64,000 bases of DNA from Candidatus Roslinia caecavium. Lineage in GTDB: Bacteria; Bacillota; Clostridia; Monoglobales; Monoglobaceae. Below the pieces are notes generated by a model. It saw only the letters and a list, made by a program, of their open reading frames with translations, did not search any database and was not told the DNA's origin. The stretch lies in contig CAJFTO010000009.1 of assembly GCA_904419955.1 (NCBI GenBank), positions 4,298 to 68,297 of the forward strand, written 5' to 3'. This document shows positions 1-64,000 of this stretch, in pieces. How positions within the stretch are numbered: the first letter of the stretch is position 1; every line of letters begins with the position of its first letter. The position numbers and the translations under genes were made by a program.

Positions 1-1
1 C

Positions 2-1318
2 GCGTGCGCCGCGATATATCTGCTTCTTCAATATATATGGAGACGCAGCGAGATAAAGAGCCGTATCGTACAGACGGCGATCATTATTATAGCTCTGCTT
101 TGGAACTCCTGCCTGAGCGCGTACAACTCTTTGAGCGCAAGAGAGGCGGCGGGGCTTGTGATAAGTATTTTTATGATGGGCGCCGCGGCGTTGTTTTTGA
201 TGCGGCCGGTTATTTTTATCCCGAGCGCCGTAGTCTGTTTTTTGGTATACGCGGGGGCGAGCTTCCCTTATCAAACCGCGGGCGCGCTGATAGACGTCGG
301 GATCGCGATCTGTATCGCCTGCGCGACCAACGTCGTGAGAACGACCGACGCGGTATCTAAGCTGAAAGAAAAGGAAAACGCGGATAATATGCAGGAGAAG
401 CTGTCGCGGGAACGCAAAAATTTCCGGCTGAATCAGGAACAGTTCTTTTTGATCATCGGCAAAACAAAGGATATAATGTTTAGATGGGATGTTGAAAACG
501 ACGATATAGTTTTTTCGTCAAATTGGAACGAGATTTTCGGATACCCGTCGCATATAACCGGTTTTTTGCGATGGGCGGCTAAGGAGCGCGGGCTGAGCGA
601 AGAGACGACCCGGCTTTTTAAAAGCTGGAGCGAAGGGCTGAAAGATGGGATCGATTATCAGGAAGGCGAGATATTGATCTCGGGAGAGAACGGGCGCGAA
701 CGTTGGTATCAGGCGCGTATCTTATCCCAGTTCGATATGGAACGCGAAGCCGTATGCGGTATCGGCCTGCTCAGCGATATCATGTCTCAGAAAGAGACGA
801 TACTGCGTTTGGAAGACGTAACGCAGAGAGACCCGCTTACGAACGCGCTTAACAAGACGGCGATCGAAGCGTATGTGACGAGCCGCATAAGCGGTTTTGA
901 CGACGATGAAACGGCGAGCTTGCTTATCTTCGACATAGACGATTTCAAGAGTATCAACGACAGGTACGGCCACCCATGCGGCGATCAAGCGCTGCGCGAA
1001 TTTTCGCGATGTATCAAGACGGCTTTTCCGTTTAGCGAGGGAGTCGGAAGGATCGGCGGCGACGAGTTTATCCTGTTTGCTGAGGATATGGATATAGAAA
1101 CTTTGATCGAGAAAGCGCGCAGGCTGCTCGATTATTTTTCGCAGGTAAACTACGGCGGCGAATACATAAAGACGAGCTGCAGCGTGGGGATAGCGTTCGC
1201 AAGAGGAAGAAGCAAGAGCTTCGCGCGTCTTTACAGCGAGGCGGACGACGCTCTCTATACCGCCAAAAAATCCGGGAAAGGGAGTTTTCACATTTATAAC
1301 GAAGATAAAAATCCATAA
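2..1318 (+). CDS. membrane-anchored PAS-GGDEF diguanylate cyclase, 5' end probably outside the window
   Basis: ORF track gives 131..1318 (TTG), but the same frame has no stop back to base 2 and encodes further hydrophobic segments. PAS-like middle region. Active-site motif RIGGDEFILF. No RxxD I-site seen upstream of GGDEF. Confidence 0.8.
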   Translation, partial: ACAAIYLLLQYIWRRSEIKSRIVQTAIIIIALLWNSCLSAYNSLSAREAAGLVISIFMMGAAALFLMRPVIFIPSAVVCFLVYAGASFPYQTAGALIDVGIAICIACATNVVRTTDAVSKLKEKENADNMQEKLSRERKNFRLNQEQFFLIIGKTKDIMFRWDVENDDIVFSSNWNEIFGYPSHITGFLRWAAKERGLSEETTRLFKSWSEGLKDGIDYQEGEILISGENGRERWYQARILSQFDMEREAVCGIGLLSDIMSQKETILRLEDVTQRDPLTNALNKTAIEAYVTSRISGFDDDETASLLIFDIDDFKSINDRYGHPCGDQALREFSRCIKTAFPFSEGVGRIGGDEFILFAEDMDIETLIEKARRLLDYFSQVNYGGEYIKTSCSVGIAFARGRSKSFARLYSEADDALYTAKKSGKGSFHIYNEDKNP

Positions 1319-1395
1319 AGCAAATACCTCGCGGGAATTTTTAGACGCGGAGAACGCGCCGGGGCTTTTAAAACTTTGATTCTTGAGAAATCTAC

Positions 1396-1424
1396 TTTAC
1401 TAAAGAACGCCGCTGTGATATAAT
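1396..1424 (+). promoter_or_regulatory. sigma-A type promoter candidate for metA
   Basis: TTTACT, 17-nt spacer, TATAAT with an extended -10 TG (ctgTGaTATAAT), about 45 nt upstream of the metA ATG. Confidence 0.4.
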
Positions 1425-1466
1425 AACTTTTATTAGCTTAAATTTATATTCAGGAAGTGACGTTAT

Positions 1467-2402
1467 ATGCCAATAAAAGTAAGAGATAATCTACCGGCAA
1501 TAGAGACTTTGGGAAACGAGAATATATTTGTTATGACCGAGACGCGGGCTATATCCCAGGATATTCGTCCGCTTGAAATAGTGATTCTGAACCTGATGCC
1601 GACCAAGATAGACACCGAGACCCAACTGCTTAGAATGCTCGGCAACACTCCGCTTCAGATCAACGCCACGTTTATGCATACCAAGTCGTATGAATCTAAA
1701 AACACGTCGCAGAGCCATCTGGATACGTTTTACGTGACGTTCGACAATATAAAGCATAAGAAATTCGACGGAATGATAATAACCGGGGCTCCGGTCGAAC
1801 ATCTTGAGTTCGAGGAGGTAGACTACTGGCAGGAGCTTTGCGAGATCATGGAGTGGTCGAAGAAAAACGTAACTTCGACGTTTCATATCTGCTGGGGCGC
1901 TCAGGCGGGGCTTTATTATCATTACGGGATCAAGAAGTATCCTACCGATAAAAAGATATTCGGCGTGTTCGAGCATTACGTACTGCCGGAGAAGAAGCAT
2001 AAGATACTCCTGCGCGGCTTCGACGATACGTTTTACGTGCCGCAGTCGAGACATACCGAGGTCAGGGCGGAGGATATTGAAAAAGTTCCCGAGCTTGAGA
2101 TACTGTCCGTCTCGGACGAGAGCGGCGTGTATATAGTCACCGCGAAGAGCGAGCGGCAGTTCTTTGTGACCGGACACTCGGAGTACGACGATACGACCCT
2201 CGCCAAGGAATACTTCAGAGATTTGGAAAAGGGTTTGGATATAGACATGCCTAAAAACTATTTCCCGAACGACGACCCGAAACAAAAGCCGCCTATGAAG
2301 TGGAGAGCCCACGCGAATCTCCTGTATTCAAACTGGCTGAACTATTTTGTATATCAGACCACGCCGTATGATATAAATGAGATTGACGAGCGTAAGGATT
2401 AG
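1467..2402 (+). CDS. metA: homoserine O-acyltransferase (MetA family)
   Basis: 311-aa ORF starting [23 protein letters not shown]. Collinear with the MetA family ([19 protein letters not shown]). Confidence 0.9.
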
Positions 2403-2403
2403 C

Positions 2404-2434
2404 AACGTAGAGATTAGGTATTAGCGATTAGGAG
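2404..2434. repeat. repeat arm A (aacgtagagattaggtattagcgattaggag), built from GATTAG-type units
   Basis: Starts 2 nt after the metA stop. Direct repeat of 2805..2842 and inverted repeat of 2951..2988. Confidence 0.7.
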
Positions 2435-2505
2435 TGAAACGGGATTCTTTAACGTCTAAGCGGCTATGTTTGCGTAATTGGGATACTTTGTAAGAGAATT
2501 GTAAA

Positions 2506-2534
2506 TTGACTAAGTATGTCGAATGATATATAAT
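2506..2534 (+). promoter_or_regulatory. near-consensus sigma-A promoter inside the metA/deacetylase intergenic region
   Basis: TTGACT (2506-2511), 17-nt spacer, TATAAT (2529-2534). No annotated ORF downstream. Confidence 0.5.
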
Positions 2535-2538
2535 TATT

Positions 2539-2778
2539 GAAGCAGATAAGAGGTAATTGAAGGACGGTTAGCCACCGCCTATTGTCGCAACCAGCGGCAG
2601 GAAGGGGGTGACGCTTATGTGGAACGCATTACTTAAAGTGATCGTATCTATTATTATTTTTTTTTAATAATAGTTTCCATAAAAGCGATATAGCCGCCCT
2701 TGGCAGAGAGCGACTATATTAATTTAAATCATTCTCTGGCTAACCGTTTAACGGTTCTCCTCTTTTCTGCTTTTATTA
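2539..2778 (+). other. candidate ~240-nt small transcript (sRNA or type I toxin-like mRNA)
   Basis: Begins about 6 nt after the -10 box. The 5' arm gaagcagataagagg (2539-2553) and cggttagcc (2565-2573) can pair with ggctaaccg (2738-2746) and cctcttttctgcttt (2759-2773). A U-rich 3' end follows. Confidence 0.35.
2617..2667 (+). CDS. 16-codon hydrophobic sORF (MWNALLKVIVSIIIFF) inside the small transcript
   Basis: Strong RBS AAGGGGGTGA 6 nt before the ATG. The peptide is almost entirely hydrophobic. Below the ORF-track size cutoff. Confidence 0.3.
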   Translation: MWNALLKVIVSIIIFF

Positions 2779-2804
2779 TACAATAAAATTTTTCAGTTGT
2801 CAAC

Positions 2805-2842
2805 AACGTAGCGATTAGCGATTAGCGAATAGCGAATAGGGG
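2805..2842. repeat. repeat arm A' (aacgtagcgattagcgattagcgaatagcgaatagg)
   Basis: Tandem 6-7 nt GATTAGC/GAATAGC units. Direct copy of arm A. Can pair with 2951..2988 to close a hairpin of about 185 nt. Confidence 0.7.
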
Positions 2843-2950
2843 CGGAAATTTGTTCGTTTAACGCCGAACATAAACGCAAGCGGAAATGGAATACTCTGTA
2901 TTCCTATGCGGCTTAAGAAGCCGTTTTTAACGCTACAGAAACGTATTCGC

Positions 2951-2988
2951 CTCCTAATCGCTAATCCCTAATCTCTAATCTCTACGTT
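2951..2988. repeat. inverted repeat arm A'' (ctcctaatcgctaatccctaatctctaatctctacgtt)
   Basis: Reverse complement is aacgtagagattagagattagggattagcgattaggag, nearly identical to arm A. Overlaps the stop codon of the deacetylase gene. Confidence 0.7.
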
Positions 2989-3851
2989 AGTATCGCGCTT
3001 AAAGATTTATTGTTACTTCTGAAGAACCTATTCATACAGCAGAGTGAGGAGGTATCGCCGACGCTTATGTAATTCATTCTCTCCTCGCAGGAAAGCGACG
3101 CTTTGAAGCCGATCTCGTTTAGAATATCGATCGAACATTCGCTTATAGCCCCGTACGGGTACGTGAACACCGCGGGCTCGAAGCCCAAATTCTCGGCGCA
3201 AAGTTCCTGCATCTTTCCGGCGTCCTCGGTGAGCGCCTTTCTGTAATGTTCTTCGCTCTCGTTTTTGTTCTTTTTAGTCCCGTTCCTTGCGGAATCTATG
3301 CTGTGCATGTCGTAGCTGTGGTTGCCTATTTCCACTAAGCCAGATTCTGAAAGAAAGCGGACGTCGTCCCAGCTCAGGTACGCGTAGCCGGGGTTCTTAT
3401 CGTCCAGTTCGGAATATTTATCTGTATACGCGCCGACGACTGAGATCACGGCTTTCATATTATATTTCTCAAGCAGCGGATATACGATGCTCAGGTTGTT
3501 GTAAAAGCCGTCGTCGAATGTGAGAACGATCGGTTTTTCTGGAAGCGGCGCGCCGCTATATACATAGTCTATTACCTCGCCGATCGTCACGGTCGTATAC
3601 CCGTTTTGCTTAAGATATATAAGGTCGGATTCAAAGCTCTCCTTGGAAATTACGTATTCGTTTACCCATTTGCTCTGGTCTATCACGCCGTGATACATTA
3701 TTATCGGCAACTCGACGGACGCATCGCCCGAGACCGCAAGCTCGTCGTACGCGCCGCCGCGGTCTTGTATTATAAAATAATTGAGACCGAAAGCCAAGGC
3801 GCAGAATAGCGCTAAAAACAGCAAGGCGGTCTTAAGTTTTAACACATGCAT
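2982..3851 (-). CDS. polysaccharide deacetylase (NodB homology domain), membrane-anchored or secreted
   Basis: ORF 2982..3860. The ATG at 3851 (MHVLKLK) has AGGGAG 9 nt upstream. N-terminal hydrophobic anchor. NodB motifs LTFDDGF and HSYDMH. Confidence 0.85.
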   Translation of the reverse strand: MHVLKLKTALLFLALFCALAFGLNYFIIQDRGGAYDELAVSGDASVELPIIMYHGVIDQSKWVNEYVISKESFESDLIYLKQNGYTTVTIGEVIDYVYSGAPLPEKPIVLTFDDGFYNNLSIVYPLLEKYNMKAVISVVGAYTDKYSELDDKNPGYAYLSWDDVRFLSESGLVEIGNHSYDMHSIDSARNGTKKNKNESEEHYRKALTEDAGKMQELCAENLGFEPAVFTYPYGAISECSIDILNEIGFKASLSCEERMNYISVGDTSSLCCMNRFFRSNNKSLSAILT

Positions 3852-3943
3852 ATTCCTCAACTCCCTAAGGGATAGGGTATCCCATATGTTATTATATTTC
3901 GTATTGAGAATAAATATGTTTGTACCGATAGAATTGGTCGGAT

Positions 3944-3973
3944 AATAAAAAACCGGAGCCGCGAAAGCTCCGG
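3944..3973 (-). terminator. rho-independent terminator after the S8 protease gene
   Basis: Minus strand reads ccggagc-tttcgcg-gctccgg followed by a T-run (tttttt). Confidence 0.7.
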
Positions 3974-3992
3974 AAAAACAAGAAAATAACTT

Positions 3993-5774
3993 TTAAGCCG
4001 CGCCGTCCGTTTGATAAGTATCGGTTTGGCTGTTGCCTGTTTGACTATCGTCCGTTTGATTGCCGTCAGTTTGACCATCGCCTGTTTGGCCGTTGTCCGT
4101 TTGGTTGACGTCTGTTTGACTGCTGTCCGTCTGACTGCCGCCTGTTTGGCCGTCGTCGGTTTGGCCGTCGTCCGTTTGAGCGCCGTCCGTTTGAGCGCCG
4201 TCCGACTGATAAATATCATAGACGTCGGTCAGCGGTCGTTGATTTTTATCCCATACGTACGCTTTTATAACTCCGCCGCCGTCGGGGAGTTCAAGCGTCT
4301 CGGATAGGATCGTCTCGGAATCCGAGCTAATCAGGGTCTCGTCGCATACCAACGAATACAACGCGCCGTTTTGGTCGAACGCGGCTAAGTATACCGTAGC
4401 GTTTACGTCCTTATACAGCGTGTTATTCAGCGTTAGCGCTACATTGGCGGAGGAAGGAGTCCCGGGGTCGATAGCGACGGACGAGCCGGCTATCCCAAAT
4501 TCTCCGCCGGACATGAAGTCGATTATTTTTTGTATATTAAGACAGCCCCAGCCGTATTCGACGTCGTAGCCCGTATCGCCAAGATCGTCCGAGCAGGCCT
4601 CGAGTACAAGGTTGAACTCGGCGGGGGTGATATACGGGTCGATCGACTTAGCTATAGCCGCCGCCGCGGCGACGTGCGGAGCCGCGTACGAAGTGCCCGA
4701 GCCGGTCGTATAAGAATTGTTCAAGGTAGAGCTGAATACGTCCACGCCCGGAGCGGTTACGTCCACTGTATAGTTATAATTTGAAGTACTCGCCCTAACG
4801 CCGGAAGAGGTCAGAGATCCCACGCCGATCACGTTGTCGAAACACGCCGGGGCGTTTATCTGGGAAGAATCCTGATTTCCCGCGGCGGCCACGCATATAA
4901 CGTTTTTTGACGTCGCGTAATCGACAGCTTCGCGCATGGCCGTCTGGTCGGCGCTCAATTCGTTATAGGCTATAGTGAAGCTGAGATTCAGGACTTCGCA
5001 GTCTAAGTCGTCTACCGCGACGTAGATCGATCTTGTTATGTAACCCAGAGAAGTCCTGCTTCCTGAGAACGCCTTTATCGGAACGATTGTAGCGTCCGAA
5101 CATCCGGCTATCCCGATTCCGTTGTTCGTCTCCGCGGCGATAATGCCCGAGACAAACGTGCCGTGCCGGTTATTGTCCGGTTCGGTATCGTAGGAATCGT
5201 TTATAACGTTATACCCTGTAGTAACGTTTGCGGACAGGTCGTCGTGAGAAGATTCGACTCCGCTGTCGATAACGCCGACGCGGACGCCTTCGCCGGTCTC
5301 GCCAGTAGTCCAAGCGTACGCCGCGCTCGCCATCCTCAGGTTCCACTGCCTGCTCGCATAGTACGGATCGTTAGGCTCAGGCAAGTCGTCCGAGAGAGTA
5401 GCGCTCTCGCCGGGCGTGGGAAACGCGTCGAGCCCGGTCTCGGGTTCGGGCGTCTCGTTTTCGATTATGTAGTTCTTGCATATATATTCAGTCTTTCCCG
5501 ACGCCTCAAGATAGTCTATATACTCCTCGGTCGGGTTTTTCAGAGTATATATATAATGGTTCGGAACAAGCTCGCCCCAGACGTTTATGTCGGAGTTTGA
5601 GTTTGTCGCGGTCAAGTCCGGTTCATACTGCTTGAATTTTACTATGTATCCGTCGTATTCGCCGCCGTTTTCGTCGATTTCATATGCGTATCCATTCACG
5701 CCGAAGATCAGCGTTATAGCCGCCGCAAGCGTAAGTAATAAAACGCAAAGGGCGCTATTGGTTGTTTTTGTCAC
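3993..5774 (-). CDS. secreted subtilisin-like serine peptidase (S8) with a C-terminal pentapeptide-repeat tail
   Basis: Signal-like N-terminus. Catalytic triad contexts GVIDSGV (Asp), HGTFVSG (His) and GTSYAAPHVA (Ser). Tail of 13 xxxQT units. Confidence 0.9.
   Translation of the reverse strand: MTKTTNSALCVLLLTLAAAITLIFGVNGYAYEIDENGGEYDGYIVKFKQYEPDLTATNSNSDINVWGELVPNHYIYTLKNPTEEYIDYLEASGKTEYICKNYIIENETPEPETGLDAFPTPGESATLSDDLPEPNDPYYASRQWNLRMASAAYAWTTGETGEGVRVGVIDSGVESSHDDLSANVTTGYNVINDSYDTEPDNNRHGTFVSGIIAAETNNGIGIAGCSDATIVPIKAFSGSRTSLGYITRSIYVAVDDLDCEVLNLSFTIAYNELSADQTAMREAVDYATSKNVICVAAAGNQDSSQINAPACFDNVIGVGSLTSSGVRASTSNYNYTVDVTAPGVDVFSSTLNNSYTTGSGTSYAAPHVAAAAAIAKSIDPYITPAEFNLVLEACSDDLGDTGYDVEYGWGCLNIQKIIDFMSGGEFGIAGSSVAIDPGTPSSANVALTLNNTLYKDVNATVYLAAFDQNGALYSLVCDETLISSDSETILSETLELPDGGGVIKAYVWDKNQRPLTDVYDIYQSDGAQTDGAQTDDGQTDDGQTGGSQTDSSQTDVNQTDNGQTGDGQTDGNQTDDSQTGNSQTDTYQTDGAA
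4008..4202. repeat. 13 tandem 15-bp units encoding (D/G)xxQT in the S8 protease tail
   Basis: Plus strand shows a periodic ..gtccgtttg.. every 15 nt. The translated tail is DGAQT DGAQT DDGQT DDGQT GGSQT DSSQT DVNQT DNGQT GDGQT DGNQT DDSQT GNSQT DTYQT. Confidence 0.9.
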
Positions 5775-5820
5775 GCGTTTTCACCATCCAATATTTTGTA
5801 TGCGACGCGTGAGACAGAGG

Positions 5821-8085
5821 TTACTCAGCGTCGAATGTGTAAACTCTGCATGTAAAGTCTCCGAACAGAGCCGGGTTTGGATTGGTCTCGTCATAGTCGT
5901 ATTTTTGGATTATGAGACCGTGATTGATCAGCTCGTCTCCGTTCACGGCCGTATCGTAGCATTGAGTTCCATTTAATGATACTACATAACGACTGTTTTC
6001 GTCAAGTCCAATTAATGGAAGTTTGTCGAAGCCCATATTGACGTCGTTTAGGATCTTATAATATCCTAAGACCGCGCGTTTCTTATCGGGGGATACCGAC
6101 ATCCACGCGACCGTGTTGCCGTCGCTGCCGGTCAACTCCTTGTAAGAGGGCGCTCTGAGTCTGTAAAAGTCGCCGAACTGAAGGAGTTTTCGGTTCTTTT
6201 TCATAAACGCGATCTGCGCTCTTACCTTTTCTTTCTCGGCGTCCGAGAGCTTAGCCAGATCCAGCTCGTAGCCGAACGCGCCGAAATAGGCTACCGCCGC
6301 CCTCGTGTCGATGCTCGTAGTCCTTGAAAGCTGGTGGTTGGGCACGGCCGAGACGTGCGCGCCCATCGAGCAGACCGGGTATACGAGCGAGGTGCCGTAC
6401 TGTATTTTAAGGCGTTCTACGGCGTCGGTGTCGTCGCTCGTCCAGCCCTGCGGCGCGTAGTAGAGCATGCCGGGATCGAACCGGCCGCCGCCGCCCGCGC
6501 AGGACTCGAAGAGTATGTCGGGGAACGCGGTCGTCAGGCGTTCGTACAGGTCGTATACGCCGAGGATGTATTTGTGGATAACCATTCCCTGATAATCCGC
6601 GTCGTTACCTCTTGAGAATACATGGCTCATATTTCTGTTCATATCCCATTTCACGTAGGACAGATTTATCTCCGAAAAGAGCTTATAGAGCGCGTCGTAT
6701 ATATAGTCTACGACTTCGCGCTTTGAAAAGTCGAGTATGAGCTGATTCCTGCAGAGCGCAGGCTCCCTGTCCAGGGTTCCGAGGACCCAGTCCGGATGAT
6801 TGCGGTACAGCTCGCTGTCCTTGTTCACCATCTCGGGCTCTATCCAAAGTCCGAACATCAAGCCCATATCGTTTATCTTTTTAGACAGTCCGGTAAGCCC
6901 GCTCGGCAGCTTTTCTTTATTCACGAACCAGTCGCCCAGCGATGAGGTATCGTCGTTGCGTTTCCCGAACCAGCCGTCGTCCAATACGAAGAGTTCGACG
7001 CCGAGCTCCTTGCCGGTCTCGGCTATGCCGAGTATCTTCTCCTCGTCGAAGTCGAAGTAAGTCGCTTCCCAGTTATTGAGCAGGATCGGGCGTTCCCTGT
7101 CCCGCCATTTTCCGCGCGCGAGCCTGTTTTTGAACAGGTCGTGAAACTGACGGCTCATGCCGTTCAGACCGCCGCGGGAGTAGACCATGACGGCCTCGGG
7201 CGTCTGAAATTCCTCGCCCCGCTTCAAAGTCCAGCGGAAGTTTTGAGGATTTATACCGAGCTGAACGCGGGTCACGTCGTAGGTGTCCACGTCGGCGGAG
7301 ACTAAGAAATTGCCGCTGTAGACCAGGCTGAAGCCGTAGACCTCGCCCGAGAACTCGTCGGTATTCGGCCTTTTAAGCGCCATGAACGGGTTAAAATGGT
7401 GGCTGCTCGCCCCGCGCAGGCTCTGCACGGACTGGGAGCCGTAGCCGAGCTTTCTGATACTTATATTCCGCTCTCTCGCCCACGCGCCGCAAAGCGTTAC
7501 CATATCAAAGTTGCAGTCCGGCAGATCGAGATTTAAGCTCATAGCGCGATTTAATTTGACGGGATCGTCGCCTTCGTTTACGATCCTTGCGCTTCTGGTT
7601 ATCGCGGCGTAATCTCTGAATATAGTATAGCTCAGCTCGACGCCGCATTTTATTACGTCGTCGTAGAGGAGTATTTCAAGCGTGTCCGCCTCGTCTTCGC
7701 TTTCGACGTAGGCGGCGGGGAGTCCGCTCAGCGGTTTTTTACCCTTATATATTTCGTGGGAGCGGTATTTGAAATCGGTCGCGAAGCATCCGTTTTGAGA
7801 TACAATCTCGACGGCGGGGTTTCTCATATCGGTGTTGCCGCAGGACGGGTATTCCTGCTTGATATGTTCTAACGTATAGGCAAACTCCGTCTGTTTTGAC
7901 ACGGACGAGAACGGGCGCAGCTCGTTCTCAAACATATGCGAAAACGAATCGCAGTGTCTAAGCCTCTTCCCGAAATAGAGCTGAGCCAGGTCGCCGCTCG
8001 GCAAGACCGCGATTATATAGCTTACGTTGTCGTTAAATAGATGAAACTCGGTTGAGTTTTGGTTTTGGTTGCAAATAATAGGCAT
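5821..8085 (-). CDS. alpha-galactosidase, GH36 family
   Basis: ORF 5821..8160. The ATG at 8085 (MPIICNQ) has AAGGAG 7 nt upstream. GH36 hallmarks YVKWDMNRNM and CAGGGGRFD. Confidence 0.9.
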   Translation of the reverse strand: MPIICNQNQNSTEFHLFNDNVSYIIAVLPSGDLAQLYFGKRLRHCDSFSHMFENELRPFSSVSKQTEFAYTLEHIKQEYPSCGNTDMRNPAVEIVSQNGCFATDFKYRSHEIYKGKKPLSGLPAAYVESEDEADTLEILLYDDVIKCGVELSYTIFRDYAAITRSARIVNEGDDPVKLNRAMSLNLDLPDCNFDMVTLCGAWARERNISIRKLGYGSQSVQSLRGASSHHFNPFMALKRPNTDEFSGEVYGFSLVYSGNFLVSADVDTYDVTRVQLGINPQNFRWTLKRGEEFQTPEAVMVYSRGGLNGMSRQFHDLFKNRLARGKWRDRERPILLNNWEATYFDFDEEKILGIAETGKELGVELFVLDDGWFGKRNDDTSSLGDWFVNKEKLPSGLTGLSKKINDMGLMFGLWIEPEMVNKDSELYRNHPDWVLGTLDREPALCRNQLILDFSKREVVDYIYDALYKLFSEINLSYVKWDMNRNMSHVFSRGNDADYQGMVIHKYILGVYDLYERLTTAFPDILFESCAGGGGRFDPGMLYYAPQGWTSDDTDAVERLKIQYGTSLVYPVCSMGAHVSAVPNHQLSRTTSIDTRAAVAYFGAFGYELDLAKLSDAEKEKVRAQIAFMKKNRKLLQFGDFYRLRAPSYKELTGSDGNTVAWMSVSPDKKRAVLGYYKILNDVNMGFDKLPLIGLDENSRYVVSLNGTQCYDTAVNGDELINHGLIIQKYDYDETNPNPALFGDFTCRVYTFDAE

Positions 8086-8279
8086 ATCGATTCTCCTTAT
8101 CGCGCGTATTTGACATATTTTTGTTAGATGTATTATAGCATATGTTTTGCGCGATTCCAATGCTTTGGTGATAATTTAAGACGTTGTTATCAATTATTTT
8201 ATATTGACTTAAGAAAGATAGTGTACTAAACTCAAATTAATAAAAACAGTTTAAATTTTTATATTTGGAGTGATAAAAG

Positions 8280-9257
8280 ATGGCTGAATTGAGGTATAAT
8301 CCGCTTATCAAGGATTGGGTAATGATCGCGTCGCACAGACAAAACAGGCCGCAGATGCCTAAGGATTGGTGTCCGTTCTGTCCGGGTTCGGGCAAGGTCC
8401 CCGAACATTTTACGGTGTACGAATACGACAACGACTTTCCGGCGCTGTCGCAGAATCCGCCGGTCCCGGACGACGTGGCGACCGAGCTGTATAAGACCAA
8501 AGAGGCGTACGGAAAGTGCGAGGTTATACTGTATTCGCCGGAGCATACGGTCACGCTGCCCGAGCTCAGCGTAGAACATATAAGAGAGCTTGTAGACTTG
8601 TGGACGTCGCGCTTTGAAGAACTTCGCAAAGATGAAAGGATAAAATACATATTCATTTTTGAGAACAGGGGCGACGTGGTCGGAGTCACCATGCCGCATC
8701 CGCACGGTCAGATCTATGGCTACAGCTATATTCCTAAGAAGCTCGAACTGGAGCTTGCTTCATGTAAGGAGTATAAAGAGGAAAAGGGCGAATGTCTGAT
8801 CTGCGATATAGTTAAAAACGAGAAGGAGTTCGGAAAGCGCGTGATCATAGAGAACGAGGACTTTATAACCTTCCTTCCGTTCTTCGCCGACTACCCATAC
8901 GGCGTATACATCGCGGCGAAGGGACACGTGCAGAACTTGACTCAATTCAGCGACCGCCAGAAGGACAACCTGGCGAAGATACTCAAAGAGACCGCCGGAA
9001 CATTGGACAGCCTGTTCGATTATACTTTCCCGTATATGATGTGTATGCATCAGGATCCGGTAAACGGCGAGGACGCGAGCGAGTATTACCATTTTCATAT
9101 TGAGTTCTACCCGCCGATGCGGTCCGCGGACAAGCAGAAGTTCAACGCTTCCAGCGAGACCGGCGCGTGGGCGTCGTGCAACCCGACTGCTCCCGAGGAG
9201 ATGGCGGAGCAGCTTAAAAAGGCTCACGAGAAATTTTTGAAAAGCTTGGAGAAATAG
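8280..9257 (+). CDS. galT: galactose-1-phosphate uridylyltransferase
   Basis: 325 aa. CPFCPG zinc motif and HPHGQIY active-site His-x-His. Directly upstream of galK. Confidence 0.9.
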   Translation: MAELRYNPLIKDWVMIASHRQNRPQMPKDWCPFCPGSGKVPEHFTVYEYDNDFPALSQNPPVPDDVATELYKTKEAYGKCEVILYSPEHTVTLPELSVEHIRELVDLWTSRFEELRKDERIKYIFIFENRGDVVGVTMPHPHGQIYGYSYIPKKLELELASCKEYKEEKGECLICDIVKNEKEFGKRVIIENEDFITFLPFFADYPYGVYIAAKGHVQNLTQFSDRQKDNLAKILKETAGTLDSLFDYTFPYMMCMHQDPVNGEDASEYYHFHIEFYPPMRSADKQKFNASSETGAWASCNPTAPEEMAEQLKKAHEKFLKSLEK

Positions 9258-9353
9258 TTCGAGCGTAGAACTTAAGAAAAGTAAATTTTCTGTTTGCCCG
9301 CGGACAGAATAAACAAAGTTGCGGTATATAAGCGGGCGGAAAGGTATGGGATA

Positions 9354-10541
9354 ATGATGGATGAAAAGATATTGGGGCTTAAGGAGCGTTTTATAAAAGA
9401 ATTCGGCGAGAGAGGAGAGCTGTACGTATTCAGATCCCCGGGCCGCGTCAACTTGATCGGCGAGCATACGGATTATAACGGCGGTTACGTTTTCCCCGCG
9501 GCTCTCACGATGGCCACGACGATAATTGCGAGACCGAGAGAGGACAGTATCGTTCGCATGATGGCGACCGATCTCGGCGAGATGGTAGAGGGAGATCTAA
9601 ATACGATAGACGAATATAAGGATCTGAAATGGGGCAACTATCAGTTCGGCGTGTTTAAAGAACTGAGAGACAACGGCTATAATATAGTCGGCGCCGATAT
9701 GCTCTACGACGACACCACGCCTCACGGCGGAGGTCTTTCTTCGTCCGCGGCGATAGAGGTAGCGTCGGCTATAGCCATGGCGTATCTCGGCGGCCGCCGC
9801 GACATAGACGGTATAGAGATCGCTAAGATCGGGCAGATGGCGGAGCACCATTATATCGGGGTCAACTGCGGCATAATGGATCAGTTCTCTTCGGCTATGG
9901 GCAAGGAAAACCACGCTATATTTTTAAACTGCAAGACGCTGGAATACGAGCTTGTCCCGGTTGAACTGAGCAAGCATGGAATAAAGATCGTGGTTTCCAA
10001 TACCAATAAAAAGCGTTCGCTGGCGTCGTCCAAGTATAACGAAAGACGTTCGGAGTGCGAGGCCGGACTTAAGATACTTCAGAAATATATACCGGACGCG
10101 GATTGTCTCGGAGATATAAGCCTCGACGAATTTGAAAAATACGAGGATAAGATCGAGGACGAAGTAATAAGAAGAAGGATCAGACACGTAATATCAGAGG
10201 ACGACAGGGTAAAAAGATCCGTGGAAGTATTGAATAAGGGCGATCTCGAGGCGTTCGGCAGGTTGATGAACGCATCTCACGACTCGCTTCGCGACGACTA
10301 CGAGGTCAGCTGCGCAGAACTCGACACGCTGGTAGAAGAGGCGAGAAAAGTGGACGGCGTACTCGGTTCGAGGATGTCCGGCGCCGGATTCGGAGGCTGC
10401 ACCGTAAGCCTGATTAAGGACGAGAGCGTAGATAAATACATAAAACAGGCGGGAGCCGCATACAGAGAAAAAATAGGTTACGACGCCGATTTCTATATCT
10501 CTGAGATAGGCGACGGAGGAAAATTCTTAGGTAAGATATAA
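9354..10541 (+). CDS. galK: galactokinase
   Basis: ORF from 9294, with the likely start at MMDEKILG (9354/9357). Signature GRVNLIGEHTDYNGG and GHMP motif GGLSSSAA. Confidence 0.9.
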   Translation: MMDEKILGLKERFIKEFGERGELYVFRSPGRVNLIGEHTDYNGGYVFPAALTMATTIIARPREDSIVRMMATDLGEMVEGDLNTIDEYKDLKWGNYQFGVFKELRDNGYNIVGADMLYDDTTPHGGGLSSSAAIEVASAIAMAYLGGRRDIDGIEIAKIGQMAEHHYIGVNCGIMDQFSSAMGKENHAIFLNCKTLEYELVPVELSKHGIKIVVSNTNKKRSLASSKYNERRSECEAGLKILQKYIPDADCLGDISLDEFEKYEDKIEDEVIRRRIRHVISEDDRVKRSVEVLNKGDLEAFGRLMNASHDSLRDDYEVSCAELDTLVEEARKVDGVLGSRMSGAGFGGCTVSLIKDESVDKYIKQAGAAYREKIGYDADFYISEIGDGGKFLGKI

Positions 10542-10576
10542 CTTCGTTTAAAACTAATTTAATATAATTCCCCCAA

Positions 10577-10606
10577 GAGCCGGGCGTCGTCCCGGCTCGT
10601 TTTTTG
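10577..10606 (+). terminator. rho-independent terminator after galK
   Basis: gagccggg-cgtcgt-cccggctc followed by tttttt. Confidence 0.85.
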
Positions 10607-10610
10607 CGTT

Positions 10611-10708
10611 AGAAAAAGCCATGAGATTCGATCATGGCTTTTCATAAAATTGATAGTATTGGGAAGAAATCAATTTTCACCCGACTGCGCGGTTTGCGCA
10701 GCCGGGAT
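10611..10708. repeat. 98-bp module, copy 1 (two hairpins, bidirectional terminator-like)
   Basis: By-eye alignment shows no differences from 15076..15173. Contains aaaaagccatga..tcatggctttt and cccgactgcgcggtttgcgcagccggg. Lies 3' of the minus-strand 1372-aa gene. Confidence 0.9.
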
Positions 10709-10770
10709 TTTATATTTAATTTAATCTTGTCTTATGATAGACTGTTGGTTTAGCATTTTCTATATCAATG

Positions 10771-13700
10771 CTATTCGTTTGTATATTCCTCGCACAGAGG
10801 CTGCATACCTTCGAGCGAATCCCAGAGGAATATCTTATAGGTATCGCCTTCGACGGTTCCCACTTCGATATCGTTTTCAGCGCCTACCGGAGCGTATTTC
10901 ATATCGGTCAGCGTTCCGTTTGAATAGCCGGCCAGTACGACTACGGCCTTCGCTGGGAAGTCGGACCCTTTGACGATCGAAACGATTCCGGTATTGCCGT
11001 CGTAGCCCGCTATCGCCGTTTGCTCGGTAGAACCGCCGTTGCTCTTTATAACGAGCGAATAGAGGTCCGGGAGCCAACCGTTATCGTTGTAGAAGGTGAC
11101 GTCTCCGCTGTAATCGGCGCTGAGCGTCAGCGTTATCTCTTTCATATGATGCGTTTTTGAGCCGATTTCTGCAAAGTCGTACGCGGCTTTTGAAGAATCG
11201 ACCGTAAAGTCCGCGGGGTCTGCGTTCGGCAGATCTACTATAACGGGGAGTTCGTTGCCGCCGAAATAGTATATGGTATATTCTCCGGCCGGAAGCTCAA
11301 CGTTCTCGATAGTGGGTTTATTGTCGTATTCTCCGCTCTTGCCTATATAGTTTATATAGACGCTTGTGAAAGCCGAATTGAGCGTTGTAGGATCGCTGGG
11401 ATCTGCGAAGATAGCTTTGAGCTCGTCGCTTACGTTATCCGTGAACGTACCGCGAGAGTCGTTTGTATTGATCCTGGCGCTTTTTGTGCCGGAATCGTTT
11501 TTACCGGTGTTGAAGTATTTTGTTCCCGACGGGTGATTTCCCGCCGTACCGGCGTATATTCCGACTACGGACGGGTCGGTAATTATCGGCTTTTCCTCAT
11601 GCAGGAATACGTTAAGTTCGCTGATCGCCCAATAGCACGACGGATCCGCTTCGGTTATTTCCATTCTGATATACCGCGCTTCCTGCTCGGGGAAGTCGAT
11701 AACCAGCTGCGCTTCGTTCGACGAATTTCCGGAGACGATCGGATCGCCGAAATTCTGGCCGTCGTTAGAGACGTATACATTATAGCCTCTCGGGTGATCC
11801 GACGTCGTTCCGTTATTGTCTATCACGATCCTGTTGAATACCTCTGTAGCGCCAAGATCGAGGACTATATACTTTCCTACTTCCTGATAGCTTGCGTGCC
11901 AACGGGAATCGAGGTCGCCGTCCCACGCGGCGCTAAAACTTGACGAATTATTCGAAGCCGATCCCGTCCAGTTCGTCCTGTCGAGTCTGCCGTCCGCCTG
12001 GAGGAATTTGACGCTGCTTAAGTTGACGTATTTACTGTCCCCGCCGCTCGCGCCAGCCGCGTCGAATACTACGATGACGTCGTGCGTTCCGCTAACCGTT
12101 TCGCTTAAAGTAGCCGTAGCCTCGACCCAGGTCGATTCCGAACCTGTATTGGGAACTTCTATCGTCGCGATAGGCTCGGTCCCCACGTTGTCGAGCTTGA
12201 TCTGAAGCGTGAAGCCTTCGTAGAGACTCGACACTCTCGCGCTGACAGTACCCGCTCCGACGTCTCCAAATTCAACGTTTTCATATATGATGTGGTCGTC
12301 GTAGTTATGCATATTTCTGACGTACCAATCCTGTCCTACAGGAGTGATCGTCTCGACATTGATCTTGCTCTCGGAGGACGTGGCTGGCATATTGCCGTAC
12401 GCGTCTTTCGTCTCGCCGCTCTGACCGTCGTCGGGACCGCCCGACGGCTGCTCGGGAAGCTCGGGGAGCGTATAACCCGCCTCGCCGCTTGTTTCGATCG
12501 TAATGCCGGAGCTATCGAGCGTACCGTTCCATTCGATCACAAGCTCCTTATCGTAGCCGGTTCCCTCTCTGGTAAATTCGACCGGCTTGCCGTTGATCGT
12601 GACAGTGGGCTCGGAGTCTCCGAAGTTATCGAGAAGATGGATCTTGGTAACTTCGATAGGGTTCTCGATCTTAACGGTCATGCTCTGATTTTGGTTGACC
12701 TCTCCGCTCTCGGTACAGCTGACGGTTCCGTAGCCCTCGGGCGATACGAACATGCCGTCGGTCATTGTGTTGTTCATCTCGGGCAGAAGTCTGGGCTGTA
12801 CCCAAATTTCCTTGGTTCTTTGGTTGCGGTAATAACCGACGACGTCGTTATAATTTCTCCAAAGCCCGGGCATACTGATGTATTGATTTCCGCCGGAAGT
12901 GTTCGTCGCCGCATAGTTCGGCTCGGTTACTGCGGGGAGGATATCGAGCGGGTGATTGAATACTTTATTTCTGTCGGTATACTGTCTGTTATACGAGTCG
13001 CGCTGCATCGCTTCAAAGATATTCTCTCTTCTTGTGTGGAGTAAAAGTCCGCCGTAGTGAGCGAGCATATAAGGCGTCCACTCGTCGTAAGTTCCTTTAA
13101 GCGTGCCCATACCCCAGTAATAGGGATGATAAAACTCGTCAAGTTCGTCCAAAACGTAATCGGTTTGCTCGTCCGACCAAATTTGTCCAAGCTTTAAGTG
13201 CATCGACAGCCACTGCCCGGTGAAGAACGATTCGCTTACGCGTTTGTCTTCGGGGAAGTTGTCGCTTAAATAACGATCTGCGAACGACTTGACTACAGTG
13301 TCGTAAGCCGTAGTGTATTTCGCAGTCTCGTCGGCTTCGCCGCGTTCTTCGGCAATGAGAGCCATGATCTTATACGCGACCGCCGATAAGCTTGCGTTAT
13401 AAGGATTCGGATTGCCGCCCGCGTCGTACGAGTTCTCGGAATCGTCAAAGGTGTACGGATACTCTTCGCTGCCGTACAGCTCGACTTGAGTCAGTATGCG
13501 GTCTCCGGCTTTCTTCATGTACGGCCAGAAGTAGTCGAGCATCGTCATTCCCGCGGAATCCGGATCGTTAAGTATGCCTTCCGTATAGGGATTACCCGCG
13601 ATCTGCATAGTCTCATAGATGGAGATTATCAGCGCGCAGTTGAGGTCAACCCACTTATCTATGTTTCTGTAATCCTCATGTTCAGTATCGTCCCATGCGA

Positions 13701-14889
13701 CCAATTCGGCGCGTTCGGCTTTGTTTTCGACCGGCGTGTTGAAGTCGTGGTGTATCTGTCCGTCGTTTCTCTGAGTTCTCGACCAGTATTCAAGCTCTCT
13801 CCAGGTAAAGAACGGATTGAGCTGAGTTATGATCTGTCTTGCCAGCCACATCTGATCCATAGTTCCGAAGCAGGTCCATTCGCCTTCGGAATACGCTACT
13901 CTTCCGTCTTTTTTATACATAGAGTTATTGGAGATGTTGACCAAAGTGTTCTGGATCTGATTTCTGAACCAGTCAGGGATATTGGAATTTCTCATGTTGT
14001 CAACAAGCTCTTCCGCGTTGGACTTAAGCATATCGAAGTTATCGAGACCCATCTGCGCGAAGTAGCCCGGGTTATCGGCGAAGTTCAGGTAATAATGCCA
14101 GTCGGGTTCGGAGTCGTCGTACCATGCGAGGACAAATTTTACTTCAGCGGTCTCGCCCGGATCAAGATTGACTTTTACGGCGACTTTATTGGTTCTGCCG
14201 CTGATCGAGTTGTTGAGCTCGCCGGTGGAATTGAATCCTGAGTCGTTTCCTACGGTCACGACCGCGTCCTGAGCGTCCGAATCGGCGTAGATAGCCCAAT
14301 TTGAGCCGTTAAAACCTTTCCCCTCGACATATTTAGGAGTATCGCCGGTCGTGAGCTGGAACGCGCACGAAGCGTCCGCGGCCTCCGATCCGGTATTCTC
14401 GAGCGTCATTTCATAAAACGCATACGGCATACTCATGTTGTCCGAGTTTTCGCTGTCGAACGGCGAAAACGCTTTAAGGTTTACCTGAACGTCGTTGGTT
14501 GAGCCCATATTGGCGTAGTGCATCGGCCAGATCGCGTCGTCGTCCGAACGTCCGTCGGTTACGACCGATTTCATAGCGTCCACGGTTTCTACCGAATTGT
14601 TTCTGTTTGTGTAGAGCTGGAACTTAGCGTCGAGCGAACTGTAATCGTACGCGTCGGCGGGCGCCTTGGTCAGCGCTGCGAACGTGCCGCGCTGCGCGTT
14701 AAATTTAACGCCGCCTGTTCCAAAGCCGCCCAAAGGAACTCCGCTGGTTCCGTCTACTTGAGTTTCATTAGCCTGCGTTTCATCTCCGCCCGCTGCGAAG
14801 ACGGGGATATTGACCAGGCTTGCTAACATTGAAATCATAATCAACGCTCCTATAAGTCGTTTCCACAATGTTTTCATAAATTTTATCAT
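10771..14889 (-). CDS. secreted multidomain glycoside hydrolase (GH116/DUF608-like N-terminal catalytic region, CBM6/35-like module, F5/8 type C/CBM32 module)
   Basis: 1372 aa with a signal peptide. PLGGFGTGGVKFN resembles the GH116 N-domain start. A discoidin-like stretch runs WDGDLDSRWHA..YNVYVSNDG..YIRMEI. The family call is from memory only. Confidence 0.7.
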   Translation of the reverse strand: MIKFMKTLWKRLIGALIMISMLASLVNIPVFAAGGDETQANETQVDGTSGVPLGGFGTGGVKFNAQRGTFAALTKAPADAYDYSSLDAKFQLYTNRNNSVETVDAMKSVVTDGRSDDDAIWPMHYANMGSTNDVQVNLKAFSPFDSENSDNMSMPYAFYEMTLENTGSEAADASCAFQLTTGDTPKYVEGKGFNGSNWAIYADSDAQDAVVTVGNDSGFNSTGELNNSISGRTNKVAVKVNLDPGETAEVKFVLAWYDDSEPDWHYYLNFADNPGYFAQMGLDNFDMLKSNAEELVDNMRNSNIPDWFRNQIQNTLVNISNNSMYKKDGRVAYSEGEWTCFGTMDQMWLARQIITQLNPFFTWRELEYWSRTQRNDGQIHHDFNTPVENKAERAELVAWDDTEHEDYRNIDKWVDLNCALIISIYETMQIAGNPYTEGILNDPDSAGMTMLDYFWPYMKKAGDRILTQVELYGSEEYPYTFDDSENSYDAGGNPNPYNASLSAVAYKIMALIAEERGEADETAKYTTAYDTVVKSFADRYLSDNFPEDKRVSESFFTGQWLSMHLKLGQIWSDEQTDYVLDELDEFYHPYYWGMGTLKGTYDEWTPYMLAHYGGLLLHTRRENIFEAMQRDSYNRQYTDRNKVFNHPLDILPAVTEPNYAATNTSGGNQYISMPGLWRNYNDVVGYYRNQRTKEIWVQPRLLPEMNNTMTDGMFVSPEGYGTVSCTESGEVNQNQSMTVKIENPIEVTKIHLLDNFGDSEPTVTINGKPVEFTREGTGYDKELVIEWNGTLDSSGITIETSGEAGYTLPELPEQPSGGPDDGQSGETKDAYGNMPATSSESKINVETITPVGQDWYVRNMHNYDDHIIYENVEFGDVGAGTVSARVSSLYEGFTLQIKLDNVGTEPIATIEVPNTGSESTWVEATATLSETVSGTHDVIVVFDAAGASGGDSKYVNLSSVKFLQADGRLDRTNWTGSASNNSSSFSAAWDGDLDSRWHASYQEVGKYIVLDLGATEVFNRIVIDNNGTTSDHPRGYNVYVSNDGQNFGDPIVSGNSSNEAQLVIDFPEQEARYIRMEITEADPSCYWAISELNVFLHEEKPIITDPSVVGIYAGTAGNHPSGTKYFNTGKNDSGTKSARINTNDSRGTFTDNVSDELKAIFADPSDPTTLNSAFTSVYINYIGKSGEYDNKPTIENVELPAGEYTIYYFGGNELPVIVDLPNADPADFTVDSSKAAYDFAEIGSKTHHMKEITLTLSADYSGDVTFYNDNGWLPDLYSLVIKSNGGSTEQTAIAGYDGNTGIVSIVKGSDFPAKAVVVLAGYSNGTLTDMKYAPVGAENDIEVGTVEGDTYKIFLWDSLEGMQPLCEEYTNE

Positions 14890-14945
14890 CTCCCTGATTT
14901 ATGTTATATTTTTTATTAAATTATAGCAGTTTTTACTATATATAT

Positions 14946-14979
14946 AAAGTCAAAAAATATGGTTTGTTAGACAAAATGT
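14946..14979. promoter_or_regulatory. 34-nt conserved upstream box, copy 1 (candidate operator or activator site)
   Basis: aaagtcaaaaaatatggtttgttagacaaaatgt matches 21409..21442 at 30/34 positions. Lies about 60-90 nt upstream of the 1372-aa gene start. Confidence 0.4.
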
Positions 14980-15075
14980 GCAAAAGCCGGACGCGGTAAA
15001 TCCGAGACCGTTTAAGGGCGGGATAAGGGCGTCGGAGCCGATATTATGTTTATAGAAATACTGTTTTAAAAAATA

Positions 15076-15173
15076 AGAAAAAGCCATGAGATTCGATCAT
15101 GGCTTTTCATAAAATTGATAGTATTGGGAAGAAATCAATTTTCACCCGACTGCGCGGTTTGCGCAGCCGGGAT
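15076..15173. repeat. 98-bp module, copy 2
   Basis: Same sequence as 10611..10708. Ends 8 nt from the stop codon of the GH3 gene. Confidence 0.9.
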
Positions 15174-15181
15174 ATTGTTTT

Positions 15182-18100
15182 TTAGATCAAATTGTCGATA
15201 CCGCCCGCGTTATATACGTTTAGATATCCCAATTCTGACGCCGTATCGACGGCTTTCGCCGAACGCGTCCCGGACGCGCAGTAAACGATTATGGTCTCGT
15301 CCGGCGATTGAGTTTTGAGCCAGTTTGCAAATCCGTCGCTCGGAACGTTTACAGCTCCGGCGATCCCGTTTGCGGAGAACTCTTCCGCGCTTCTCAGATC
15401 GACGAGTACGGCTTCGCCGCTCGAGCTGAGTTCAAGCGCCGTCTCCGGAGAGATCTCGCTCTGTCTCGCCTCTGAAAGGTCTATCTGCGCCTGCTCGGAA
15501 TCGCCGTATAGATATAATACGCCGTTCGATTCCTCGAGCTCGGTTATATCGAAATCGCATACCTGTTTTAAAGTCGCGCATTTAGTGCAGATCGGCATGG
15601 TTATCAACAGACCGCCGTCGCAGCCCAAGTACATCTGATCGCCTGACACAAGCATGTCGTTTATGATAAAATCGCTCGTTTCCACGTCGGCCTCTGCAAA
15701 GTCGGTCGGCGTCGCGTCCATCCATACCGTTCCCGCGGGGCTTGTGATTATCTGCGTAGCCCCGGTCTCGTTGTCCTCGACGAGACCGGCGATAATTCCG
15801 TTCCAGTTAACTAACTTCTTAAACGTAACGTTTTTCCCATACGTTTCGTTATAGCTGAGCTTTGATTCGGAAGAGTCGGATTTGTTGATTACGCTTATCG
15901 TATCGCCTACCACGCTTACCTTTGCGTTGGCGTTTTCGGCGGTCAGCTCCGAGGGATCTTCCGCGGCGCTCGCCGTCGAGCCGTCGGCTCTCGTGTACAT
16001 CAGGTGCATGAAATCGAAGTTCCCGCAGTACTTGCCGGTAGTGTTCAGCTTGGCGAACAGCCCCTTTCTTCCGCTCGAATTGATACGTATCCGATGGTCG
16101 TAATAGGTACTCCAGCTACCCTCGGTCGCTATTAGATTTACGGAGCCGAGCCTGTTTTCGTCGGTCAGAAGAGCGTTTATCTGGCTCTCGCTCGCGGAGC
16201 CTACGTTCACGCCGTCCATATCGACTGCGTAAAGAGTTACCGTAGCGGTACCCGCGTCGTCTCTTATAGCGGCGTTGACGTCTATTGCGACGAGTCCGTC
16301 CATAGTCTGTTCTCCGAAGTAGAAGACGTCTCCGTCGCGGGTGTTTTCAACTATGCTTCCGGTAGCGCCCGAGGCGGTATTTGCGCCGCCCCACTTATTC
16401 TGGAAGTTTTCAAACTGTATGTTGAATTCGGTTATTATTTCCGGAAGGGGCTCGGGAGTAGCCGTAGGCGTGGGCTCTACAGTCGGCGAAGGAGTCGTGA
16501 TCTCGACTTCGGCGTTGGCCTCGAAGAGAACGCCGTAGAGCAGTTTGTTTGAACCGCCGCCGTAGACGTATACGGGACTGCCGGCTTTTACGTTCGCCTG
16601 AACTATTGAGATCTCGCCGTTGCCGTATTTTTCAACAACCTCGCCGTCCTGTTCGATCGCCATGAATCTATCGGAGCTTGCGTTGAATATTGCCGTAACG
16701 ACTCCGTCGCTGTCGGGCGTGAAGTATACTTTGAGGGCGTTGTCCTCGCCGCGGCCGCCCTTCAGGCTTCGCGTAAAGGTATACGTTCTTCCGTTATACG
16801 TATAGGAGCCGCCTTTATCCGTATTCCAGCCGCCGTATCCGTCCATGCCGATTCCGCTTGACAGGCTTTGGCCTTTAGGCGAATTAAAGAAGGAGTCAAA
16901 TACCGGGTCGCTAAAGTTATACACGGTAAGCTCTTTGACCGTGGGCTCGCGGTATGTGATGCTTACGGCGTCGTCAAGCGGCGCTATGGATTCGTTGTTT
17001 TCCCATGCGAACAATTTCACGCTGTCGCCCTCGCTGAATCCGCCGAACGTATACGAGTCGGTCTCGGCGTTCATCTCTTGGGTCTCGTAGTTCGTCATCG
17101 TTCCGTTCTCGTCGTATACCGCGCTCGCCAGTATGCCGGAGTCGTAGGGGGAGGTAACCTTTATCTCTCCGTCTTCCAAGCAAACCGCGTCGAGGTCGGA
17201 AGTGTTGTAATTCAGTTTCATAAAGTCGAGATTGGCCGCGTTTGTCTGTACGTATATCGTGCCGCAGCCGTTTTCGTCGAGCGTGAGCTTGTCGAGTTCG
17301 TTGCGGTTTACGTCGGTTTTTACTTCGGTCCAATTAGACCATGAGCCGGTAGCCGGAGCCTCGACCGTGGCGAATATCCAATCCGAATTGGGCAGGAGCG
17401 AGACGTTGATAACGCTCGATCCACTGTTTTTGGAGATCCTAAATACGATATCGGTTAGTTTATCGAGTTTAACTCCGTCGAATCTGAGCCAATAGTCCTT
17501 AGAATTTCCGGCGTTGAGACCGCCGCTCGCTCCGCTCTTCTCGTCCTCAAGATCCGCGCCGCCGCCGTCGTCGGCGCTTTCGCCTTCTATCTGCAGGTTT
17601 GCGTAAACGACGATCGAACCGGATTTCTCGTTAGGATAATCGGAAGCGGTTATCTTAAACACGCCGTTCTCGTAAAGCGTGAGTCTGCCGGTGTTTATAT
17701 CTATCTCCGCGTTCCGTCTGCCGGAGCCGTCGAGTCTTTCGACCGACCAAATGAGCTGCGAATCGACCGGAGCGCCTTCGTTTAGCGCGGTCAGATCGAT
17801 GATCGCGGGATTGTCGACGGTGATCGTGCCGTCGATCGTCGTCTCCGTAGCGGTATATGTTCCTATTCCGCTCGGCGAATACTCTATTCGATTATCTACA
17901 ATAGCGTAGCTGTTAGTCGACGCTATCGAGTAGCTCTCCTCAAGCGCGATCCTCTCTATCGAACTGATCTCCTCTATCGCGGCTTCGACTTGCAGCGCTA
18001 CGCCGTCTTCTAATACCGCGTTTTCGACAAACTCGCGCGCCGAATTATACGTATCCTCAAGGAGTTTCCAGTTCTCCGCCGTGTACGCTATCTCGGGGCA

Positions 18101-21100
18101 GTTTGCAAAAGCGGCGTCGAGCTCGGCGAGATAGCCGTTCTTGGTTTCGTCGCTCATTCTCTCTTTTTTCTGCGTCACTACCGGGAAAGTCGTCGTAACG
18201 CTTTCGCTTCCGGCTTTAGAGGCGGTTACGGTTATGGTCGCGACGCCTTCGGAAGTTCCGGCTCTGACGACGCCGTTTTCGTCTACGGTCGCCACGTTGT
18301 TATCTGAGCTGCCGTACGAAACCATAACGCCGTTTGCGGCGAAGTCCGTAACGACCGCGTCGTTCTTTAAGGTCACGCTTACGCCCGCGTCTATATAGTT
18401 TCCGGGTTCGTTTTCATGCGTTCCGGTCTTGTCGGTCGCTATATAGAGCTTGATTCCGGACGGGATCGCGTAAGCGCTCTTGAGAGTGTCGGCGATATCG
18501 CCGCTTACGCTGAAGGTTACGCTGTTTGCGTTCGCGATATCCGAACTGCCCGCTACGTACGCTGTGTATTCGCCGCTTATGACATAGTTCTTCTGAGTCG
18601 CTTCGTCGAAGAAGTATACGTCCGAAATATCGAGATCAAACGAAACGGTCTTGGTCTCTTGCGGCTGAAGCTCTACTCTCTCAAAGCCTTTGAGTTGTTT
18701 CAGCGGGAGGTTGTCGCCGTCCGCTCCGGGTACGGAGATATAAAGCTGAGCGACCTCCGTTCCAGCGACCGAACCGGTGTTTTTAACGTCGGCTGTTATT
18801 GTTATCGCATCATTGGCGTCCGCCGACTTCTGACTAACGCTTATATTTGAATATTCAAAGGTCGTGTAACTCGAGCCGTACCCGAACGGGTAGACCGGGG
18901 TACCTTTATAATACTGATATGTGCGTCCGGGGTATTCAGCGTCCGGATTGTTTATATCCTCCGTCAGTTCATAGCTTGTAAAATTGTAGTTGATGCCGTC
19001 GATATTTTGTCTTGAAGTGCCGATGGGCATTTTATCGAGATCTTCGCTTGTATACCAGGTAGTGGAGAGCTTACCGGATGGGTTGACCGTTCCGTTCAGT
19101 ATGTATCCGAGCGCCCTGCCCTGAGTCTGACCGTTATAAGAGGTCCAGAGCAGCGCCGCGCATTTGTCTTTAAAGCCCTCGACGTTTACCTGGCCTACGG
19201 TCTGAAGTACGACGACAGTCTTTTGGGGATACGCGTCGCAGAGCTGTTGAACGTGGGATTGGCTGTCGGGCAGATCTATAGATTCTCTGTCGTTGGATTC
19301 GCCGGAATCCGCCTTGTTCGTTCCGCCGTAGGCTATGATGTAGTCGGCGTTGTCCAAAGAGGATTTGTAGTTCTCGACTGAGAAGTCGGTGTTTGCGGTT
19401 ATCGTTATATACATGTCTCTGACTTCGGTATAACCGCCGGTAGCTCCGTTGTATACGCCGGTATTAACCTGATAATCGTCCTGACCGCTAGTGTCGGCGA
19501 TCTCGACGTTAGCTACATTCTGAGAAGCGCTGCCGTAGCCTATCGATACCGTGACGTTGGGCATGCCGGGCATTGAGGAAGCCTCGATCTGTATATCGGT
19601 GACGTTTGAAAAATCAACGTCGGGTATTATAGCAAGACCCGCTGAAGTGATATCGTTTAGCTGACCGTCCGACTCTGTCATACCGATAAGGTTTTCAGCT
19701 TGCGACAGATCCAAGGTCTCGTTTTTGCCGGTACTCTTGACAAGGGTTATGCTCTTGATATTGAAGAGCGGCGTGCTCTCGTCCACGTTTCCTATGTACT
19801 GAACGTTTGCGTTGGGGAACGCGCTTTTGATGCCGTCTATAGGAGATGTGAGTTCGGACGTCATCTCGTCCATGTCGGCCGAGTAATCGCCGAGCACGAC
19901 TTCGCCCGCAAGATTGCCGACGACGGCTATGTCGAGAGTATCGTCTTTGCTAAGCGGCAGGGTTCCGTCGTTCTCAAGAAGGACCCAACTCTTTTCCGCC
20001 GCCTCTTCGGCTTTTGCGACATGCTCGTCGGATTCGATCACGTCGGAGTCGATGTCCTGATACGTAGCTCCGTCGTCGAATTCGCCGGTCTTGAATCTCT
20101 GTAAGAAGAGTTCGTATACCGCGATGTCGAGCATATCTTCGCTGATAAGTCCCTGTTCGACCGCGGTCGCAACCTGCGCCGTGCCCGAACCGCCGCTGTT
20201 ACAATCCAGACTTGAGCCGGCCTCTATGGCTTTAGATACGGTCATAGGCGCGGTTATATTCTCTAGCGTTTCGTTGGGATAAAGCTTTTGACGGATCGGC
20301 TGCTGTCCGAAGAGGTTATCCCATGCGCCGCAGTCGCCGACAACAAATCCGTCGAAGCCGTAGGTGCGTCTTAAAAGGTCGTTGACGAGATACGAGTTTG
20401 CGCTCGAAGCTATGTAATCTATCGCCTGCCCTGTTGAAGAGGTGAGGATCTCGCCGTTTCTATATATAGTAGTTCCGTTATACGATGTCATAACGGCGCC
20501 CGGATCCGCGCTCTCTACTATATCTTTAAACGCTCTCGAGTAGTACTCTCTCATAGTACTCTCGTTCATGATAGACGTTCCGCTTTGGCGTTCGCCCTCG
20601 CAGTTGTTTGCCGCGTAATGCTTTAGCGTTGAAATAGTCTTAAGATATTTCTCGTCAGTTCCCTGCATACCCCGTACTGCCTGGGAACCGAGTTCGGAGG
20701 TCAGATACGGATCTTCGCCGTAGGATTCCTCGTTTCTGCCCCATCTCGGATCTCTCGCCATGTTGATGGTCGGGTTCCAATAGTTTAGGTCGTAACGGTT
20801 GTTTTTACCTCTCGCCTCTGTAGAGGTGATGTCCATAGTCTCAAAGATAAGGTCTCTGTCCCATGAGTTCGACATAGCGAGACTCGACGGGAAACTCGTA
20901 GCTCCGCCCTGTCTTGCAACGCCGTGAATGGCCTCTCTCCAATAGTAGTATGAGTGCACTCCAAGACGCGGGATAGCCGGAGCCCCTTTCGCCGCGGTCT
21001 GAGCCGCCTTCTCTTCGAGAGTCATTCTCGCCACCAGATCGGCCGCTCTTTCTTCAAATGAAAGAGAAGTATCCTGATACGGCAGGAGATCGTCGGAAAG

Positions 21101-21337
21101 TTCCGCCGTCTCTTCGGTTCCCGAGGCCTCGCCGGAATCAGTTTGCGCCGCGGTCGTATCCTGCGGCGTAGCGTTCGCCGCCGCGGTTTGATCGTCTGAT
21201 GCGGTTTCGGTCTCAGACTCTTCTAAAACGTATGCGCTCGCCGTAGTTTCGTCGTCCGCGTACGCCAGCGTCGCCGGCAGAGTTGAGATAAGCATGACGC
21301 CCGCTGTGAATACTGATATGATTTTTCGCGTATTCAT
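15182..21337 (-). CDS. giant secreted GH3 beta-glycosidase with CBM-like and Big_2-like modules and a C-terminal rhodanese domain
   Basis: 2051 aa. Signal peptide MNTRKIISVFTAGVMLISTLPATLAYA, with AAGGAGG before the ATG. GH3 motifs WREAIHGVAR and GFVVGDCGAW, fibronectin-like FGYGSSYTTF. The last ~100 aa read LVDLRSAEEF..IIVYCASGTRSAKA..YNAGGI. Confidence 0.85.
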   Translation of the reverse strand: MNTRKIISVFTAGVMLISTLPATLAYADDETTASAYVLEESETETASDDQTAAANATPQDTTAAQTDSGEASGTEETAELSDDLLPYQDTSLSFEERAADLVARMTLEEKAAQTAAKGAPAIPRLGVHSYYYWREAIHGVARQGGATSFPSSLAMSNSWDRDLIFETMDITSTEARGKNNRYDLNYWNPTINMARDPRWGRNEESYGEDPYLTSELGSQAVRGMQGTDEKYLKTISTLKHYAANNCEGERQSGTSIMNESTMREYYSRAFKDIVESADPGAVMTSYNGTTIYRNGEILTSSTGQAIDYIASSANSYLVNDLLRRTYGFDGFVVGDCGAWDNLFGQQPIRQKLYPNETLENITAPMTVSKAIEAGSSLDCNSGGSGTAQVATAVEQGLISEDMLDIAVYELFLQRFKTGEFDDGATYQDIDSDVIESDEHVAKAEEAAEKSWVLLENDGTLPLSKDDTLDIAVVGNLAGEVVLGDYSADMDEMTSELTSPIDGIKSAFPNANVQYIGNVDESTPLFNIKSITLVKSTGKNETLDLSQAENLIGMTESDGQLNDITSAGLAIIPDVDFSNVTDIQIEASSMPGMPNVTVSIGYGSASQNVANVEIADTSGQDDYQVNTGVYNGATGGYTEVRDMYITITANTDFSVENYKSSLDNADYIIAYGGTNKADSGESNDRESIDLPDSQSHVQQLCDAYPQKTVVVLQTVGQVNVEGFKDKCAALLWTSYNGQTQGRALGYILNGTVNPSGKLSTTWYTSEDLDKMPIGTSRQNIDGINYNFTSYELTEDINNPDAEYPGRTYQYYKGTPVYPFGYGSSYTTFEYSNISVSQKSADANDAITITADVKNTGSVAGTEVAQLYISVPGADGDNLPLKQLKGFERVELQPQETKTVSFDLDISDVYFFDEATQKNYVISGEYTAYVAGSSDIANANSVTFSVSGDIADTLKSAYAIPSGIKLYIATDKTGTHENEPGNYIDAGVSVTLKNDAVVTDFAANGVMVSYGSSDNNVATVDENGVVRAGTSEGVATITVTASKAGSESVTTTFPVVTQKKERMSDETKNGYLAELDAAFANCPEIAYTAENWKLLEDTYNSAREFVENAVLEDGVALQVEAAIEEISSIERIALEESYSIASTNSYAIVDNRIEYSPSGIGTYTATETTIDGTITVDNPAIIDLTALNEGAPVDSQLIWSVERLDGSGRRNAEIDINTGRLTLYENGVFKITASDYPNEKSGSIVVYANLQIEGESADDGGGADLEDEKSGASGGLNAGNSKDYWLRFDGVKLDKLTDIVFRISKNSGSSVINVSLLPNSDWIFATVEAPATGSWSNWTEVKTDVNRNELDKLTLDENGCGTIYVQTNAANLDFMKLNYNTSDLDAVCLEDGEIKVTSPYDSGILASAVYDENGTMTNYETQEMNAETDSYTFGGFSEGDSVKLFAWENNESIAPLDDAVSITYREPTVKELTVYNFSDPVFDSFFNSPKGQSLSSGIGMDGYGGWNTDKGGSYTYNGRTYTFTRSLKGGRGEDNALKVYFTPDSDGVVTAIFNASSDRFMAIEQDGEVVEKYGNGEISIVQANVKAGSPVYVYGGGSNKLLYGVLFEANAEVEITTPSPTVEPTPTATPEPLPEIITEFNIQFENFQNKWGGANTASGATGSIVENTRDGDVFYFGEQTMDGLVAIDVNAAIRDDAGTATVTLYAVDMDGVNVGSASESQINALLTDENRLGSVNLIATEGSWSTYYDHRIRINSSGRKGLFAKLNTTGKYCGNFDFMHLMYTRADGSTASAAEDPSELTAENANAKVSVVGDTISVINKSDSSESKLSYNETYGKNVTFKKLVNWNGIIAGLVEDNETGATQIITSPAGTVWMDATPTDFAEADVETSDFIINDMLVSGDQMYLGCDGGLLITMPICTKCATLKQVCDFDITELEESNGVLYLYGDSEQAQIDLSEARQSEISPETALELSSSGEAVLVDLRSAEEFSANGIAGAVNVPSDGFANWLKTQSPDETIIVYCASGTRSAKAVDTASELGYLNVYNAGGIDNLI

Positions 21338-21408
21338 TTTGTTCCTCCTTTTATATGAAAATTTAATTTATTTTATACTTGAACTATAGCGCTTTATAAG
21401 TTATAATA

Positions 21409-21442
21409 AAAGTCATAAAATGTGTTTTATTAGACAAAATGT
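21409..21442. promoter_or_regulatory. 34-nt conserved upstream box, copy 2
   Basis: aaagtcataaaatgtgttttattagacaaaatgt. Located between the GH3 gene start and the divergent AraC gene. Confidence 0.4.
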
Positions 21443-21458
21443 AGACTTTTAGGAGGCG

Positions 21459-22262
21459 ATGGTTTTGCTGCCTAAATATGAGATCAGAAAAACGGACCTT
21501 ACCGTAAAACATAACAATTACGAGCTCGATTTCCCCGAGCATATGCACAGATATATAGAAATTGTATACGTATACAACGGCGTTCAGCATGTAAAGATTG
21601 AGGATAGACCATATACCGTAAACCGGGGCTCTGCCGTAGTGGTGTTTCCCGAGACGGTGCATTCGTTCTTTAGTCTGGAAAAAAAGGATTCGGAAGTTTT
21701 GATACTGATGATAGAGCCTAAACTGTTTGGAAGACTGTTCCCGGATCTGGGTAATTTTAAGCCTCAGACGCCGGTGATAACCTCCGAGCAGATAGGGGAA
21801 GGGTTCAGATGCGCGCTTAATTGCATAGATCCGGACGATTCGTTTGAGATAAGATTTTCCTGGGCGTGCGTGATCATGTCGTATATTTTGGATACGCTGA
21901 AACTCGAGCAGACTTCGAGTCTGCCGGTAAAGGATATAACCTCGAAGATAGTTAAATACGTTGAAGAGAACTTTACAGAGCCGATCACAAGAGCCTCGCT
22001 CGCTAAGTATTTTAATGTGAGCGAATGTTATATATCCGAGATATTCAGCAAGAAATTCAAAATGAATCTAAGGAACTACTTGGGGCTTATAAGAGCCGAA
22101 TACGCGGCTAATCTCATACGAACGACCAACGAGACGTTTACCGTGATAAGCCAGCTTTCCGGGTTTGAGACTCAGCGAACGTTTAACAGGATGTTCAAGG
22201 CCGCGTACGGAATGACGCCGCAGGAGTATAAGCATAACGTCAATAAATTTATTAAGGAATGA
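21459..22262 (+). CDS. AraC-family transcriptional regulator (cupin sensor plus HTH)
   Basis: 267 aa. The C-terminal AraC HTH runs LAKYFNVSECYISEIFSKKF..RTFNRMFKAAYGMTPQEY. The start may instead be TTG 21465, which has better RBS spacing. Confidence 0.85.
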   Translation: MVLLPKYEIRKTDLTVKHNNYELDFPEHMHRYIEIVYVYNGVQHVKIEDRPYTVNRGSAVVVFPETVHSFFSLEKKDSEVLILMIEPKLFGRLFPDLGNFKPQTPVITSEQIGEGFRCALNCIDPDDSFEIRFSWACVIMSYILDTLKLEQTSSLPVKDITSKIVKYVEENFTEPITRASLAKYFNVSECYISEIFSKKFKMNLRNYLGLIRAEYAANLIRTTNETFTVISQLSGFETQRTFNRMFKAAYGMTPQEYKHNVNKFIKE

Positions 22263-22308
22263 GAAGCGCGCGGATATTGGCGCGGCTTTCGCAGGCAAGC
22301 GTCTTAGC

Positions 22309-22337
22309 TTGACACAATCTCGGATTAAGGTTATAAT
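22309..22337 (+). promoter_or_regulatory. consensus sigma-A promoter for the citrate synthase gene
   Basis: TTGACA (22309-22314), 17-nt spacer, TATAAT (22332-22337). Confidence 0.6.
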
Positions 22338-22405
22338 ATTCATATGATAATAGTCTGTAATCGTAAGTACAGAGTGTAATGATATAAAGAAATGGAGTGT
22401 TGGAA

Positions 22406-23857
22406 ATGCCGAATTTTGATAAGGATAAAAGCAAGATCAATATTGACAGATATATCGATCTGATAAGAAGCCAGAACTCGACATGGAATAGAATACCAGC
22501 GCATTATTATTCCGAATATAACGTCAAACGCGGACTTAGAAACTCGGACGGCACGGGAGTGTTGGCGGGCTTGACTTCTATAGGCGAGGTTCACGGTTAT
22601 GTTATCGACGAGGGGAATAAGTCGCCGGTCGAAGGTAAACTCAGATACCGCGGTATAGATATAGAGGACATCGTCGCGCATTGTATGGCGGAGCATAGAT
22701 ATGGTTTTGAAGAAGTTACGTTTTTATTGCTTTTTGGATTTTTGCCTACAAGAGAGCTGCTCGATACGTTTACCTCTCAGCTCGCGGATATGCGAAATCT
22801 GCCGTTCGAGTTTACGGAGGATATGATCTTAAAAGCGCCCGGCAAAAATGTAATGAACAAGCTGGGAAGAGCCGTATTGGCGCTCTATTCGTACGACGAT
22901 AATCCGGACGATATATCGATCCCGAATCTGATCAGGCAGAGCTTGGAACTGATAGCGAGGTTCCCGGTTTTGATCGCGAATTCGTATGCTTGTAAGCGGC
23001 ATTATTTCGATAATCAGAGTCTTGTGATACATAATCCCAATCCCGAGTTGTCTATTGCCGAGAACTTTTTGTATATGATCAGAGACGATAATCAGTATAC
23101 CGAGCTTGAAGCGCAGATACTCGATCTTGCGATGATGCTGCAGGCGGAACACGGCGGCGGAAATAACTCGGCGTTTGCGGTTCACGTACTCTCGTCTACC
23201 GGCACGGATACGTATTCGGCTATCGCGGCGGCCGTAGGATCGCTTAAGGGGCCTAAGCACGGCGGAGCGAACGACAAAATGATGTCGCAGATGAGAGAGA
23301 TCAAGGAAAACGTTAAGAATTGGGAAGACGAGGGAGAGGTTCTCGAGTATCTCAAGAAGATCCTTCGTAAGGAAGCCGGAGACGGTAAGGGATTGATCTA
23401 CGGAATGGGGCACGCGGTGTATACGCTTTCGGATCCGCGCGCGGTCATATTGAAAGAACGCGCGGAGTATCTGGCGGAGGAGACCGGTTATTCGGAGGAA
23501 TTTGCGTTATACGATCTGGTAGAGCGTTTGGCGCCGATCGCGTTCAGAGAATTAAAGGGAACTGATAAGCCGATCTGCGCGAACGTTGATTTCTATTCGG
23601 GATTTGTATATCAGATGCTTAAGATCCCTCAGGAGCTGTTTACGCCTATCTTCGCAATGTCGAGGATCGTCGGATGGTGCGCTCACAGAATGGAAGAGAT
23701 CATGACCAGCAATAAGATAATAAGACCCGCGTACAGAAGCGTTGTTAAGAGGATGCCGTACGTGTCGATAGACGACAGGACTATTTTCGGCAAGGACGAG
23801 TTCGCCGCCAGCCTTAAGATAAACGACGACGTTGAAATAAATACGGACGGCGACTAA
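22406..23857 (+). CDS. citrate synthase
   Basis: ATG 22406 has GGAG 8 nt upstream. Citrate synthase signature GMGHAVYTLSDPRA. Confidence 0.85.
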   Translation: MPNFDKDKSKINIDRYIDLIRSQNSTWNRIPAHYYSEYNVKRGLRNSDGTGVLAGLTSIGEVHGYVIDEGNKSPVEGKLRYRGIDIEDIVAHCMAEHRYGFEEVTFLLLFGFLPTRELLDTFTSQLADMRNLPFEFTEDMILKAPGKNVMNKLGRAVLALYSYDDNPDDISIPNLIRQSLELIARFPVLIANSYACKRHYFDNQSLVIHNPNPELSIAENFLYMIRDDNQYTELEAQILDLAMMLQAEHGGGNNSAFAVHVLSSTGTDTYSAIAAAVGSLKGPKHGGANDKMMSQMREIKENVKNWEDEGEVLEYLKKILRKEAGDGKGLIYGMGHAVYTLSDPRAVILKERAEYLAEETGYSEEFALYDLVERLAPIAFRELKGTDKPICANVDFYSGFVYQMLKIPQELFTPIFAMSRIVGWCAHRMEEIMTSNKIIRPAYRSVVKRMPYVSIDDRTIFGKDEFAASLKINDDVEINTDGD

Positions 23858-23884
23858 GACTAAAGTAAGATATAGATTCGATTT

Positions 23885-23928
23885 AAACAGATACGCTGCG
23901 CTTTTGTATTCGTATCTGTTTTTATTTT
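23885..23928 (+). terminator. rho-independent terminator after citrate synthase
   Basis: 11-bp stem aaacagatacg / cgtatctgttt followed by ttttatttt. Confidence 0.8.
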
Positions 23929-24001
23929 ACTGTTGACGTATAAGCAATAATTAGTTACAATTAAAAGGAAAACAACAACAATTTTTAACTGAGGCGGCGT
24001 T

Positions 24002-24658
24002 ATGGAATATAAAAAATATTTCCCGTTTTGGGATAAGCTAAGCGACGAGCAAAAATCGTACTTAAGTGAACGTATACGTATAAAAAAGTTTAAGAGAGGA
24101 GAGCGTATACACGACGCGTCCGACTGCTTAGGCTTTTTGGTCGTCGTATCCGGAAGACTCAGGGCGTACGCTATTTCCGAGGAAGGCAAAGAGCTGACTC
24201 TTTACCGGCTTTTGGAATACGACGCCTGCCTATTCAGCGCCTCGTGCGCGATAAACAATCTGAGCTTCGACGTTATGGTATATGCGGAAACGGATGCGGA
24301 GGCGATCTATATACCTTCCGACGTATATAAACGCTTATTAAACGAGTCGATCGTCGTCGCGAATTATACAAACGAGCTTATGGCGTCGAGACTGTCCGAT
24401 ATAATGCAGGTCATGGATCAGATCGTGAATAAAAGAATGGATTCAAGGATCGCTAATTTTCTTTTGGAGGAGAGCGTTTTGGAGGGAAGCGCTACCCTCA
24501 AACTCACTCACAGTCAAATAGCCAATCACTTGGGAAGCGCGCGAGAAGTGGCGTCGAGGATATTGAAACTGTTTGAAGGCGACGGGATGATAGAGCTTGG
24601 CAGAGGCGAGATCAGGATATCGAACGCGGACGCTTTGCGGAAGATCGCCGCGAACTGA
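24002..24658 (+). CDS. Crp/Fnr-family transcriptional regulator
   Basis: 218 aa. N-terminal cNMP-binding-like fold and C-terminal HTH (THSQIANHLGSAREVASRILK). Confidence 0.8.
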   Translation: MEYKKYFPFWDKLSDEQKSYLSERIRIKKFKRGERIHDASDCLGFLVVVSGRLRAYAISEEGKELTLYRLLEYDACLFSASCAINNLSFDVMVYAETDAEAIYIPSDVYKRLLNESIVVANYTNELMASRLSDIMQVMDQIVNKRMDSRIANFLLEESVLEGSATLKLTHSQIANHLGSAREVASRILKLFEGDGMIELGRGEIRISNADALRKIAAN

Positions 24659-24818
24659 GGGATCCGAAGAGATTAGTCATGAGGGAATCAGAACGGTTTG
24701 CGTGTGATAAAGTTACAGTATAGGCTCTCTTTTTTAGATATAATATTACCGTATTAATTTTAAGAAATAAAAACGCTTGTTAATAATAACAAAGAAATAT
24801 TATAGGAGGTATTTTAAA

Positions 24819-25124
24819 ATGAGCAGTATAAAAATAACAAAGGACAATTTTGAAACCGAGGTAAGAAAAGCGCCGGGAACGGTTTTGGTGGATTTTTGGG
24901 CTGAGTGGTGTATGCCCTGCAAAATGCTGGCGCCTATCGTAGAACAAGTGGCGGAGGAGAATCCGAATATCAAGGTAGGAAAGATCAACGTCGACGAGGA
25001 AAAAGAGCTTGCCGCAGAGTTTCAGATAATGAGCATACCGACTCTTATCGTGTTTAAGGACGGAAAAGCTGTCAAAATATCCTCGGGGCTGAGACCGAAG
25101 GAAGATATTGAAAAGATGCTTTAA
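24819..25124 (+). CDS. trxA: thioredoxin with atypical WCMPC active site
   Basis: ATG 24819 has AGGAGG 9 nt upstream. MSSIKITKDNFETEV..VDFWAEWCMPCKMLAP..PTLIVFKDG. Confidence 0.85.
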   Translation: MSSIKITKDNFETEVRKAPGTVLVDFWAEWCMPCKMLAPIVEQVAEENPNIKVGKINVDEEKELAAEFQIMSIPTLIVFKDGKAVKISSGLRPKEDIEKML

Positions 25125-25163
25125 TAATACGTTCAAAAAATAGCCGAGAAGGAGAAAAAAAGG

Positions 25164-26861
25164 ATGAAGATAGTTATTGTCGGCGGAGTTGCCGGCGGGG
25201 CGACCGCGGCGGCGCGGCTCAGGAGGCTTAGCGAGGACGCGGAGATAATCATACTCGAAAGGAGCGGTTTTGTTTCTTACGCTAACTGCGGTCTGCCGTA
25301 TTATATAGGCGGCGAGATCAAGAGCAGGAGCGCGCTTACGCTTCAGACCCCGGGCGGATTTAAGCAGAGATTCAATATCGACGTTAGAGTTAAAAATGAA
25401 GCGATAGCTATAGACAGAGCGAATAAGACCGTGCGGGTACGCAACTTAAACGACGGGAGCGAGTATACCGAGACCTATGATAAGTTGATACTTTCGCCCG
25501 GAGCCAAGGCGATCGTTCCGGATATCGACGGGATCGCAAGCGACAAGATATTTACGCTGAGAACGGTCGAAAACACTTTTGAGATCGACGATTATATCAA
25601 AAAGAACAGCCCGGAAACGGCGGTCGTAATAGGCGGCGGCTTTATAGGACTTGAAATGGCGGAAAATCTGACCCGCCGCGGTATAAAAGTCAAGCTTATC
25701 CAGCGCACGGAGAGCGTCATGCCGAATCTTGACTACGATATGGCGTGTATGCTTCACGCCGAGCTTTTAAACAACGGCGTAGAGCTTATGCTGAGCAAAA
25801 ACGTGATCGGGTTTGGAAATATACGCGATAAGCTCGAAGTGAGAATAGAGGAGGAGGCGCCGATAGAGACGGAGTTTGCGATACTGGCCGTAGGAGTCGT
25901 TCCCGAGTCGCATCTTGCCGAGGAAGCGGGCCTTGAGCTTGGCATAAAGAAAGCGATAAAAGTTAATTCACATATGCAGACGTCGGATCCCGATATATAC
26001 GCCGTCGGCGACGCGGTCGAAGTTAAGCATTTTGTAACCGGCGACGCGGCGCATATAGCCTTGGCGGGACCGGCTAATAAGCAGGGGAGAATAGCGGCGG
26101 ATCATATAATGGGTCGAAATTCGCAGTTTAACGGTTCGCAGGGGTCGTCGGTGATAAAAGTATTCGGCCTTACTGCGGCGTCGACCGGAATAAACGAGAG
26201 TCAGGCCGAGACCGCTGGGCTTAAGTATGACAGAGTCGTGATATCCTCCGCGTCTCACGCTACCTATTACCCCGGCGCAGAGGAAATGGTATCAAAATTG
26301 ATATTTGAAACTGACACGGGAAGGATCTTGGGAGCGCAGATAGTCGGTTACAGCGGCGTCGATAAGAGGATAGACGTTATCGCGACCGCGATCCGAGCAA
26401 AAATGACGGCTTCCGATTTGGAGGAGCTCGAGCTTGCTTACGCTCCGCCGTACTCGTCGGCAAAGGATCCGGTAAATATGCTGGGATTCGTTGCTGAGAA
26501 CGTGAGGAGCGGACTTGTTAAACAGCATCACTGGTTCGATATGGATAAAATTTATAAGGACGAAAACGCGGTCTTGCTTGATGTGAGAACAGTCGGAGAG
26601 TTTGACCGGGGAAGGTTCAAAGGCGCGGTGAATATACCTCTCGACGGACTGAGGGATAGGCTTGGCGAGTTGGATAAAGAGAAGTTTATTTACGTCAATT
26701 GCCAAAGCGGTCTGAGAAGCTATATAGCGTGCCGTATTTTATCCGAGAACGGATTTAAATGCTCGAACTTTTCCGGTGGATATAAGTTTTATGAAAACGT
26801 ATTGAAAAACGGAGCGCCCGAAAAAGACGCGCCGTATCCGTGCGGATTGCATTTGAAGTAA
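25164..26861 (+). CDS. CoA-disulfide reductase / NAD(P)H persulfide reductase-type flavoprotein fused to a C-terminal rhodanese domain
   Basis: 565 aa. FAD motif VIVGGVAGGATAA, redox Cys in SYANCGLPYY, second dinucleotide fold VVIGGGFIGLE. The C-terminal rhodanese reads LLDVRTVGEF..YVNCQSGLRS. Confidence 0.85.
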   Translation: MKIVIVGGVAGGATAAARLRRLSEDAEIIILERSGFVSYANCGLPYYIGGEIKSRSALTLQTPGGFKQRFNIDVRVKNEAIAIDRANKTVRVRNLNDGSEYTETYDKLILSPGAKAIVPDIDGIASDKIFTLRTVENTFEIDDYIKKNSPETAVVIGGGFIGLEMAENLTRRGIKVKLIQRTESVMPNLDYDMACMLHAELLNNGVELMLSKNVIGFGNIRDKLEVRIEEEAPIETEFAILAVGVVPESHLAEEAGLELGIKKAIKVNSHMQTSDPDIYAVGDAVEVKHFVTGDAAHIALAGPANKQGRIAADHIMGRNSQFNGSQGSSVIKVFGLTAASTGINESQAETAGLKYDRVVISSASHATYYPGAEEMVSKLIFETDTGRILGAQIVGYSGVDKRIDVIATAIRAKMTASDLEELELAYAPPYSSAKDPVNMLGFVAENVRSGLVKQHHWFDMDKIYKDENAVLLDVRTVGEFDRGRFKGAVNIPLDGLRDRLGELDKEKFIYVNCQSGLRSYIACRILSENGFKCSNFSGGYKFYENVLKNGAPEKDAPYPCGLHLK

Positions 26862-26880
26862 AGACGGAAATTATCAAGTA

Positions 26881-26916
26881 AAGCGCGGGAGCCGCATTAC
26901 GCTTCCGCGCTTTTGT
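26881..26916 (+). terminator. terminator after the CoADR-rhodanese gene
   Basis: Stem aagcgcggga / ttccgcgctt followed by a T-rich tail. Confidence 0.6.
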
Positions 26917-26980
26917 TATATATATTCGATTTTTCCGGCCGGTATGCAAGAGATCGAGGTTGGCCCAAACTAAGAAAACA

Positions 26981-27008
26981 TATAAAAAGAGGAGCCGCGG
27001 CTCCTCTT
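26981..27008 (-). terminator. terminator after the CNNM/CorC gene
   Basis: Perfect palindrome aagaggagccg/cggctcctctt. The minus strand is followed by ttttt. Confidence 0.65.
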
Positions 27009-27022
27009 AGTTTCAGTTCGTT

Positions 27023-28372
27023 TTATTTTGATTCTTCGTTTTCTTCCGATTCCTCGGCGGGCTCCACCTTCCATATATCGGCTTCCTCTACGCGGCGGTT
27101 TACGATACGCTTTACATGTACGTGGATACCGAAATCCTCGATATCTAATTCAACGCCGTCGTTAGGGATCGCGCTTAAACAGTAGTAGACCATTCCGTTA
27201 AGCGTGTCGAAATCCAGATCGTCCGGGAATTTTATGTCGAGCATGGACTCTATCTCATCCATAGGCACGCTGCCCGAAGCCTTCCACAAATTTTCGGATA
27301 CCTGTCTGATCTCGGCCGGTTCCGGCTCGTCGAACTCGTCGTATATGTTGCCGACTATCTCTTCGAGTAAGTCTTCAAGAGTTACTATACCGCTGACGTC
27401 GCCGTACTCGTCAACTACTACCGAAAGATGCATTTTTCTCGCCTGCATATCGCGGAAAGCGATAGAAGATCGAACCGTCTCGGGAACAAAATGCGTCGGC
27501 CGAACGAGCATTTCAAGAGACACGTTCTTTCCGGAACTCATAGCTATCAAGAAATCTCTCGCATATAATACGCCGAAAACGTCGTGTATATCCTTATGGT
27601 ATACAGGAAAACGTGAAAGACCGCTGCTCTTTATGAGATCCATTATCTCGTCTTTGCTTGTGTTCACGGCTATCGCGACGACTTCCGATAAATGAGTCAT
27701 ACATTCGCGGACGGTACTGTCTCCGAAATCGAAAACGTTCTCTATCCATTCTTTCTCTTCTTTATCTATAGCTCCGCTTTCTTCGCCGCTTTCGACCATC
27801 ATGCGTATCTCTTCTTCGGTGACGACATCGCCTTCAGCGTCGGTCTTCATCTTTAAAGCTTTGAGCACGGCGTTTGTCGAAACAGAGAGAAACCACACGA
27901 TCGGCTTTGTGATAAGAGCCACGAAAGACACTACTCCGCAGGTTATCCTTGCGACTTGCATCGGCTTTTGCATCGCGATACGTTTTGGCACAAGTTCGCC
28001 GAAAACAAGAGTGAAGTACGATATTATCAGCGTTATTACGATAAGCGCTAAAGTGTTGAGCGCGCCGACCGGAATAGCGGTGAAGTTCAGATCGTCGTGT
28101 ATCCAGCTTACTAAGTAGCCTGAGAAGTTATCCGCCGCGAACGCGCTGCCCAAGAATCCGGACAGGGTTATCGCTATCTGTATCGTAGATAAGAACCTGT
28201 TGGGTTCTTCAACCATTTTTAAGAGCTTTTTGGCTTTTTTGTCGCCTGTTTCGGCGTCCTTCTTCAGCTTAGTCGAATTCAGTGAAATAACCGCGATCTC
28301 CGTCATAGCGAAAAACGCGTTTAGTAATATAAGAACTACTTGCAATAATAATTGCGCAGGTATTTGATTCAA
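27023..28372 (-). CDS. CNNM/HlyC-CorC family transporter (DUF21 membrane domain, CBS pair, CorC_HlyC)
   Basis: 449 aa with a TTG start after GGAGAGG. N-terminal TM helices, a CBS-pair region and a C-terminal transporter-associated domain. Confidence 0.8.
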   Translation of the reverse strand: MNQIPAQLLLQVVLILLNAFFAMTEIAVISLNSTKLKKDAETGDKKAKKLLKMVEEPNRFLSTIQIAITLSGFLGSAFAADNFSGYLVSWIHDDLNFTAIPVGALNTLALIVITLIISYFTLVFGELVPKRIAMQKPMQVARITCGVVSFVALITKPIVWFLSVSTNAVLKALKMKTDAEGDVVTEEEIRMMVESGEESGAIDKEEKEWIENVFDFGDSTVRECMTHLSEVVAIAVNTSKDEIMDLIKSSGLSRFPVYHKDIHDVFGVLYARDFLIAMSSGKNVSLEMLVRPTHFVPETVRSSIAFRDMQARKMHLSVVVDEYGDVSGIVTLEDLLEEIVGNIYDEFDEPEPAEIRQVSENLWKASGSVPMDEIESMLDIKFPDDLDFDTLNGMVYYCLSAIPNDGVELDIEDFGIHVHVKRIVNRRVEEADIWKVEPAEESEENEESK

Positions 28373-28821
28373 TTAAAAACCTCTCCTTAAAATTTTATTT
28401 TTGTTCCGCCAGATTATTTTATCAGATCTTTTGGAAAATAAAGCGAATTGGATCGTCATATCTTAATCATTTTAATTATTGGATATAGCCCAAGCGCTAA
28501 CTACGGTTTTTAATGAAAAAAATTATAGTCCTGTAAAAAACATAGCAAACATAGTCCGTCCAAATAAGCGGAGATAAATTCACTTTAAAATATGTATCCG
28601 CGTAATTTTGATCGGCCGCGTCGCTATCCGAGTCGTCCATAATATTAACGTTTCCTTTCTGTAAAAATTATATTTATTAAATATACAAATTAATTCTATC
28701 AGAAATTTTGTATGCAGTCAAGTGTATTCAATAATAAACTTTACTGAAAATTTGCCATATTGACAATAAAGAGTTGGAATTGTTTGTTGTTTATTCACAA
28801 AAAACGCTGCAATATGAACAA

Positions 28822-28853
28822 TAAAAGCCGGGTTTCGTTTAACGAAACCCGGC
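28822..28853 (-). terminator. rho-independent terminator after glmS
   Basis: gccgggtttcg / cgaaacccggc hairpin. The minus strand is followed by ttttatt. Confidence 0.8.
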
Positions 28854-28868
28854 GCGTTAAGTTAAAAA

Positions 28869-30695
28869 TTATTCAACCGTTACGGATTTAGCGAGATTTC
28901 TCGGTTTATCGATGTCGAGACCTTTCAGCGAAGCTACGTAATATGAGAACAGCTGAAGAGGAATAACGACTTCGCTCGGCATAGCCAGCTCGTCGATCTT
29001 AGGCACGTATATTACGTAATCGGCCTCTTGCTCGATCTCGGTGTGTCCTTCTTCGGCTACGGCTATGACGACCGCGCCTCTCGCCTTGACTTCTTTGATG
29101 TTGCTCAGCATCTTATCGAACAGTTTCTTGACGGTGCAGAGCGCCACGACGACGGTGCCGTCTTCGATAAGCGCGATAGTGCCGTGCTTTAATTCTCCGG
29201 CCGCGTACGCTTCCGAATGTATGTATGAGATCTCTTTGAGCTTGAGCGAACCCTCGAGCGCGACCGCATAGTCTAAGGTCCTTCCGAGGAAGAATACGCT
29301 TTTGCTGTTATAGTATCTTGAAGCGATATATTGTATCTCGCCTTCGTTGTCCAGTATCTTTTTGATATTGTCGGGAAGCTGCTGAAGAACGCGTATATAT
29401 TTTTCCATCTGTTCTTTTTCGATAAGCCCCAGTTGCTCGCCCATATACAGTGAAAGCAGATAAATCGCCGTGAGCTGAGTGCTGTACGCCTTTGTGGTAG
29501 CGACGGCGATCTCCGGACCCGCCCAGGTGTAGAGCACGTCGTCGGCTTCTCTCGCTATAGAGCTGCCAACCGCGTTTACGATAGCGAACGTTCTTGCGCC
29601 AAGTCTCTTAGCCTCGCGCATTGCGGCGATCGTATCCGCGGTCTCGCCGGACTGAGAGATAAGTATCACGAGCGTGTTTTCATCTACTATAGGATTGCAA
29701 TACCTGAATTCGGAAGCGACGGATACTTCGACCGGTATCCTGACCATTCCCTCTATAATATATTTGCCTACGACTCCGACGTGATACGCGCTTCCGCAGG
29801 CGACGATATAGATCTTCTTCATATCTCTTAGGTATGAAGCGGAAAGAGTAATATCGTCTAAAACTATTTTGCCGTCTTTTATCCTCGGATTTACCGTATC
29901 GGCGATAGCTCTGGGTTGCTCCATTATCTCTTTGAACATAAAATGTTCGTATCCGCCTTTTTCAGCGGCCGAAACGTCCCAGTCTACTGTGAAGACTTCC
30001 TTCTCAACTTCTTCTTTGTCGGTATTAAATATCTTAACGCCGTCTTTGTTTAGCATAACGATCTCGTCGTTTTCCAGGAAATACACGTTTTTGGTATGCT
30101 TGAGTATCGCCGGGATATCCGAAGCGATGAAGTTCTCGCCTTCGCCGAGTCCGACTACCAGCGGACTTTCTTTACGAACGGCGTAGAAAGATTCGGGATT
30201 ATCCGCGCATAAAATGCCGAGCGCGTAAGACCCCTCGACTTTATTTATCACCTTGATCAGAGTGTCGACGATATCCCCGGTGTAATAATATTCAACGAGA
30301 TGCGCGATGACCTCGGTGTCCGTTTCGGATATAAATTCAAACCCTTTTTTGGTCAAATAGTCTCTCAGTTTGAGGTAATTTTCGATTATCCCGTTATGTA
30401 CGACCGCAAAACGACCGGATCTGCTTAGATGCGGGTGCGAGTTTGTGTCCGACGGTTCGCCGTGGGTCGCCCAGCGCGTGTGACCTATTCCCATAACTCC
30501 GTCTATCGCGCGTCCGCCGTCAAGCAGTTCGTTTAAAACGGACAATCTGCCTTTCGCCTTTTTGACTTCGATACCATGTCCGGTCATGATCGCGACTCCG
30601 GCGGAGTCGTACCCTCTGTACTCAAGCTTGGACAATCCTTCGAGCAGGATCGGCGCCGCTTGCTTGCTTCCAACATAACCTACTATTCCACACAT
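28869..30695 (-). CDS. glmS: glutamine--fructose-6-phosphate aminotransferase
   Basis: The true start MCGIVGYVG is at 30695, with GGAGG 8 nt upstream. Two SIS domains. Canonical C-terminal KSVTVE. Confidence 0.95.
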   Translation of the reverse strand: MCGIVGYVGSKQAAPILLEGLSKLEYRGYDSAGVAIMTGHGIEVKKAKGRLSVLNELLDGGRAIDGVMGIGHTRWATHGEPSDTNSHPHLSRSGRFAVVHNGIIENYLKLRDYLTKKGFEFISETDTEVIAHLVEYYYTGDIVDTLIKVINKVEGSYALGILCADNPESFYAVRKESPLVVGLGEGENFIASDIPAILKHTKNVYFLENDEIVMLNKDGVKIFNTDKEEVEKEVFTVDWDVSAAEKGGYEHFMFKEIMEQPRAIADTVNPRIKDGKIVLDDITLSASYLRDMKKIYIVACGSAYHVGVVGKYIIEGMVRIPVEVSVASEFRYCNPIVDENTLVILISQSGETADTIAAMREAKRLGARTFAIVNAVGSSIAREADDVLYTWAGPEIAVATTKAYSTQLTAIYLLSLYMGEQLGLIEKEQMEKYIRVLQQLPDNIKKILDNEGEIQYIASRYYNSKSVFFLGRTLDYAVALEGSLKLKEISYIHSEAYAAGELKHGTIALIEDGTVVVALCTVKKLFDKMLSNIKEVKARGAVVIAVAEEGHTEIEQEADYVIYVPKIDELAMPSEVVIPLQLFSYYVASLKGLDIDKPRNLAKSVTVE

Positions 30696-30712
30696 AGTCA
30701 GTATACCTCCAT

Positions 30713-31966
30713 TTAATCCGGTTCGTAGAATGAACCTGAGTGCTTTGTATGATACCAATTTTTATTATTATGCCTAAAAAAGCCTATTATGCCAATCGGT
30801 ATCCAACTCAATATATATAATATAAAGCCGAATAAATTTGCAAATGTCAATTTATTCATTTTTTTATCAATTATCAATCCGAATATTACTATAAGCAAGT
30901 TCCCGAACAGATACAAGTTCAAAGTAAAGGAACTTATCGGATTCGTCCACAGCTCGCAGCACGAGACGTTTACGCCGCTTATATTCGAGATAGCCGCAAG
31001 CAGACCGATTATCATGAAAAACATGTAACAGATCAAACTAAGCGGCTCGGCGTATAAATTCAGCCAAGCGCATATTTTACGCTTTTTCAGCAGTTTAAAT
31101 CCATATCTCCCCTGAACGTCTACGATACCCTTGCACCATCTAAGCCGCTGCATAACGGAGCTTTTGAAGCGCGCGGGTTTTTCGTCGTATACGACCGCGT
31201 ATTTAGCGTAATCAATTTTTATCCCGCTGAGGTTAAGCAGAACCGTATATTCCAAATCCTCGGCGAGACTTTCGCAAGTCCACGGTACGGCGTCTAAAAC
31301 TTCTTTTTTTAAGGCGAAACCCGTTCCGCTCAGTTTGCAGCCGAGTCCTAAGTTGTGATAAGCCGTTTGCCGAACCCTGTTCTCTATCCAATGCCACATA
31401 GAATACGCCGCGGAAAGCCAGTTCTCATAGGGATTTTTGCTGTCGACATATCCCTGTACCACCTCGCTTCCCGAGCGAAACGCCTCGTTCAGTTCGTTTA
31501 AGAAATTAACGTCGATTATATTATCTGCGTCTATTACGACGTAGCAATCGTAATCGTTTTTTTCTTTTTGCAAATATTCAAACGCATAGCTCAGCGCGTG
31601 ATTTTTGCCAATGTTTTCGCTATCGAATCTTTCAACGACAAAGGCGCCGTGCTTTCTTGCAATTTCGGCGGCGCCGTCGCTGCAGTTGTCGGCTATTACG
31701 TATACGCGGTACAGCTCCTTAGGATATTCGGATCTATAGATCGAGCGCAGCAGACCCGGCAGGACCTTCGCCTCGTTGTGAGCCGGTACGATTATCGCGA
31801 ACTTGTTTTTAACGCTATAATCGACGTTCGCGAATTCGCGCCTTTTTTTGACCGGAGCTCCGAAAAATGAGAACAGCCCAACGAGCGTATAGTATACGCC
31901 TATGAAAAAGAGTAAAAGCTCAAAGACGTCTATCGTCGCTTTTAAATATTCCTGCAAAAGCCTCAC
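30713..31966 (-). CDS. membrane-embedded processive family-2 glycosyltransferase (PgaC/IcaA-like)
   Basis: 417 aa with an N-terminal TM and C-terminal TM bundle. Motifs IIVPAHNE, VIDADN, GTGFAL and QRLRWCKG (Q-x-x-RW). The start may be TTG 31957. The stop lies 17 nt before the glmS ATG. Confidence 0.75.
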   Translation of the reverse strand: MRLLQEYLKATIDVFELLLFFIGVYYTLVGLFSFFGAPVKKRREFANVDYSVKNKFAIIVPAHNEAKVLPGLLRSIYRSEYPKELYRVYVIADNCSDGAAEIARKHGAFVVERFDSENIGKNHALSYAFEYLQKEKNDYDCYVVIDADNIIDVNFLNELNEAFRSGSEVVQGYVDSKNPYENWLSAAYSMWHWIENRVRQTAYHNLGLGCKLSGTGFALKKEVLDAVPWTCESLAEDLEYTVLLNLSGIKIDYAKYAVVYDEKPARFKSSVMQRLRWCKGIVDVQGRYGFKLLKKRKICAWLNLYAEPLSLICYMFFMIIGLLAAISNISGVNVSCCELWTNPISSFTLNLYLFGNLLIVIFGLIIDKKMNKLTFANLFGFILYILSWIPIGIIGFFRHNNKNWYHTKHSGSFYEPD

Positions 31967-32487
31967 TCCTCTACATTTCTATCTATTATATACTATCTGA
32001 AAGAATTTTTCAAGTAATTTTAATTTTATTGCAGACGTTTACCTGACAATTAGATATATCGTCTTATACAAAAAGCCGGACCGCATAGATTTTTGTTATA
32101 TATATCCCCTGCTTTTATAAACTGTATAATAAATTTTCTCGAATCAATCATTAGAATTGAATAAACTTTTGGCTATTTTAAATAATTTTTATAGCTTTTG
32201 TAACAAAAAAATATGGACAAATGAATTTTGTATTGATATAATATATATTAGCGGGATATGTGGAATTATTCAAAAGACGCAATAATTTTTATTTATGCCG
32301 TTTGATTCTTGTAAATTAACATTTTTGGCGTCGAATATTCCGCCTTTTTATTTTAAAGGGTCAGGATTATTTCGATTCTTTAAAATAACATTATTCGATC
32401 ATAAATTACGCTGAGGGGCCGTCGGACGGCTTCTTTGGAAAAAACAACGGTTGTATTGCAGAGGTTATAAGGAGTAAGTTAGATATA

Positions 32488-33852
32488 ATGAAAACGAAAA
32501 AAGTGTTCGTATGTACCGAGTGCGGGAACGAATTTCCCAAATGGATGGGAAGATGCACCGCTTGCGGCGCTTGGAACAGCGTCGTCGAGGAAACAAAGAC
32601 CATAATTCCGAAATCGTCTTCGTCTTCGCATGCGACGGCGGCGGGGAGTTTGACTAAGCCGAAACGGCTTTCGGAGCTGTCTTCAAACGACGAGGAGAGG
32701 ATCAAGACCGGAATAGAGGAGTTCGACAGAGTACTCGGCGGCGGGATCGTGCCGGGTTCGCTGATACTGCTCGGCGGCGATCCGGGTATAGGAAAATCCA
32801 CTATTTTACTCCAGATGTGCGAATGTTTGGGGAAAAATTCGGAAATACTATATGTATCCGGCGAGGAGTCGCAGCGTCAGATAAAGCTCAGAGCGGACAG
32901 GCTCGGCGTTACCACCGATAAATTGAAGGTGTTTTCAAGTACGAATATGGCGGATATATTGGAATGCCTGAACCGCGAGAAGCCGGACTTGTTGATAGTC
33001 GATTCGGTACAGACGGTGTATAATCCAAGCATAGATTCGGCTCCGGGTTCGGTCTCGCAGATCAGAGATATAACGGTAACGCTTATGAGGATCGCAAAAG
33101 AAAGCTCTATACCGATCTTCCTTGTAGGACACGTTACAAAGGAAGGTTCGATAGCGGGTCCTAAGATCTTGGAGCATATGGTCGACTGCGTGCTGTACTT
33201 TGAAGGCGAACAACACCGTTCGTACAGGATCATACGCTCGGTAAAAAACAGGTTCGGTTCGACGAACGAGATAGGCGTGTTTGAGATGACCGGCTCGGGG
33301 CTTCAGGAAATAAAGAATCCGTCGATGGCGATGCTGTCGGGACGTCCGAAGAACACTCCGGGATCCTGTATCGTATGCGCTATGGAAGGCAGCCGCCCTA
33401 TGCTCGCCGAGATACAGGCGCTTGCGACGCCGACCGTTTTCGGAAATCCGAGACGGATGACGAGCGGTCTCGATCTTAGCCGTACGATAATGCTGCTCGC
33501 GGTGCTTGAAAAACGCGCGGGACTGCGGATATCGACCTACGATACATATGTAAACGCGGTCGGCGGGATAAAGATAACGGAACCGGCGCTCGACGCGGGC
33601 ATAATACTCGCGATAGCGTCCGCCTATAGAAATTCCGCGATCGACGATGGAATAGTCGCTATAGGCGAGGTCGGGCTTACCGGAGAACTTCGCTCGTGTA
33701 ATTTTGTGGAGAACAGAATACGCGAGGCGGAGAAGCTCGGCTTTACCAAATGCATAATCCCGGCGTCCAACAGTAAAAACCTAAGCAAATTTAATAATAT
33801 TGAAGTTTGCCCGTACTTCAATATCCTACAAATATTAAACGACGTTTTGTAA
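32488..33852 (+). CDS. radA: DNA repair protein RadA/Sms
   Basis: N-terminal zinc finger CTECGNEFPKWMGRCTACGAWNS, Walker A GGDPGIGKST, KNRFG motif and a Lon-like C-terminal domain. Confidence 0.95.
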   Translation: MKTKKVFVCTECGNEFPKWMGRCTACGAWNSVVEETKTIIPKSSSSSHATAAGSLTKPKRLSELSSNDEERIKTGIEEFDRVLGGGIVPGSLILLGGDPGIGKSTILLQMCECLGKNSEILYVSGEESQRQIKLRADRLGVTTDKLKVFSSTNMADILECLNREKPDLLIVDSVQTVYNPSIDSAPGSVSQIRDITVTLMRIAKESSIPIFLVGHVTKEGSIAGPKILEHMVDCVLYFEGEQHRSYRIIRSVKNRFGSTNEIGVFEMTGSGLQEIKNPSMAMLSGRPKNTPGSCIVCAMEGSRPMLAEIQALATPTVFGNPRRMTSGLDLSRTIMLLAVLEKRAGLRISTYDTYVNAVGGIKITEPALDAGIILAIASAYRNSAIDDGIVAIGEVGLTGELRSCNFVENRIREAEKLGFTKCIIPASNSKNLSKFNNIEVCPYFNILQILNDVL

Positions 33853-34069
33853 GCGTTTCTTAAAATCAACGTTTAAAACCGATCGAAGAAGAGGGACGGC
33901 TCAAAACGGCGCGCCGACGCAAATCGGAGCGCGCAGACTACGGCGGTTTAATTTTCGAGGTTTGTTTTTAGCGCCGGTTTGCGGACGCTTACGGACGTTA
34001 AATTGTACGGCGGAGCCGAGGGGCTTTAAGCTCGGAATCGCTTCGCGTATAAAGAAGGAGATAATGAAA

Positions 34070-34540
34070 ATGTTTGAAATAGGTGACAAAGTCGCCTACC
34101 CAATGCACGGGGCAGGCATAATCGAGGGGGTCGAAAATAAACGGATATTAGGTCAGGAACATAAGTATTTTATATTAAAGCTTACTGTTGGAAACATCAA
34201 GGTCATGCTTCCCATATCCAACGTGGACGAGATCGGAATCAGATATATTGTGACTCCGGACGAAGCCGACAAGGTAATTTCCGGTTTCAAAAATTGCAGC
34301 AATGAAGGAGACAACAATTGGAATAAGCGGTATAAGGATAATATAAGCAGGCTTAAAGACGGTAAACTTTCGGACGTGGCGTTTGTGGCTAAAAGCCTCT
34401 TCCTGCGCGATAAGAAGAAGAGTCTTTCAAACGCGGAGAGGAAGATGTACAATAACGCCAAGAACATACTTATATCGGAGTTGGTTCTGTCGAAGAATTC
34501 TTCCTATGAAGATATCGAGAGGCTTCTCGATATAAGTTAA
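34070..34540 (+). CDS. CarD/CdnL-family RNA polymerase-binding regulator
   Basis: ATG 34070 (MFEIGDKVAYPMHGAGIIEG) has GAAGGAG 9 nt upstream. The ORF track starts further upstream at 33962. Confidence 0.8.
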   Translation: MFEIGDKVAYPMHGAGIIEGVENKRILGQEHKYFILKLTVGNIKVMLPISNVDEIGIRYIVTPDEADKVISGFKNCSNEGDNNWNKRYKDNISRLKDGKLSDVAFVAKSLFLRDKKKSLSNAERKMYNNAKNILISELVLSKNSSYEDIERLLDIS

Positions 34541-34648
34541 AGATAAATTCTATATCTGAAAAATGAGAAAATTTACGGGCAAAAATACGGTTCATTAGCG
34601 GGAATTTTTATTTAAAATTCTTTGCTTTTGGACATGTTTGATTTGAAA

Positions 34649-34677
34649 GGATGAGCTGCGCTCGTCCCTTATTTTTA
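34649..34677 (+). terminator. terminator after carD-like gene
   Basis: ggatgagc-tgc-gctcgtcc hairpin followed by cttattttt. Confidence 0.6.
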
Positions 34678-34710
34678 TTAGATGAAAACTAAGACGCAAA
34701 GAGGCATGTT

Positions 34711-35163
34711 ATGAGATACGAATATACCGACGGAAAAAATGCGGACTTTATCGCCTTGTGCGGCGAACTGGACGACTATTTAAACAGACTTGTCGGCGGA
34801 GAAGAAAATCGCAGGGAATACGTCCAATACAACAAAACCGACGATATCGATAACGCGATAGTAGCATACGACGGAGACGTTCCGGCGGGCGGAGCGGCGT
34901 TTAAGCGTTACGACTCGAAGCGCGCAGAGGTGAAGAGGGTATTCGTCAGACGCGAGTACAGAGAAAGAGGGACAGCGCTTAAGCTTATGACTCTGCTGGA
35001 GAAGAGCGCTAAGTCGGAGGGATACGATTATTTGATCCTCGAGACGGGCGAACCGCTCGTCGAGGCGATGCGATTGTATAAAAAGATAGGTTTTGAAATA
35101 ATAGATAATTACGGACAGTACAAAGACATGCCGGATTCGGTATGCATGATGAAAAAATTATAA
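34711..35163 (+). CDS. GNAT-family N-acetyltransferase
   Basis: 150 aa. Acetyl-CoA binding stretch VFVRREYRERGTALKLM. Confidence 0.75.
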   Translation: MRYEYTDGKNADFIALCGELDDYLNRLVGGEENRREYVQYNKTDDIDNAIVAYDGDVPAGGAAFKRYDSKRAEVKRVFVRREYRERGTALKLMTLLEKSAKSEGYDYLILETGEPLVEAMRLYKKIGFEIIDNYGQYKDMPDSVCMMKKL

Positions 35164-35225
35164 ATATAAATTATCTGAACCGATAGACTGGTTTAAGTTT
35201 GCCGGTTCGATACAGGAGAGAAGAT

Positions 35226-35900
35226 ATGAATACAGCGTTGATAGTCGCCGCTGGGAGCGGTTCGAGAATGAAGAGCGACAAGAATAAACAGTTGATCGAG
35301 ATAAAAGGGATCCCGGTTATCATAAGGACTCTTTTGACGTTCGAGAACAACGCGTATATCGACAATATAATAACGGTCGTAAGATCGGAGAATATAGACG
35401 TTTTTAAGTCGCTTATTGAAGAATATGGGATAAAAAAAGTTTCAGACGTGGTTCCGGGCGGAGACAGCCGGAGGGAGTCGGTAGCCTGCGGGCTTGAGCT
35501 GGTCGGCGACGAGGACAACGTCCTTATCCACGACGGAGCGCGTCCGCTTATCAGCGACGAGACGATCTCAAAGATCATAGAAGCGCTCGAGCATAACCGC
35601 GCCGCGGCGTGCGGAGTCAGAGTCAAGGACACCATAAAAGTTGTCGATCCGGATAACGTTATAGTCAGTACTCCCGACAGAGATAAGCTGATCGCGATAC
35701 AGACGCCCCAGGCGTTTAGGGCGGCGGATATAAAAAGACTGCACGCCAAGGCTCGGCGCGATAAGATTAAAGTCACGGACGACTGCGCTCTCGCCGAGGC
35801 GAACGGGATAAAGGTAAAGGTCATAACAGGCGATTACAGAAATATCAAGATAACCACGCCTGAGGATATTAGATTAGCGGAGGCGTATTTATGCGAATAG
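35226..35900 (+). CDS. ispD: 2-C-methyl-D-erythritol 4-phosphate cytidylyltransferase
   Basis: ATG 35226 ([15 protein letters not shown]) follows CAGGAGAG. Overlaps ispF by 10 nt. Confidence 0.9.
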
Positions 35901-36361
35901 GTTTTGGTTACGACGTACATAAACTGGTAGAGGACAGAGCTTTGATATTGGGCGGCGTGAAGATAGAATACGAATACGGACTGCTCGGCCATTCGGACGC
36001 CGACGTTCTCGTACACGCGGTCATGGACGCGCTCCTAGGAGCCGCCGCGCTCGGAGATATAGGAAAGCATTTCCCGGATACAGACGAGAAGTACCGCGGC
36101 GCGGACAGCCTCGAGCTGCTCGCTCATACGAGAGATATGCTCTTAGAGGCGGGGTATAAGGTCGGAAATATCGACGCGGTGGTCGCGGCGCAAAGCCCAA
36201 AACTGGCGCCGTATATAGAACAAATGCGAAAAAATATATCCGAGCGTTTACAAATAGATATAGGCCGCGTGAACATAAAGGCCACTACGACCGAAAAGCT
36301 CGGCTTCGAAGGCCGCCGCGAGGGGATCTCTTCATACGCGGTCTGCCTCTTGGAAGAATAA
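35891..36361 (+). CDS. ispF: 2-C-methyl-D-erythritol 2,4-cyclodiphosphate synthase
   Basis: [23 protein letters not shown].. Confidence 0.95.
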
Positions 36362-36375
36362 TACAATATTTGAGA

Positions 36376-36432
36376 GTTACTTTTATTATGCGGCGGCTTA
36401 AGAGCGTCCGAATAAAAGTAACTTATTTTTTT
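36376..36432 (+). terminator. terminator after ispF
   Basis: 12-bp stem gttacttttatt / aataaaagtaac followed by ttattttttt. Confidence 0.7.
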
Positions 36433-36586
36433 GAAAACGGTTTTGGGGATTATTAAGCCGAGTTCTCGCGCATAATTATATTATTGGTAAAACGGCTAAA
36501 TATAAGTAATTACAAGAGATTTAATAAAAAATAAAGAAAATGGCAAAAATAGGTATATAATCGATTCTAATCGGAGATAATCATGT

Positions 36587-36615
36587 TTGATTTTAGCGTT
36601 TTAATTTAGTATTAT
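36587..36615 (+). promoter_or_regulatory. sigma-A promoter candidate for groES-groEL
   Basis: TTGATT, 17-nt spacer, TATTAT, ending 7 nt before the CIRCE element. Confidence 0.5.
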
Positions 36616-36622
36616 AAAATCG

Positions 36623-36649
36623 TTAGCGCTCAAAAGGTATGAGCGCTAA
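36623..36649 (+). promoter_or_regulatory. CIRCE operator (HrcA binding site)
   Basis: TTAGCGCTC-N9-GAGCGCTAA is a perfect inverted repeat. It is one base per arm away from the canonical TTAGCACTC-N9-GAGTGCTAA. Confidence 0.85.
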
Positions 36650-36666
36650 TAAATTGAACTCGTTAA

Positions 36667-36972
<306 letters not shown>

Positions 36973-37016
36973 TAGTTCGGCTTACGGATACGGAATTTAA
37001 ATAAATTTGATTGTAA

Positions 37017-38681
<1,665 letters not shown>

Positions 38682-38719
38682 TAGATTAGTTCTCCGTTTG
38701 ATTTATAATTTGATATTTG

Positions 38720-38753
38720 ACCGCAGACTCGGTTTTTTCGGGTTTGCGGTTTT
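38720..38753 (+). terminator. terminator after groEL
   Basis: Long imperfect hairpin accgcagactcgg / cgggtttgcggt followed by ttt. Confidence 0.65.
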
Positions 38754-38887
38754 AGTTTGTCCGGAGACTGCGACTGCGAGTAATAATAGCTCAAAAAAAT
38801 ATTTTTCACATTACATATATACGTTGACCTGCGCGGGATAAAATGATATAATAAATCAAACTTTTTTTGATATAAGGAGGTAAATCA

Positions 38888-41248
38888 ATGAGGTTGAAGA
38901 GATTTATTTGCGCGTCGGTTTCGGCGTTGGTGGCGGTATGTTCTCTGCCGTCTGTAGCCGTATTGGCCGACGACGGTTACGCCACGAGAGGCGAAGTTCT
39001 ACAAGCGCTTATGACGGCGGCTGACGATTATAATCCGAACGTCCGGGAGAGCGATATAATGCACGGCGACGAGAACGGTTTAAGGGAAGACGAACCAGTA
39101 ACCAGAGCCGAGGCGCTTATCATGCTTGGCCGAGCATTCGGAGGTTTTCCGGAGCTGACGGGAAATAATCTGCGCCTTGCGATACCCCGAGAAGATTTTA
39201 CGGATATTCCGGAGTGGGCGGAGGCGGAGCTTGATCCTGTATTCGACGCGGGTATTGTAGCCGGTACCGGCGAAGGAACGTTTTCTCCGGACAGAAACGT
39301 CACGACCGAGGAGATGCGGACGTTTATAAACCGCGTGTTCACGCTCTACGGCTCGAATCCCAAGGACAGCTTTTACAGCTCGGTCAACAAAGCCGAACTC
39401 GACTCTCTTCAGATCGAGGACGGACTTGCGGAAAATGGAACTATAGCGCAGGTGATCGAGAACACTTCGGAGCAGGTAAAGGAAATAATAACAGAGGCGG
39501 CGGAAGGTACGCCGGAGAGCGGTTCGCCGCAGGAAAAAATAAAAGTTTTATACGATAACATAATGGATATGGACGCGAGGAACGCCGCCGGATACGAACC
39601 TATCAGGGACGATCTGGAAGCCGTCGGCGCGGCTCAGTCGATAGCCGATCTCAATGAAATATCCGTATTGGAGGATTCCAGGTCGGCCGTCTCGACGCTT
39701 ATTTCGTTTTCGCCGACGATCGATCCAATGGACAGCAGCTCGTATATGAGCTCTTTCTCAGTAGCGTCTCCGTCTTTGAATAAGCAGGTATACGACGGCG
39801 AAGTGGAATATCAGAAAGCGGCGTACTTGAAATATATAACGACTTTACTTACGCTTTGCGGAGAAGATCGGGCGAAAGCCGAGGCGGACGCAAACGAGTA
39901 TTTCGAGTTCGAAAAGCGGATATCCGACGCCTCTTTGACCGTAGCGGAGCAGTACGATATAGAGAATACTTATAACATTTATACGTTGGAGGAATTGAAG
40001 GCTCTGTTCCCGTCCTGCGATCTGGACGCGCTCTATGAGGCGGCCGGACTTATCGATCAGGACGAGATTCTCGTAAGCGACGTCGGTCAGATGGAAGAGG
40101 TCGCGTCGTTGCTCAGCGACGATAATATAGAGAGCGTTAAAAATTACATTAAGATCTCATTGATAGGAAGCTGCGCGTCGATGTTTGGAGAGGAGTTTAT
40201 AGACGCCGGAAATACCTATCAGCAGGAGATGATGGGAACTACCGGAACGACGTCTCTTGAAGACGTCGCTTCAAGCACGGTATCGAACGTTTTGGCAGAT
40301 TACGTAGGTCAGGCCTATGCGGAAAGATATTGCACGGATGAGATCGTAGAAGACGTTACCGGTATGATCGACGACGTTATAGAGGTGTACAGAGAAAGGA
40401 TAAGCGAACTTGACTGGATGAGCGATACAACGAAGGAAAAGGCTTTGCTCAAATTAGATACAATGATAGTAAACGTCGGCGCTCCGGATTACGACGACTA
40501 TGAGTTTACTCTTGAAACGGCGGATCTGAGGAGCGCGGAAGACGGCGGAAGCTACTACCAGAATATGATCGAGATATCTAAGGCGAACAAGGATTATACG
40601 ACGGAGTTTGCCGGAACCGAGATCGACAGAACCCAATGGATAACCACGCCGCAGACGGTAAACGCGTTTTATATGCCGTCTTTCAACTCGATCAACTTCC
40701 CTGTGGCGTTTCTCCAGGAGCCGATATACGATATCGACGGGTCGTATGAAGAGCGGCTCGGCACGATCGGCTTTGTTGTAGGCCACGAGATAACCCACGC
40801 GTTTGACAGCTCGGGATCGCAGTACGACGAGAACGGCAACGCGGTCAATTGGTGGACCGAAGAAGACGCGGCGGCTTTCGACAGTCTTTGCCAAGACGTT
40901 GTGGAATATTACGACGGCCTTGAATCGGCGCCCGGGATCGTTATCGATTCGGAGCAGACGCTGACCGAAAATATCGCCGACTTAGGCGCTATGTCCTGTA
41001 TAACCGAGATCGGCTCGAAGCACGAGGATTTTGACTTTAAAGCCATGTACGAGAGTTATTCCACTCTGTGGTTGTCGGTCGCTACAAGAGAATATACGCA
41101 GGCGCTTGTATATATGGACGTTCACAGCCCCAATAATGTGCGCACCGACAGAGTTTTGCAAAGCGTCGATAAATTCTACGAGGTCTACGATATACAGCCC
41201 GGAGACGGAATGTACGTAGCTCCTGAAGACAGGGCGAGGATCTGGTAA
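38888..41248 (+). CDS. M13-family zinc metallopeptidase (PepO-like) with signal peptide and N-terminal SLH region
   Basis: 786 aa. HEXXH in VVGHEITHAFD and ENIADLGA downstream. The N-terminus has SLH-like repeats (ATRGEVLQAL.., FTDIPEWAEAELDPVFDAGIVAGTGEGTFSPD). Confidence 0.85.
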   Translation: MRLKRFICASVSALVAVCSLPSVAVLADDGYATRGEVLQALMTAADDYNPNVRESDIMHGDENGLREDEPVTRAEALIMLGRAFGGFPELTGNNLRLAIPREDFTDIPEWAEAELDPVFDAGIVAGTGEGTFSPDRNVTTEEMRTFINRVFTLYGSNPKDSFYSSVNKAELDSLQIEDGLAENGTIAQVIENTSEQVKEIITEAAEGTPESGSPQEKIKVLYDNIMDMDARNAAGYEPIRDDLEAVGAAQSIADLNEISVLEDSRSAVSTLISFSPTIDPMDSSSYMSSFSVASPSLNKQVYDGEVEYQKAAYLKYITTLLTLCGEDRAKAEADANEYFEFEKRISDASLTVAEQYDIENTYNIYTLEELKALFPSCDLDALYEAAGLIDQDEILVSDVGQMEEVASLLSDDNIESVKNYIKISLIGSCASMFGEEFIDAGNTYQQEMMGTTGTTSLEDVASSTVSNVLADYVGQAYAERYCTDEIVEDVTGMIDDVIEVYRERISELDWMSDTTKEKALLKLDTMIVNVGAPDYDDYEFTLETADLRSAEDGGSYYQNMIEISKANKDYTTEFAGTEIDRTQWITTPQTVNAFYMPSFNSINFPVAFLQEPIYDIDGSYEERLGTIGFVVGHEITHAFDSSGSQYDENGNAVNWWTEEDAAAFDSLCQDVVEYYDGLESAPGIVIDSEQTLTENIADLGAMSCITEIGSKHEDFDFKAMYESYSTLWLSVATREYTQALVYMDVHSPNNVRTDRVLQSVDKFYEVYDIQPGDGMYVAPEDRARIW

Positions 41249-41566
41249 GATCGGCGTTATTTGTGTGAAATATTAAAAATGATCTAATTCGACCGTTGCC
41301 GTTTAACGCGGCGGCGGTCTTTGATGTTTTAAAATAGTTAGATCCGACGCGCTATGAAAAACCTGCTCAATACTATATCGATATTGTGGATTTTGAATAA
41401 AACAACCAATTTGGATAATTCTTTTCTTTAAATAATGTCAATTTTTTCGCCTTAAATCTGCAATGAAGTATTGCTTTTTATCGATTTATGTAATACAATA
41501 TATAAGTATTTTTATTTGTAAAATTATTTGAAGCTAAAATTTTAATAAATACGGAGGCGGTCAAAG

Positions 41567-42283
41567 ATGCAGAAATTGGAACAACTATATGAGGGAAAGG
41601 CTAAGAAAGTATTTAAAACGGACGATCCCGAAGTGTTGATAGTAGATTATAAGGACGACGCTACGGCTTTTAACGGCGAGAAAAAGGGAACTATCCAGTC
41701 TAAGGGTATCATCAACAACCGAGTTACTAATCACTTAATGAAGATGCTTGCCGAAAAGGGGATCCCCACGCATCTTATCGAAGAGATCTCGGACAGAGAG
41801 ACTCTTGTAAAAAAAGTCGATATAATACCTTTGGAGGTAATAATAAGAAACGTGGCCGCCGGTTCGTTTTCTAAGCGTTACGGCGTTGAGGAGGGCGTTG
41901 AATTTAAAAGCCCGACGCTCGAGTTCAGCTATAAAAACGACGATCTCGGAGATCCGCTTATGAACAGCTATCACGCTATCGCTTTAGGCGTTGCGACGAG
42001 AGAGGAGCTCGATCAAATAGCCGAGTATGCGTTTAAGGTAAACGATATTTTAAAGGAATACTTGATCGGTCTTGGCATAAAGCTTATCGACTTTAAGCTT
42101 GAGTTTGGAAAGACTTCGGACGGAACGATCGTTCTCGCAGACGAGATCTCGCCCGACACGTGCAGATTCTGGGACGCCGAGACGAACGAGAAGCTCGATA
42201 AGGACCGCTTCAGAAGAGATATGGGCAACGTTGAAGACGCCTACGAAGAGATAATGAGACGTCTTATGGGCGAAGAGGTTTAA
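41567..42283 (+). CDS. purC: phosphoribosylaminoimidazole-succinocarboxamide synthase
   Basis: 238 aa, [24 protein letters not shown]. Confidence 0.95.
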
Positions 42284-42433
42284 GTTTTGCGTTTACGCTC
42301 AATAATGTTTATTGGGGTATGCGGCCTAATTTTGTCGAACGTTCGTTGAGTTGATAGGCGTTATGAAATCGAACGTTTGATTTTAGATTATAATTTTGCT
42401 ATGCTAAGAAAAAACACATTAGGAGGATATTCT

Positions 42434-43879
42434 GTGAGCAAATACGAGGATATTTTAGGCGCGGATTCGGTACATGAAGAATGCGGAGTATTTGGTATTT
42501 ACGACATGGGAGACGGTTTGGATGTTTCCAGACTCACATATTACGGATTATATGCTCTGCAGCACAGAGGTCAGGAAAGCTGCGGTATAGCTGTAAACAA
42601 TTTATATGAAAACGATAAAATTGAGATATTGCAGTACAAGGATATGGGATTGGTTCAGGAAGTGTTCAATAACCTGATCCTAAACGAACTTAAAGGGAGA
42701 GCGGCGGTAGGACACGTCAGATACACCACCGCCGGTTCGAGCAGCAGAATGAACGCCCAGCCGCTTGTGTCTAAATATCAGAAGGGAACATTCGCCCTGG
42801 TCCACAACGGCAATCTTGTCAATGTTGAAAGTATGCGCAAAGAACTTGAAGACAAGGGCGCTATTTTTCAGACCAATAACGACAGCGAGATAATAGCTCA
42901 TTTGATGGCCAAAGAGCGGATTAAAACCAATTCTACCGCAGAGGCGATGCTGAAGCTGATGGGAGAGATCAGCGGCGCTTATTCGATCATAATCCTGACT
43001 CCAAAGAGGATGGTCGTAGCGCGCGATCCCCAGGGATTTAAGCCGCTTTGCATGGGCATGATCGGCAAGTCGTACGTATTTGCGAGCGAATCCTGCGCTC
43101 TCGACGCGGTGGGCGCCGAGTTTGCGCGCGACGTCGAGCCGGGAGAAGTGATAGTGATAGACGAGGACGGGCTTAAGTCGTACCGCGACAGATGCGGACA
43201 GAAGTCGGCGTTATGCGTGTTTGAATATATTTACTTCGCGCGTCCGGACAGCGTGATAGACGGAGAGAGCGTTCACAGAGCGAGATTGGACGCGGGTAAG
43301 TATTTGGCTCAGGAGAGTCCGGTCGACGCCGACGTGGTGATCGGAGTGCCTGATTCGGGTCTTGACGCGGCGCTCGGATATTCGAGAGAATCTAAGATAC
43401 CGTACGGCGTTGGATTTATAAAAAACAGATATATAGGACGAACCTTTATCCAGCCGACGCAAGCGGAACGCGAGATGGCGCTTAAAATAAAGCTCAACGC
43501 TATGAGAGACGCTGTCGAAGGAAAAAGGGTCATAATGATAGACGATTCTATAGTAAGAGGCACTACGTCCGGCAGGATCGTCAAACTGCTGCGCGACGCG
43601 GGAGCTAAAGAGGTTCACGTCAGGGTATCGTCGCCGCAGTTTAAAAACCCTTGCTATTTTGGAACGGATATTCCGAACAGAGACAGTCTTATCGCCTGTC
43701 ATATGTCGGTAGAGGAGACGCGTAAGCATATAGGCGCGGATTCTCTGGCGTATCTGTCTATAGAATCGATGAAGAAACTGGCGCAAAATTCAAAATGCGG
43801 ACATTGCGACGCTTGTTTCACGGGCGAGTATCCGGTGTATGTGCCGCAGGAGAATAACACGGAAGCGCTTAACAATTAA
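42434..43879 (+). CDS. purF: amidophosphoribosyltransferase
   Basis: GTG 42434 has AGGAGG 7 nt upstream. Propeptide then ECGVFGIY (catalytic Cys). PRPP motif VIMIDDSIVRGTT. C-terminal Fe-S cysteines. Confidence 0.9.
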   Translation: MSKYEDILGADSVHEECGVFGIYDMGDGLDVSRLTYYGLYALQHRGQESCGIAVNNLYENDKIEILQYKDMGLVQEVFNNLILNELKGRAAVGHVRYTTAGSSSRMNAQPLVSKYQKGTFALVHNGNLVNVESMRKELEDKGAIFQTNNDSEIIAHLMAKERIKTNSTAEAMLKLMGEISGAYSIIILTPKRMVVARDPQGFKPLCMGMIGKSYVFASESCALDAVGAEFARDVEPGEVIVIDEDGLKSYRDRCGQKSALCVFEYIYFARPDSVIDGESVHRARLDAGKYLAQESPVDADVVIGVPDSGLDAALGYSRESKIPYGVGFIKNRYIGRTFIQPTQAEREMALKIKLNAMRDAVEGKRVIMIDDSIVRGTTSGRIVKLLRDAGAKEVHVRVSSPQFKNPCYFGTDIPNRDSLIACHMSVEETRKHIGADSLAYLSIESMKKLAQNSKCGHCDACFTGEYPVYVPQENNTEALNN

Positions 43880-44126
43880 AAAAGTGAAAATATACGATTA
43901 GAAATCGTCGGGCAAATGAAGCGCGCGCTTGTTCGGCGGTATGAAATAGGAGTTAGAAATGTATTATATCCGCAGAATCGAACTTGCGGAGGAGCATAGG
44001 TTTAATTCATTCATACTCCTATTTTGTTTTATTTAGAAATATTTATCAGCGAAAAGGTTTTGAGTACTAAATAGAACGATAAAAATAAATAAGTATCCGA
44101 GGCCGGAGATATTTAAGGAGAGAAAT

Positions 44127-45659
44127 ATGCAGAACGAAACGATTGTAATTATTGATTTTGGGGGTCAGTATAACCAATTAATAGCGAGAAACGTGCGTGA
44201 AGCTAACGTTTATTGCGTTGTATTGCCATATACTAAAAGTATTGATGAGATAAAAGCGTATTCGCCGAAGGGAATAATATTCACGGGCGGCCCTAACAGC
44301 GTATTCGACGAGAACGCGCCTAAGGTCGATCCTGAGATATTTGAATTGGGAGTTCCGGTTCTTGGAATATGCTACGGCGCTCAGCTCATGAGCATGACGC
44401 TTGGCGGGACCGTCGTACACGCGGACACGAGAGAGTACGGCGTTATAGATATAGAACTTTCGGACAGCGAATTGTTCGACGGGATCGAGAGAAAGAGCAG
44501 GTGTCTTATGAGCCATACCGATAAGGTAGAGGCGCTCCCGGACGGATTCAAGGTGATAGCTCATACTGCGGATTGTCCTCTTGCGGCGTTTGAAAACGCT
44601 GAAAAAGGATTTTACGGGGTCCAGTTCCATCCCGAAGTTAAGCATACGCCTTTCGGCAAGGCGCTTATGCATAATTTCCTGTATAATATATGCAAAGTGT
44701 CCGGCGATTGGACGATGGCGGATTACGCGAAGAGATATATTGAAAGCGCGCGGGAGAAGATCGGCGACAAAAAAGTATTATGCGCCCTCTCCGGCGGGGT
44801 CGACAGCAGCGTAGCCGCGGTGCTGCTCTATAAGGCTATAGGCAAACAGCTCACCTGTATATTTGTGGATCACGGTCTGCTTCGTAAAAACGAAGGCGAC
44901 GAGGTGGAGGAGATATTTACAAAGCAGTTCGACATAAATATGATCAGAGTAAACTGCGAGGACAGATTTTTGGGCAAGTTAAAGGGCGTGAGCGATCCTG
45001 AGACGAAGCGCAAAATAATAGGCGAAGAGTTTATACGCGTATTTGAAGAAGAGGCGAAAAAGGTCGGCCGTGTGGATTATCTGGTACAGGGCACTATCTA
45101 TCCCGACGTAATAGAGAGCGGAGCGGGCGACGCGTCGGTAATCAAGAGCCACCATAACGTAGGCGGACTTCCCGACCACGTTGATTTTAAGGAGATAATC
45201 GAGCCGCTCAGAAGCCTGTTCAAGGACGAAGTGCGCAAGCTTGGATTAGAGCTCGGCATACCCGATTATTTAGTATGGAGACAGCCGTTCCCGGGTCCCG
45301 GACTCGCGATAAGATGTATCGGCGAGATAACGAAGGATAGATTAGAGATATTAAAAGACGCGGACTACATCTTCCGCGAGGAGATAAAGAACGCCGGCTT
45401 AGACCGCGATATAAACCAATACTTCGCCGTTATAACCAACATGCGCAGCGTAGGCGTAATGGGCGACGAGCGTACGTACGATTACACAGTAGCGCTCAGA
45501 GCGGTAACGACGACCGACTTCATGACCGGCGACTGGGCTAAGATCCCGTACGAGGTCTTAGATAAAGTAAGCCGCAGGATCGTCAACGAGGTGAAACACG
45601 TGAATAGGATCGTGTATGATATTACTTCTAAGCCGCCCGCTACTATTGAGTGGGAATGA
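44127..45659 (+). CDS. guaA: GMP synthase (glutamine-hydrolysing)
   Basis: 510 aa. GATase [11 protein letters not shown]-PPase LSGGVDSSV, canonical C-terminal PPATIEWE. Confidence 0.97.
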
Positions 45660-46380
45660 TAAACAATATCCATAAATCCGCATAAAAGGGATAAACTGAT
45701 TGAAAAATGGGGGCTCTTAAAGAGAAAGAACGCGGATATGGAACATAAAATATCTACTTATAAGTACGTAAGGACGTAGAAGAATATGCACCGCACGCTG
45801 CAATAAAGATGAAAGAAAATGCTGGCCTTAAAATAATGGAGCATCTGCCTTTTATGTCGGCAAAGACTTGAAAATAAAAAGTTGTTAGACCTTTTATGAA
45901 AAGCTGATTGAAATAATTCAAGGCCTTACTCGAAGATGTTACCAAGCAGAAAAAGAGGAGCAAAGATTTGATGAAAAAATTCCAAAGCTTATGAAGAAAA
46001 GGTACGTTATAAGTTAAAAGCTTGGAACTTGAATAAGGAAATAACCAAATAAAAGTACAGTTTCGTGCTTACAGCAGAATCAAATGTCATCTTGGTGTAG
46101 ATAAGGTTAAGGAATTGCTTAAAACTATCATCGCCTCATACAAAGAAACTATAATAGGCGTGTTGTGCAAGAAAGATAAAATATTTCTGTCTAATAACCA
46201 GTACTGGGATGTACCACATTCCAGTGTTGGTGGTTAGGTGGATAAGGTAATTTATTCAGTGATTGTATATGTAAAATAAAAAATAATTTTTTGTAAAGTT
46301 GGCTTTTGACGCGCTAGTGATTGTATTTATACTATCATACCAAAAAATTGTGCAAAACATAGAAAAGTTAGAAAATGATA

Positions 46381-46409
46381 TTGACATTATTCGAGCTTTA
46401 GTATATAAT
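46381..46409 (+). promoter_or_regulatory. perfect-consensus sigma-A promoter ahead of the DpnI-like cassette
   Basis: TTGACA (46381-46386), 17-nt spacer, TATAAT (46404-46409). Confidence 0.6.
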
Positions 46410-46519
46410 AATATATGATTGGAGTGCATGATTATGAAATATATATCGGCAAGAGATGCAGCTCAAAATAGGTGCTAAAATGGTTGTAATTAATGCAAAC
46501 AGACAAGGAGCGAAATTGT

Positions 46520-47290
46520 ATGAACCTTGCGTTTGATAATAATATTATTGAAACTTATCATTCAAGAACACAAATAGCACGAGTATTGACGGAAAATTGG
46601 GTAAATGAAAATATGTATTGTCCACGATGTGGAAATTCACATATCAAACATTTTGAGAACAATCGTCCTGTTGCGGATTTTTATTGTCCTACTTGCAATA
46701 ATGAATATGAATTGAAGAGCAAAGATGGAACTTTAGGTCATAAGATAAACGACGGTGCTTACAGTACGATGATTGAAAGAATAACGGGTAACAATAATCC
46801 TGATTTTTTCTTTATGAGTTATTCAAAACAAGAGCTAAAAGTAAAAAATTTTATTTTAATTCCCAAACACTTTTTTGTTCCTGATATTATTGAAAAACGA
46901 AAACCATTGGCACCGACTGCACGTCGTGCCGGCTGGATTGGTTGCAATATTTTGATTGACAAAATCCCTGAACAAGGGAGAATTGATATAATATCAAATG
47001 GTGAAATAGTAAACATAGAGTATGTTATAAATAAAGTAAATAAAAGCAATCGACTTGAAACAAATGATATAAATAGCCGCGGTTGGCTTATGGATATTTT
47101 GAATTGTGTTAATAATATGTCATCAAAGACATTTACATTAGAAGAAATGTATCAATTCGAGAATGTATTGCATATCAAACATCCTAAAAATAATAATATC
47201 AGACCTAAAATAAGACAGCAGTTGCAATTTTTAAGAGATAAAGGATTTATTGAGTTTTTAGGTAATGGTCAATACAAAAAAATAGTTTGA
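46520..47290 (+). CDS. DpnI-family methyl-directed (type IIM) restriction endonuclease
   Basis: ATG 46520 has AAGGAG 9 nt upstream. Collinear with my recollection of S. pneumoniae DpnI: ETYHSRTQIARVLTENWV, CPRCG, FENNRPVADFYCPTC, YELKSK, INDGAY, KPLAPTARRAGWIGCNI, RQQLQFLRDKGFIEF. Confidence 0.85.
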   Translation: MNLAFDNNIIETYHSRTQIARVLTENWVNENMYCPRCGNSHIKHFENNRPVADFYCPTCNNEYELKSKDGTLGHKINDGAYSTMIERITGNNNPDFFFMSYSKQELKVKNFILIPKHFFVPDIIEKRKPLAPTARRAGWIGCNILIDKIPEQGRIDIISNGEIVNIEYVINKVNKSNRLETNDINSRGWLMDILNCVNNMSSKTFTLEEMYQFENVLHIKHPKNNNIRPKIRQQLQFLRDKGFIEFLGNGQYKKIV

Positions 47291-47299
47291 GGTGCTACT

Positions 47300-47500
47300 A
47301 TGAAGAAATATACAATTGCGATAGAAGAAACCGTTGTAGATCAATTTGAAATAGAAGCAAATGATTTTATTGAGGCTATAGATATTGCAAAAGAAAAATA
47401 TCGTAAAGGTGAGCTTGTAGTTTCTCCTGGAGAAGTGCAATTCAGACAAATTGCTGTAATATCACCATCTTGTGATTGTACTGAATGGAGTGAATTTTAA
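47300..47500 (+). CDS. DpnD/PcfM-like small protein
   Basis: 66 aa, starting 10 nt after the DpnI-like stop, with RBS GAGGTG. Pattern MKKYTIAIEETVVDQFEIEANDFIEAIDIAKEKYRKGELVV resembles the DpnD/PcfM family. Same position as dpnD in the pneumococcal DpnI cassette. Confidence 0.6.
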   Translation: MKKYTIAIEETVVDQFEIEANDFIEAIDIAKEKYRKGELVVSPGEVQFRQIAVISPSCDCTEWSEF

Positions 47501-48156
47501 TTCATGACGCCAAATGGCGCGGGAATTGGTCGCCTTATATCCCAAGAAATATTATACTTCGATATTCTAAAGAGGGAGAGCTTGTATTAGATCAATTCGC
47601 CGGCGGCGGCACTACTCTTATTGAAGCGAAGCTTTTAAATCGGGATATAATCGGCGTTGATGTAAATGATGCGGCGCTTGACAGATGCAGAGAAAAAACA
47701 GATTTTGATTATGAACCTGCGAAAGGAAAAGTGCATATAAAAAAAGGCGATGCAAGAAATCTTGATTTTATACACGATGATAGTATTGATTTAATATGTA
47801 CGCATCCGCCGTATGCGAATATTATCAAATACAGCGACGGAATTGATGGAGATTTGTCACAATTAAAAATTAAAGACTTTCTTGGAGAAATGAATAAGGT
47901 TGTAGCTGAAAGCTATCGGGTGCTTAAAAATGACAAGTTTTGTGCTGTTCTGATGGGTGATACACGTCAAAAAGGACATATGATACCGATGTCTTTTGAG
48001 GTGATGCGTATTTTTGAGGATGCGGGGTTTAAATTGAAAGAGCTGATCATAAAAGAACAGCATAATTGCAAGGCAACAGGGTATTGGAAAACAAATAGCG
48101 TGAAATATAATTTTTTGCTGATTGCACACGAGTATTTGTTTGTGTTTAGAAAGTGA
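47494..48156 (+). CDS. SAM-dependent amino-methyltransferase (DNA N6A/N4C type) without a canonical start codon; possibly frameshifted or 5'-truncated
   Basis: The frame is open from 47494. Motif I VLDQFAGGGTTLIEA, then GVDVN and GDARN, motif IV CTHPPY. The first in-frame ATG/GTG/TTG is GTG 47731, downstream of motif I. ATG 47504 is in a different frame and stops after 24 codons. Confidence 0.55.
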   Translation: MLIHDAKWRGNWSPYIPRNIILRYSKEGELVLDQFAGGGTTLIEAKLLNRDIIGVDVNDAALDRCREKTDFDYEPAKGKVHIKKGDARNLDFIHDDSIDLICTHPPYANIIKYSDGIDGDLSQLKIKDFLGEMNKVVAESYRVLKNDKFCAVLMGDTRQKGHMIPMSFEVMRIFEDAGFKLKELIIKEQHNCKATGYWKTNSVKYNFLLIAHEYLFVFRK

Positions 48157-48166
48157 GGTGCGAACA

Positions 48167-48940
48167 TTGAATTTTATACATCATGATTTAGGTAATCTTG
48201 AAAAAGGAAGAATAGTTGAAATTGTTCTTCAAGGAAATGCTGCAAATGTGCAGCTATTAGACTCATCAAATTTTAGCAGTTATAAAAACGGAAAACGCTA
48301 TCGTTATATAGGAGGACTTGCGAAAAAATCTCCAATTCGTTTACAAACAACGCATTATAGCCATTGGCATGTAGCGGTTGATCTGCGCGGATTAGGTGGT
48401 AATGTGAAAAGTTCTGCCCGTGTTTTGCCCAAAGCTCTACCAGCAATCAATCAACAACCATTAGCTTCGATGCCTTCTTTACTACATAATCGCGGTTTAG
48501 GGATAGATGTGGACGTTGATATCGAACCAGAGTACGATGTTTTCATATCTCATGCTTCAGAAGATAAGGATGCAGTGGTGCGCCCTTTAGCTAACGCTTT
48601 GCGAGACAAAGGCATAAAAGTGTGGTATGATGAATTTGAAATGAAAATTGGTGACAGTCTGCGAAGAAAAATAGATAAAGGTCTTGCAAACAGCCGGTTT
48701 GGTATCGTGGTTATATCTAAAGATTTTATTAAAAAAGGCTGGACTAATTATGAGTTAGATGGTATTATTACCAAGGCTATATCAGGAGAACAGATCGTAC
48801 TCCCAATTTGGCACAATATTACCAAAAAGGAGGTAATTGATTTTAGCCCTTCTTTGGCAGATAAATTAGCTCGTAATACGGCTATCAACACTATTGATGA
48901 GATCGCTTCGGAAATAGCTGACTTAATTCAATCGGCATAA
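48167..48940 (+). CDS. DUF1883-like N-terminal domain fused to a TIR domain
   Basis: TTG 48167 follows GTGAGGTG, 10 nt after the methyltransferase stop. The N-terminus reads NFIHHDLGNLEKGRIVEIVLQGNAANVQLLDSSNF..YIGGLAKKSPIRL..HWHVAVDL. TIR hallmarks are YDVFISHASEDKD, VWYDEFEMKIGDSL, GIVVISKDF and WTNYEL (candidate catalytic Glu). Confidence 0.8.
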   Translation: MNFIHHDLGNLEKGRIVEIVLQGNAANVQLLDSSNFSSYKNGKRYRYIGGLAKKSPIRLQTTHYSHWHVAVDLRGLGGNVKSSARVLPKALPAINQQPLASMPSLLHNRGLGIDVDVDIEPEYDVFISHASEDKDAVVRPLANALRDKGIKVWYDEFEMKIGDSLRRKIDKGLANSRFGIVVISKDFIKKGWTNYELDGIITKAISGEQIVLPIWHNITKKEVIDFSPSLADKLARNTAINTIDEIASEIADLIQSA

Positions 48941-49076
48941 CCTACAGATAGAAAGGAAAGCCAAAATTATTACATCCATTATTCAACAAAGTCTGAAAAT
49001 TTAATGGGTCTATCCCGTATTTTGGAGTTTGCACAAAACGCGGGATAGATCCTCCAAGTGTGAAAAAACGCGTATA

Positions 49077-49247
49077 TTATTGCTTCTTACACCCGTTCTT
49101 TTCGCATGTAATAGCTTGAGGTGTTTCAACCCAATCTTCAGGATTATCATCTATTCTGGCGCCACAACCAGTATAATTTCCTTTTCTTACATGAATTTTG
49201 CCATTTTCAGACTTGCTTGTGTCTTTTCCGATATATTTTATGTTCAC
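49077..49247 (-). CDS. 56-aa Cys-containing small protein of unknown function
   Basis: GTG start 5 nt after GGGAGGTG. Sequence VNIKYIGKDTSKSENGKIHVRKGNYTGCGARIDDNPEDWVETPQAITCEKNGCKKQ. Below the ORF-track cutoff. Convergent with the TIR gene. Confidence 0.5.
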   Translation of the reverse strand: MNIKYIGKDTSKSENGKIHVRKGNYTGCGARIDDNPEDWVETPQAITCEKNGCKKQ

Positions 49248-49509
49248 ATCTTCACCTCCCTTCTTTTTGTGAGATTGTTTATAAATTGATTAGATTTTGC
49301 TTGATACAAAGTCAAATTTTTAAATTATTTCGTATTACTTTGTAGACTTCTTAAAATATTATTCGTTCTTTGATAATCATAGCTTATGTCTAACCATCAT
49401 ATTATTTATTATAACATATGAGTTTAAGTTAGTCAACTGAAAAAGATAATAAATTTCAAAAAATTATTTGCAATTATCTAACAAGTGATGTATTATTAAA
49501 TTAATTTGA

Positions 49510-49713
49510 GCGACAAAAGGAATCTTCATCACTACGGCTCAATTCTCAAAAGAGGCGCTTGATTTTGCCAAAAAGCAACTACATAGCAAAATTGTCCTCG
49601 TAGACGGGAAACAGCTGACGAAACTCATGATAGATTACGATCTCGGCGTATCTACTGTCGCGACGTACAAGGTCAAACGTATCGACTCGGATTTCTTTAA
49701 TGAAGACGTATGA
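49510..49713 (+). pseudogene. C-terminal remnant of an Mrr-type (type IV) restriction endonuclease
   Basis: Reads GIFITTAQFSKEALDFAKKQLHSKIVLVDGKQLTKLMIDYDLGVSTVATYKVKRIDSDFFNEDV, which parallels the E. coli Mrr C-terminus (GVFITTSGFT..VLVDGERLVHLMIENEVGVS..DMDYFE). No upstream coding continuation (stop at 49507). GC is visibly higher than its surroundings. Confidence 0.7.
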
Positions 49714-49888
49714 TCATATCGACGCGTTTAGAAAATGAAAATTTGTACGTTTGGCACTTTTTATCGGAATCGTGCGCGTTCCGGCTCGGCTTCCAATTTT
49801 GTTGACCATGCGAATAGATTTTTTTAATCCATATGCTAAAATATTCAATATCGTTAACAAATAAATTTAAAAGTCTATATAATTTCAT

Positions 49889-49928
49889 CGCGCCTTCGCG
49901 GATCGTCCGGGAGGCGCGCAATTTTTTT
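49889..49928 (+). terminator. GC-rich rho-independent terminator downstream of the mrr remnant
   Basis: Stem cgcgccttc / gggaggcgcg followed by caattttttt. Confidence 0.6.
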
Positions 49929-50395
49929 ACCTTGGTTAAAAACTTTCAAAATTATTTGCGTTGATATTCTCGGCCTGAGAGTATATAATAGTAATTGCTT
50001 AAACTGCGCGCTCAAAGTTATACGGCCGCGTAGCCGTCCGCTACGGCGGCGTTAGGTTTCGGACGGATATTATAAAAGTTCGAGGAAGTATGGCTTCAAA
50101 GCGCTCATTTAGGGTATGGCTGAACGAATGTTGAAAAATACTTATAGATTTTTATGTAAATAGAATAAGAGGTTAGTATATAAACTAAATATATATAATG
50201 CTAAAATATATTTGATAACATAATGTTAACTCATCAATGGCCGAGTAGATTTGTCGACAGTCTTTGTAGAATGATAACGGGGAGCTGATATTACATTTTT
50301 TGTTCTCAAATAGGGTTTAGATTATTATATTTATCATTTATTACCCAGCTAATTATAGTTAGTTTGTATAAAAATAAAAAAGGAGTTGTGAAAAA

Positions 50396-51235
50396 TTGAA
50401 AATCATAACAGTTGAATTGATAGAAAATTTCAAAAATTTTTTATTTAATGAAGAAAAGGCGTTTGCAACTATTGAGAAATATGTGCATGACGTATTGAAT
50501 TTTAAAATGTGGCTATCGGGATCTGTCGTCACAAAAACAGAAGTGTTAAGATATAAGCGAGTATTAACAGAAAAATATGCGCCAACAAGCGTTAATTCTA
50601 TTATATCTTCTCTGAACAGCTTTTTCTCATATAACGAATGGTACGAATGTAAAGTTAAAACGCTTAAAATTCAACGACAGATTTTTATTAGTAAAGATAG
50701 AACGCTTACTAAAGCCGAATATGAAAGACTGCTTGCCGCGGCAAAGTATAAGGGGGACGAAAGACTATATTTACTTATGCAAACAATATGCTCTACGGGT
50801 ATTAGAGTTTCTGAATTGCGATTTGTGACAGTAGAAGCTGTTAAAAGCGGTCAGGCGATTATTAGCTGTAAAGGAAAATTGCGAGTAGTAATGCTTACAA
50901 GATTACTTTGTAAGATGCTTAAAGCTTATATAAAGGAAAATAAAATTAAACGCGGTCCTATTTTCATTACAAGAACAGGGAAACCGTTAGACCGTAGTAA
51001 TATATGGAAATTATTAAAAGGTTTATGTGAAAGAGCCGGCGTTTCAAAGAATAAGGTGTTTCCGCATAATTTGCGCCATTTATTCGCAAGAACATTTTAT
51101 TCATTACAAAAAGATATTATTAGACTTGCAGATATTCTTGGACACACAAGCGTAAATACAACCCGAATTTATACGATAGAAAGCGGAGAAGTTCACAGAC
51201 AACAGATGCAAGAACTTGGACTATTGAGATGTTAA
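50396..51235 (+). CDS. tyrosine site-specific recombinase (XerC/D-like integrase/invertase)
   Basis: 279 aa with a TTG start 10 nt after AAGGAG. SAM-like N-domain. Catalytic contexts TGIRVSEL (Arg), HNLRHLFA (His-x-x-Arg) and LGHTSVNTTRIYT (His...Tyr). Confidence 0.85.
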   Translation: MKIITVELIENFKNFLFNEEKAFATIEKYVHDVLNFKMWLSGSVVTKTEVLRYKRVLTEKYAPTSVNSIISSLNSFFSYNEWYECKVKTLKIQRQIFISKDRTLTKAEYERLLAAAKYKGDERLYLLMQTICSTGIRVSELRFVTVEAVKSGQAIISCKGKLRVVMLTRLLCKMLKAYIKENKIKRGPIFITRTGKPLDRSNIWKLLKGLCERAGVSKNKVFPHNLRHLFARTFYSLQKDIIRLADILGHTSVNTTRIYTIESGEVHRQQMQELGLLRC

Positions 51236-51237
51236 AT

Positions 51238-51267
51238 AAATTAACTACATAATTTGTCTTATGTTGT
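51238..51267. repeat. IR-L, 30-bp perfect inverted repeat arm
   Basis: aaattaactacataatttgtcttatgttgt. Begins 3 nt after the recombinase stop codon. Confidence 0.9.
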
Positions 51268-51452
51268 ATAAATGGTTAAACTATATGTAATTGCACTTTA
51301 TTAATATAGCAGAAATTTGTCGCTTTGTCAATAATTAGAGTTTAATTTAAAGAAATTTATTTAAATATTACAATAATAGATGCAAAAATCCAGACCAATG
51401 TAATAAGCGATAAGCTTCATTGGTCTAAAAGTCGTTATTGTTGTTGCTTATC

Positions 51453-51481
51453 TTGCTTTATTCGCAATATTGAGATATAAA
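51453..51481 (+). promoter_or_regulatory. promoter-like element inside the IR-bounded segment, currently facing the downstream operon
   Basis: TTGCTT (51453-51458), 17-nt spacer, TATAAA (51476-51481). Confidence 0.35.
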
Positions 51482-51507
51482 ATTATATTTTTTATAACGT
51501 CAACTTA

Positions 51508-51537
51508 ACAACATAAGACAAATTATGTAGTTAATTT
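51508..51537. repeat. IR-R, 30-bp perfect inverted repeat arm
   Basis: acaacataagacaaattatgtagttaattt is the exact reverse complement of 51238..51267. Confidence 0.9.
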
Positions 51538-52175
51538 TATGTTTTTTTAATATTATATATCGAACATTATATAAATTGGGGAAAAATTGAATTTTCGGTA
51601 TTAATATAAAAACGAAGATATTATAATACTATTGATGTAATATTAACTAAGTAGGAACTATATAAATAAATATTTTAGGAGTTTAATGAATATATATATA
51701 AATTTAATATTTATTAGACGAATTTTAGATATAATTTATATGACGTTTAACAGCATATTTTGTTTATATTAGTATAAAAAAGTTTTTAATAGCAACTGAA
51801 TTTAGAATGTCAGCGATTTTATATGGGTTGACTGCATATACGGTAAATACGCTAATAATATGATTAAAATGCAATTTAGGTTTAAAGATCTTAATAAATA
51901 AGAATAGAGTTGCTATGAAGACTGCTTTTTAGATTATAGATGAAAATTATGACGCATAACAAACTTTTTGGTGTATGGGGGATTACGCAAAATGTTTATT
52001 GCTGTATTTATACTGAGCTTTATATAAAAACAATTATACTGTGAAAGTCGTTATGCAGTCAAAGGTAGTTGAAAATGAATAATCTGATGAGTTGATAAAA
52101 TATAACAATCAAGAGCCTTATTAATAGAGTTTTAAAAACTGATTTGGTTTATTGGTTATTTGGAGAGGTTGGCAT

Positions 52176-52850
52176 ATGAAATTCAGAAACGAGTTAAAAC
52201 ACCATGTTACAGAATTTGATTTAATTGGACTTCGGCAAAGATTAAAGTTTATTGCTGAAAGAGATATTCATGCAAATGAAAATGGGATATACACCGTTAA
52301 AAGCTTATATTTTGATAATTGCTACGACAAAGCTTTAGTGGAAAAAATAGCGGGATATTCTAAAAAAGAAAAGTTTAGAATCAGATACTATAACGACGAT
52401 ACAAGTTTTATTCGCTTAGAGAAAAAAAGCAAGATCGGAGGAATGTGTTTAAAGAATAGTTGTTTAATTACTAAAGAGCAAGTAGATAAAATTATTGATT
52501 TGGATGTTTCTTGGATGGAGTTTGCTGAAGAGGAATTATTGGTTGAACTCTGGGCGAAAATGCAGTACCAATTATTGCGTCCTAAAAATATTGTTATATA
52601 TACAAGAGAGGCTTATACCTATAGGCCTGGGAATGCTCGTGTGACAATCGACTCTGATATATACGGAGAAAGCGATATTACGGGATTTTTTGATGACGAC
52701 TGGACGGGTATCAGAGTATTTCCAATGAGCATTTTGGAAGTAAAGTGGGATGAATTTTTACCTCAAATTATCAGGGACGCCGTTCAACTTGGTAATATTC
52801 AAGCACAAAATTTTTCAAAATATGCTGCGGCAAGAGTCGATGCATTTTAA
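52176..52850 (+). CDS. VTC-domain (polyphosphate polymerase / triphosphate-tunnel-like) protein
   Basis: ATG 52176 has GGAGAGG 7 nt upstream. MKFRNELKHHV..YTVKSLYFDN..KEKFRIRYYNDD..ILEVKWDEFLPQIIRD..FSKYAA matches bacterial VTC-domain proteins as I recall them. Confidence 0.75.
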   Translation: MKFRNELKHHVTEFDLIGLRQRLKFIAERDIHANENGIYTVKSLYFDNCYDKALVEKIAGYSKKEKFRIRYYNDDTSFIRLEKKSKIGGMCLKNSCLITKEQVDKIIDLDVSWMEFAEEELLVELWAKMQYQLLRPKNIVIYTREAYTYRPGNARVTIDSDIYGESDITGFFDDDWTGIRVFPMSILEVKWDEFLPQIIRDAVQLGNIQAQNFSKYAAARVDAF

Positions 52851-52916
52851 TATACGACAATTGGAACAGAAACGTTGAGTATATAATATGTTAAATTTAT
52901 GAGGGAGGATAAAAAT

Positions 52917-53597
52917 ATGACGACGTTTAATGACATTTTTAAATCGGATTTTTTAAATTCAACAAATTTGAACAGTTTTTCAGTAGTAGACACGCTGATT
53001 GCACTTGGGTTAGCGTTTGTTATAGGTATTTTTATATATCTTATATATAAGAAAACTTATAAAGGAGTTATGTATTCGGCGACTTTTGGAGTTTCGTTGC
53101 TGGCGATGTCTATGATTACGACGTTAGTTATATTAGCGGTAACCGCTAATATCGTTCTCTCTTTGGGTATGGTTGGCGCGTTGTCGATTGTTAGATTCAG
53201 AACGGCGATCAAGGAGCCGATGGATATAGCGTTTCTTTTTTGGGCGATCGCGGCCGGTATAGTATTAGGTGCGGGATTTATCCCTCTTGCTATTATAGGC
53301 TCGGTTATCATAGGCGCGGTTATTCTTATTTTTGCCAATATAAAAACAATTGGAGCGACGCCGTATATACTTATTGTAAATTGTGCGTTTCAAGCCGAAC
53401 GCAACGTTAATTATGTTATAAAACAGGAGTCTCGCAAATATCTTCTAAAATCAAAAACAGTTACCCCAAAAGGTTTAGAGTTGACATACGAAGTAAGAAT
53501 TCGAGATAAAGAAGCTTACGCTGTGAATAAATTAATAAATTTAGAAGGCGTAGGGAACGCCGTCCTGGTTAGCTATAATGGAGAATATATGTCATAG
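52917..53597 (+). CDS. DUF4956-family membrane protein
   Basis: ATG 52917 follows GAGGGAGG. Multiple TM helices. Family-typical LSIVRFRTAIKEPMDIAFLFWAIAAGI. Confidence 0.7.
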   Translation: MTTFNDIFKSDFLNSTNLNSFSVVDTLIALGLAFVIGIFIYLIYKKTYKGVMYSATFGVSLLAMSMITTLVILAVTANIVLSLGMVGALSIVRFRTAIKEPMDIAFLFWAIAAGIVLGAGFIPLAIIGSVIIGAVILIFANIKTIGATPYILIVNCAFQAERNVNYVIKQESRKYLLKSKTVTPKGLELTYEVRIRDKEAYAVNKLINLEGVGNAVLVSYNGEYMS

Positions 53598-53610
53598 TTG
53601 GAGTTGTATT

Positions 53611-55533
53611 ATGTTAGGATCAAAAAAATTTGAAAAAATAATAGTATGGCTTGTGATTATGGCGTTGGTTTTTTCATTGGTTATAGTATGTTTTCCAAAT
53701 ATATTTTCTCGGATTTCAAAAGATAGGATTGAAGAAGAGTATCCGGTTAAGATTTTTGAAAAAGACGTCGTTAATATAAAAATTACGGCTGATGAAAACG
53801 ATTGGAATGGCATGCTGGAAAATCGAATGTCAAAGCCCTATATCTCATGCGATATAGAAATCGATGGAAAAGAATTTAAAAATGTCGGATTGAGACCGAA
53901 GGGAAATTCAAGTTTAACGAGTATTCAGGGAGACAGAATAAGCTATAGATTGGACTTCGATCATTACATCGATAATCAAACTTGTTACGGCTTGGAGCAA
54001 ATGGCTTTGAATAATTTACAAGCCGACGCCACATATATGAAGGATTATATCGCTTACGATTTGATGGCATATGAAGGCGTAAACGCACCGCTACATACAT
54101 TTGCGTTTATAACGATAAACGAACAGCCTTTTGGAGTTTATCTGGCGGTCGAGGTATATGACGAAGACTATTTGTCAAGAGTTTACGACGATATAAATAT
54201 TGAGCTATACAATGTAAAAAATTCGGGTATGGATGAGTTTGAAAACGCGATTGTCGATCCTGAAACCGGCACAGTGATAGAATCTCAGGGGGTAGGAGAA
54301 GTTATGAATATGGGCGGTCCAGGCGGGCCTCCGCCGCAGGGCGGTCCCATGCCGCCTGGGGGTCAGTCTCCTATGCCTCCGCCAAACGGGCAAGTTCCTG
54401 ATGCGGTCGGTATGCGGGCGCCAAATGAGGAAAACATACCACAACCGCCTCCGGGGTCTGAAAGTGGAGGCGGAGATTTAGTTTATGTTGACGACTCAAC
54501 AGAAAGTTACAGCGCTATATTTGCAAACGCAGTCTCCAAGCGCGCGAATGCAGAAGATTTTGCAAGAGTTATTAGAGCGATAAAATATTTAAATAAAGAA
54601 AACGTCTCTAATGAAGAGTTAGAACAATACTGGGATATCGACGCTGTATTAAGATATTTGGCGGTTCACGCTTTTATGGTTAATGGCGATAGTTATACAG
54701 GTAATATGATGCAAAACTATTTTTTAGCTGAGCGAGACGGTAAGATTACTATTCTACCGTGGGATTATAATTTATCGTTCGGCGCGTTTGGAGGAGGTCC
54801 GGGCGGCGCGCCTCCTGAAATGCAGATTGATAGCGACAAGATTGTCGGATCTGATGTTGAAACAGCTCAAGTAAATAATGAAACGATAGAGGCAATAAAT
54901 CATCCCATAGACACGCCCACCATAGGGGTATCTATGGAATCAAGACCGCTCGTTTCAGTTTTGCTGAGCAGGGACGATTATAAGGAAAAATACCATCAGT
55001 ATTTAGATGAATTAACTATATATGCGTCGGGCGATTTTATTAACAAACTTGAAGCGGTTGAAAAGGCTATCTATCCGTATATTGAGAGAGAAACGGTTTC
55101 TTTCTTTACGCCCGAAGAACATAAAGAGGCCTTTAAAGTATTGAAGGATTTTTTAGAACTTCGTTGCCGAAGCATTCAATGCCAACTGAATGGAGAAATT
55201 CCGTCAGAATTGGAGCTACAGAATGGCGCTGATTTAATAACTGCAGATTTTTCTATTAGCGAGATGGGATCTATGGGCGGACCGGGAGATATGCTGCCGG
55301 GAGAAAATGGAGAAGGCGCAATGGCTCCGCCGCAGCCGCCGGGAGAAAATGGACAGGGCGTAATGGCTCCGCCGCAGCCGCCGAATGACGATGGTCAAGG
55401 AGGAATGGTTCCGCCGCCGGGTATGTCTGGAACGATGCAAAATGAGAGTAATAATGATATTACAATCGCGATTGCTTTAGTTATTTTATGCATCATGTTT
55501 ATTGGCGTTAAATTATTTAAGCGAAATTACTAG
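53611..55533 (+). CDS. CotH-family atypical kinase, N- and C-terminally membrane anchored, with two Pro/Gly-rich inserts
   Basis: ATG 53611 has GGAG 7 nt upstream. N-terminal anchor. CotH-like IDGKEFKNVGLRPKGNSSL..YRLDFDHY..LNNLQADATYMKDYIAYDL. Pro-rich tracts near 54300-54480 and 55264-55440, the latter with a 42-bp tandem duplication at 55300-55383. C-terminal TM. Confidence 0.75.
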   Translation: MLGSKKFEKIIVWLVIMALVFSLVIVCFPNIFSRISKDRIEEEYPVKIFEKDVVNIKITADENDWNGMLENRMSKPYISCDIEIDGKEFKNVGLRPKGNSSLTSIQGDRISYRLDFDHYIDNQTCYGLEQMALNNLQADATYMKDYIAYDLMAYEGVNAPLHTFAFITINEQPFGVYLAVEVYDEDYLSRVYDDINIELYNVKNSGMDEFENAIVDPETGTVIESQGVGEVMNMGGPGGPPPQGGPMPPGGQSPMPPPNGQVPDAVGMRAPNEENIPQPPPGSESGGGDLVYVDDSTESYSAIFANAVSKRANAEDFARVIRAIKYLNKENVSNEELEQYWDIDAVLRYLAVHAFMVNGDSYTGNMMQNYFLAERDGKITILPWDYNLSFGAFGGGPGGAPPEMQIDSDKIVGSDVETAQVNNETIEAINHPIDTPTIGVSMESRPLVSVLLSRDDYKEKYHQYLDELTIYASGDFINKLEAVEKAIYPYIERETVSFFTPEEHKEAFKVLKDFLELRCRSIQCQLNGEIPSELELQNGADLITADFSISEMGSMGGPGDMLPGENGEGAMAPPQPPGENGQGVMAPPQPPNDDGQGGMVPPPGMSGTMQNESNNDITIAIALVILCIMFIGVKLFKRNY

Positions 55534-55557
55534 CAAAAACAGGAGTTGAAAATTCCT

Positions 55558-56115
55558 ATGGAACAAGATAATGGATATGTATTGGAGCAATCAAGAGACG
55601 ACAAATTAAAGATGTTAGGCGCGCTTTGTTATAATTTATATATAGACGGCGTTATGATTTTTCCTGAGATGAATGAAACGGTTAATGATATAAAAAACGT
55701 GTTAACTTATTTGCTGGTCTTGAGGAAAAACAATATCAACGCTGATTATTTGAAGATACAGGAATCCGGTTTGAGCGAAAAGATTCAAGAGTTGGGATGT
55801 ATTTGCTATAACCTTTATGTCGATAGTAAATTATTTAATAGTAAAGTACTATCGCTATGCGATTCGATATCGTCAATAAATCATGAGATAAAAAATGGTT
55901 TAGAAGCGGCGTCGCAAGGCAGTTCTGAGGTTCAAGAGCGTGAAGATCTCAAGAAAATGAAAGGCGAGTATAGAAATGTAACTAAAAGTAAGCTGAAGGT
56001 AATCTGTCCGTATGGAATGGAACCTATTCCAATTAATTATAAAAAGTGCGCGTGCGGTTATAAAAATAGAGCTTCGGCAAAATACTGCGGCAAATGCGGC
56101 GCAAAATTAGCGTAA
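55558..56115 (+). CDS. hypothetical cytoplasmic protein with an internal duplication and a C-terminal double zinc ribbon
   Basis: Two related segments, LGALCYNLYIDGVMIFPEMNETVNDIKNV and LGCICYNLYVDSKLFNSKVLSLCDSISSI. The tail reads CPYG..CACGYKN..YCGKCGAKL. Confidence 0.6.
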   Translation: MEQDNGYVLEQSRDDKLKMLGALCYNLYIDGVMIFPEMNETVNDIKNVLTYLLVLRKNNINADYLKIQESGLSEKIQELGCICYNLYVDSKLFNSKVLSLCDSISSINHEIKNGLEAASQGSSEVQEREDLKKMKGEYRNVTKSKLKVICPYGMEPIPINYKKCACGYKNRASAKYCGKCGAKLA

Positions 56116-56128
56116 GGAGGAAGATGGA

Positions 56129-56833
56129 ATGAGTTTAGACGATATTATAAGACTTTTTGCATGTATTTCATTAATTCTTGGCGCGGTAGAGTGCTTTGCC
56201 GGATTTAAAATCATGAAAGCGACTCTTTCGATTTGGGGGCTTATAATTGGCGCGGCGCTTGGAGTTTTAATAGGCGTCTCAGCAGATAATACGATATTGG
56301 GATTTATGTTTGTACTGCTGTTTGGTATAGGATTAGCGGTTTTATCTTTTAAACTATATTTAGCTGGAATATTTATACTTACGGCGTTTTTGTCAACGGT
56401 AGCGATATATATATTATTTGAAAATTTGTTTATCGCTCTATTAATCGCCGCTATAGTAGGAATACTGGCCATATATTTTGTAAAGCCTGTAGTAATCGTA
56501 ACTACCTCGTTCTCAGGAGCAGGGATTATATTATCTTCAGCATATATAATAATGGATTTGGGGGTTAACGCTAATCCTATAATCACCGCAATTTTATGGA
56601 TACCAATGGCTTTGGCGGGTATTGGGTGTCAATATATTACAACACAGAGCTCAAAGAATGAGAGGAGCGGGATAAGATTTTCTCAAAGATTACCAAATCC
56701 ATCGAGAACGTTTAGTGAAAGAAAATATCCCGGGATGCAGAGAGCGTATAGAAATTTTTGTATTAATTGCGGTTGCGAGCTATTTGGTATAACAGGTAAG
56801 TGTCCGCGATGTGGATTTAGTTTTGACGACTAA
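56129..56833 (+). CDS. polytopic membrane protein (DUF4203/TMEM198-like) with a C-terminal cytoplasmic zinc ribbon
   Basis: AAGGAGG 8 nt before the ATG. About 6-7 TM helices. The tail reads FCINCGCEL..KCPRCGFSF. Confidence 0.65.
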   Translation: MSLDDIIRLFACISLILGAVECFAGFKIMKATLSIWGLIIGAALGVLIGVSADNTILGFMFVLLFGIGLAVLSFKLYLAGIFILTAFLSTVAIYILFENLFIALLIAAIVGILAIYFVKPVVIVTTSFSGAGIILSSAYIIMDLGVNANPIITAILWIPMALAGIGCQYITTQSSKNERSGIRFSQRLPNPSRTFSERKYPGMQRAYRNFCINCGCELFGITGKCPRCGFSFDD

Positions 56834-56845
56834 GAGGAAATAGAT

Positions 56846-58309
56846 ATGAGAAAACGTTTAAACAATAAAATTATATTTATGACTGCTTTAATTAGCTTGA
56901 TAAGTTTTTCATTTATAGGTATACCCAACGCGTATGCGTCTTATTATAAAATACCCGAACAGCAAAACTTTGATCCTAATATAGCCGCAAATGAGATAGA
57001 AGCGATAGTGAATCAAAAGTCTGTTATTAGTAGCAGCGCTATCGATAATATAATCTATATTGATGGAGCGGCAGTCGTTCAAAAGTATAATGAGGCAATA
57101 TCAGAAATCAAAGAATATGTCGACAAGCTTAATGGTAGCGGTATGTATCTAAATCGAGATTTAGTAAACGTAGTAACTATCCAAGCGGATGGGATAAATA
57201 TTTCGGAATATGTTGAAATATATATTGATTCAGCGGCTTTAGATCAAATAGCAAATATAGATACGCTGAAGATAACCTTAGAAAATAGTAACGAGTATAT
57301 TTCATTGAACAATGAAAGTATAAGTTATATCGCGGCCAACTATAATGAATTTAGAGTTCAAGTAAAAAGTCTATCCGATACTTATACAATACGTTTTATA
57401 GATAAAACAAATAGTATAATAAGTAAGTACGACGTTAATATAAAAGTTGGATTGCCGGCAAGTCACAGCGAGCAAACGGTCTATCTGTTTACGAATAATA
57501 CTCAAGAAAATTGGGGAGGTCAATATAACAGCGTTGACGGTTCGATAGAGTTTATGACTCGGTATAGCGGCGAATATAACGTCGCCTCTCCCGAAATCGT
57601 TATAGAAGACATAAATAGTTTAGATGAATACGAAAAACAGGCGATCAGGTTTATGGTTGTCAGAGGATATTTTGAAGTAGACGATAAGAGGTTTGGCCCT
57701 GACGACGTCTTAACAAGATATGATTTTGCAGAGTCTTTGGTAAGGATGTTTTTTGCCTTAGACAGCGATGCGCAATGTTCTTTTACCGATGTGGATAAAA
57801 CGTATTATAGATATGTAGCAGCTTCGGAACAGAGTAATATTGTTCGTGGATTTGACGACGGAACATTTAGAGGCAATGAGAACGTAACGGTTGAGCAGGT
57901 GATCGCGCTAACAGCTCGTACTATAAATCAAAAGAATGGGTATGTTTATCCTGAAAGCATAGATAAGTATTTGAATTTCACAGACGATAATGTTATAGAC
58001 GAGTGGGCTAAAAAAGAAGTGGCTTTAGCTATTAGAGAGGGAATTTATTTTAATGATATGAACTTAAAATTTATGGATAGTATTTCGCGTAAAGACGCTG
58101 CCGTTGTGCTATATAGACTATTTATGATTATGAATAATACCCCGAAACCTACGGACGTTATTGAATATAGCGTCGATGAATGCTATAATCATAAAACGTT
58201 TTGGAATATGACGAGCGCGATTGTTATTGGAGCGACGGTTACTTGCGTTGATATGGCGGCTCTGGGACTATCGATCTTTCTTATAAAAAAGAAGAAAAGA
58301 AGAGCATAA
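56846..58309 (+). CDS. secreted protein with three SLH-like repeats and a C-terminal TM anchor
   Basis: Signal peptide ..GIPNAYA. SLH-like segments are FMVVRGYFEVDD..LTRYDFAESLVRMF, FTDVDKTYYRYVAASEQSNIVRGFDDGTFRGNENVTVEQV and FTDDNVIDEWAKKEVALAIREGI. Ends with a TM helix plus KKKKRRA. Confidence 0.65.
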   Translation: MRKRLNNKIIFMTALISLISFSFIGIPNAYASYYKIPEQQNFDPNIAANEIEAIVNQKSVISSSAIDNIIYIDGAAVVQKYNEAISEIKEYVDKLNGSGMYLNRDLVNVVTIQADGINISEYVEIYIDSAALDQIANIDTLKITLENSNEYISLNNESISYIAANYNEFRVQVKSLSDTYTIRFIDKTNSIISKYDVNIKVGLPASHSEQTVYLFTNNTQENWGGQYNSVDGSIEFMTRYSGEYNVASPEIVIEDINSLDEYEKQAIRFMVVRGYFEVDDKRFGPDDVLTRYDFAESLVRMFFALDSDAQCSFTDVDKTYYRYVAASEQSNIVRGFDDGTFRGNENVTVEQVIALTARTINQKNGYVYPESIDKYLNFTDDNVIDEWAKKEVALAIREGIYFNDMNLKFMDSISRKDAAVVLYRLFMIMNNTPKPTDVIEYSVDECYNHKTFWNMTSAIVIGATVTCVDMAALGLSIFLIKKKKRRA

Positions 58310-59100
58310 TGGTATCGATTAAGAGTGAGATAATTAGAAAAGAAAAGTTTATGTTTGATATTTCTTATATCAACGAACGAGGCGGAAGGGTTGTCAATGA
58401 AGATTCTATATTAGTTGAAGATATGGAAGAAAAAATATTTATTTCTATAGCTGATGGTTTAGGCGCGCACGGCGGCGGAGATCTTGCTTCTAAAGTAGCG
58501 ATCGACGTTGCCAGAAAGGAATATGCGCGGATTAAAAAAATCGATCAAAAAAATATATATAGGATTTTTGAAGTAATTAATGAAGCGATAGTAGCTCAAC
58601 AAACGGAAGAATTGAAGATGAAAACAACATTATCGTGCGTTCTGTGTAGAAACAAATATATATATTCAGCCCATCTGGGGGATACGCGCGTGTATTTTTT
58701 TAAGGATAATAGATTACGATTCATGACGAAGGATCACAGCGTCGCTTATGAAGAAATCACGAAAAATCACGGCTCTTTAGAAGATATAAGAAAAGATCCG
58801 AAAAGGCATATTTTAAAAGCCGCGTTAGGGGTAGGAAAAATTAGACAGCCGGATATTTTTAAACAGAAAATTAAGAATGACGCCGCAGTTTTAATTTGTT
58901 CCGACGGCTTTTGGGAATACGTTAACGAGAATGAAATGATCGAAACATTGACCGATACGATAACCGCTCGCGAGTGGCTTGGAGCAATGATGAAATATCA
59001 TTCGGAAAAAGCGGATATGTTTAATGACAATTATTCGGCAATTTGCCTAAGAATTACAAAAAATAAAGGAGGAAAAACTTTATGGAATACAAAGGTATGA
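58309..59100 (+). CDS. PP2C-family Ser/Thr phosphatase (1)
   Basis: The ATG overlaps the upstream stop (TAATG); an alternative start is at 58351. Motifs IADGLGAHGGGDLAS and LICSDGFWEY. Confidence 0.8.
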   Translation: MVSIKSEIIRKEKFMFDISYINERGGRVVNEDSILVEDMEEKIFISIADGLGAHGGGDLASKVAIDVARKEYARIKKIDQKNIYRIFEVINEAIVAQQTEELKMKTTLSCVLCRNKYIYSAHLGDTRVYFFKDNRLRFMTKDHSVAYEEITKNHGSLEDIRKDPKRHILKAALGVGKIRQPDIFKQKIKNDAAVLICSDGFWEYVNENEMIETLTDTITAREWLGAMMKYHSEKADMFNDNYSAICLRITKNKGGKTLWNTKV

Positions 59101-60497
59101 ATTTATGCGACTTTTGTTTTGAACCTATCAGACCAGGATGCATTTGTACCAACTGCGGTCTTACCCATGAAAATTATAATGCCGAAGCTGGATTGCTAAT
59201 GCCGGGAACTAATCTGTTAGGTAAGTACATTATCGGCCGTGTATTAGGGAGGGGAGGCTTTGGCGCAACGTATTTAGCTTATTCAAGCGAGCGCAATAAA
59301 GTAGTGGCTATTAAGGAATATTATCCTACCGGCATTGCCAATCGAGCAAAAGGCGAGGAAAAAATTTCTATCGTTTCCGCCGAAAAAAGAAAGGTGTTTG
59401 AAAAGGGTGCGAATAGGTTTTTTGAAGAAGCTAAGACTATGTCCAAATTCAATACAAATAAGAATATAGTATCAGTGTATGAATTTTTCTATGCTAACGA
59501 CACCGTATATTATTCGATGGAGTATTTGAAGGGAATCGATCTTAAAGGATATATAAACAAAAAGGGCGGCAGGTTAAGCGAAGCGGAAGCGGTAACGATA
59601 ATGAGAGGCGTTTGCGAAGCTTTGGTAGCGGTACATAGCACCCAAACTCTTCACAGAGATATATCGCCGGATAATATTTTTATTTGTACAAACGGCGATG
59701 TGAAGCTAATTGATTTTGGAGCTGCAAAGCAAGTTATAGGCGATGCGCAGCAAGTGTATTCAGTGGTTGTTAAACAAGGCTTCGCGCCGGCGGAACAGTA
59801 TAAGAGTACCGGAAAACAAGGCGTGTGGACGGATATTTATGCTGTTGGGGCTTCAATGTATTATGCGGTCACAGGTAAAATTCCTCCTGACGCAATGAAT
59901 AGAGTAGAGCATCCAGACATTGTATTTGATCCGGCGTTAAACATTTCGCCTCAGTTTGCCAACATAATAAAAAAATGTTTACAGAGTAAGATTGAGGATC
60001 GTTATCAAAGCGCGATAGAGTTACTTGGGGCGCTGAGCGAATTAAATATTCAGAATGTCGCGATCGGCGGCGCCGAATACGTTCAAAATATATATAACGG
60101 AGTATCTTCAGGTCTGCAGGGAAACGCTGTGAACTTTGGCGGTAATAACGAGTTTGTCGCTCAACCGCAGACGGGGTACAATCCGTATGAGAATAATAAC
60201 AGCCAGTACCCTAATTCGCAGATACAGGCTCAAAATGTTTCATATTACCCGCCGTCCGGATACCCGCAATCCGGATATCCTCAATCTGGATATCCTCAGT
60301 CGCAGCATCAAATCTCGCAGTATGGTGAAAGTAAAGAAAAATCCGGAATAATTAAAGGTCTGATAATTGGCGTATGCGCATTAATAATAATAGCGTTAAT
60401 AATTATTCTTATCGTTAATTTGGTAGGTCCTCAACAGCCTATGCCGCCGCAGCCGCCGATTGGCGGACAGCCTATGCAGCCTATGCCGCCTCAGTAA
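59082..60497 (+). CDS. Hanks-type Ser/Thr kinase with N-terminal zinc ribbon, Q/P/Y-rich linker, one TM helix and a short Pro-rich exterior tail
   Basis: AAGGAGG 9 nt before the ATG; 19-nt overlap with the PP2C gene. CDFCFEPI..CICTNCGL, GRGGFGATY, VAIKEY, HRDISPDNIF, DFGAAK, (SGYPQ)x3, TM, then PQQPMPPQPPIGGQPMQPMPPQ. Confidence 0.85.
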   Translation: MEYKGMNLCDFCFEPIRPGCICTNCGLTHENYNAEAGLLMPGTNLLGKYIIGRVLGRGGFGATYLAYSSERNKVVAIKEYYPTGIANRAKGEEKISIVSAEKRKVFEKGANRFFEEAKTMSKFNTNKNIVSVYEFFYANDTVYYSMEYLKGIDLKGYINKKGGRLSEAEAVTIMRGVCEALVAVHSTQTLHRDISPDNIFICTNGDVKLIDFGAAKQVIGDAQQVYSVVVKQGFAPAEQYKSTGKQGVWTDIYAVGASMYYAVTGKIPPDAMNRVEHPDIVFDPALNISPQFANIIKKCLQSKIEDRYQSAIELLGALSELNIQNVAIGGAEYVQNIYNGVSSGLQGNAVNFGGNNEFVAQPQTGYNPYENNNSQYPNSQIQAQNVSYYPPSGYPQSGYPQSGYPQSQHQISQYGESKEKSGIIKGLIIGVCALIIIALIIILIVNLVGPQQPMPPQPPIGGQPMQPMPPQ

Positions 60498-60535
60498 CGA
60501 GCAAAGCGGGTTTAAATATGGAAGGGGTGATGTGA

Positions 60536-61423
60536 TTGGCGTTTATGAATAATAAGTATACTTCCGGTTCAGAGAAGTCTGATTCTTCAGAAAATAATAA
60601 TTCTGAAAACATCAAGGCTGGGGTCGAATTAAAGCTTACTTCAAACGCTTCAATGTATATAAATACAGGAAATAGTCAAAATCAAGGCGCCAGACCATAT
60701 CAAGAAGACTCATTTGGTTATTCAAATATCATAGACAGCAATGTTGTCTCGAAAAAAGGAGTTTTCGCGATTTTGTCTGATGGAATGGGAGGATTGACCA
60801 ATGGAAAAAACGTGGCGGATTATGTAGTGCAAACGTCTATTGCTATGTTTGATTCAATGAATCCTCAGACCGATATCAGCAAACAATTGGAGAATATAGT
60901 TGGGTACATAAATAGCAGCGTATGCGAACAGTATGGCGCCGATGATGGAAGTAGTAAAGCTGGAGCGACAATGGTTTTGGCGTATATTTTCAAAAATCGT
61001 ATTTACTGGATAACTGTTGGAGATAGTAGATTATACTGCTTCAGAAATGGTAATTTGCTACAAATGAATGAAGATCACGATTATAAGAATCAGTTGTATC
61101 GAGAGTATATAAATGAAGGCGGAAATCTTAAAGACGTCGAGGAAGACGAGCAGAAGGATAGTTTAGTTTGCTTTATTGGGAAAAAAGAGATACCTTATGT
61201 GGATGTAAGCATAAGAGGTTATAAAATTAAACCGTCAGATACATTTATTTTGTGTACAGACGGCATATATAACGGAATATCTGAAGACGCCATGAAAGAT
61301 ATACTATCGAACTGCGACGCGCAAACTGCAAGCGAGGAAATTATATCAAACGTTTTAAGTTCGAGATTTCCGGGACAAGATAATATGACCGTTATGGTTA
61401 TAAAATGTGAGAGAAATAATTAA
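60536..61423 (+). CDS. PP2C-family Ser/Thr phosphatase (2)
   Basis: TTG 60536 (or ATG 60545). Motifs AILSDGMGGLTNG, ITVGDSRLY, ILCTDGIYN and GQDNMTVMVI. Confidence 0.8.
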   Translation: MAFMNNKYTSGSEKSDSSENNNSENIKAGVELKLTSNASMYINTGNSQNQGARPYQEDSFGYSNIIDSNVVSKKGVFAILSDGMGGLTNGKNVADYVVQTSIAMFDSMNPQTDISKQLENIVGYINSSVCEQYGADDGSSKAGATMVLAYIFKNRIYWITVGDSRLYCFRNGNLLQMNEDHDYKNQLYREYINEGGNLKDVEEDEQKDSLVCFIGKKEIPYVDVSIRGYKIKPSDTFILCTDGIYNGISEDAMKDILSNCDAQTASEEIISNVLSSRFPGQDNMTVMVIKCERNN

Positions 61424-61456
61424 ATTATGTTTTAGTCTGAAAGGAAGGTTTTAGTA

Positions 61457-62647
61457 ATGAAAAAAACTAAGAGATTAAAAAGGGCGATAAGCTTAGTAGT
61501 CGTAGCGGTATTGGCGGTGTCGCTAACAATGACGGTTACAGTATCGGCGACCTCTGCGTCTGACGCGAAAAACAGCGTTGTTGCGGTTATCAGTCAGGAC
61601 GGAATGAGTTATGGAACAGGGTTTGCTATTGGGGAAGTTGGAAAGCCGGTTGAATATATTGTTACAAACAATCATGTAGTACAAGGCGATATTGGATACA
61701 CAACGGCAACAGTTGCATTTGATTTAGCTTCTAATGAAATGATGCTTGCAAACGTATATTTTTATGACGCGGCAAAGGATATAGCCGTTTTAAAGTTACC
61801 GCAGGCTACTGACAAAAGACAGGCGATGGTACTTTGTACAATGGAAAATGTCGATCCGGACGACGAGTTTGCAGCTTTAGGTTATCCTGGAAATCAGATA
61901 ACTGATTGGCCTAAGTATAATATTGACGATATTACAATTACAAAGGGCGGTATCAAAAAGGTCGACAGAGTTAACGGACTTGACGTTTATATGTTGGATC
62001 TTATAATTACACATGGTAATTCGGGCGGCCCTCTCGTTAATTCTCAGGGAGAAGTTGTTGGTATTAATACGTTTGGTTTAAATAACGACAACTATGCAAT
62101 AGCTATCGACGAGCTTTTAAAGGTTATTGATACCGATAGGATCCCCGTTACGTTGCATGGAGGTATTAATTGGTTCTTAGTTGCAGGCGGAATAGTAGCG
62201 ATTATAATTATTGCATTAGTCATAATTCTTATCGTTCGCAAAACGGGATACGGCAGAAGCAACGACGTTGGAACTCAACCGGTTCCGCCTCCTGTGAATA
62301 ATGCGACGAAACAACAGACTCCGCCGGTAAATAAGGCGAGCGCAAGAATTATAGCTATTGGAGGAACGCTTAACGGTAAGAGATATTCTGTTTCCGGCAC
62401 GGTGAAAATCGGCAGAGACGCTACAAAATGCGCTATAGCTTTTCCTGTAAACACACAAGGAGTAAGCGCCGTTCATTGTGAAATTTCATTCGATGGAACA
62501 GTGTGCTATGTAAAAGACTTGAATTCGAGTTATGGCACGTTCGCCATCGACGGGAAGAAGCTGGAGCCCAATGTACCTCAAATACTAAAATCGGGCGAAA
62601 AGTTCTATTTGGCAAGTCCTGAAAATACGTTTGAGGTAAGATTTTAG
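61457..62647 (+). CDS. bitopic protein: extracytoplasmic trypsin-like (S1/Trypsin_2) protease, TM helix, cytoplasmic FHA domain
   Basis: Signal/anchor at the N-terminus. Catalytic contexts TNNHVV (His), DIAVLKL (Asp) and HGNSGGPLVN (Ser). TM WFLVAGGIVAIIIIALVIILIV. FHA reads VKIGRDATKCAIAF..VSAVHCEI..CYVKDLNSSYGTF. Confidence 0.8.
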   Translation: MKKTKRLKRAISLVVVAVLAVSLTMTVTVSATSASDAKNSVVAVISQDGMSYGTGFAIGEVGKPVEYIVTNNHVVQGDIGYTTATVAFDLASNEMMLANVYFYDAAKDIAVLKLPQATDKRQAMVLCTMENVDPDDEFAALGYPGNQITDWPKYNIDDITITKGGIKKVDRVNGLDVYMLDLIITHGNSGGPLVNSQGEVVGINTFGLNNDNYAIAIDELLKVIDTDRIPVTLHGGINWFLVAGGIVAIIIIALVIILIVRKTGYGRSNDVGTQPVPPPVNNATKQQTPPVNKASARIIAIGGTLNGKRYSVSGTVKIGRDATKCAIAFPVNTQGVSAVHCEISFDGTVCYVKDLNSSYGTFAIDGKKLEPNVPQILKSGEKFYLASPENTFEVRF

Positions 62648-62668
62648 TTGACGTTTGGAGTGATTTGA

Positions 62669-64000
62669 GTGAATTACAACAATCTTTGTTACAGATGTTT
62701 TTGCGAAAAGCCGATTAAAGAAAAGCCTTGTCCGAAATGTGGATATAAATATAATCCAAGCGCGACGTCTCAAAATTATTTGAGCCCAGGTTCTCTTCTT
62801 CACAATAGGTATATTGTGGGTATAGCGCTGGGCGCAGGCGGTTTTGGAATAACATATAAATGTCTTGATACAAAGATTGGCGGCATATGCGCGATAAAGG
62901 AATATTTTCCGTCGAACTTTGCGTTAAGAACTAACGCGAACAGATCCGTATTGGTAGCGGAACAAAATTTGGAGCGGTACAATAAGATAATGAAGCGTTT
63001 TGTTGAAGAAGCAGAGTTAGTCAAAAAGTTAAATCATAGAAACGTGATCAAAATATATGATAGCTTTTTTGAAAACAATACCGCCTATTATGTTATGGAA
63101 TATTGCGATGGCATTGATTTGCGCAGATATACTAATAATTTTAGTAGAAAGCTGGAATATGAGGAAGGTATGAATTTACTTTATCAGATTATGAACGGCT
63201 TAGAATACATACACGCAAAAGGAATTTTACATCGCGATATTGCTCCGGATAATATTTATGTAACAAAAAACAATTATGTGAAGATTTTAGATTTTGGTTC
63301 TGCAAGAAGCGAGATGGATCAATTTAACAGAGAATTATCGGTTATTGTTAAAGTGGGTTACGCTCCTATTGAACAATACGGCGGACATGGGAAACAGGGC
63401 CCTTACACAGATATTTATGCGCTTGGCGCAACATTTTATCACTTGTTCACTTCAAAAATGCCGATAGAATCAACACAACGGGTCGCTGAAGATAATTTGG
63501 AGGAGTTTTCTCGTCTCCGTCCGGATTTGCCTGACAATTTAAAATATTGTATAGAAAAATCTATGGAATTGACTACTGCGAAGAGAATATCGAGTATAGC
63601 GGAGATGAAAAGCATACTGGAATTGGATAATAAACCTTCGAAAAACAATAAAATAGCGCCGCCCATATTGCCTGAACAAAATAATAAAAAAGATACTGTC
63701 ATAAAAAAACAGGAAAAATATAAAACTGCAAGCATTGGCATGAGGTTGGGCGCTTACATGGTAGACCTATTGTTGTGGAGCGTGATTTATTTTACAATAT
63801 TATTTGGCGTTTTTGAAATAAGCGATACGTCGTTTGAATTGGGCGTGTTATTTCCAGTTATTTTTACGCTTATCAATACAATTTCAGAATTGTTGGCTTC
63901 GACAACGGTTGGAAAAGCAATGATGAAAATGTATATTCGAGGTAAATCAAGCGTCGACGTACTTCCAAGTCAGATACTATTGAGAAATATTATTAAGCTT
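62669..64000 (+). CDS. Hanks-type Ser/Thr kinase with N-terminal zinc ribbon and C-terminal RDD-like membrane domain (3' partial, runs off the window)
   Basis: Not in the ORF track because no stop falls in the window. GTG 62669 has GGAG 8 nt upstream, and the frame stays open for 444 codons to base 64000. CYRCFCEKPI..CPKCGYKY, GAGGFGITY, CAIKEY, HRDIAPDNIY, DFGSAR, then hydrophobic RLGAYMVDLLLWSVIYF.. Confidence 0.8.
   Translation, partial: MNYNNLCYRCFCEKPIKEKPCPKCGYKYNPSATSQNYLSPGSLLHNRYIVGIALGAGGFGITYKCLDTKIGGICAIKEYFPSNFALRTNANRSVLVAEQNLERYNKIMKRFVEEAELVKKLNHRNVIKIYDSFFENNTAYYVMEYCDGIDLRRYTNNFSRKLEYEEGMNLLYQIMNGLEYIHAKGILHRDIAPDNIYVTKNNYVKILDFGSARSEMDQFNRELSVIVKVGYAPIEQYGGHGKQGPYTDIYALGATFYHLFTSKMPIESTQRVAEDNLEEFSRLRPDLPDNLKYCIEKSMELTTAKRISSIAEMKSILELDNKPSKNNKIAPPILPEQNNKKDTVIKKQEKYKTASIGMRLGAYMVDLLLWSVIYFTILFGVFEISDTSFELGVLFPVIFTLINTISELLASTTVGKAMMKMYIRGKSSVDVLPSQILLRNIIKL

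Follow-up and report, generated by a model that had tools for sequence, protein, structure and literature searches.

A widespread, mobile DUF1883-TIR protein with the residues of AbTir-type NADases as a candidate single-protein abortive-infection defence

A 64,000-nucleotide stretch of DNA from Candidatus Roslinia caecavium (hereafter the window) encodes a protein that joins an N-terminal DUF1883 domain to a C-terminal TIR domain. We read it as a TIR NADase that works on its own and belongs to the AbTir/BtTir/TcpB clade. Its likeliest role, which we favour with somewhat better than even confidence, is that of a single-protein abortive-infection defence. The enzymatic activity and its product, 2'cADPR, are predicted from about 61-62% identity to characterised enzymes, and the defence role is suggested by genomic context. 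The protein of the window is an ordinary member of a very large and highly mobile family.

The gene is intact, with a TTG start and a TAA stop, encodes 257 amino acids and is located on the downstream side of guaA, in a stretch of low GC content beside a DpnI cassette (Table 1). The preliminary description had recognised a stand-alone DUF1883 plus TIR protein, and the gene proved to be real, with Pfam and PDB matches far beyond chance. An alternative in-frame TTG is present upstream at 48122; the start given in Table 1 is favoured because the homologues, 254-261 aa in length, begin at the same position. The ribosome-binding site overlaps the stop codon of an upstream methyltransferase remnant. 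The promoter-like stretch in the 3' end of this remnant, a putative promoter of the TIR gene, accompanies it into an unrelated locus (L002), whose homology to the window begins at 48037. In the assembly collection, 112 indexed blocks contain exactly this protein, and the gene context is identical in all 23 contigs read. An Rfam scan of 41-56 kb returned nothing at gathering thresholds, and no convincing att-like direct repeats were found as island boundaries.

Table 1 Coordinates of the DUF1883-TIR gene, its protein domains and motifs, and the upstream features in the window
Feature	Position	Strand	Evidence
DUF1883-TIR protein coding sequence	48167-48940	+	ORF and Pfam
DUF1883 domain, aa 1-89, 8-strand beta-sandwich and one short helix	48167-48433	+	Pfam, PDB, AF2
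Pro/Leu motif, start of linker, aa 87-105 (L87 P88 .. L91 P92 ...... L99 ... P103 S104 L105)	48425-48481	+	Conservation
Second half of linker, variable, acidic, aa 106-120	48482-48526	+	Column conservation 18-58%
TIR domain, aa 121-257, AbTir/BtTir/TcpB/PdTIR clade	48527-48937	+	PDB search, Foldseek
BB-loop, G162-D163-S164-L165-R166 (AbTir G174-R178)	48650-48664	+	Alignment; at least 97% conserved
WxxxE, W192 (AbTir W204) and E196 (AbTir E208, catalytic)	48740-48754	+	Alignment; at least 97% conserved (62 sequences)
Ribosome-binding site GAGGTG, 6 nt 5' of TTG	48155-48160	+	Sequence reading
Promoter-like TTGGAA-16-TATAAT, in 3' end of methyltransferase remnant	48084-48111	+	Consensus scan
DpnA-like N6/N4 DNA methyltransferase remnant, 5'-truncated	47499-48156	+	Frame reading, PADLOC, comparison with L001
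DpnD-like gene	47300-47500	+	Pfam DpnD-PcfM
DpnI-type methyl-directed restriction endonuclease	46493-47290	+	Pfam DpnI (E 4.5e-83), DpnI_C; PADLOC mREase_II (E 2e-106)
Perfect consensus promoter preceding the DpnI gene	46381-46409		Promoter scan

The TIR part carries the stretches DVFISHASEDKD (aa 124-135) and WTNYEL (aa 192-197, 48740-48757) and matches Pfam TIR_2 over aa 125-219 (E 2.8e-22). A sequence search of the PDB gave the TIR domains of AbTir, BtTir, BtpA/TcpB and PdTIR at E values of 3e-57 to 2e-44, AbTir at 3e-57. Structural modelling, which had been proposed as a check, yielded an AF2 model with the flavodoxin-like TIR fold of this clade, superposing in Foldseek on the known TIR NADases 7UXR, 3H16, 4C7M and 7UWG with target-normalised TM scores of 0.88-0.96, an rmsd of 1.0-2.6 Å and 52-62% identity. 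The glutamate in WTNYEL had been put forward as putatively catalytic; indeed, E196 aligns with AbTir E208 (the AbTir residue number is that of the query plus 12) and is conserved in at least 97% of 62 sequences. The residues identical to AbTir, in AbTir numbering, are E208, W204, T205, G174, S176, L177, R178, D182, K202, S143, W227, A243 and K245, and those of the BB-loop, the BE interface and the adenine contacts (G162, S164, K190, W215 and K233 of the query) are likewise identical and at least 97% conserved. In AbTir, the G174A and S176A substitutions abolish or nearly abolish activity, E208A is inactive and W204A lowers the output of 2'cADPR, which is made from NAD+ by AbTir, BtTir and TcpB (bioRxiv 10.1101/2022.05.07.491051). 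Since all AbTir residues whose importance is known from mutagenesis or structure are identical, the expected chemistry is the conversion of NAD+ to nicotinamide and 2'cADPR via a filament-like BE-interface assembly. The TIR domains of 62 genomes share a median identity of 80%, and at each of the 88 positions with a conservation of 97% or more the protein of the window follows the family consensus.

The N-terminal part matches Pfam DUF1883 (PF08980) over aa 1-89 with 115.3 bits against a cut-off of 26 (E 1.2e-33), covering model positions 1-88 of 89, and in the PDB sequence search it gave Atu1913 (2B1Y, a DUF1883 protein) at E 1.7e-15. The domain layout first described was thus upheld, with the sizes corrected to about 89 aa for the N-domain, in place of about 95, and about 30 aa (aa 90-120) for the linker, in place of about 40. 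Modelled alone, DUF1883 reached an AF2 pLDDT of 94. Its Foldseek matches in the PDB were weak (E 0.014 or worse, TM about 0.5) and fell on GOLD, collagen-binding and CBM36 (jelly-roll) modules, and 2B1Y was absent from the structural search results despite its sequence match; such weak matches would count against treating a binding role of DUF1883 as established. An HxH...D arrangement was considered as a cupin-like metal site and rejected, as H66 and H68 vary among the stand-alone members of the domain family, across which W67 is invariant and D72 nearly so. The domain is modular, standing alone in 68 of 150 top cluster representatives and being fused elsewhere to a caspase domain or to zinc ribbons. 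Within the linker, the positions of the Pro/Leu motif are 94-100% conserved among 62 sequences (L87 77%), whereas conservation at the linker positions around them is 18-76%; the AF2 pLDDT is below 50 in both the motif and the second half of the linker. Across the family both domains are under strong purifying selection, with a median dN/dS of 0.06 in DUF1883 and 0.03 in TIR; that of the linker is 0.17.

A separate, strongly constrained and modular domain would fit a regulatory or binding part, which agrees with the earlier proposal that the N-domain is a sensor or oligomerisation module. By analogy with SpbK, and from its modular distribution, DUF1883 is a putative regulatory or trigger-binding module. 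By our own reasoning, a sensor that binds fast-evolving phage proteins ought to be more variable than DUF1883, which is unusually conserved (dN/dS 0.06); the domain could alternatively act constitutively, as a scaffold or in oligomerisation, or sense a conserved host-side cue. The earlier remark that no function is assigned to DUF1883 stands in the literature searched, which contained no functional study of DUF1883, PDC-S66 or WP_001159650, and no activity, toxicity or phage-resistance study of any DUF1883-TIR protein.

Gene neighbourhoods were compared by clustering four genes on each side of 62 full-length loci from at least eight phyla. The commonest neighbour family, HsdS, occurred in 11 of the 62 loci, and since no family exceeded this count, a multi-gene system with a conserved partner was rejected. 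The single-protein system envisaged in the preliminary description would fit this genomic pattern. A downstream 125-aa gene ("Bflower") was considered as a partner and dismissed, being present in four loci only and missing from the window, whose homology stops at 48983. In 12 of the 62 loci the gene lies inside or beside a type I restriction-modification (R-M) cluster, with the order M-S-(TIR)-R in about six, and CD-NTase (SMODS) genes are found within four genes in three loci. Among the immediate neighbours are BsuBI/PstI restriction enzymes, N6/N4 methyltransferases, AAA_21, SAVED, GmrSD and ThsB-type TIRs; about a third of them have recognisable defence or R-M domains, and a few are housekeeping genes (for instance ribonucleotide reductase and thymidine kinase). 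This defence-island location suggests a defence role but does not prove it.

The family is carried on plasmids as well: 114 plasmid records, many of which represent KPC plasmids, contain a full-length copy at about 65% identity. In all three of the plasmid records examined, which carry KPC or are related to those that do, the TIR gene has Tn3-family transposase and resolvase genes beside it. Searches of phage genomes gave TIR-only or coiled-coil-TIR relatives and no full-length DUF1883-TIR. Carriers that are not host-associated include free-living Flavobacterium, Hymenobacter, Syntrophomonas, Omnitrophota and others. The same TIR clade is also found behind other N-terminal modules, namely a coiled coil (a Klebsiella prophage, AbTir) and a reverse transcriptase (retron type XII). 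For a stand-alone DUF1883 gene on a Klebsiella ColE1-type plasmid, a tblastn match seemed to run on into the next gene, but this encodes an unrelated nucleotidyltransferase and is not a split TIR.

Taken as an abortive-infection defence, the protein would be held inactive in the uninfected cell until a trigger acts via the DUF1883 beta-sandwich, the conserved Pro/Leu linker motif, or both. The TIR domains would then cluster head-to-tail through the BE interface to form composite active sites, in which E196 would cleave NAD+ to nicotinamide, 2'cADPR and ADPR, with W192 directing the cyclisation, and the loss of NAD+ would arrest the infected cell. The 2'cADPR produced could also be a signal rather than a by-product. 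A more speculative extension, to which we assign a small probability, regards DUF1883 as a portable sensor of a conserved cue and not of a fast-evolving phage protein. The cue could be a state of the host, for example failed or inhibited R-M, or else a conserved nucleotide or ligand, and the sensor would be coupled to varied death effectors: in the present protein the TIR, in P0239 a caspase-like protease, and possibly the nucleotidyltransferase on the ColE1-type plasmid, which is WYL-regulated. The DUF1883-TIR proteins encoded within or beside type I and type II R-M clusters would then guard restriction through NAD+ depletion, as PrrC guards EcoprrI, with the Pro/Leu motif as an autoinhibitory latch.

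Among the alternatives, a role like that of ThsB has to be weighed most seriously, though we consider it unlikely. The protein would then generate 2'cADPR or another ADPR isomer that activates an effector elsewhere in the genome (ThsA-type SIR2-SLOG, or Macro). It would be one of the two halves of a Thoeris-like system with scattered genes and would not itself kill by depleting NAD+. The PADLOC ThsB1 model PDLC00417 matches the TIR part (E 4e-45), and in Ulvibacter litoralis (L049) the DUF1883-TIR gene is followed, after 222 nt, by a canonical ThsA (SIR2 plus STALD/SLOG) and a ThsB. Four or five loci of Lachnospiraceae type (those identified being L010-L012 and L071) also have ThsB-type TIR genes next to it, as do the plasmids examined, near the Tn3-family transposition genes, and some ThsA proteins can be activated by 2'cADPR, though only at high concentration. 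Yet a ThsA-like gene is adjacent in only that one of the 62 loci, L010 has no ThsA within 14.7 kb, and in the window the gene has the TIR domain of a Thoeris member without the adjacent thsA. Searching all six-frame ORFs of the 64-kb window by phmmer with the ThsA and ThsB of L049 and with Macro queries, a single-sequence method of limited sensitivity, gave nothing even at E 10, and Pfam scans of the ORFs in 46-62.6 kb gave no SIR2, SLOG or Macro domain. Nor does the TIR domain closely resemble the BcThsB type, 6LHY being absent from its PDB matches, and from comparative genomics those who characterised AbTir judged it to function separately from Thoeris. A role outside phage defence is more doubtful still, be it in decapping of NAD-capped RNA or NAD+ homeostasis, in plasmid or transposon maintenance or competition, or as a eukaryote-directed Tcp-type factor (cf. 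TcpB/BtpA, TcpC). For it speak BtpA/TcpB, described as an immunosuppressor and among the closest characterised relatives, the removal of nicotinamide from NAD-capped RNA by AbTir-type TIRs in vitro (PMC10937652), and the Tn3-family genes beside it on the clinical KPC plasmids examined. Against it, signal peptide and secretion context are absent, DUF1883-TIR occurs in free-living taxa without a host, the distribution is patchy with mostly defence-type neighbours, and the 62 loci have no conserved antitoxin-like neighbour, as an addiction module would need.

Coupling to the adjacent R-M genes, whether as their effector arm or as a guard set off by a block of restriction (cf. PrrC/EcoprrI), is in our view the least probable role. 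In the related locus L001, a DpnII cassette contains an intact DpnA-like methyltransferase gene, and the TIR gene begins 10 nt after it. In the window the TIR gene comes after what remains of this methyltransferase gene and may share a transcript from the dpnI promoter, and type I R-M subunit genes within four genes in 12 of the 62 loci, together with adjoining type II enzymes in several others, also favour a link. The remnant has lost its start codon and about 30 codons, has no in-frame ATG, GTG or TTG before 47731, matches the PADLOC MTase_II model only from position 110 of 249 and is 79% identical in nucleotides to the L001 gene from codon 30 onward. The DpnII cassette has been exchanged for DpnI/DpnD, with the breakpoint inside the methyltransferase gene, while the TIR gene was retained and is more conserved (about 92% nucleotide identity) than its flank (79%). 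In L002, which encodes an identical protein, a remnant of 130 nt upstream of the TIR gene is all that is left of the methyltransferase gene; the surrounding genes are unrelated, and no R-M gene lies nearby. Given this swap and these unrelated neighbours, the earlier idea of an effector arm of the upstream cassette is not supported. An obligate link to Dpn cassettes was likewise rejected, as only the L001-L006 lineage has the methyltransferase gene, whole or as a remnant, ahead of the TIR gene. More generally, the type of partner varies (type I, DpnII, DpnI, BsuBI/PstI, GmrSD or none), and about two thirds of the loci have no adjacent R-M gene. The interval between hsdS and hsdR is, moreover, a general landing pad for many defence genes.

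DUF1883-TIR has been listed among the predominant bacterial TIR architectures (PMC9153377) and is therefore less novel than the preliminary description implied. As the enzymology is predictable, the single gene adds little alone. The interest lies in the family, which represents one of the commonest bacterial TIR architectures, is unusually conserved across at least eight phyla and is carried in genomic islands of gut commensals and on plasmids of clinical Enterobacterales. Once found, the cue of DUF1883 would account for the activation of a very widespread NAD-depleting module, and might reveal whether carriage of the gene by KPC-producing strains has consequences for phage therapy or for the spread of plasmids.

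Compared with known systems, the TIR domain is closest to those of AbTir (Acinetobacter baumannii; 7UWG, 7UXU, 8G83) and BtTir (Bacteroides thetaiotaomicron; 7UXR), with about 61-62% identity and the same fold. AbTir-type proteins have an N-terminal part of about 130-155 aa (constructs start at 134 in AbTir and 156 in BtTir), with a clear coiled coil in the Klebsiella prophage homologue, whereas the 89-aa DUF1883 and the Pro/Leu motif take this place here; the biological role of AbTir itself is unsettled. TcpB/BtpA (Brucella; 4C7M, 4LQC, 4LZP) and PdTIR (Paracoccus; 3H16) share 52-57% identity, target-normalised TM scores of 0.76-0.96 and WxxxE. Their N-terminal regions are different, and they have been investigated as virulence factors that act on the host; unlike them, DUF1883-TIR lacks a secretion context and is found in defence islands and on mobile elements. 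PDC-S66, a single-gene TIR candidate of PADLOC, shares the TIR clade (E 3e-75), but its N-terminal part is unrelated: the model is matched only at positions 144-281 of 282, its N-terminal 143 positions being unmatched, so that the match is not full-length. Retrons of TIR type XII share the TIR clade (RT-TIR_XII, E 1e-19) and have unrelated N-terminal parts; NCBIfam Retron_TIR (NF042941) scored 109.5 bits against a cut-off of 600, on the TIR part only and with no reverse-transcriptase domain, which places the protein outside that family. The ThsB of Thoeris is also a TIR protein of defence islands and adjoins one relative together with ThsA (L049), but ThsA is absent from the window and from 61 of the 62 loci, the N-domain lies outside every ThsB model, and the TIR here is of the AbTir and not the BcThsB (DUF1863) type. 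Stand-alone DUF1883 proteins of about 90 aa, such as Atu1913 (2B1Y) and MrpB of C. difficile, are 40-61% identical to the N-domain, with the conserved AANV, GG, SP and W...D positions in common, and lack an effector domain; MrpB has been linked to colony-morphology phase variation and cell division, not to defence (bioRxiv 10.1101/2025.08.20.671228). The best mechanistic precedent is SpbK of the Bacillus subtilis element ICEBs1, a single-gene abortive-infection system on a mobile element, in which a 94-aa N-domain and an 18-aa linker precede the TIR, and binding of the N-domain to the phage portal, a multimeric protein, leads to clustering of the TIR domains that activates the NADase (PMC12847820). 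No sequence similarity to the DUF1883-TIR protein was detected. The N-domain of SpbK is a four-helix bundle as opposed to the beta-sandwich here, and its TIR belongs to a different clade and makes ADPR and N1-cADPR.

The ORF listed from 48122 on the forward strand contains an internal TTG at 48167, with GAGGTG 6 nt before it. Since homologues are 254-261 aa long and start at the Met equivalent to this position, the gene was assigned to 48167-48940 (257 aa). The assembly collection contains an identical protein in 112 indexed blocks, and its gene context was the same in 23 of 23 contigs read, so an assembly artefact can be excluded for the gene and for its surroundings. Both domains were identified, and the two TIR motifs cited in the preliminary description were found in the protein (see table).

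Coordinates of features in the DUF1883-TIR protein and in the window around its gene
Feature	Position	Remarks
Perfect consensus promoter	46381-46409	Upstream of TIR gene
Dpn exchange, compared span	46381-48156	L001 counterpart 5015-7990; both downstream of guaA
Exchange breakpoint	47499	Within DpnA-like gene
DUF1883	aa 1-89	Pfam E 1.2e-33
Linker	aa 90-120	pLDDT <50
TIR_2/TIR	aa 123-236	Pfam E 2.8e-22 and 2.6e-16
Motif DVFISHASEDKD	aa 124-135	
Motif WTNYEL	aa 192-197	
Segment bounded by 17-nt inverted repeats (88% complementary)	48984-49219	236 bp; begins exactly at end (48983) of L001/L002 homology
Cys-rich ORF in this segment	49077-49247 (-)	56 aa
Tyrosine recombinase gene	50396-51235	
Perfect 30-nt inverted repeats	51238-51267 and 51508-51537	Around 240-nt segment
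VTC/DUF4956/CotH operon	52152-55533	

The best PDB sequence matches were the TIR domain of AbTir (E 3e-57), BtTir (4e-55), BtpA/TcpB (~1e-45) and PdTIR (2e-44). In the AlphaFold2 model, the TIR domain has pLDDT values of roughly 80-88 except in two loops, and its superposition on AbTir, BtTir, TcpB and PdTIR gave TM scores, normalised to the target, of 0.88-0.96 (rmsd 1.0-2.6 Å, 52-62% identity); plant and animal TIRs ranked far lower as structural matches. In AbTir, E208 is catalytic and the E208A variant inactive, cyclisation to 2'cADPR requires W204, mutation of T205 lowers activity, and BB-loop residues G174 and S176 are essential, with L177, R178, D182, K202, S143, W227, A243 and K245 also named (bioRxiv 10.1101/2022.05.07.491051). 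All of these residues are identical in the window protein (AbTir number = query number + 12), leaving the active site intact; across the family their equivalents reach at least 97% conservation, apart from S164/L165-type neighbours, which are conserved too. Given this conservation, and that 2'cADPR is the product of AbTir, BtTir and TcpB, there is strong reason to predict that the window protein cleaves NAD and releases the product of AbTir-type enzymes.

A word-indexed search with the window protein returned >7,800 matches, of which the best 120 all have the DUF1883-TIR architecture at 72-95% identity, in hosts including Campylobacter, Desulfosporosinus, Mesotoga and Syntrophomonadaceae. A scan restricted to a single genome from each species found 66 full-length loci, in Bacillota, Bacteroidota, Omnitrophota, Cyanobacteriota, Ignavibacteriota, Verrucomicrobiota, Sumerlaeota, Actinomycetota and Alphaproteobacteria. 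The 62 sequences that were aligned have a median identity to the window protein of 60% in DUF1883, 38% in the linker and 80% in TIR; the family is under selection, median dN/dS for the three parts being 0.06, 0.17 and 0.03, respectively. The gene is also mobile: full-length DUF1883-TIR (~65% identity) occurs in 114 records of the plasmid collection, mostly from Klebsiella, E. coli, Citrobacter and Enterobacter and often conjugative. In the plasmid records examined it adjoins Tn3-family tnpA and tnpR, together with a gene for a 235-aa two-TM membrane protein and a divergent ThsB-like TIR (pseudo)gene; ISKpn6 lies alongside and, in one case, blaKPC-2 adjoins. A 65%-identical allele, WP_001159650, is present on many Enterobacterales plasmids. 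Two of the plasmid records examined are E. coli pKPC-bca9 (L089 5876-8768) and an Aeromonas caviae plasmid (L090), the ThsB-like gene being frameshifted in one of these records and IS-interrupted in the other. No full-length DUF1883-TIR was found in phage genomes. The Klebsiella prophage ST405-OXA48phi1.3 (L097 2126-3004) encodes, near tail genes, a 292-aa coiled-coil protein whose TIR belongs to the same clade as the window TIR (59% identical over aa 96-255) and which probably corresponds to the AbTir/PDC-S66 architecture, indicating that the same TIR is combined with interchangeable N-terminal modules.

Modelled alone (pLDDT 94), DUF1883 folds as a beta-sandwich of eight strands plus a single short helix. 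Its sequence matches Atu1913 (PDB 2B1Y); its structural matches are weak (E 0.014 or worse, TM ~0.5) and comprise GOLD, collagenase collagen-binding (PPC-type), CBM36 and PirA domains, none of which is an enzyme and all of which are binding modules. When 1.84 billion cluster representatives were searched, 859 DUF1883 clusters were found; the best 150 include 68 stand-alone proteins of ~90 aa, 34 TIR fusions and a few fusions to something else, namely a protein combining a caspase (Peptidase_C14) with DUF1883, present on 7 contigs, and proteins joining DUF1883 to a double zinc ribbon. In P0239 (L092 5001-6308), DUF1883 forms the C-terminus of the caspase-like (Peptidase_C14) protein; in P0155 and P0158 it is joined to the double zinc ribbon. 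In a Klebsiella ColRNAI plasmid of 5.4 kb (L096 1855-2799), a stand-alone DUF1883 gene is followed after 18 nt by a nucleotidyltransferase-like gene, and a divergent WYL regulator adjoins. The first half of the linker carries a 94-100% conserved motif (P88, L91, P92, L99, P103, S104, L105), followed by a variable, acidic stretch.

The preliminary description had proposed the protein as a single-protein effector or as the effector arm of the upstream cassette. The window gene lies downstream of guaA, where a low-GC stretch begins, and is preceded by a DpnI-type methyl-directed endonuclease, a DpnD-like gene and a methyltransferase ORF lacking a start codon. L001 comes from a different species, whose guaA has only 63% DNA identity, and at the equivalent position carries genes for a Dam-type methyltransferase, for DpnII and for an intact DpnA-like methyltransferase of 248 aa, along with the TIR gene (95% identical) and a "Bflower" gene. 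The alignment of window 47499-48983 with L001 runs from methyltransferase codon 30 to 43 nt past the TIR stop, limits which indicate that the DpnI cassette took the place of the DpnII cassette, leaving the methyltransferase as a dead remnant and retaining the TIR gene. DpnI cuts methylated GATC, so loss of the methyltransferase would have been necessary if the lost enzyme methylated GATC. Complementary DpnI/DpnII cassette exchange is known from S. pneumoniae, and the difference between the window and L001 looks like such an exchange in a gut anaerobe. In L002 an identical protein is encoded among unrelated genes; all that precedes it of the methyltransferase is 130 nt from the 3' end, including a promoter-like site. 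The swap and the L002 setting argue against functional dependence on the cassette, and the effector-arm proposal is not supported.

Neighbouring genes (four per side) were clustered into families in 62 loci. HsdS is the most frequent family (11 loci) and type I R-M subunits occur near 12 of the 62, about six with the order M-S-[TIR and other cargo]-R. Other immediate neighbours are BsuBI/PstI endonucleases, N6/N4 methyltransferases, AAA_21/AAA_15 ATPases, SAVED, GmrSD, RloB and ThsB-type TIRs, with CD-NTase (SMODS) genes at most four genes away in three loci. A few neighbours are housekeeping genes. DUF1883-TIR is therefore a defence-island resident without a set partner. A notable exception is Ulvibacter litoralis DSM 16195 (L049 7001-9997), in which the gene immediately precedes a canonical type I Thoeris pair, ThsA (SIR2 + STALD/SLOG, 478 aa) and ThsB (188 aa). 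A ThsA neighbour was present in none of the other 61 loci, and no ThsA, ThsB or Macro homologue was detectable in the window.

Separately, in Lachnospiraceae and Coprococcus (L010 6992-10011; also L011, L012 and L071) DUF1883-TIR is first in a TIR gene run with a 162-169-aa ThsB-like protein, a 159-aa protein of no known identity and a 395-aa protein matching PADLOC ThsB1 PDLC00426 (E 1.6e-115); no ThsA was found within 14.7 kb in L010. Downstream of the window gene lie unrelated recombinase, VTC, DUF4956, CotH and kinase/phosphatase genes. The 236-bp segment may be a small insertion or replacement, as relatives have the "Bflower" (PF21784) gene at its position. The 30-nt inverted repeats directly follow the recombinase gene, upstream of the VTC/DUF4956/CotH operon. 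The layout of 50396-51537 is that of an invertible, phase-variable promoter switch; GC is only 25% at 51-52 kb.

The architecture is already known, labelled "DUF1883 domain-containing protein" in RefSeq and "ADP-ribosyl cyclase/cyclic ADP-ribose hydrolase" in UniRef, and is listed as a predominant bacterial TIR architecture (Fig. 1A, PMC9153377). No report of experiments on it was found in the searchable literature, and its moderate interest rests on the uncharacterised family more than on the window locus. The reading with the best support is that the protein is a self-contained TIR NADase which serves in abortive infection. Rival readings are a ThsB-like generator of a signal for a remote effector, coupling to R-M, and functions other than defence. 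By analogy with AbTir, NAD+ would be cleaved to nicotinamide and 2'cADPR/ADPR via BE-interface assembly. Loss of NAD+ would lead to growth arrest, and the N-terminal module would control the TIR. The dN/dS of DUF1883 is, by our reasoning, very low compared with that expected for a sensor of variable phage proteins, and the cue that the domain binds may be a conserved one, or its main role may be self-association. The nearest precedent is SpbK, the B. subtilis abortive-infection protein, which shares the layout of N-domain, linker and TIR (94-aa N-domain, 18-aa linker) and is switched on as its N-domain docks on the phage portal, clustering the TIR domains (PMC12847820).

Follow-up and report, generated by a model that had tools for sequence, protein, structure and literature searches.

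The 64,000-nucleotide stretch of DNA analysed here (the window), from Candidatus Roslinia caecavium, raises the question whether a short segment behind a recombinase gene serves as an invertible switch for the operon that follows and, if so, in which of its two states it was sequenced. A first-pass annotation had described a tyrosine recombinase gene followed by a perfect 30-bp inverted-repeat pair around 240 bp, and every coordinate that it gave for this arrangement holds: the gene occupies positions 50396-51235 (+), the first base of the left repeat (IR-L, 51238-51267) is the third base past its stop codon, and the right repeat (IR-R, 51508-51537), 240 nt further on, matches the left in reverse complement at all positions (30/30). 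We consider it very likely that this locus is a self-contained DNA-inversion switch, in which the adjacent recombinase flips a promoter segment and thereby turns the operon ON or OFF, and that it was sequenced in the OFF state.

The proposed dedicated invertase of the switch is a Xer-like tyrosine recombinase of 279 amino acids, read from a TTG start. A profile search places it in PF00589 (E=5.9e-29; 101.5 bits versus a cutoff of 27.1), and besides this catalytic domain it carries an N-terminal SAM-like domain. Its open reading frame is intact and all six catalytic residues are present (R137, K161, H224, R227, H250 and Y259), which align with those of XerD and are invariant in 31 homologues. 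The nearest solved structures and profiles are XerA (5hxy, 9.7e-30), the XerC-like 4a8e and XerD (1a0p). Against the NCBIfam equivalogs for the Xer proteins, the recombinase scores well under the cutoffs (138 versus 220 for XerA, 129 versus 330 for XerD and 104 versus 335 for XerC), and it reaches 31.8 and 30 bits for the FimB/FimE-type families PRK09870 and PRK09871, where the cutoffs are 221 and 222. Its homologues form more than 8000 clusters, nearly all of them of 279 amino acids. A single copy of the gene is found in the 64-kb window, and a single genome can hold several pairs of recombinase and switch.

Within each repeat lies a core site with two symmetric arms around a 6-nt spacer. The left core site (51244-51267) reads ACT-ACATAA-TTTGTC-TTATGT-TGT, with an 18-nt core at 51247-51264, and the right one (51508-51531) reads ACA-ACATAA-GACAAA-TTATGT-AGT, with its core at 51511-51528, such that the two spacers are reverse complements of each other. 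The same anatomy recurs in related loci: in 68 of 81 distinct loci, at least two ACATAA-N6-TTATGT sites lie just past the recombinase stop, the first of them beginning 3-30 nt after it, and the consensus over the 68 is ACC-ACATAA-N6-TTATGT-GGT per arm. While the spacers differ between loci (41 distinct sequences, none of them palindromic), the two partners within a locus are exactly reverse-complementary in 68/68 cases, whereas shuffling yields 4.2 matches on average and never more than 10. Within the window, no further copy of the 30-mer was found with up to three mismatches allowed (chance expectation 0.00 in 100 shuffles), and a literature search for the site motif returned chance matches only. 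Judged by their sequence, the repeats are recombination sites in inverted orientation, and in this respect the segment between them fits an inverton.

The segment itself (51268-51507; 240 bp between the repeats, 246 bp between the 18-nt cores) has no protein-coding content. Segments homologous to it are present in 67 related loci, in which both orientations relative to the recombinase are seen. What all 68 share is a sigma-A-type promoter, which in the window lies on the minus strand at 51303-51331 (-35 TTGACA at 51331-51326, a 17-nt spacer with TGc, and -10 TATATT at 51308-51303) and agrees with the consensus at 11 of 12 positions, with an extended -10 in addition. Transcription from its predicted start, at about 51296 (-), would enter the recombinase gene at the 3′ end. 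The equivalent promoter (TTGACA-17-TGnTATAAT) is present in all 68 segments with 9-12 of 12 positions and at a stereotyped distance from the site; it points toward the recombinase in 46 loci and toward the downstream genes in 18, with four ambiguous. Since the conserved promoter of the window points into the recombinase gene, the sequenced orientation is most likely OFF for the operon downstream.

This operon consists of ten tightly packed genes (52176-62647, +), whose Pfam matches give the order VTC, DUF4956, CotH kinase, Zn-ribbon protein, membrane protein, SLH protein, PP2C, Ser/Thr kinase, PP2C and trypsin-FHA protein. It had earlier been suggested as the target of the switch, which we consider likely, because the same gene order (VTC-DUF4956-CotH-SLH-PP2C-kinase) follows the same type of switch in a second lineage (L134/L135), whose recombinase is 72% and whose VTC protein 62% identical to those of the window, and in which the promoter faces the operon. 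Across the family the cargo is very diverse, comprising TetR regulators, cohesin/dockerin and SLH proteins and defence-like genes, and a TetR gene comes first downstream in 16 of 51 loci. The first downstream reading frame is co-directional in 53 of 62 loci (85%), a modest excess over the 74% for upstream neighbours. A switch working both ways, which would also drive the genes upstream of the recombinase, was considered and set aside as a general design, because in 48 of 65 loci the upstream neighbours are themselves plus-strand genes. In Gram-positive bacteria, the VTC-DUF4956-CotH triad accompanies Pel exopolysaccharide loci (10.1101/768473), and for this reason the trait that the switch varies is probably one of the surface or matrix.

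Between IR-R and the operon lies an AT-rich leader (51538-52175, +), which had been described as about 640 nt free of reading frames and indeed measures 638 nt, with a GC content of 0.21-0.24 and no ORF longer than 36 amino acids. As leaders in related loci have a median length of 76 nt, that of the window is an outlier, so that the coupling of promoter and operon could be weaker here, or could involve further elements in the leader. An Rfam search of switch and leader (E <= 1) returned two chance matches to eukaryotic snoRNAs only. Several TetR-like downstream proteins gave weak tblastn matches starting 41 nt past IR-R (E 0.1-0.3); a decayed TetR gene in the leader was rejected as their source, with E > 0.28 for a profile of 15 TetR-like proteins and no match for the TetR protein of the syntenic locus.

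Besides the promoter, the segments share a dyad. In the window it has the form AGACCAATG-N17-CATTGGTCT (51392-51426), 60 nt upstream of the -35 element on the promoter strand, and an AGACC...GGTCT dyad is found in about 53 of the 68 segments. Its outer GACC is conserved, while the inner pairs covary (A-U in 27 and G-C in 14 at one pair, A-U in 32 and G-C in 8 at the other). These compensatory changes, together with a T-rich 3′ side on the promoter strand (median 5 of 10), would fit an orientation-dependent terminator or attenuator, as with cwpV, by which the segment would act through an output other than its promoter; alternatively, the promoter may serve antisense control of the recombinase, which it faces in most assemblies, while the operon is driven from the leader, which is long enough to hold another promoter. 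We regard such a non-promoter output as unlikely. The loops of the dyad, which vary from 9 to 21 nt across loci, are long for an intrinsic terminator, and a simple terminator scan gave nothing. The best plus-strand promoter match in the leader has only 9 of 12 positions, and none was strong, whereas nothing in the segment is better conserved than its full consensus promoter, which keeps a fixed distance to the site. Moreover, the dyad keeps helical phase with the promoter and with both sites; an RNA element would have no need of such phasing, which suggests a role at the level of DNA. An output of this kind can coexist with the promoter switch.

The phasing extends to the whole segment. In related loci, the distances from site to dyad, dyad to promoter, promoter to site and site to site vary only in steps of about 10.5-10.6 bp, and the window falls into the 243-246 bp class of a 10.6-bp length series. 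Because all distances step by about 10.5 bp and the dyad sequence is conserved, the middle of the segment may hold an architectural element that has not been described. The recombinase or a host factor could bind such an element, or it could be extruded as a cruciform, and it would allow a loop of about 250 bp to synapse. Somewhat against the balance of our own expectation, we tentatively put forward that the family is a minimal and portable one-gene cassette whose inversion requires a fixed three-dimensional DNA architecture, and in which the strong promoter, directed antisense at the recombinase gene when OFF, would bias populations to OFF through orientational control of its own.

Whether switches of this type do invert can be read from close relatives. 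Two loci (L011 and L014) have collinear flanks with 97-98.5% identity, and their 255-bp segments are 99.6% identical only as reverse complements. In a further lineage (P0007), with a recombinase 73% identical to that of the window, the spacer TTTGCC and a segment of 245 bp, the segment occurs in both orientations with 100% identity, four contigs each way, from different samples. Contigs ending inside the switch make up 11 of 80 species loci and 4 of 10 P0007 contigs. The architecture is retained at about 50% recombinase identity in the cultured Monoglobus pectinilyticus (NZ_OY725740.1, at about 33.6-34.8 kb) and Pusillibacter faecalis MM59 (pMM59_01, at about 430.2-431.8 kb). These natural inversions, along with the spacer covariation, bear out the earlier proposal of an invertible promoter switch with an adjacent tyrosine recombinase.

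For the species itself, the window and four independent assemblies all show the same orientation (5/5), with no flipped copy among them. The 24-mer of the window repeat is absent from the JGI metagenome collection, as is the species, and a second metagenome scan, with a site carrying the spacer TCGAAA, gave 26 loci, of which 11 were informative and none paired. The uniform orientation, the atypical leader and the lack in the window of the TetR gene of a syntenic relative would be in keeping with a relic, i.e., a switch locked one way, with the operon constitutively silent or driven from elsewhere. This, too, we hold to be unlikely. The recombinase gene, with its full catalytic set, is intact and the 30-bp arms are 100% identical; furthermore, another lineage (P0077) likewise shows a single orientation in 7/7 contigs, and assemblies therefore simply report the majority state.

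The two remaining readings fare worse. The first-pass annotation had taken a TTGCTT-17-TATAAA motif to be the promoter and had inferred that it reads into the operon in the sequenced orientation, which would make this state ON. The motif is present (51453-51481, +), near the place where the conserved promoter would fall after inversion, but it matches the consensus at only 8 of 12 positions, below the threshold of the scan, and promoter-like matches of this kind occur at chance level in this AT-rich DNA (14 in the scan versus 16.0 ± 3.8 in shuffled sequence). The part of the segment around it lies outside the conserved design and is not conserved in the alignment of related loci, whereas the opposite strand carries the promoter with TG found in all 68. 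A functional promoter at this place, and with it an ON state, is in our view quite improbable. That the repeats mark the ends or attachment sites of a mobile element (an IS, MITE or integrative element), which had been named as a finding that would speak against a switch, we can hardly credit, even though the region at 45.6-53.8 kb has low GC and defence-type genes and the same switch and operon adjoin RepA_N and a phage-type integrase in L134, since the repeat pair and the recombinase are each unique in the window, no protein is encoded between the repeats, the natural variants observed are precise inversions, and asymmetric spacers in inverted orientation lead one to expect inversion, not excision.

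Returning to the promoter switch, we envisage that the recombinase binds the two inverted core sites within the 30-bp repeats, each of which has a 6-bp crossover spacer (TTTGTC / GACAAA), itself asymmetric, framed by the symmetric half-sites ACNACATAA and TTATGTNGT, and that strand exchange within the spacer would invert the segment of about 246 bp. The predicted junctions of the flipped state are TTTGTCTTATGTTGT joined to TAAGTTGACGTTATAA and CATATAGTTTAACCATTTAT joined to ACAACATAAGAC. In the ON state, transcription would start near the mirrored position 51479 (+) and pass through the right core site and then the leader to reach the ten-gene operon; in the OFF state it would run antisense to the recombinase gene, entering this at the 3′ end. 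We infer that the window copy still flips, and that its promoter is active and would drive the operon once flipped. By analogy, antisense transcription in the OFF state may damp expression of the recombinase; a precedent for orientation-dependent damping is the orientational control of fimE.

The layout is like that of E. coli fimS, with a tyrosine recombinase gene upstream of a short invertible promoter, followed by a surface-structure operon. fimS, with FimB/FimE, is an invertible promoter segment of about 300 bp, the promoter of which points back to the recombinase gene when OFF, and its short length probably calls for DNA bending in synapsis. Unlike the FimB/FimE-type enzymes, which have about 200 amino acids and lack the N-terminal domain, the window recombinase is a full-length Xer-like protein that carries it. 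There is one recombinase rather than two, the 24-nt palindromic core sites with 6-nt spacer contrast with the 9-bp inverted repeats of fim, and the host is a Gram-positive-type member of the Clostridia. Within this class, the RecV-dependent switches of C. difficile (cwpV, flgB, cmrRST) also invert short segments (about 150-200 bp, with imperfect inverted repeats) by means of a tyrosine recombinase, upstream of surface or motility operons, and cwpV acts by orientation-dependent termination. However, RecV alone serves several switches, none of which adjoins its gene, whereas each switch here has its own adjacent recombinase, a distinction drawn from architecture. With the invertible promoters of Bacteroides (Mpi/Tsr), which precede capsule and surface loci, the family shares the gut-commensal setting, a conserved promoter motif inside the inverton, surface loci as targets and a regulator that often comes first downstream (UpxY there, TetR here), but the phylum, promoter consensus and repeat motifs differ, and Mpi is a global serine recombinase. 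Xer recombinases at dif (XerA, XerC/D, XerH) agree in their catalytic residues and in the logic of the core site, where a spacer of 6-8 bp separates two half-sites; here, by contrast, two inverted sites lie beside the gene, a genome has several copies, and the system would regulate genes instead of resolving chromosome dimers.

A probable counterpart has been catalogued in the hCom2 community as inverton group 139 / invertase group 35, in which 32 of 33 invertons come from Clostridia, in 17 strains, with inverted repeats of 13-25 nt around about 206-228 bp, a nearby tyrosine recombinase in a "non-regulatable" orientation and read-level flipping in culture (PMC11892184). Members of group 139 lie at 3525576-3525832 in Clostridium sp. 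D5 and at 1750639-1750893 in Intestinimonas butyriciproducens DSM 26588. The window switch probably belongs to this group, going by agreement in size, taxon and recombinase adjacency. In its accessible part, the report treats group 139 without site anatomy, spacer covariation, promoter and dyad design or helical phasing (PMC11892184), and the anatomy that we find at the level of the family seems to lack an earlier description.

The switch type is very common in gut Clostridia, and its recombinase family is very large, almost all of it from uncultured gut members of this class. A simple sequence rule could serve to annotate these switches, together with their ON or OFF state, from assemblies without reads: a 279-aa recombinase gene and, behind it, two copies of ACATAA-N6-TTATGT that have reverse-complementary spacers and enclose TTGACA-17-TGnTATAAT. 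The quantisation of segment length in steps of 10.6 bp offers a clean natural experiment on the looping mechanics of very short DNA. In the window, the operon joins a polyphosphate-polymerase-like VTC protein, DUF4956, a CotH kinase and an S-layer-homology protein with Ser/Thr kinase and phosphatase signalling. Since all ten genes are probably phase-variable and were captured in a silent state, their expression and function, if read from the assembly alone, would mislead.

The inverted repeats that the first-pass annotation had reported beside a tyrosine recombinase gene are real: the left and right arms (IR-L, 51238-51267; IR-R, 51508-51537) measure 30 nt each, are 100% complementary and are separated by 240 nt, as had been stated. 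The 30-mer was found nowhere else in the 64-kb window with up to three mismatches, and it never appeared in 100 shuffles. We compared the window with 80 recombinase loci of species-representative genomes. In 68 loci of this set, at least two copies of the motif ACC-ACATAA-N6-TTATGT-GGT lie within 1 kb past the recombinase stop, the first copy starting mostly 3-30 nt beyond it. Each arm is thus built of two symmetric binding half-sites flanking a 6-nt spacer, which in the window reads TTTGTC in the left core site (51247-51264, inside IR-L) and GACAAA in the right one (51511-51528, inside IR-R).

Inversion by a tyrosine recombinase requires identical asymmetric spacers in inverted orientation, an arrangement that rules out excision. 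The spacer of the partner site is the exact reverse complement in 68/68 loci, with 41 different spacers among them and none palindromic; shuffling the right-hand spacers among loci gave 4.2 matches on average and never more than 10. Neither a third core site nor a second recombinase copy was found in the window. Some switches have arrays of 2-3 extra core sites with the same spacer, at intervals of 32-33 nt, next to either the left or the right site (L094, 10085-10440; L110, 2048-2427; likewise L020, L024, L028, L031, L037, L044, L059, L076 and L084), and these could serve as alternative inversion end-points or as accessory binding sites.

Inversions are also found among relatives. Loci L011 and L014 have collinear flanks (97.3% and 98.5% identical), and their 255-bp segment is 99.6% identical only as the reverse complement. 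In the recombinase lineage P0007, whose recombinase is 73% identical to that of the window and whose first site likewise starts at stop+12 (spacer TTTGCC, segment 245 bp), contigs from different samples that encode an identical protein have the segment, 100% identical, one way round in L111, L113, L114 and L116 and reversed in L112, L115, L119 and L120. Thus, given these inversions and the reverse-complementary spacers, the earlier reading of the locus as an inverton was right. For the window's own species, one orientation only was found (window and assemblies L001-L004), and the species is absent from the JGI metagenome collection.

Contig ends fall inside the switch, at most 400 bp from the recombinase stop, in 11 of the 80 species loci and in 4/10 P0007 contigs. 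Mixed orientations have this effect on assemblies, though paralogous sites could cause such breaks as well. At L130, L131 and L132 (~2619-3244; three JGI samples), the contig past the right site is the reverse complement of the 3′ part of the recombinase gene (97.9% identical), such that two convergent recombinase copies flank one switch; either the inverted duplication is real, or the assembler folded back at the IR when faced with a mixture of strains. A read-level survey of cultured gut strains describes an "inverton group 139", of which 32 of 33 members are in Clostridia, with IRs of 13-25 nt, inner segments of ~206-228 bp, tyrosine recombinases nearby and orientation ratios that changed over passages (PMC11892184). 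On size, taxon and adjacency to a recombinase, the window switch probably belongs to this recently catalogued group.

The segments between core sites are homologous among loci and follow one order on one strand: site, A/T-rich stretch, dyad, ~60 nt, promoter (TTGACA-17-TGnTATAAT), ~38 nt, site. The promoter matches 9-12 of 12 consensus positions in every segment of the 68 loci. The dyad has the form AGACC(AATG)-N9-21-(CATT)GGTCT; its outer GACC/GGTC is conserved at the sequence level, and two inner pairs vary in a compensatory manner (A-U 27 / G-C 14 and A-U 32 / G-C 8). In the window, the dyad lies at 51392-51426 and the conserved promoter on the minus strand (-35 at 51331-51326; -10 TATATT at 51308-51303, with TG ahead), where it ranks second among the promoter matches of the whole region. 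The plus-strand promoter proposed previously (TTGCTT-17-TATAAA, 51453-51481) is present as a motif, but fits only 8/12 consensus positions, and promoter-like matches in this AT-rich region show no excess (14 found vs 16.0 +/- 3.8 in shuffles).

Homology and the position of the promoter agree on its direction: toward the recombinase in 46 loci, the window among them, and toward the downstream genes in 18, with 4 ambiguous. In the sequenced state, the conserved promoter thus points into the recombinase gene, antisense to it. The first-pass promoter assignment was wrong, and the ON call made for this orientation has to be reversed to a probable OFF. Upon inversion (coordinate x becomes 102775 - x), the computed plus-strand positions are 51444-51449 for the -35 and 51467-51472 for the -10, from where the promoter would read via IR-R and the leader into the operon.

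The recombinase (plus strand, 50396-51235, 279 aa) has a PF00589 domain (E=5.9e-29) and an N-terminal SAM-like domain, and starts with TTG preceded by an AAGGAG ribosome-binding site. More than 8000 homologue clusters were found at E <= 1e-20. The best 120 of these are 67-77% identical to it, almost all exactly 279 aa long, and stem from gut and rumen metagenomes and from MAGs of Clostridia, Oscillospiraceae and Monoglobaceae. Residues R137, K161, H224, R227, H250 and Y259 are invariant across homologues and align with the XerD catalytic residues; among solved structures, archaeal XerA (5hxy), a XerC-like protein (4a8e) and XerD come closest. Since all NCBIfam Xer and FimB/FimE-type models scored far under their cutoffs, the protein belongs to a distinct Xer-like family. 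Cultured species with ~50% recombinase identity retain the architecture, in their case on large secondary replicons: Monoglobus pectinilyticus has the same core site (ACATAATTTTGATTATGTTGTA) in perfect 22-nt arms 252 nt apart, and Pusillibacter faecalis MM59 has a diverged 26-nt IR with 268 nt between its arms and an SLH-protein gene after it. Three genomes harbor 2-3 paralogous modules each, JAZTXF01 (L008, L009, L051), JBGVEN01 (L006, L063) and JAZNEB01 (L059, L061); the spacers differ within each genome, which may prevent cross-recombination.

Downstream, the first ORF points the same way as the recombinase gene in 53/62 loci (median leader 76 nt), and its product (n=51) is most often TetR (16), followed by YpsA (5), dockerin (4) and cohesin, SLH, SPFH and Zn-ribbon proteins (3 each); defence-like proteins also occur. 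The ten genes of the window operon encode VTC, DUF4956, CotH, Zn-ribbon, membrane protein, SLH, PP2C, Ser/Thr kinase, PP2C and trypsin-FHA. Beside Gram-positive pel loci, the VTC-DUF4956-CotH triad is a known accessory cassette (10.1101/768473), and it also occurs in C. perfringens, at a locus with many wall and membrane proteins (PMC2879425). In lineage P0026 (recombinase 72%, VTC 62% identical to the window's), the order is recombinase, switch, TetR, VTC, 216-aa protein, DUF4956, CotH, Zn-ribbon, 235-aa protein, SLH, PP2C, kinase, and the promoter faces the operon in 7/7 contigs. The operon gene order is that of the window, whereas the upstream context differs. The linkage of switch and operon is thus conserved, which supports the operon as regulated cargo. 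The window lacks TetR and has the AT-rich leader noted before, which extends for 638 nt to the ATG at 52176 (GC 0.21-0.24, no ORF >36 aa) and holds no recognisable TetR remnant or known RNA. It does contain a 28-aa hydrophobic ORF (MNIYINLIFIRRILDIIYMTFNSIFCLY, 51686-51772) whose ATG is preceded by AGGAG at a distance of 4 nt; this could be a leader peptide, a small membrane peptide or a chance product of AT-rich DNA.

At L134 (1-4300), a syntenic relative, switch and operon adjoin RepA_N, a phage-type integrase, a Lactamase_B/anti-Pycsar-like protein and DUF3006, which suggests that cassette and cargo travel on or beside mobile elements. In the window, the stretch 45600-50395 is low in GC (0.29-0.39 vs 0.45-0.53 upstream) and looks like a small defence island, with a DpnI-like endonuclease (46493-47290), a truncated N6/N4 methyltransferase (47731-48156) and a DUF1883-TIR protein (48122-48940); the ORF-poor 1.45-kb gap that follows (48941-50395) has negative GC skew, unlike the remainder of the window. 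Two very large ORFs lie on the minus strand (10771-14889, 1372 aa; 15182-21337, 2051 aa).

Site-to-site distances cluster near 209, 220, 230, 241, 252, 262, 272 and 283 bp (Rayleigh R=0.84 at a 10.6-bp period, n=65; maximum 0.38 in 2000 random sets), and R is still 0.81 after removal of duplicate spacer/length pairs. The sub-intervals are quantised as well (R=0.77 both from site to dyad centre and from there to the -35, and R=0.78 from the -10 to the site; null maxima <=0.49), such that site-dyad, dyad-promoter, promoter-site and site-site distances vary only in ~10.5-bp steps across the 68 loci, including the window (51247-51528). Kinship of the loci inflates these statistics somewhat; the ladder nonetheless spans eight steps. 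This points to fixed rotational positions of sites, dyad and promoter, a DNA-level architecture, and in our view the phasing argues for a role of the dyad beyond that of an RNA terminator.

The window system is of a known kind, in which a tyrosine invertase gene lies next to an invertible promoter. It would work in the manner of fimS/FimE, but its recombinase lies outside the FimB/FimE family. We propose that recombinase dimers bind both core sites, that the ~250-bp segment loops, probably aided by the central dyad, and that strand exchange within the 6-bp spacers inverts the segment, whereupon the promoter would transcribe the operon in one state and produce RNA antisense to the recombinase gene in the other. 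By analogy to the orientational control of fimE, such antisense RNA may lower recombinase expression and stabilise OFF, which would fit the 46:18 orientation bias. The anatomy of the family (core-site rule, spacer covariation, promoter-plus-dyad cassette, 10.6-bp quantisation and very wide distribution) was not found in the searchable literature. As a natural signature of helical phasing in site-specific recombination, the segment spacing is unusually clean, and the cultured M. pectinilyticus and P. faecalis MM59 make experiments feasible.

Follow-up and report, generated by a model that had tools for sequence, protein, structure and literature searches.

The window analysed here, a 64,000-nucleotide stretch of DNA from an uncultured gut bacterium of the Clostridia, carries an 11-gene operon on an island of foreign DNA. 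Judged by its gene order, this operon is the 5' part of a 17–20-gene envelope locus conserved in related species, and it very probably stands behind a DNA-inversion on/off switch. On balance we lean towards a three-layer phospho-signalling locus of the envelope, cut down in this lineage and placed behind an inversion switch, as the best explanation.

An 11-gene operon on a foreign island

A check of ORFs and spacing confirmed 11 closely packed genes on the + strand, from 52176 to about 64087. Genes are joined by a stop/start TAATG at 58307–58311 and a 19-nt overlap at 59082–59100, every other gap being 48 nt or less, and the recomputed ORFs, spacing and junctions all match those of an earlier sequence-only reading. 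That reading had counted 11 genes or more, running on beyond the window end, and had suggested extending the contig; the extension places the operon end at gene 11, giving exactly 11 genes. Assembly L001 is identical to the window over the shared part and shows that gene 11 encodes 472 aa, with its stop codon about 87 nt past the window end. Next, and convergent with it, comes a gene for a large serine recombinase, accompanied by a vanG-like element (L001/L002). Promoter and terminator scans inside the operon gave no matches above chance, which weighs neither for nor against internal transcription units. The genes are as follows.

52176..52850, +, gene 1: VTC-domain protein (polyphosphate-polymerase-like), cytoplasmic; Pfam VTC 3.9e-33 over the full length, no TM segment
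52899..53597, +, gene 2: DUF4956 membrane protein, C-terminal region MgtC/ACT-like; Pfam DUF4956 2.1e-11, at least 3 TM segments, weak MgtC/SapB match
53578..55533, +, gene 3: exterior CotH kinase anchored by a TM segment at either end (21–39, 628–646), with Pro-rich linkers; Pfam CotH 9.8e-50
55546..56115, +, gene 4: 189-aa cytoplasmic protein, four-helix bundle with a small C-terminal zinc ribbon; Zn_Ribbon_1 1.3e-5
56129..56833, +, gene 5: multi-TM protein, CxxC...CxxC zinc ribbon in its C-terminal part (CxxC at 211 and 225); 4 TM-like segments, weak TM7S3/TM198 match
56846..58309, +, gene 6: secreted SLH protein that binds the wall, anchored by a C-terminal TM; SLH 3.2e-14, PDB SbsB/Sap SLH matches, TM 9–27 and 455–473
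58309..59100, +, gene 7: PP2C phosphatase; PP2C_2 6e-14, metal-binding DG/GD/DG/DN motifs in the sequence
59082..60497, +, gene 8: zinc-ribbon Hanks Ser/Thr kinase with a single TM (427–445) and a short Pro-rich exterior tail; Pkinase 5.9e-40, VAIK/HRD/DFG, CxxC at 9 and 22
60536..61423, +, gene 9: PP2C phosphatase; PP2C_2 3.4e-11
61457..62647, +, gene 10: exterior S1 (HtrA/MarP-like) protease, TM, cytoplasmic FHA; Trypsin_2 9.7e-23, FHA 1.2e-12, TM 11–29 and 242–260
62669..64000, +, about 87 nt more outside the window, gene 11: zinc-ribbon Hanks kinase carrying a fused RDD membrane domain; Pkinase 1.1e-39, RDD 1.3e-6

Pfam searches bore out the kinase, PP2C, FHA and other named domains and, as had been noted, returned no vWA match in any of the 11 proteins. 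The CxxC pairs and TM segments also agree with the earlier description of zinc ribbons in four proteins, apart from the 189-aa protein, which has CxC...CxxC and not two CxxC motifs. Catalytic residues are retained in the kinases, PP2Cs, protease, FHA and CotH, including in CotH the equivalents of B. subtilis D228/D251; its start is more likely at 53611 than at 53578. In gene 10 the triad H73/D108/S189 and the FHA residues G319, R320, S337 and H340 are invariant across the 14 homologues compared; its S1 domain scores under every family cut-off (MarP, 84.5 bits against 250). Genes 4–6, encoding the helical bundle with zinc ribbon, the multi-TM protein with zinc ribbon and the SLH anchor, are clade-specific. 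For gene 4 only 42 protein clusters of relatives were found; its AF2 model has pLDDT >90 over helices 6–127, and a fold comparison gave no significant match. The host has a second SLH protein (38888–41248), so SLH anchoring is native to it.

The GC content of the operon is 38.3% and that of the island upstream 32.5%, against 48.3% for the host. The island adjoins guaA, recombinases flank both sides, and DpnI, a methylase fragment and a DUF1883-TIR protein directly precede the operon. The composition, the guaA-adjacent site and the recombinases on either side fit the horizontal acquisition that had been proposed.

A probable DNA-inversion switch upstream

A short way upstream of gene 1 lies a candidate switch with the following parts.

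50396..51235, +, Xer-like tyrosine recombinase, 279 aa, candidate invertase; Pfam Phage_integrase 5.9e-29
51238..51267, left inverted repeat, 30 nt, starting 3 nt past the recombinase stop codon; 100% complementary to 51508–51537
51268..51507, putative invertible 240-nt segment, in the OFF orientation here; homologous to a 239-nt segment in L189/L190
51303..51331, −, sigma-70-like promoter in the segment, TTGACA-17-TG-TATATT, directed away from the operon; 11/12 match, extended −10
51379..51429, −, terminator-like hairpin and U-run, on the promoter's strand and upstream of it; −17.3 kcal/mol, z = −4.9; then GGAUUUUUG
51508..51537, right inverted repeat, 30 nt, partner of 51238–51267
51538..52175, +, AT-rich 638-nt leader from the switch to gene 1; no Rfam match

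A perfect 30-nt inverted repeat has an expected count of 0 by chance, and the left repeat is nearly equal to that of the switch P0196, in which the segment promoter is also conserved and, in orientation B, is aimed at the downstream genes. The hairpin stem, AGACCAATG/CATTGGTCT, is kept in relatives. The tyrosine recombinase belongs to a family of >8000 relatives of about 279 aa each and matches NCBIfam Xer/invertase models only below threshold; relatives at 69–73% identity occupy the same position before an inverted-repeat pair. The homologous 239-nt segment, whose recombinase is 73% identical, occurs in both orientations in other metagenomes (L189/L190). Taken together, the recombinase, the repeat, the internal promoter and this homology support the suggestion that the operon may be phase-variable. 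We infer from the homologous switch that this particular copy inverts as well. The 240-nt segment is in one orientation, OFF, in all of the five assemblies scored, which are not all independent (the window and L003–L006); its flipped counterpart was not found, and a scan of JGI metagenomes gave 0 matches in either orientation. The leader has no ORF >36 aa and no trace of the TetR-like gene that stands after the switch in relatives.

A truncated locus and a widespread cassette

Linkage of the genes in other genomes, which the sequence-only reading had proposed as a check, is borne out. The same order, from VTC-DUF4956-X to STK-RDD, is kept in five further lineages, three of the CotH type (L010/L011, L012, L176/L177) and two of the Cthe_2159 type (L013, L174/L175), with protease-FHA identities of 46–80%. 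These relatives bear the names of Oscillospiraceae, Ruminococcus or Eubacterium MAGs. Their loci run on with 6–9 more genes (RDD-FHA, small FHA, a second protease-FHA, a third PP2C and surface proteins), and the window copy is therefore truncated; similarity stops no more than 4 nt from the stop codon of gene 11. The machine had been called self-contained, a description that does not hold here. No small FHA, RDD-FHA, second protease-FHA or third PP2C lies near the operon in the window species, so that its circuit may be incomplete. CotH, too, is not a fixed part of the locus; in two lineages a carbohydrate-binding protein of the Cthe_2159 family takes its position, and models needing CotH are weakened by its replacement with a non-kinase.

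Genes 7–11 derive from, and enlarge on, a cassette that is widespread among clostridia and normally without the VTC triad. Of 80 metagenomic loci, nearly all contain the compact cassette, ordered small FHA, PP2C, S1 protease-TM-FHA, PP2C, kinase(s): the small FHA and PP2C lie directly upstream in 48 of the 54 loci with enough upstream DNA, and a kinase lies downstream in 39 of 48. Homologues of any of genes 1–6 were found in none of the 80 (0/80). Paludicola sp. MB14-C6, a Ruminococcus MAG and Cohnella yongneupensis also carry the core cassette. The combination had not been recognised as a described system, and we likewise found no published description of the compact FHA/PP2C/protease-FHA/kinase cassette in the literature. 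The kinase/PP2C/FHA part is, as shown, also found outside this locus.

Comparison with known systems

The VTC, DUF4956 and CotH set is a known accessory of Gram-positive pel exopolysaccharide operons (Whitfield et al. 2020, PMC7112168; bioRxiv 10.1101/2024.04.20.589940). As there, the three families are adjacent, with a secreted CotH, a cytoplasmic VTC protein and a TM protein bearing an ACT-like tail; here, however, there are no pel genes or DUF4832, the triad is linked with a kinase/PP2C/FHA cluster, both ends of CotH carry a membrane anchor and the third gene is exchangeable with Cthe_2159. The actinobacterial FhaA-FhaB(FipA)-PstP-RodA-PbpA-PknA-PknB division/wall cluster likewise brings membrane Hanks kinases, PP2C and FHA together in a single envelope-acting operon. 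Both have a TM-anchored FHA, and that of gene 10 weakly matches FhaB/FipA Rv0019c, but the operon here lacks RodA/PbpA and PASTA sensors on its kinases, fuses FHA to an exterior S1 protease, adds zinc ribbons and RDD, and has two soluble PP2Cs in place of one TM PP2C. With vWA-kinase-PP2C(-FHA) sets (the TerY-P triad; the ZnR-kinase/PP2C/vWA theme of actinobacteria, Kaur et al. 2020, PMC7159879; Deinococcus DRA0331–0334) it shares a zinc-ribbon Hanks kinase, PP2C and FHA in one operon; in place of a vWA protein, found neither in the window nor in the related loci examined, it has an exterior protease, SLH and the VTC module.

Like gut invertons (C. difficile RecV, Bacteroides capsule switches), the switch has an adjoining tyrosine recombinase and inverted repeats around a short promoter segment, lies upstream of a surface-related operon and has a homologue in both orientations. 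It differs in belonging to a distinct recombinase/inverted-repeat family of Oscillospiraceae-like Clostridia, in its built-in terminator-promoter pair and in its varied cargo. Gene 10 resembles M. tuberculosis MarP, E. coli DegS and C. thermocellum RsgI9, membrane-tethered exterior HtrA-type S1 proteins tied to envelope stress or polysaccharide signalling, but its partner domain is a cytoplasmic FHA, as against 4 TM (MarP), PDZ (DegS) and an anti-sigma domain (RsgI9).

Discussion

The likeness to RsgI9 and DegS raises the possibility of an outside-in sensor, in which the exterior S1 domain mainly detects a ligand (polysaccharide, matrix or damaged wall protein), FHA relays its state to the kinases and PP2Cs, and CotH/Cthe_2159 and the SLH protein serve as co-receptors for glycans of plant or host origin. 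In the PDB, both the RsgI9 sensor domain (7sjy, 1.5e-6) and DegS are matched by the S1 domain, the RsgI9 S1C domain has been described as a cellulose-binding sensor (PMC12203970), Cthe_2159 takes the CotH position in L174/L013, and the kinases of genes 8 and 11 are themselves without exterior sensor domains. We nevertheless regard this reading as unlikely: the invariance of the H73/D108/S189 triad across such diverse homologues argues for real proteolysis by gene 10, and the locus has no sigma, anti-sigma or transcription factor to take up a signal. A spore-coat function, suggested by membership of the CotH family and by a related locus, L009, beside spo0A, is extremely improbable, since the N-terminal signal anchor and C-terminal TM of CotH place it on the exterior of the vegetative membrane, Cthe_2159 replaces it in relatives, the triad stands next to pel in non-sporulating streptococci and bifidobacteria (PMC7112168), and L009 is without the VTC/DUF4956/CotH triad.

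The operon might instead be decaying cargo, a silent and non-functional remnant severed from its 3' half and gathering lesions. Truncation exactly after gene 11 fits this, as does a cotH that, in a nearly identical background, has a 10-bp frameshift deletion (53857–53866) in two of the five other assemblies (L002, L004) and a loss in its 42-bp ×2.9 internal repeat (55296–55417) in L005; the OFF switch and the frameshifts fit a silent or decaying locus. Against it, all 11 frames are intact in the window and L001/L003, catalytic motifs are retained, the lesions are confined to a gene that is exchangeable in relatives, and the absent 3' half may lie past the inserted element, which no contig spans; we consider outright decay quite unlikely. 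Very unlikely, in our view, is an anti-phage or conflict system, borne on a defence island and acting by kinase-based abortive infection or surface masking, like Stk2, PD-T4-6, the MADS kinases or TerY-P/vWA-kinase-PP2C. The neighbouring DpnI, methylase and TIR genes, the foreign and putatively phase-variable nature of the locus and kinase matches to the PADLOC mad6, PD-T4-6 and Stk2 models would suit such a role, but the PADLOC/NCBIfam matches are to a generic kinase domain and far under family cut-offs (MAD6, 162 bits against 460), a vWA, nuclease, NTPase or toxin effector is lacking, the majority of the proteins are membrane or exterior, and the loci of relatives lie in varied chromosomal settings beside surface proteins and not defence genes.

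In the three-layer envelope locus that we favour, the first layer would be a surface-polymer module of a VTC-like polyphosphate polymerase, a DUF4956 membrane protein and a membrane-anchored enzyme on the cell exterior, here CotH. The clade-specific proteins of genes 4–6 would form the second, and the PP2Cs, the membrane Hanks kinases with N-terminal zinc ribbons (one RDD-fused) and the S1 protease-TM-FHA the third. We infer the substrates, the direction of signalling and a role for polyphosphate from the domains present. The kinases would phosphorylate threonines on themselves or on membrane partners, and docking of the protease's cytoplasmic FHA on those phosphothreonines would couple the cytoplasmic phosphorylation state to the exterior protease, or to its ligand-binding state, with the PP2Cs resetting the system. 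Here the locus has been severed from its 3' half at the serine-recombinase element. The VTC/DUF4956/CotH module may make or modify an anionic envelope or matrix component, and the adjacent tyrosine recombinase, by inverting the 240-nt promoter segment, would turn the whole set ON or OFF.

Organization of the operon

The tight forward-strand operon described by the sequence-only reading is borne out: 11 reading frames follow one another with gaps of at most 48 nt or with overlaps, among them TAATG at 58307-58311 and a 19-nt overlap at 59082-59100, and Pfam backs every domain call of that reading. The VTC, DUF4956 and CotH genes are adjacent in that order within the same gap limit, and scans for internal promoters and terminators gave no excess over chance across the operon.

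Genes of the operon (window positions)
Gene 1: 52176-52850, +, VTC (Pfam)
Gene 2: 52899-53597, +, DUF4956 (Pfam)
Gene 3: 53578-55533, +, CotH (Pfam)
Gene 4: 55546-56115, +, 189-aa protein with a zinc ribbon at its C-terminal end
Gene 5: 56129-56833, +, multi-TM protein with CxxC...CxxC at its end
Gene 6: 56846-58309, +, SLH protein
Gene 7: 58309-59100, +, PP2C
Gene 8: 59082-60497, +, zinc-ribbon Hanks kinase
Gene 9: 60536-61423, +, PP2C
Gene 10: 61457-62647, +, Trypsin_2-TM-FHA protein
Gene 11: 62669 onward, +, zinc-ribbon kinase fused to RDD

A hydrophobicity scan places the SLH protein body outside the membrane together with the CotH and S1 protease domains; the kinase and FHA domains, both PP2Cs, VTC and gene 4 are predicted to be cytoplasmic. 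Both kinase domains match Pkinase (5.9e-40 and 1.1e-39) and their translations contain VAIK/ICAIK, HRD and DFG; both PP2Cs score above the gathering score (PP2C_2 and PP2C) and keep the metal-binding Asp motifs. The catalytic aspartates of Bacillus subtilis CotH are D228 and D251 (PMC7821199), and alignment to 5JD9 places their equivalents in vnGDsy and lPWDYn, 23 residues apart. Gene 10 has a signal-S1-TM-FHA architecture that lacks a PDZ domain, and across 14 diverse homologues its protease triad, H73/D108/S189, is invariant. In the same homologues G319, R320, S337 and H340 of the FHA domain (1.2e-12) never vary and N390 is conserved to 90% or more; the domain thus keeps the residues for predicted phosphothreonine binding, GR...SxxH...N.

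The predicted structure of gene 4 is a confident four-helix bundle with a small zinc ribbon, for which Foldseek returned no significant match in the PDB. An alignment of its family shows a duplicated, near-invariant motif, LGxxCYNLY(V/I)D, one per helical hairpin, and an invariant tail, PYGMEPIP...C-x-CGY-x-N...CxxCG. The family is tiny (42 clusters found), which fits the expectation for a clade-specific addition. The single-sequence model of the SLH protein (pLDDT 34.7) is unusable.

Conservation of the gene order

Conservation was assessed from the neighbourhoods of protease-FHA homologues and from a tblastn matrix covering every window protein. The linkage proposed from the sequence alone holds, as the window order recurs in five other lineages: VTC, DUF4956, gene X, zinc-ribbon protein, TM zinc-ribbon protein, SLH protein, PP2C, kinase, PP2C, protease-FHA and kinase-RDD, where gene X is the third position, occupied by CotH in the window.

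Related loci with the window order (protease-FHA identity; gene X)
L010/L011: 80%; CotH
L012: 70%; CotH
L176/L177: 63%; CotH
L013: 48%; Cthe_2159-type
L174/L175: 46%; Cthe_2159-type

Gene X of L174 (2424-4670) encodes a 748-aa protein of the Cthe_2159 family, a beta-helix, carbohydrate-binding family, and that of L013 (1436-4003) encodes 855 aa with 43-48% identity to it. The swap of CotH for a Cthe_2159-type protein indicates that VTC and DUF4956 form a stable pair with an exchangeable exterior enzyme. The first PP2C is absent from L174, and in L012 a TetR-like gene stands immediately 5' of VTC. A further relative, L009 (54%), is missing the VTC triad and the SLH protein and keeps the remainder. 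The L009 locus sits directly 3' of spo0A (4696-5517), and genes for a CsaB-like pyruvyl transferase, DUF5693 and MurJ come next.

A self-contained signalling cassette

Four loci carry only the minimal cassette, small FHA, PP2C, protease-TM-FHA and PP2C together with one kinase or two: L007 from Paludicola sp. MB14-C6 (45%), L014 from a Ruminococcus MAG, L015 from a Clostridia bacterium MAG and L016 from Cohnella yongneupensis. The last three came from a contig search with the protease-FHA alignment, whose remaining matches were mostly unrelated HtrA loci. Flanking genes are unrelated between the minimal loci, so the cassette behaves as a self-contained unit. In another related locus, L098, it already includes the kinase-RDD gene and a Cu_amine_oxidN1 surface protein.

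Scanning metagenomes with the FHA region of gene 10 gave 80 loci, many of them human-gut in origin and some not independent. A small FHA gene and a PP2C gene lie directly 5' in 48 of the 54 loci with sufficient upstream DNA, and a kinase gene lies within 3.5 kb downstream in 39 of 48. Homologues of genes 1-6 were found in none of the 80, including 32 with at least 8 kb of upstream DNA. The cassette is common in gut and digester Clostridia; full-text literature searches found no paper describing it, and no relative of the protease-FHA architecture was found in the plasmid and phage collections.

A probable recombinase-associated switch upstream of the operon

Just upstream of gene 1 lie a recombinase gene and a pair of inverted repeats.

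Elements of the candidate switch (window positions)
50396-51235: Xer-like tyrosine recombinase, 279 aa
51238-51267 and 51508-51537: inverted repeats, 30 nt, 100% complementary, enclosing 240 nt
51331 to 51303, -: putative sigma-70-like promoter with extended -10 (TG), 11/12 consensus, kept in relatives
Within the 240-nt segment, upstream of the promoter, -: terminator-like hairpin with U-run, -17.3 kcal/mol, z = -4.9

The left repeat begins 3 nt past the recombinase stop codon, and no such pair is expected by chance. The promoter call is a pattern match in a region that overall shows no excess of such sites. As assembled, the putative promoter faces the recombinase gene, which would be the OFF orientation for the operon, and this orientation is found in the window and in L003-L006 (five assemblies), which are nearly clonal; L003 shares a scaffold with L001, itself identical to the window. 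The exact window switch had no match in either orientation in a scan of JGI metagenomes with a pattern that does match the window.

The recombinase family is very large. In two relatives of the window enzyme, P0266 (69% identity) and P0196 (73%), a repeat pair occupies the same position and encloses 239-253 nt. The 239-nt P0196 segment reads the same way in L189, L191, L193 and L195, and in part in L194 and L196, and is reversed in L190 between flanks that are both 100% identical, which is direct evidence that the homologous P0196 switch inverts. Two contigs stop precisely at the inner edge of the P0196 repeat. The segment is also reversed in L192, where the right flank is not comparable; a 37-nt inverted repeat reaches into the recombinase flank there (5836-6148) and the right flank is mismatched. 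L192 resembles a fold-back assembly artefact, so the firm case for inversion does not lean on it.

The P0196 repeat, AACCACATAATTTGCCTTATGTGGT, differs little from the window repeat, AACTACATAATTTGTCTTATGTTGT, and the P0196 interior has its promoter and hairpin in common with the window; in the flipped P0196 form the promoter is directed at the downstream genes. The near-identical repeats and shared interior place the window switch in a family whose close relative inverts. The suggestion that the locus is possibly phase-variable agrees with a candidate switch that has a homologue in both orientations; the window locus itself has one orientation in its five assemblies.

What follows the switch differs between loci: L180 carries a TetR-like gene with SLH, transglutaminase and LRR surface proteins, and L190 a DUF87 ATPase. 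Across L180-L198, which encode relatives of the recombinase, the recombinase, repeats and promoter-terminator cassette appear as a widespread portable switch of gut Clostridia, as a rule with a small TetR-like gene next to it and varied cargo behind that gene (SLH-transglutaminase, LRR or Cu_amine_oxidN1 surface proteins, or a DUF87/TrwB-like ATPase). The 638-nt leader has neither an Rfam match nor a TetR remnant. Rfam gave nothing at E <= 1 in 45000-64000 and nothing at the gathering score window-wide, and no tRNAs were found in the window; the leader is thus without a known riboswitch and there is no tRNA attachment site. No relative of the switch was found in the plasmid and phage collections.

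Island origin and truncation of the window copy

The proposed horizontal acquisition agrees with base composition. Positions 1-45700, with genes for housekeeping functions and glycoside hydrolases (GroEL, GlmS, PurF and GuaA among the products), have a GC content of 48.3%; right after guaA a low-GC island begins, with 32.5% in 45700-52175 and 38.3% in the operon; full-locus relatives have ~35%. A large serine recombinase also marks the end of the complete locus in L174; it is 35% identical to that of L001, and housekeeping genes lie beyond it. This arrangement suggests that the locus travels as cargo of large serine-recombinase elements. A search for att-like direct repeats joining the guaA end to the recombinase end found none.

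The start of the island, directly past guaA, holds a small defence-type cluster (46493-48940).

Genes at the island start (window positions)
46493-47290: DpnI-like methyl-dependent restriction enzyme
47731-48156: truncated N6/N4 DNA methylase, 141 aa, with no match beyond the first half of the model
48122-48940: DUF1883-TIR protein

In the host part, 10771-21337 encodes very large glycoside hydrolases, one GH116-like (1372 aa, CBM6 and F5/8 domains) and one of GH3 (2051 aa, CBM6 and a C-terminal rhodanese domain). An SLH-anchored M13 peptidase is encoded at 38888-41248, so SLH wall anchoring is native to the host.

The operon had been described as at least 11 genes continuing past the window. 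Contig extension with L001, identical to the window across the overlap, and L002, both of which encode an identical protease-FHA protein, revises this: gene 11 encodes 472 aa, its stop lies ~87 nt beyond the window, and since a convergent gene for a large serine recombinase (532 aa with DUF4368, in L001) comes next, the operon has exactly 11 genes here. Farther on, L001 carries HTH_16 and sigma-70 r4 genes and then a vanG-like cluster with vanT-like (Acyl_transf_3 + Ala racemase), VanY, D-Ala-D-Ala ligase and VanW genes; recombinase gene and cluster together occupy L001 12659-21191. Every contig found ends inside this serine-recombinase/vanG-like element, and none spans all of it.

Nucleotide similarity between the window lineage and L010, L012 and L176 breaks no more than 4 nt past the gene-11 stop codon, where the RDD-FHA gene begins in the relatives and the recombinase gene in the window lineage; the window copy is thus truncated, through insertion or replacement. 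Nor is it self-contained, as had been proposed, for it is without the 3' genes with which the locus goes on past kinase-RDD in all five related lineages. These are RDD-FHA, a ~300-aa single-TM protein (Cu_amine_oxidN1-like in some), a small FHA, a second Trypsin_2-FHA, a third PP2C and more surface proteins (SpaA/CarboxypepD_reg, sometimes Peptidase_M4; LprI; YARHG).

The strains otherwise differ by 0-3 substitutions per 12.8 kb; the three further changes found among them all fall within cotH. L002 and L004 have the same frameshifting 10-bp deletion (53857-53866, with GAAA microhomology), and L005 has lost one 42-bp unit of the Pro-rich repeat (55296-55417). The only gene with lesions, cotH, is also the one found exchangeable among relatives. 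The window copy may be silent or decaying.

Discussion

The observation that prompted this analysis is confirmed, and its interpretation is supported in part. The best reading is that of a phase-variable, horizontally moved envelope locus in which a surface-polymer module is coupled to a threonine-phosphorylation circuit, set apart by its exterior S1 protease, which carries a cytoplasmic FHA tail; all of it rests on comparative-genomic inference about a truncated copy. Phosphorylation may control the protease, in inside-out signalling, or the S1 domain may act as a sensor, in outside-in signalling.

By functional analogy, the locus comes closest to the actinobacterial FhaA/FhaB-PstP-PknA/B wall cluster and to the exterior S1-domain signal proteins MarP, DegS and RsgI9. 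These are analogies and not memberships, as family-level scores are all below cut-off: gene 10 scores 84.5 bits against the NCBIfam cut-off of 250 for MarP, which has four TM segments where gene 10 does not, and 64.6 against 416 for degP_htrA, and it lacks the PDZ domain of HtrA/DegS. Membership in the TerY-P or vWA-kinase-PP2C systems is rejected; as had been noted from the sequence, there is no vWA component, with zero Pfam matches in the 11 operon proteins and in the precomputed Pfam annotation of related loci. A sporulation reading is likewise rejected, as CotH is swapped for a Cthe_2159-type protein in relatives and the spo0A-adjacent L009 is without the VTC triad. The locus may have a role in defence, but specific support is lacking: the PADLOC matches are generic, confined to the kinase domain and below family cut-offs. 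The known anti-phage kinase systems considered (MADS MAD6, PD-T4-6, Stk2 and BREX PglW) are rejected, with whole-protein scores of 162 bits against a cut-off of 460 for MAD6 and 49 against 990 for PglW, and partner genes absent.

VTC, DUF4956 and CotH have been described as accessory genes, with no known function, contiguous with Gram-positive pel exopolysaccharide operons (PMC7112168; 10.1101/2024.04.20.589940). The window has the same adjacent VTC, DUF4956 and CotH, but the pel-associated set has contiguous pelDEA(DA)FG and a DUF4832 partner, both lacking in the window. Pel and DUF4832 families are absent from the window neighbours and from related loci; in the window the triad is flanked on its upstream side by the recombinase and on its downstream side by zinc-ribbon, SLH and kinase genes.

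The eukaryotic VTC complex couples polyphosphate synthesis to passage through the membrane. On a far more speculative reading, which we consider improbable, the locus would be a mobile, switchable circuit that phosphorylates both ways across the envelope, with polyphosphate supplied to an exterior CotH, alongside an FHA-controlled protease. VTC and DUF4956 would produce polyphosphate and move it across the membrane, where it would give the surface-anchored CotH kinase a phosphoryl donor or an anionic scaffold on the exterior; in the cytoplasm, the Hanks kinases and PP2Cs would govern the exterior protease via its FHA tail, and one operon would write phosphate marks on both membrane faces. Were this reading true, the underlying small FHA-PP2C-protease-FHA-PP2C-kinase cassette would represent a signalling device that is both new and widespread in gut Clostridia.

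If confirmed, the cassette would connect threonine phosphorylation in the cytoplasm with an exterior protease or sensor in a new way, and the stable tie of the triad to it in one clade would provide a second, independent context for testing the triad's role. The portable switch family, if confirmed, would subject envelope loci of this kind to ON/OFF control in gut Firmicutes that are abundant and uncultured, which would bear on surface heterogeneity, phage adsorption and immune recognition.
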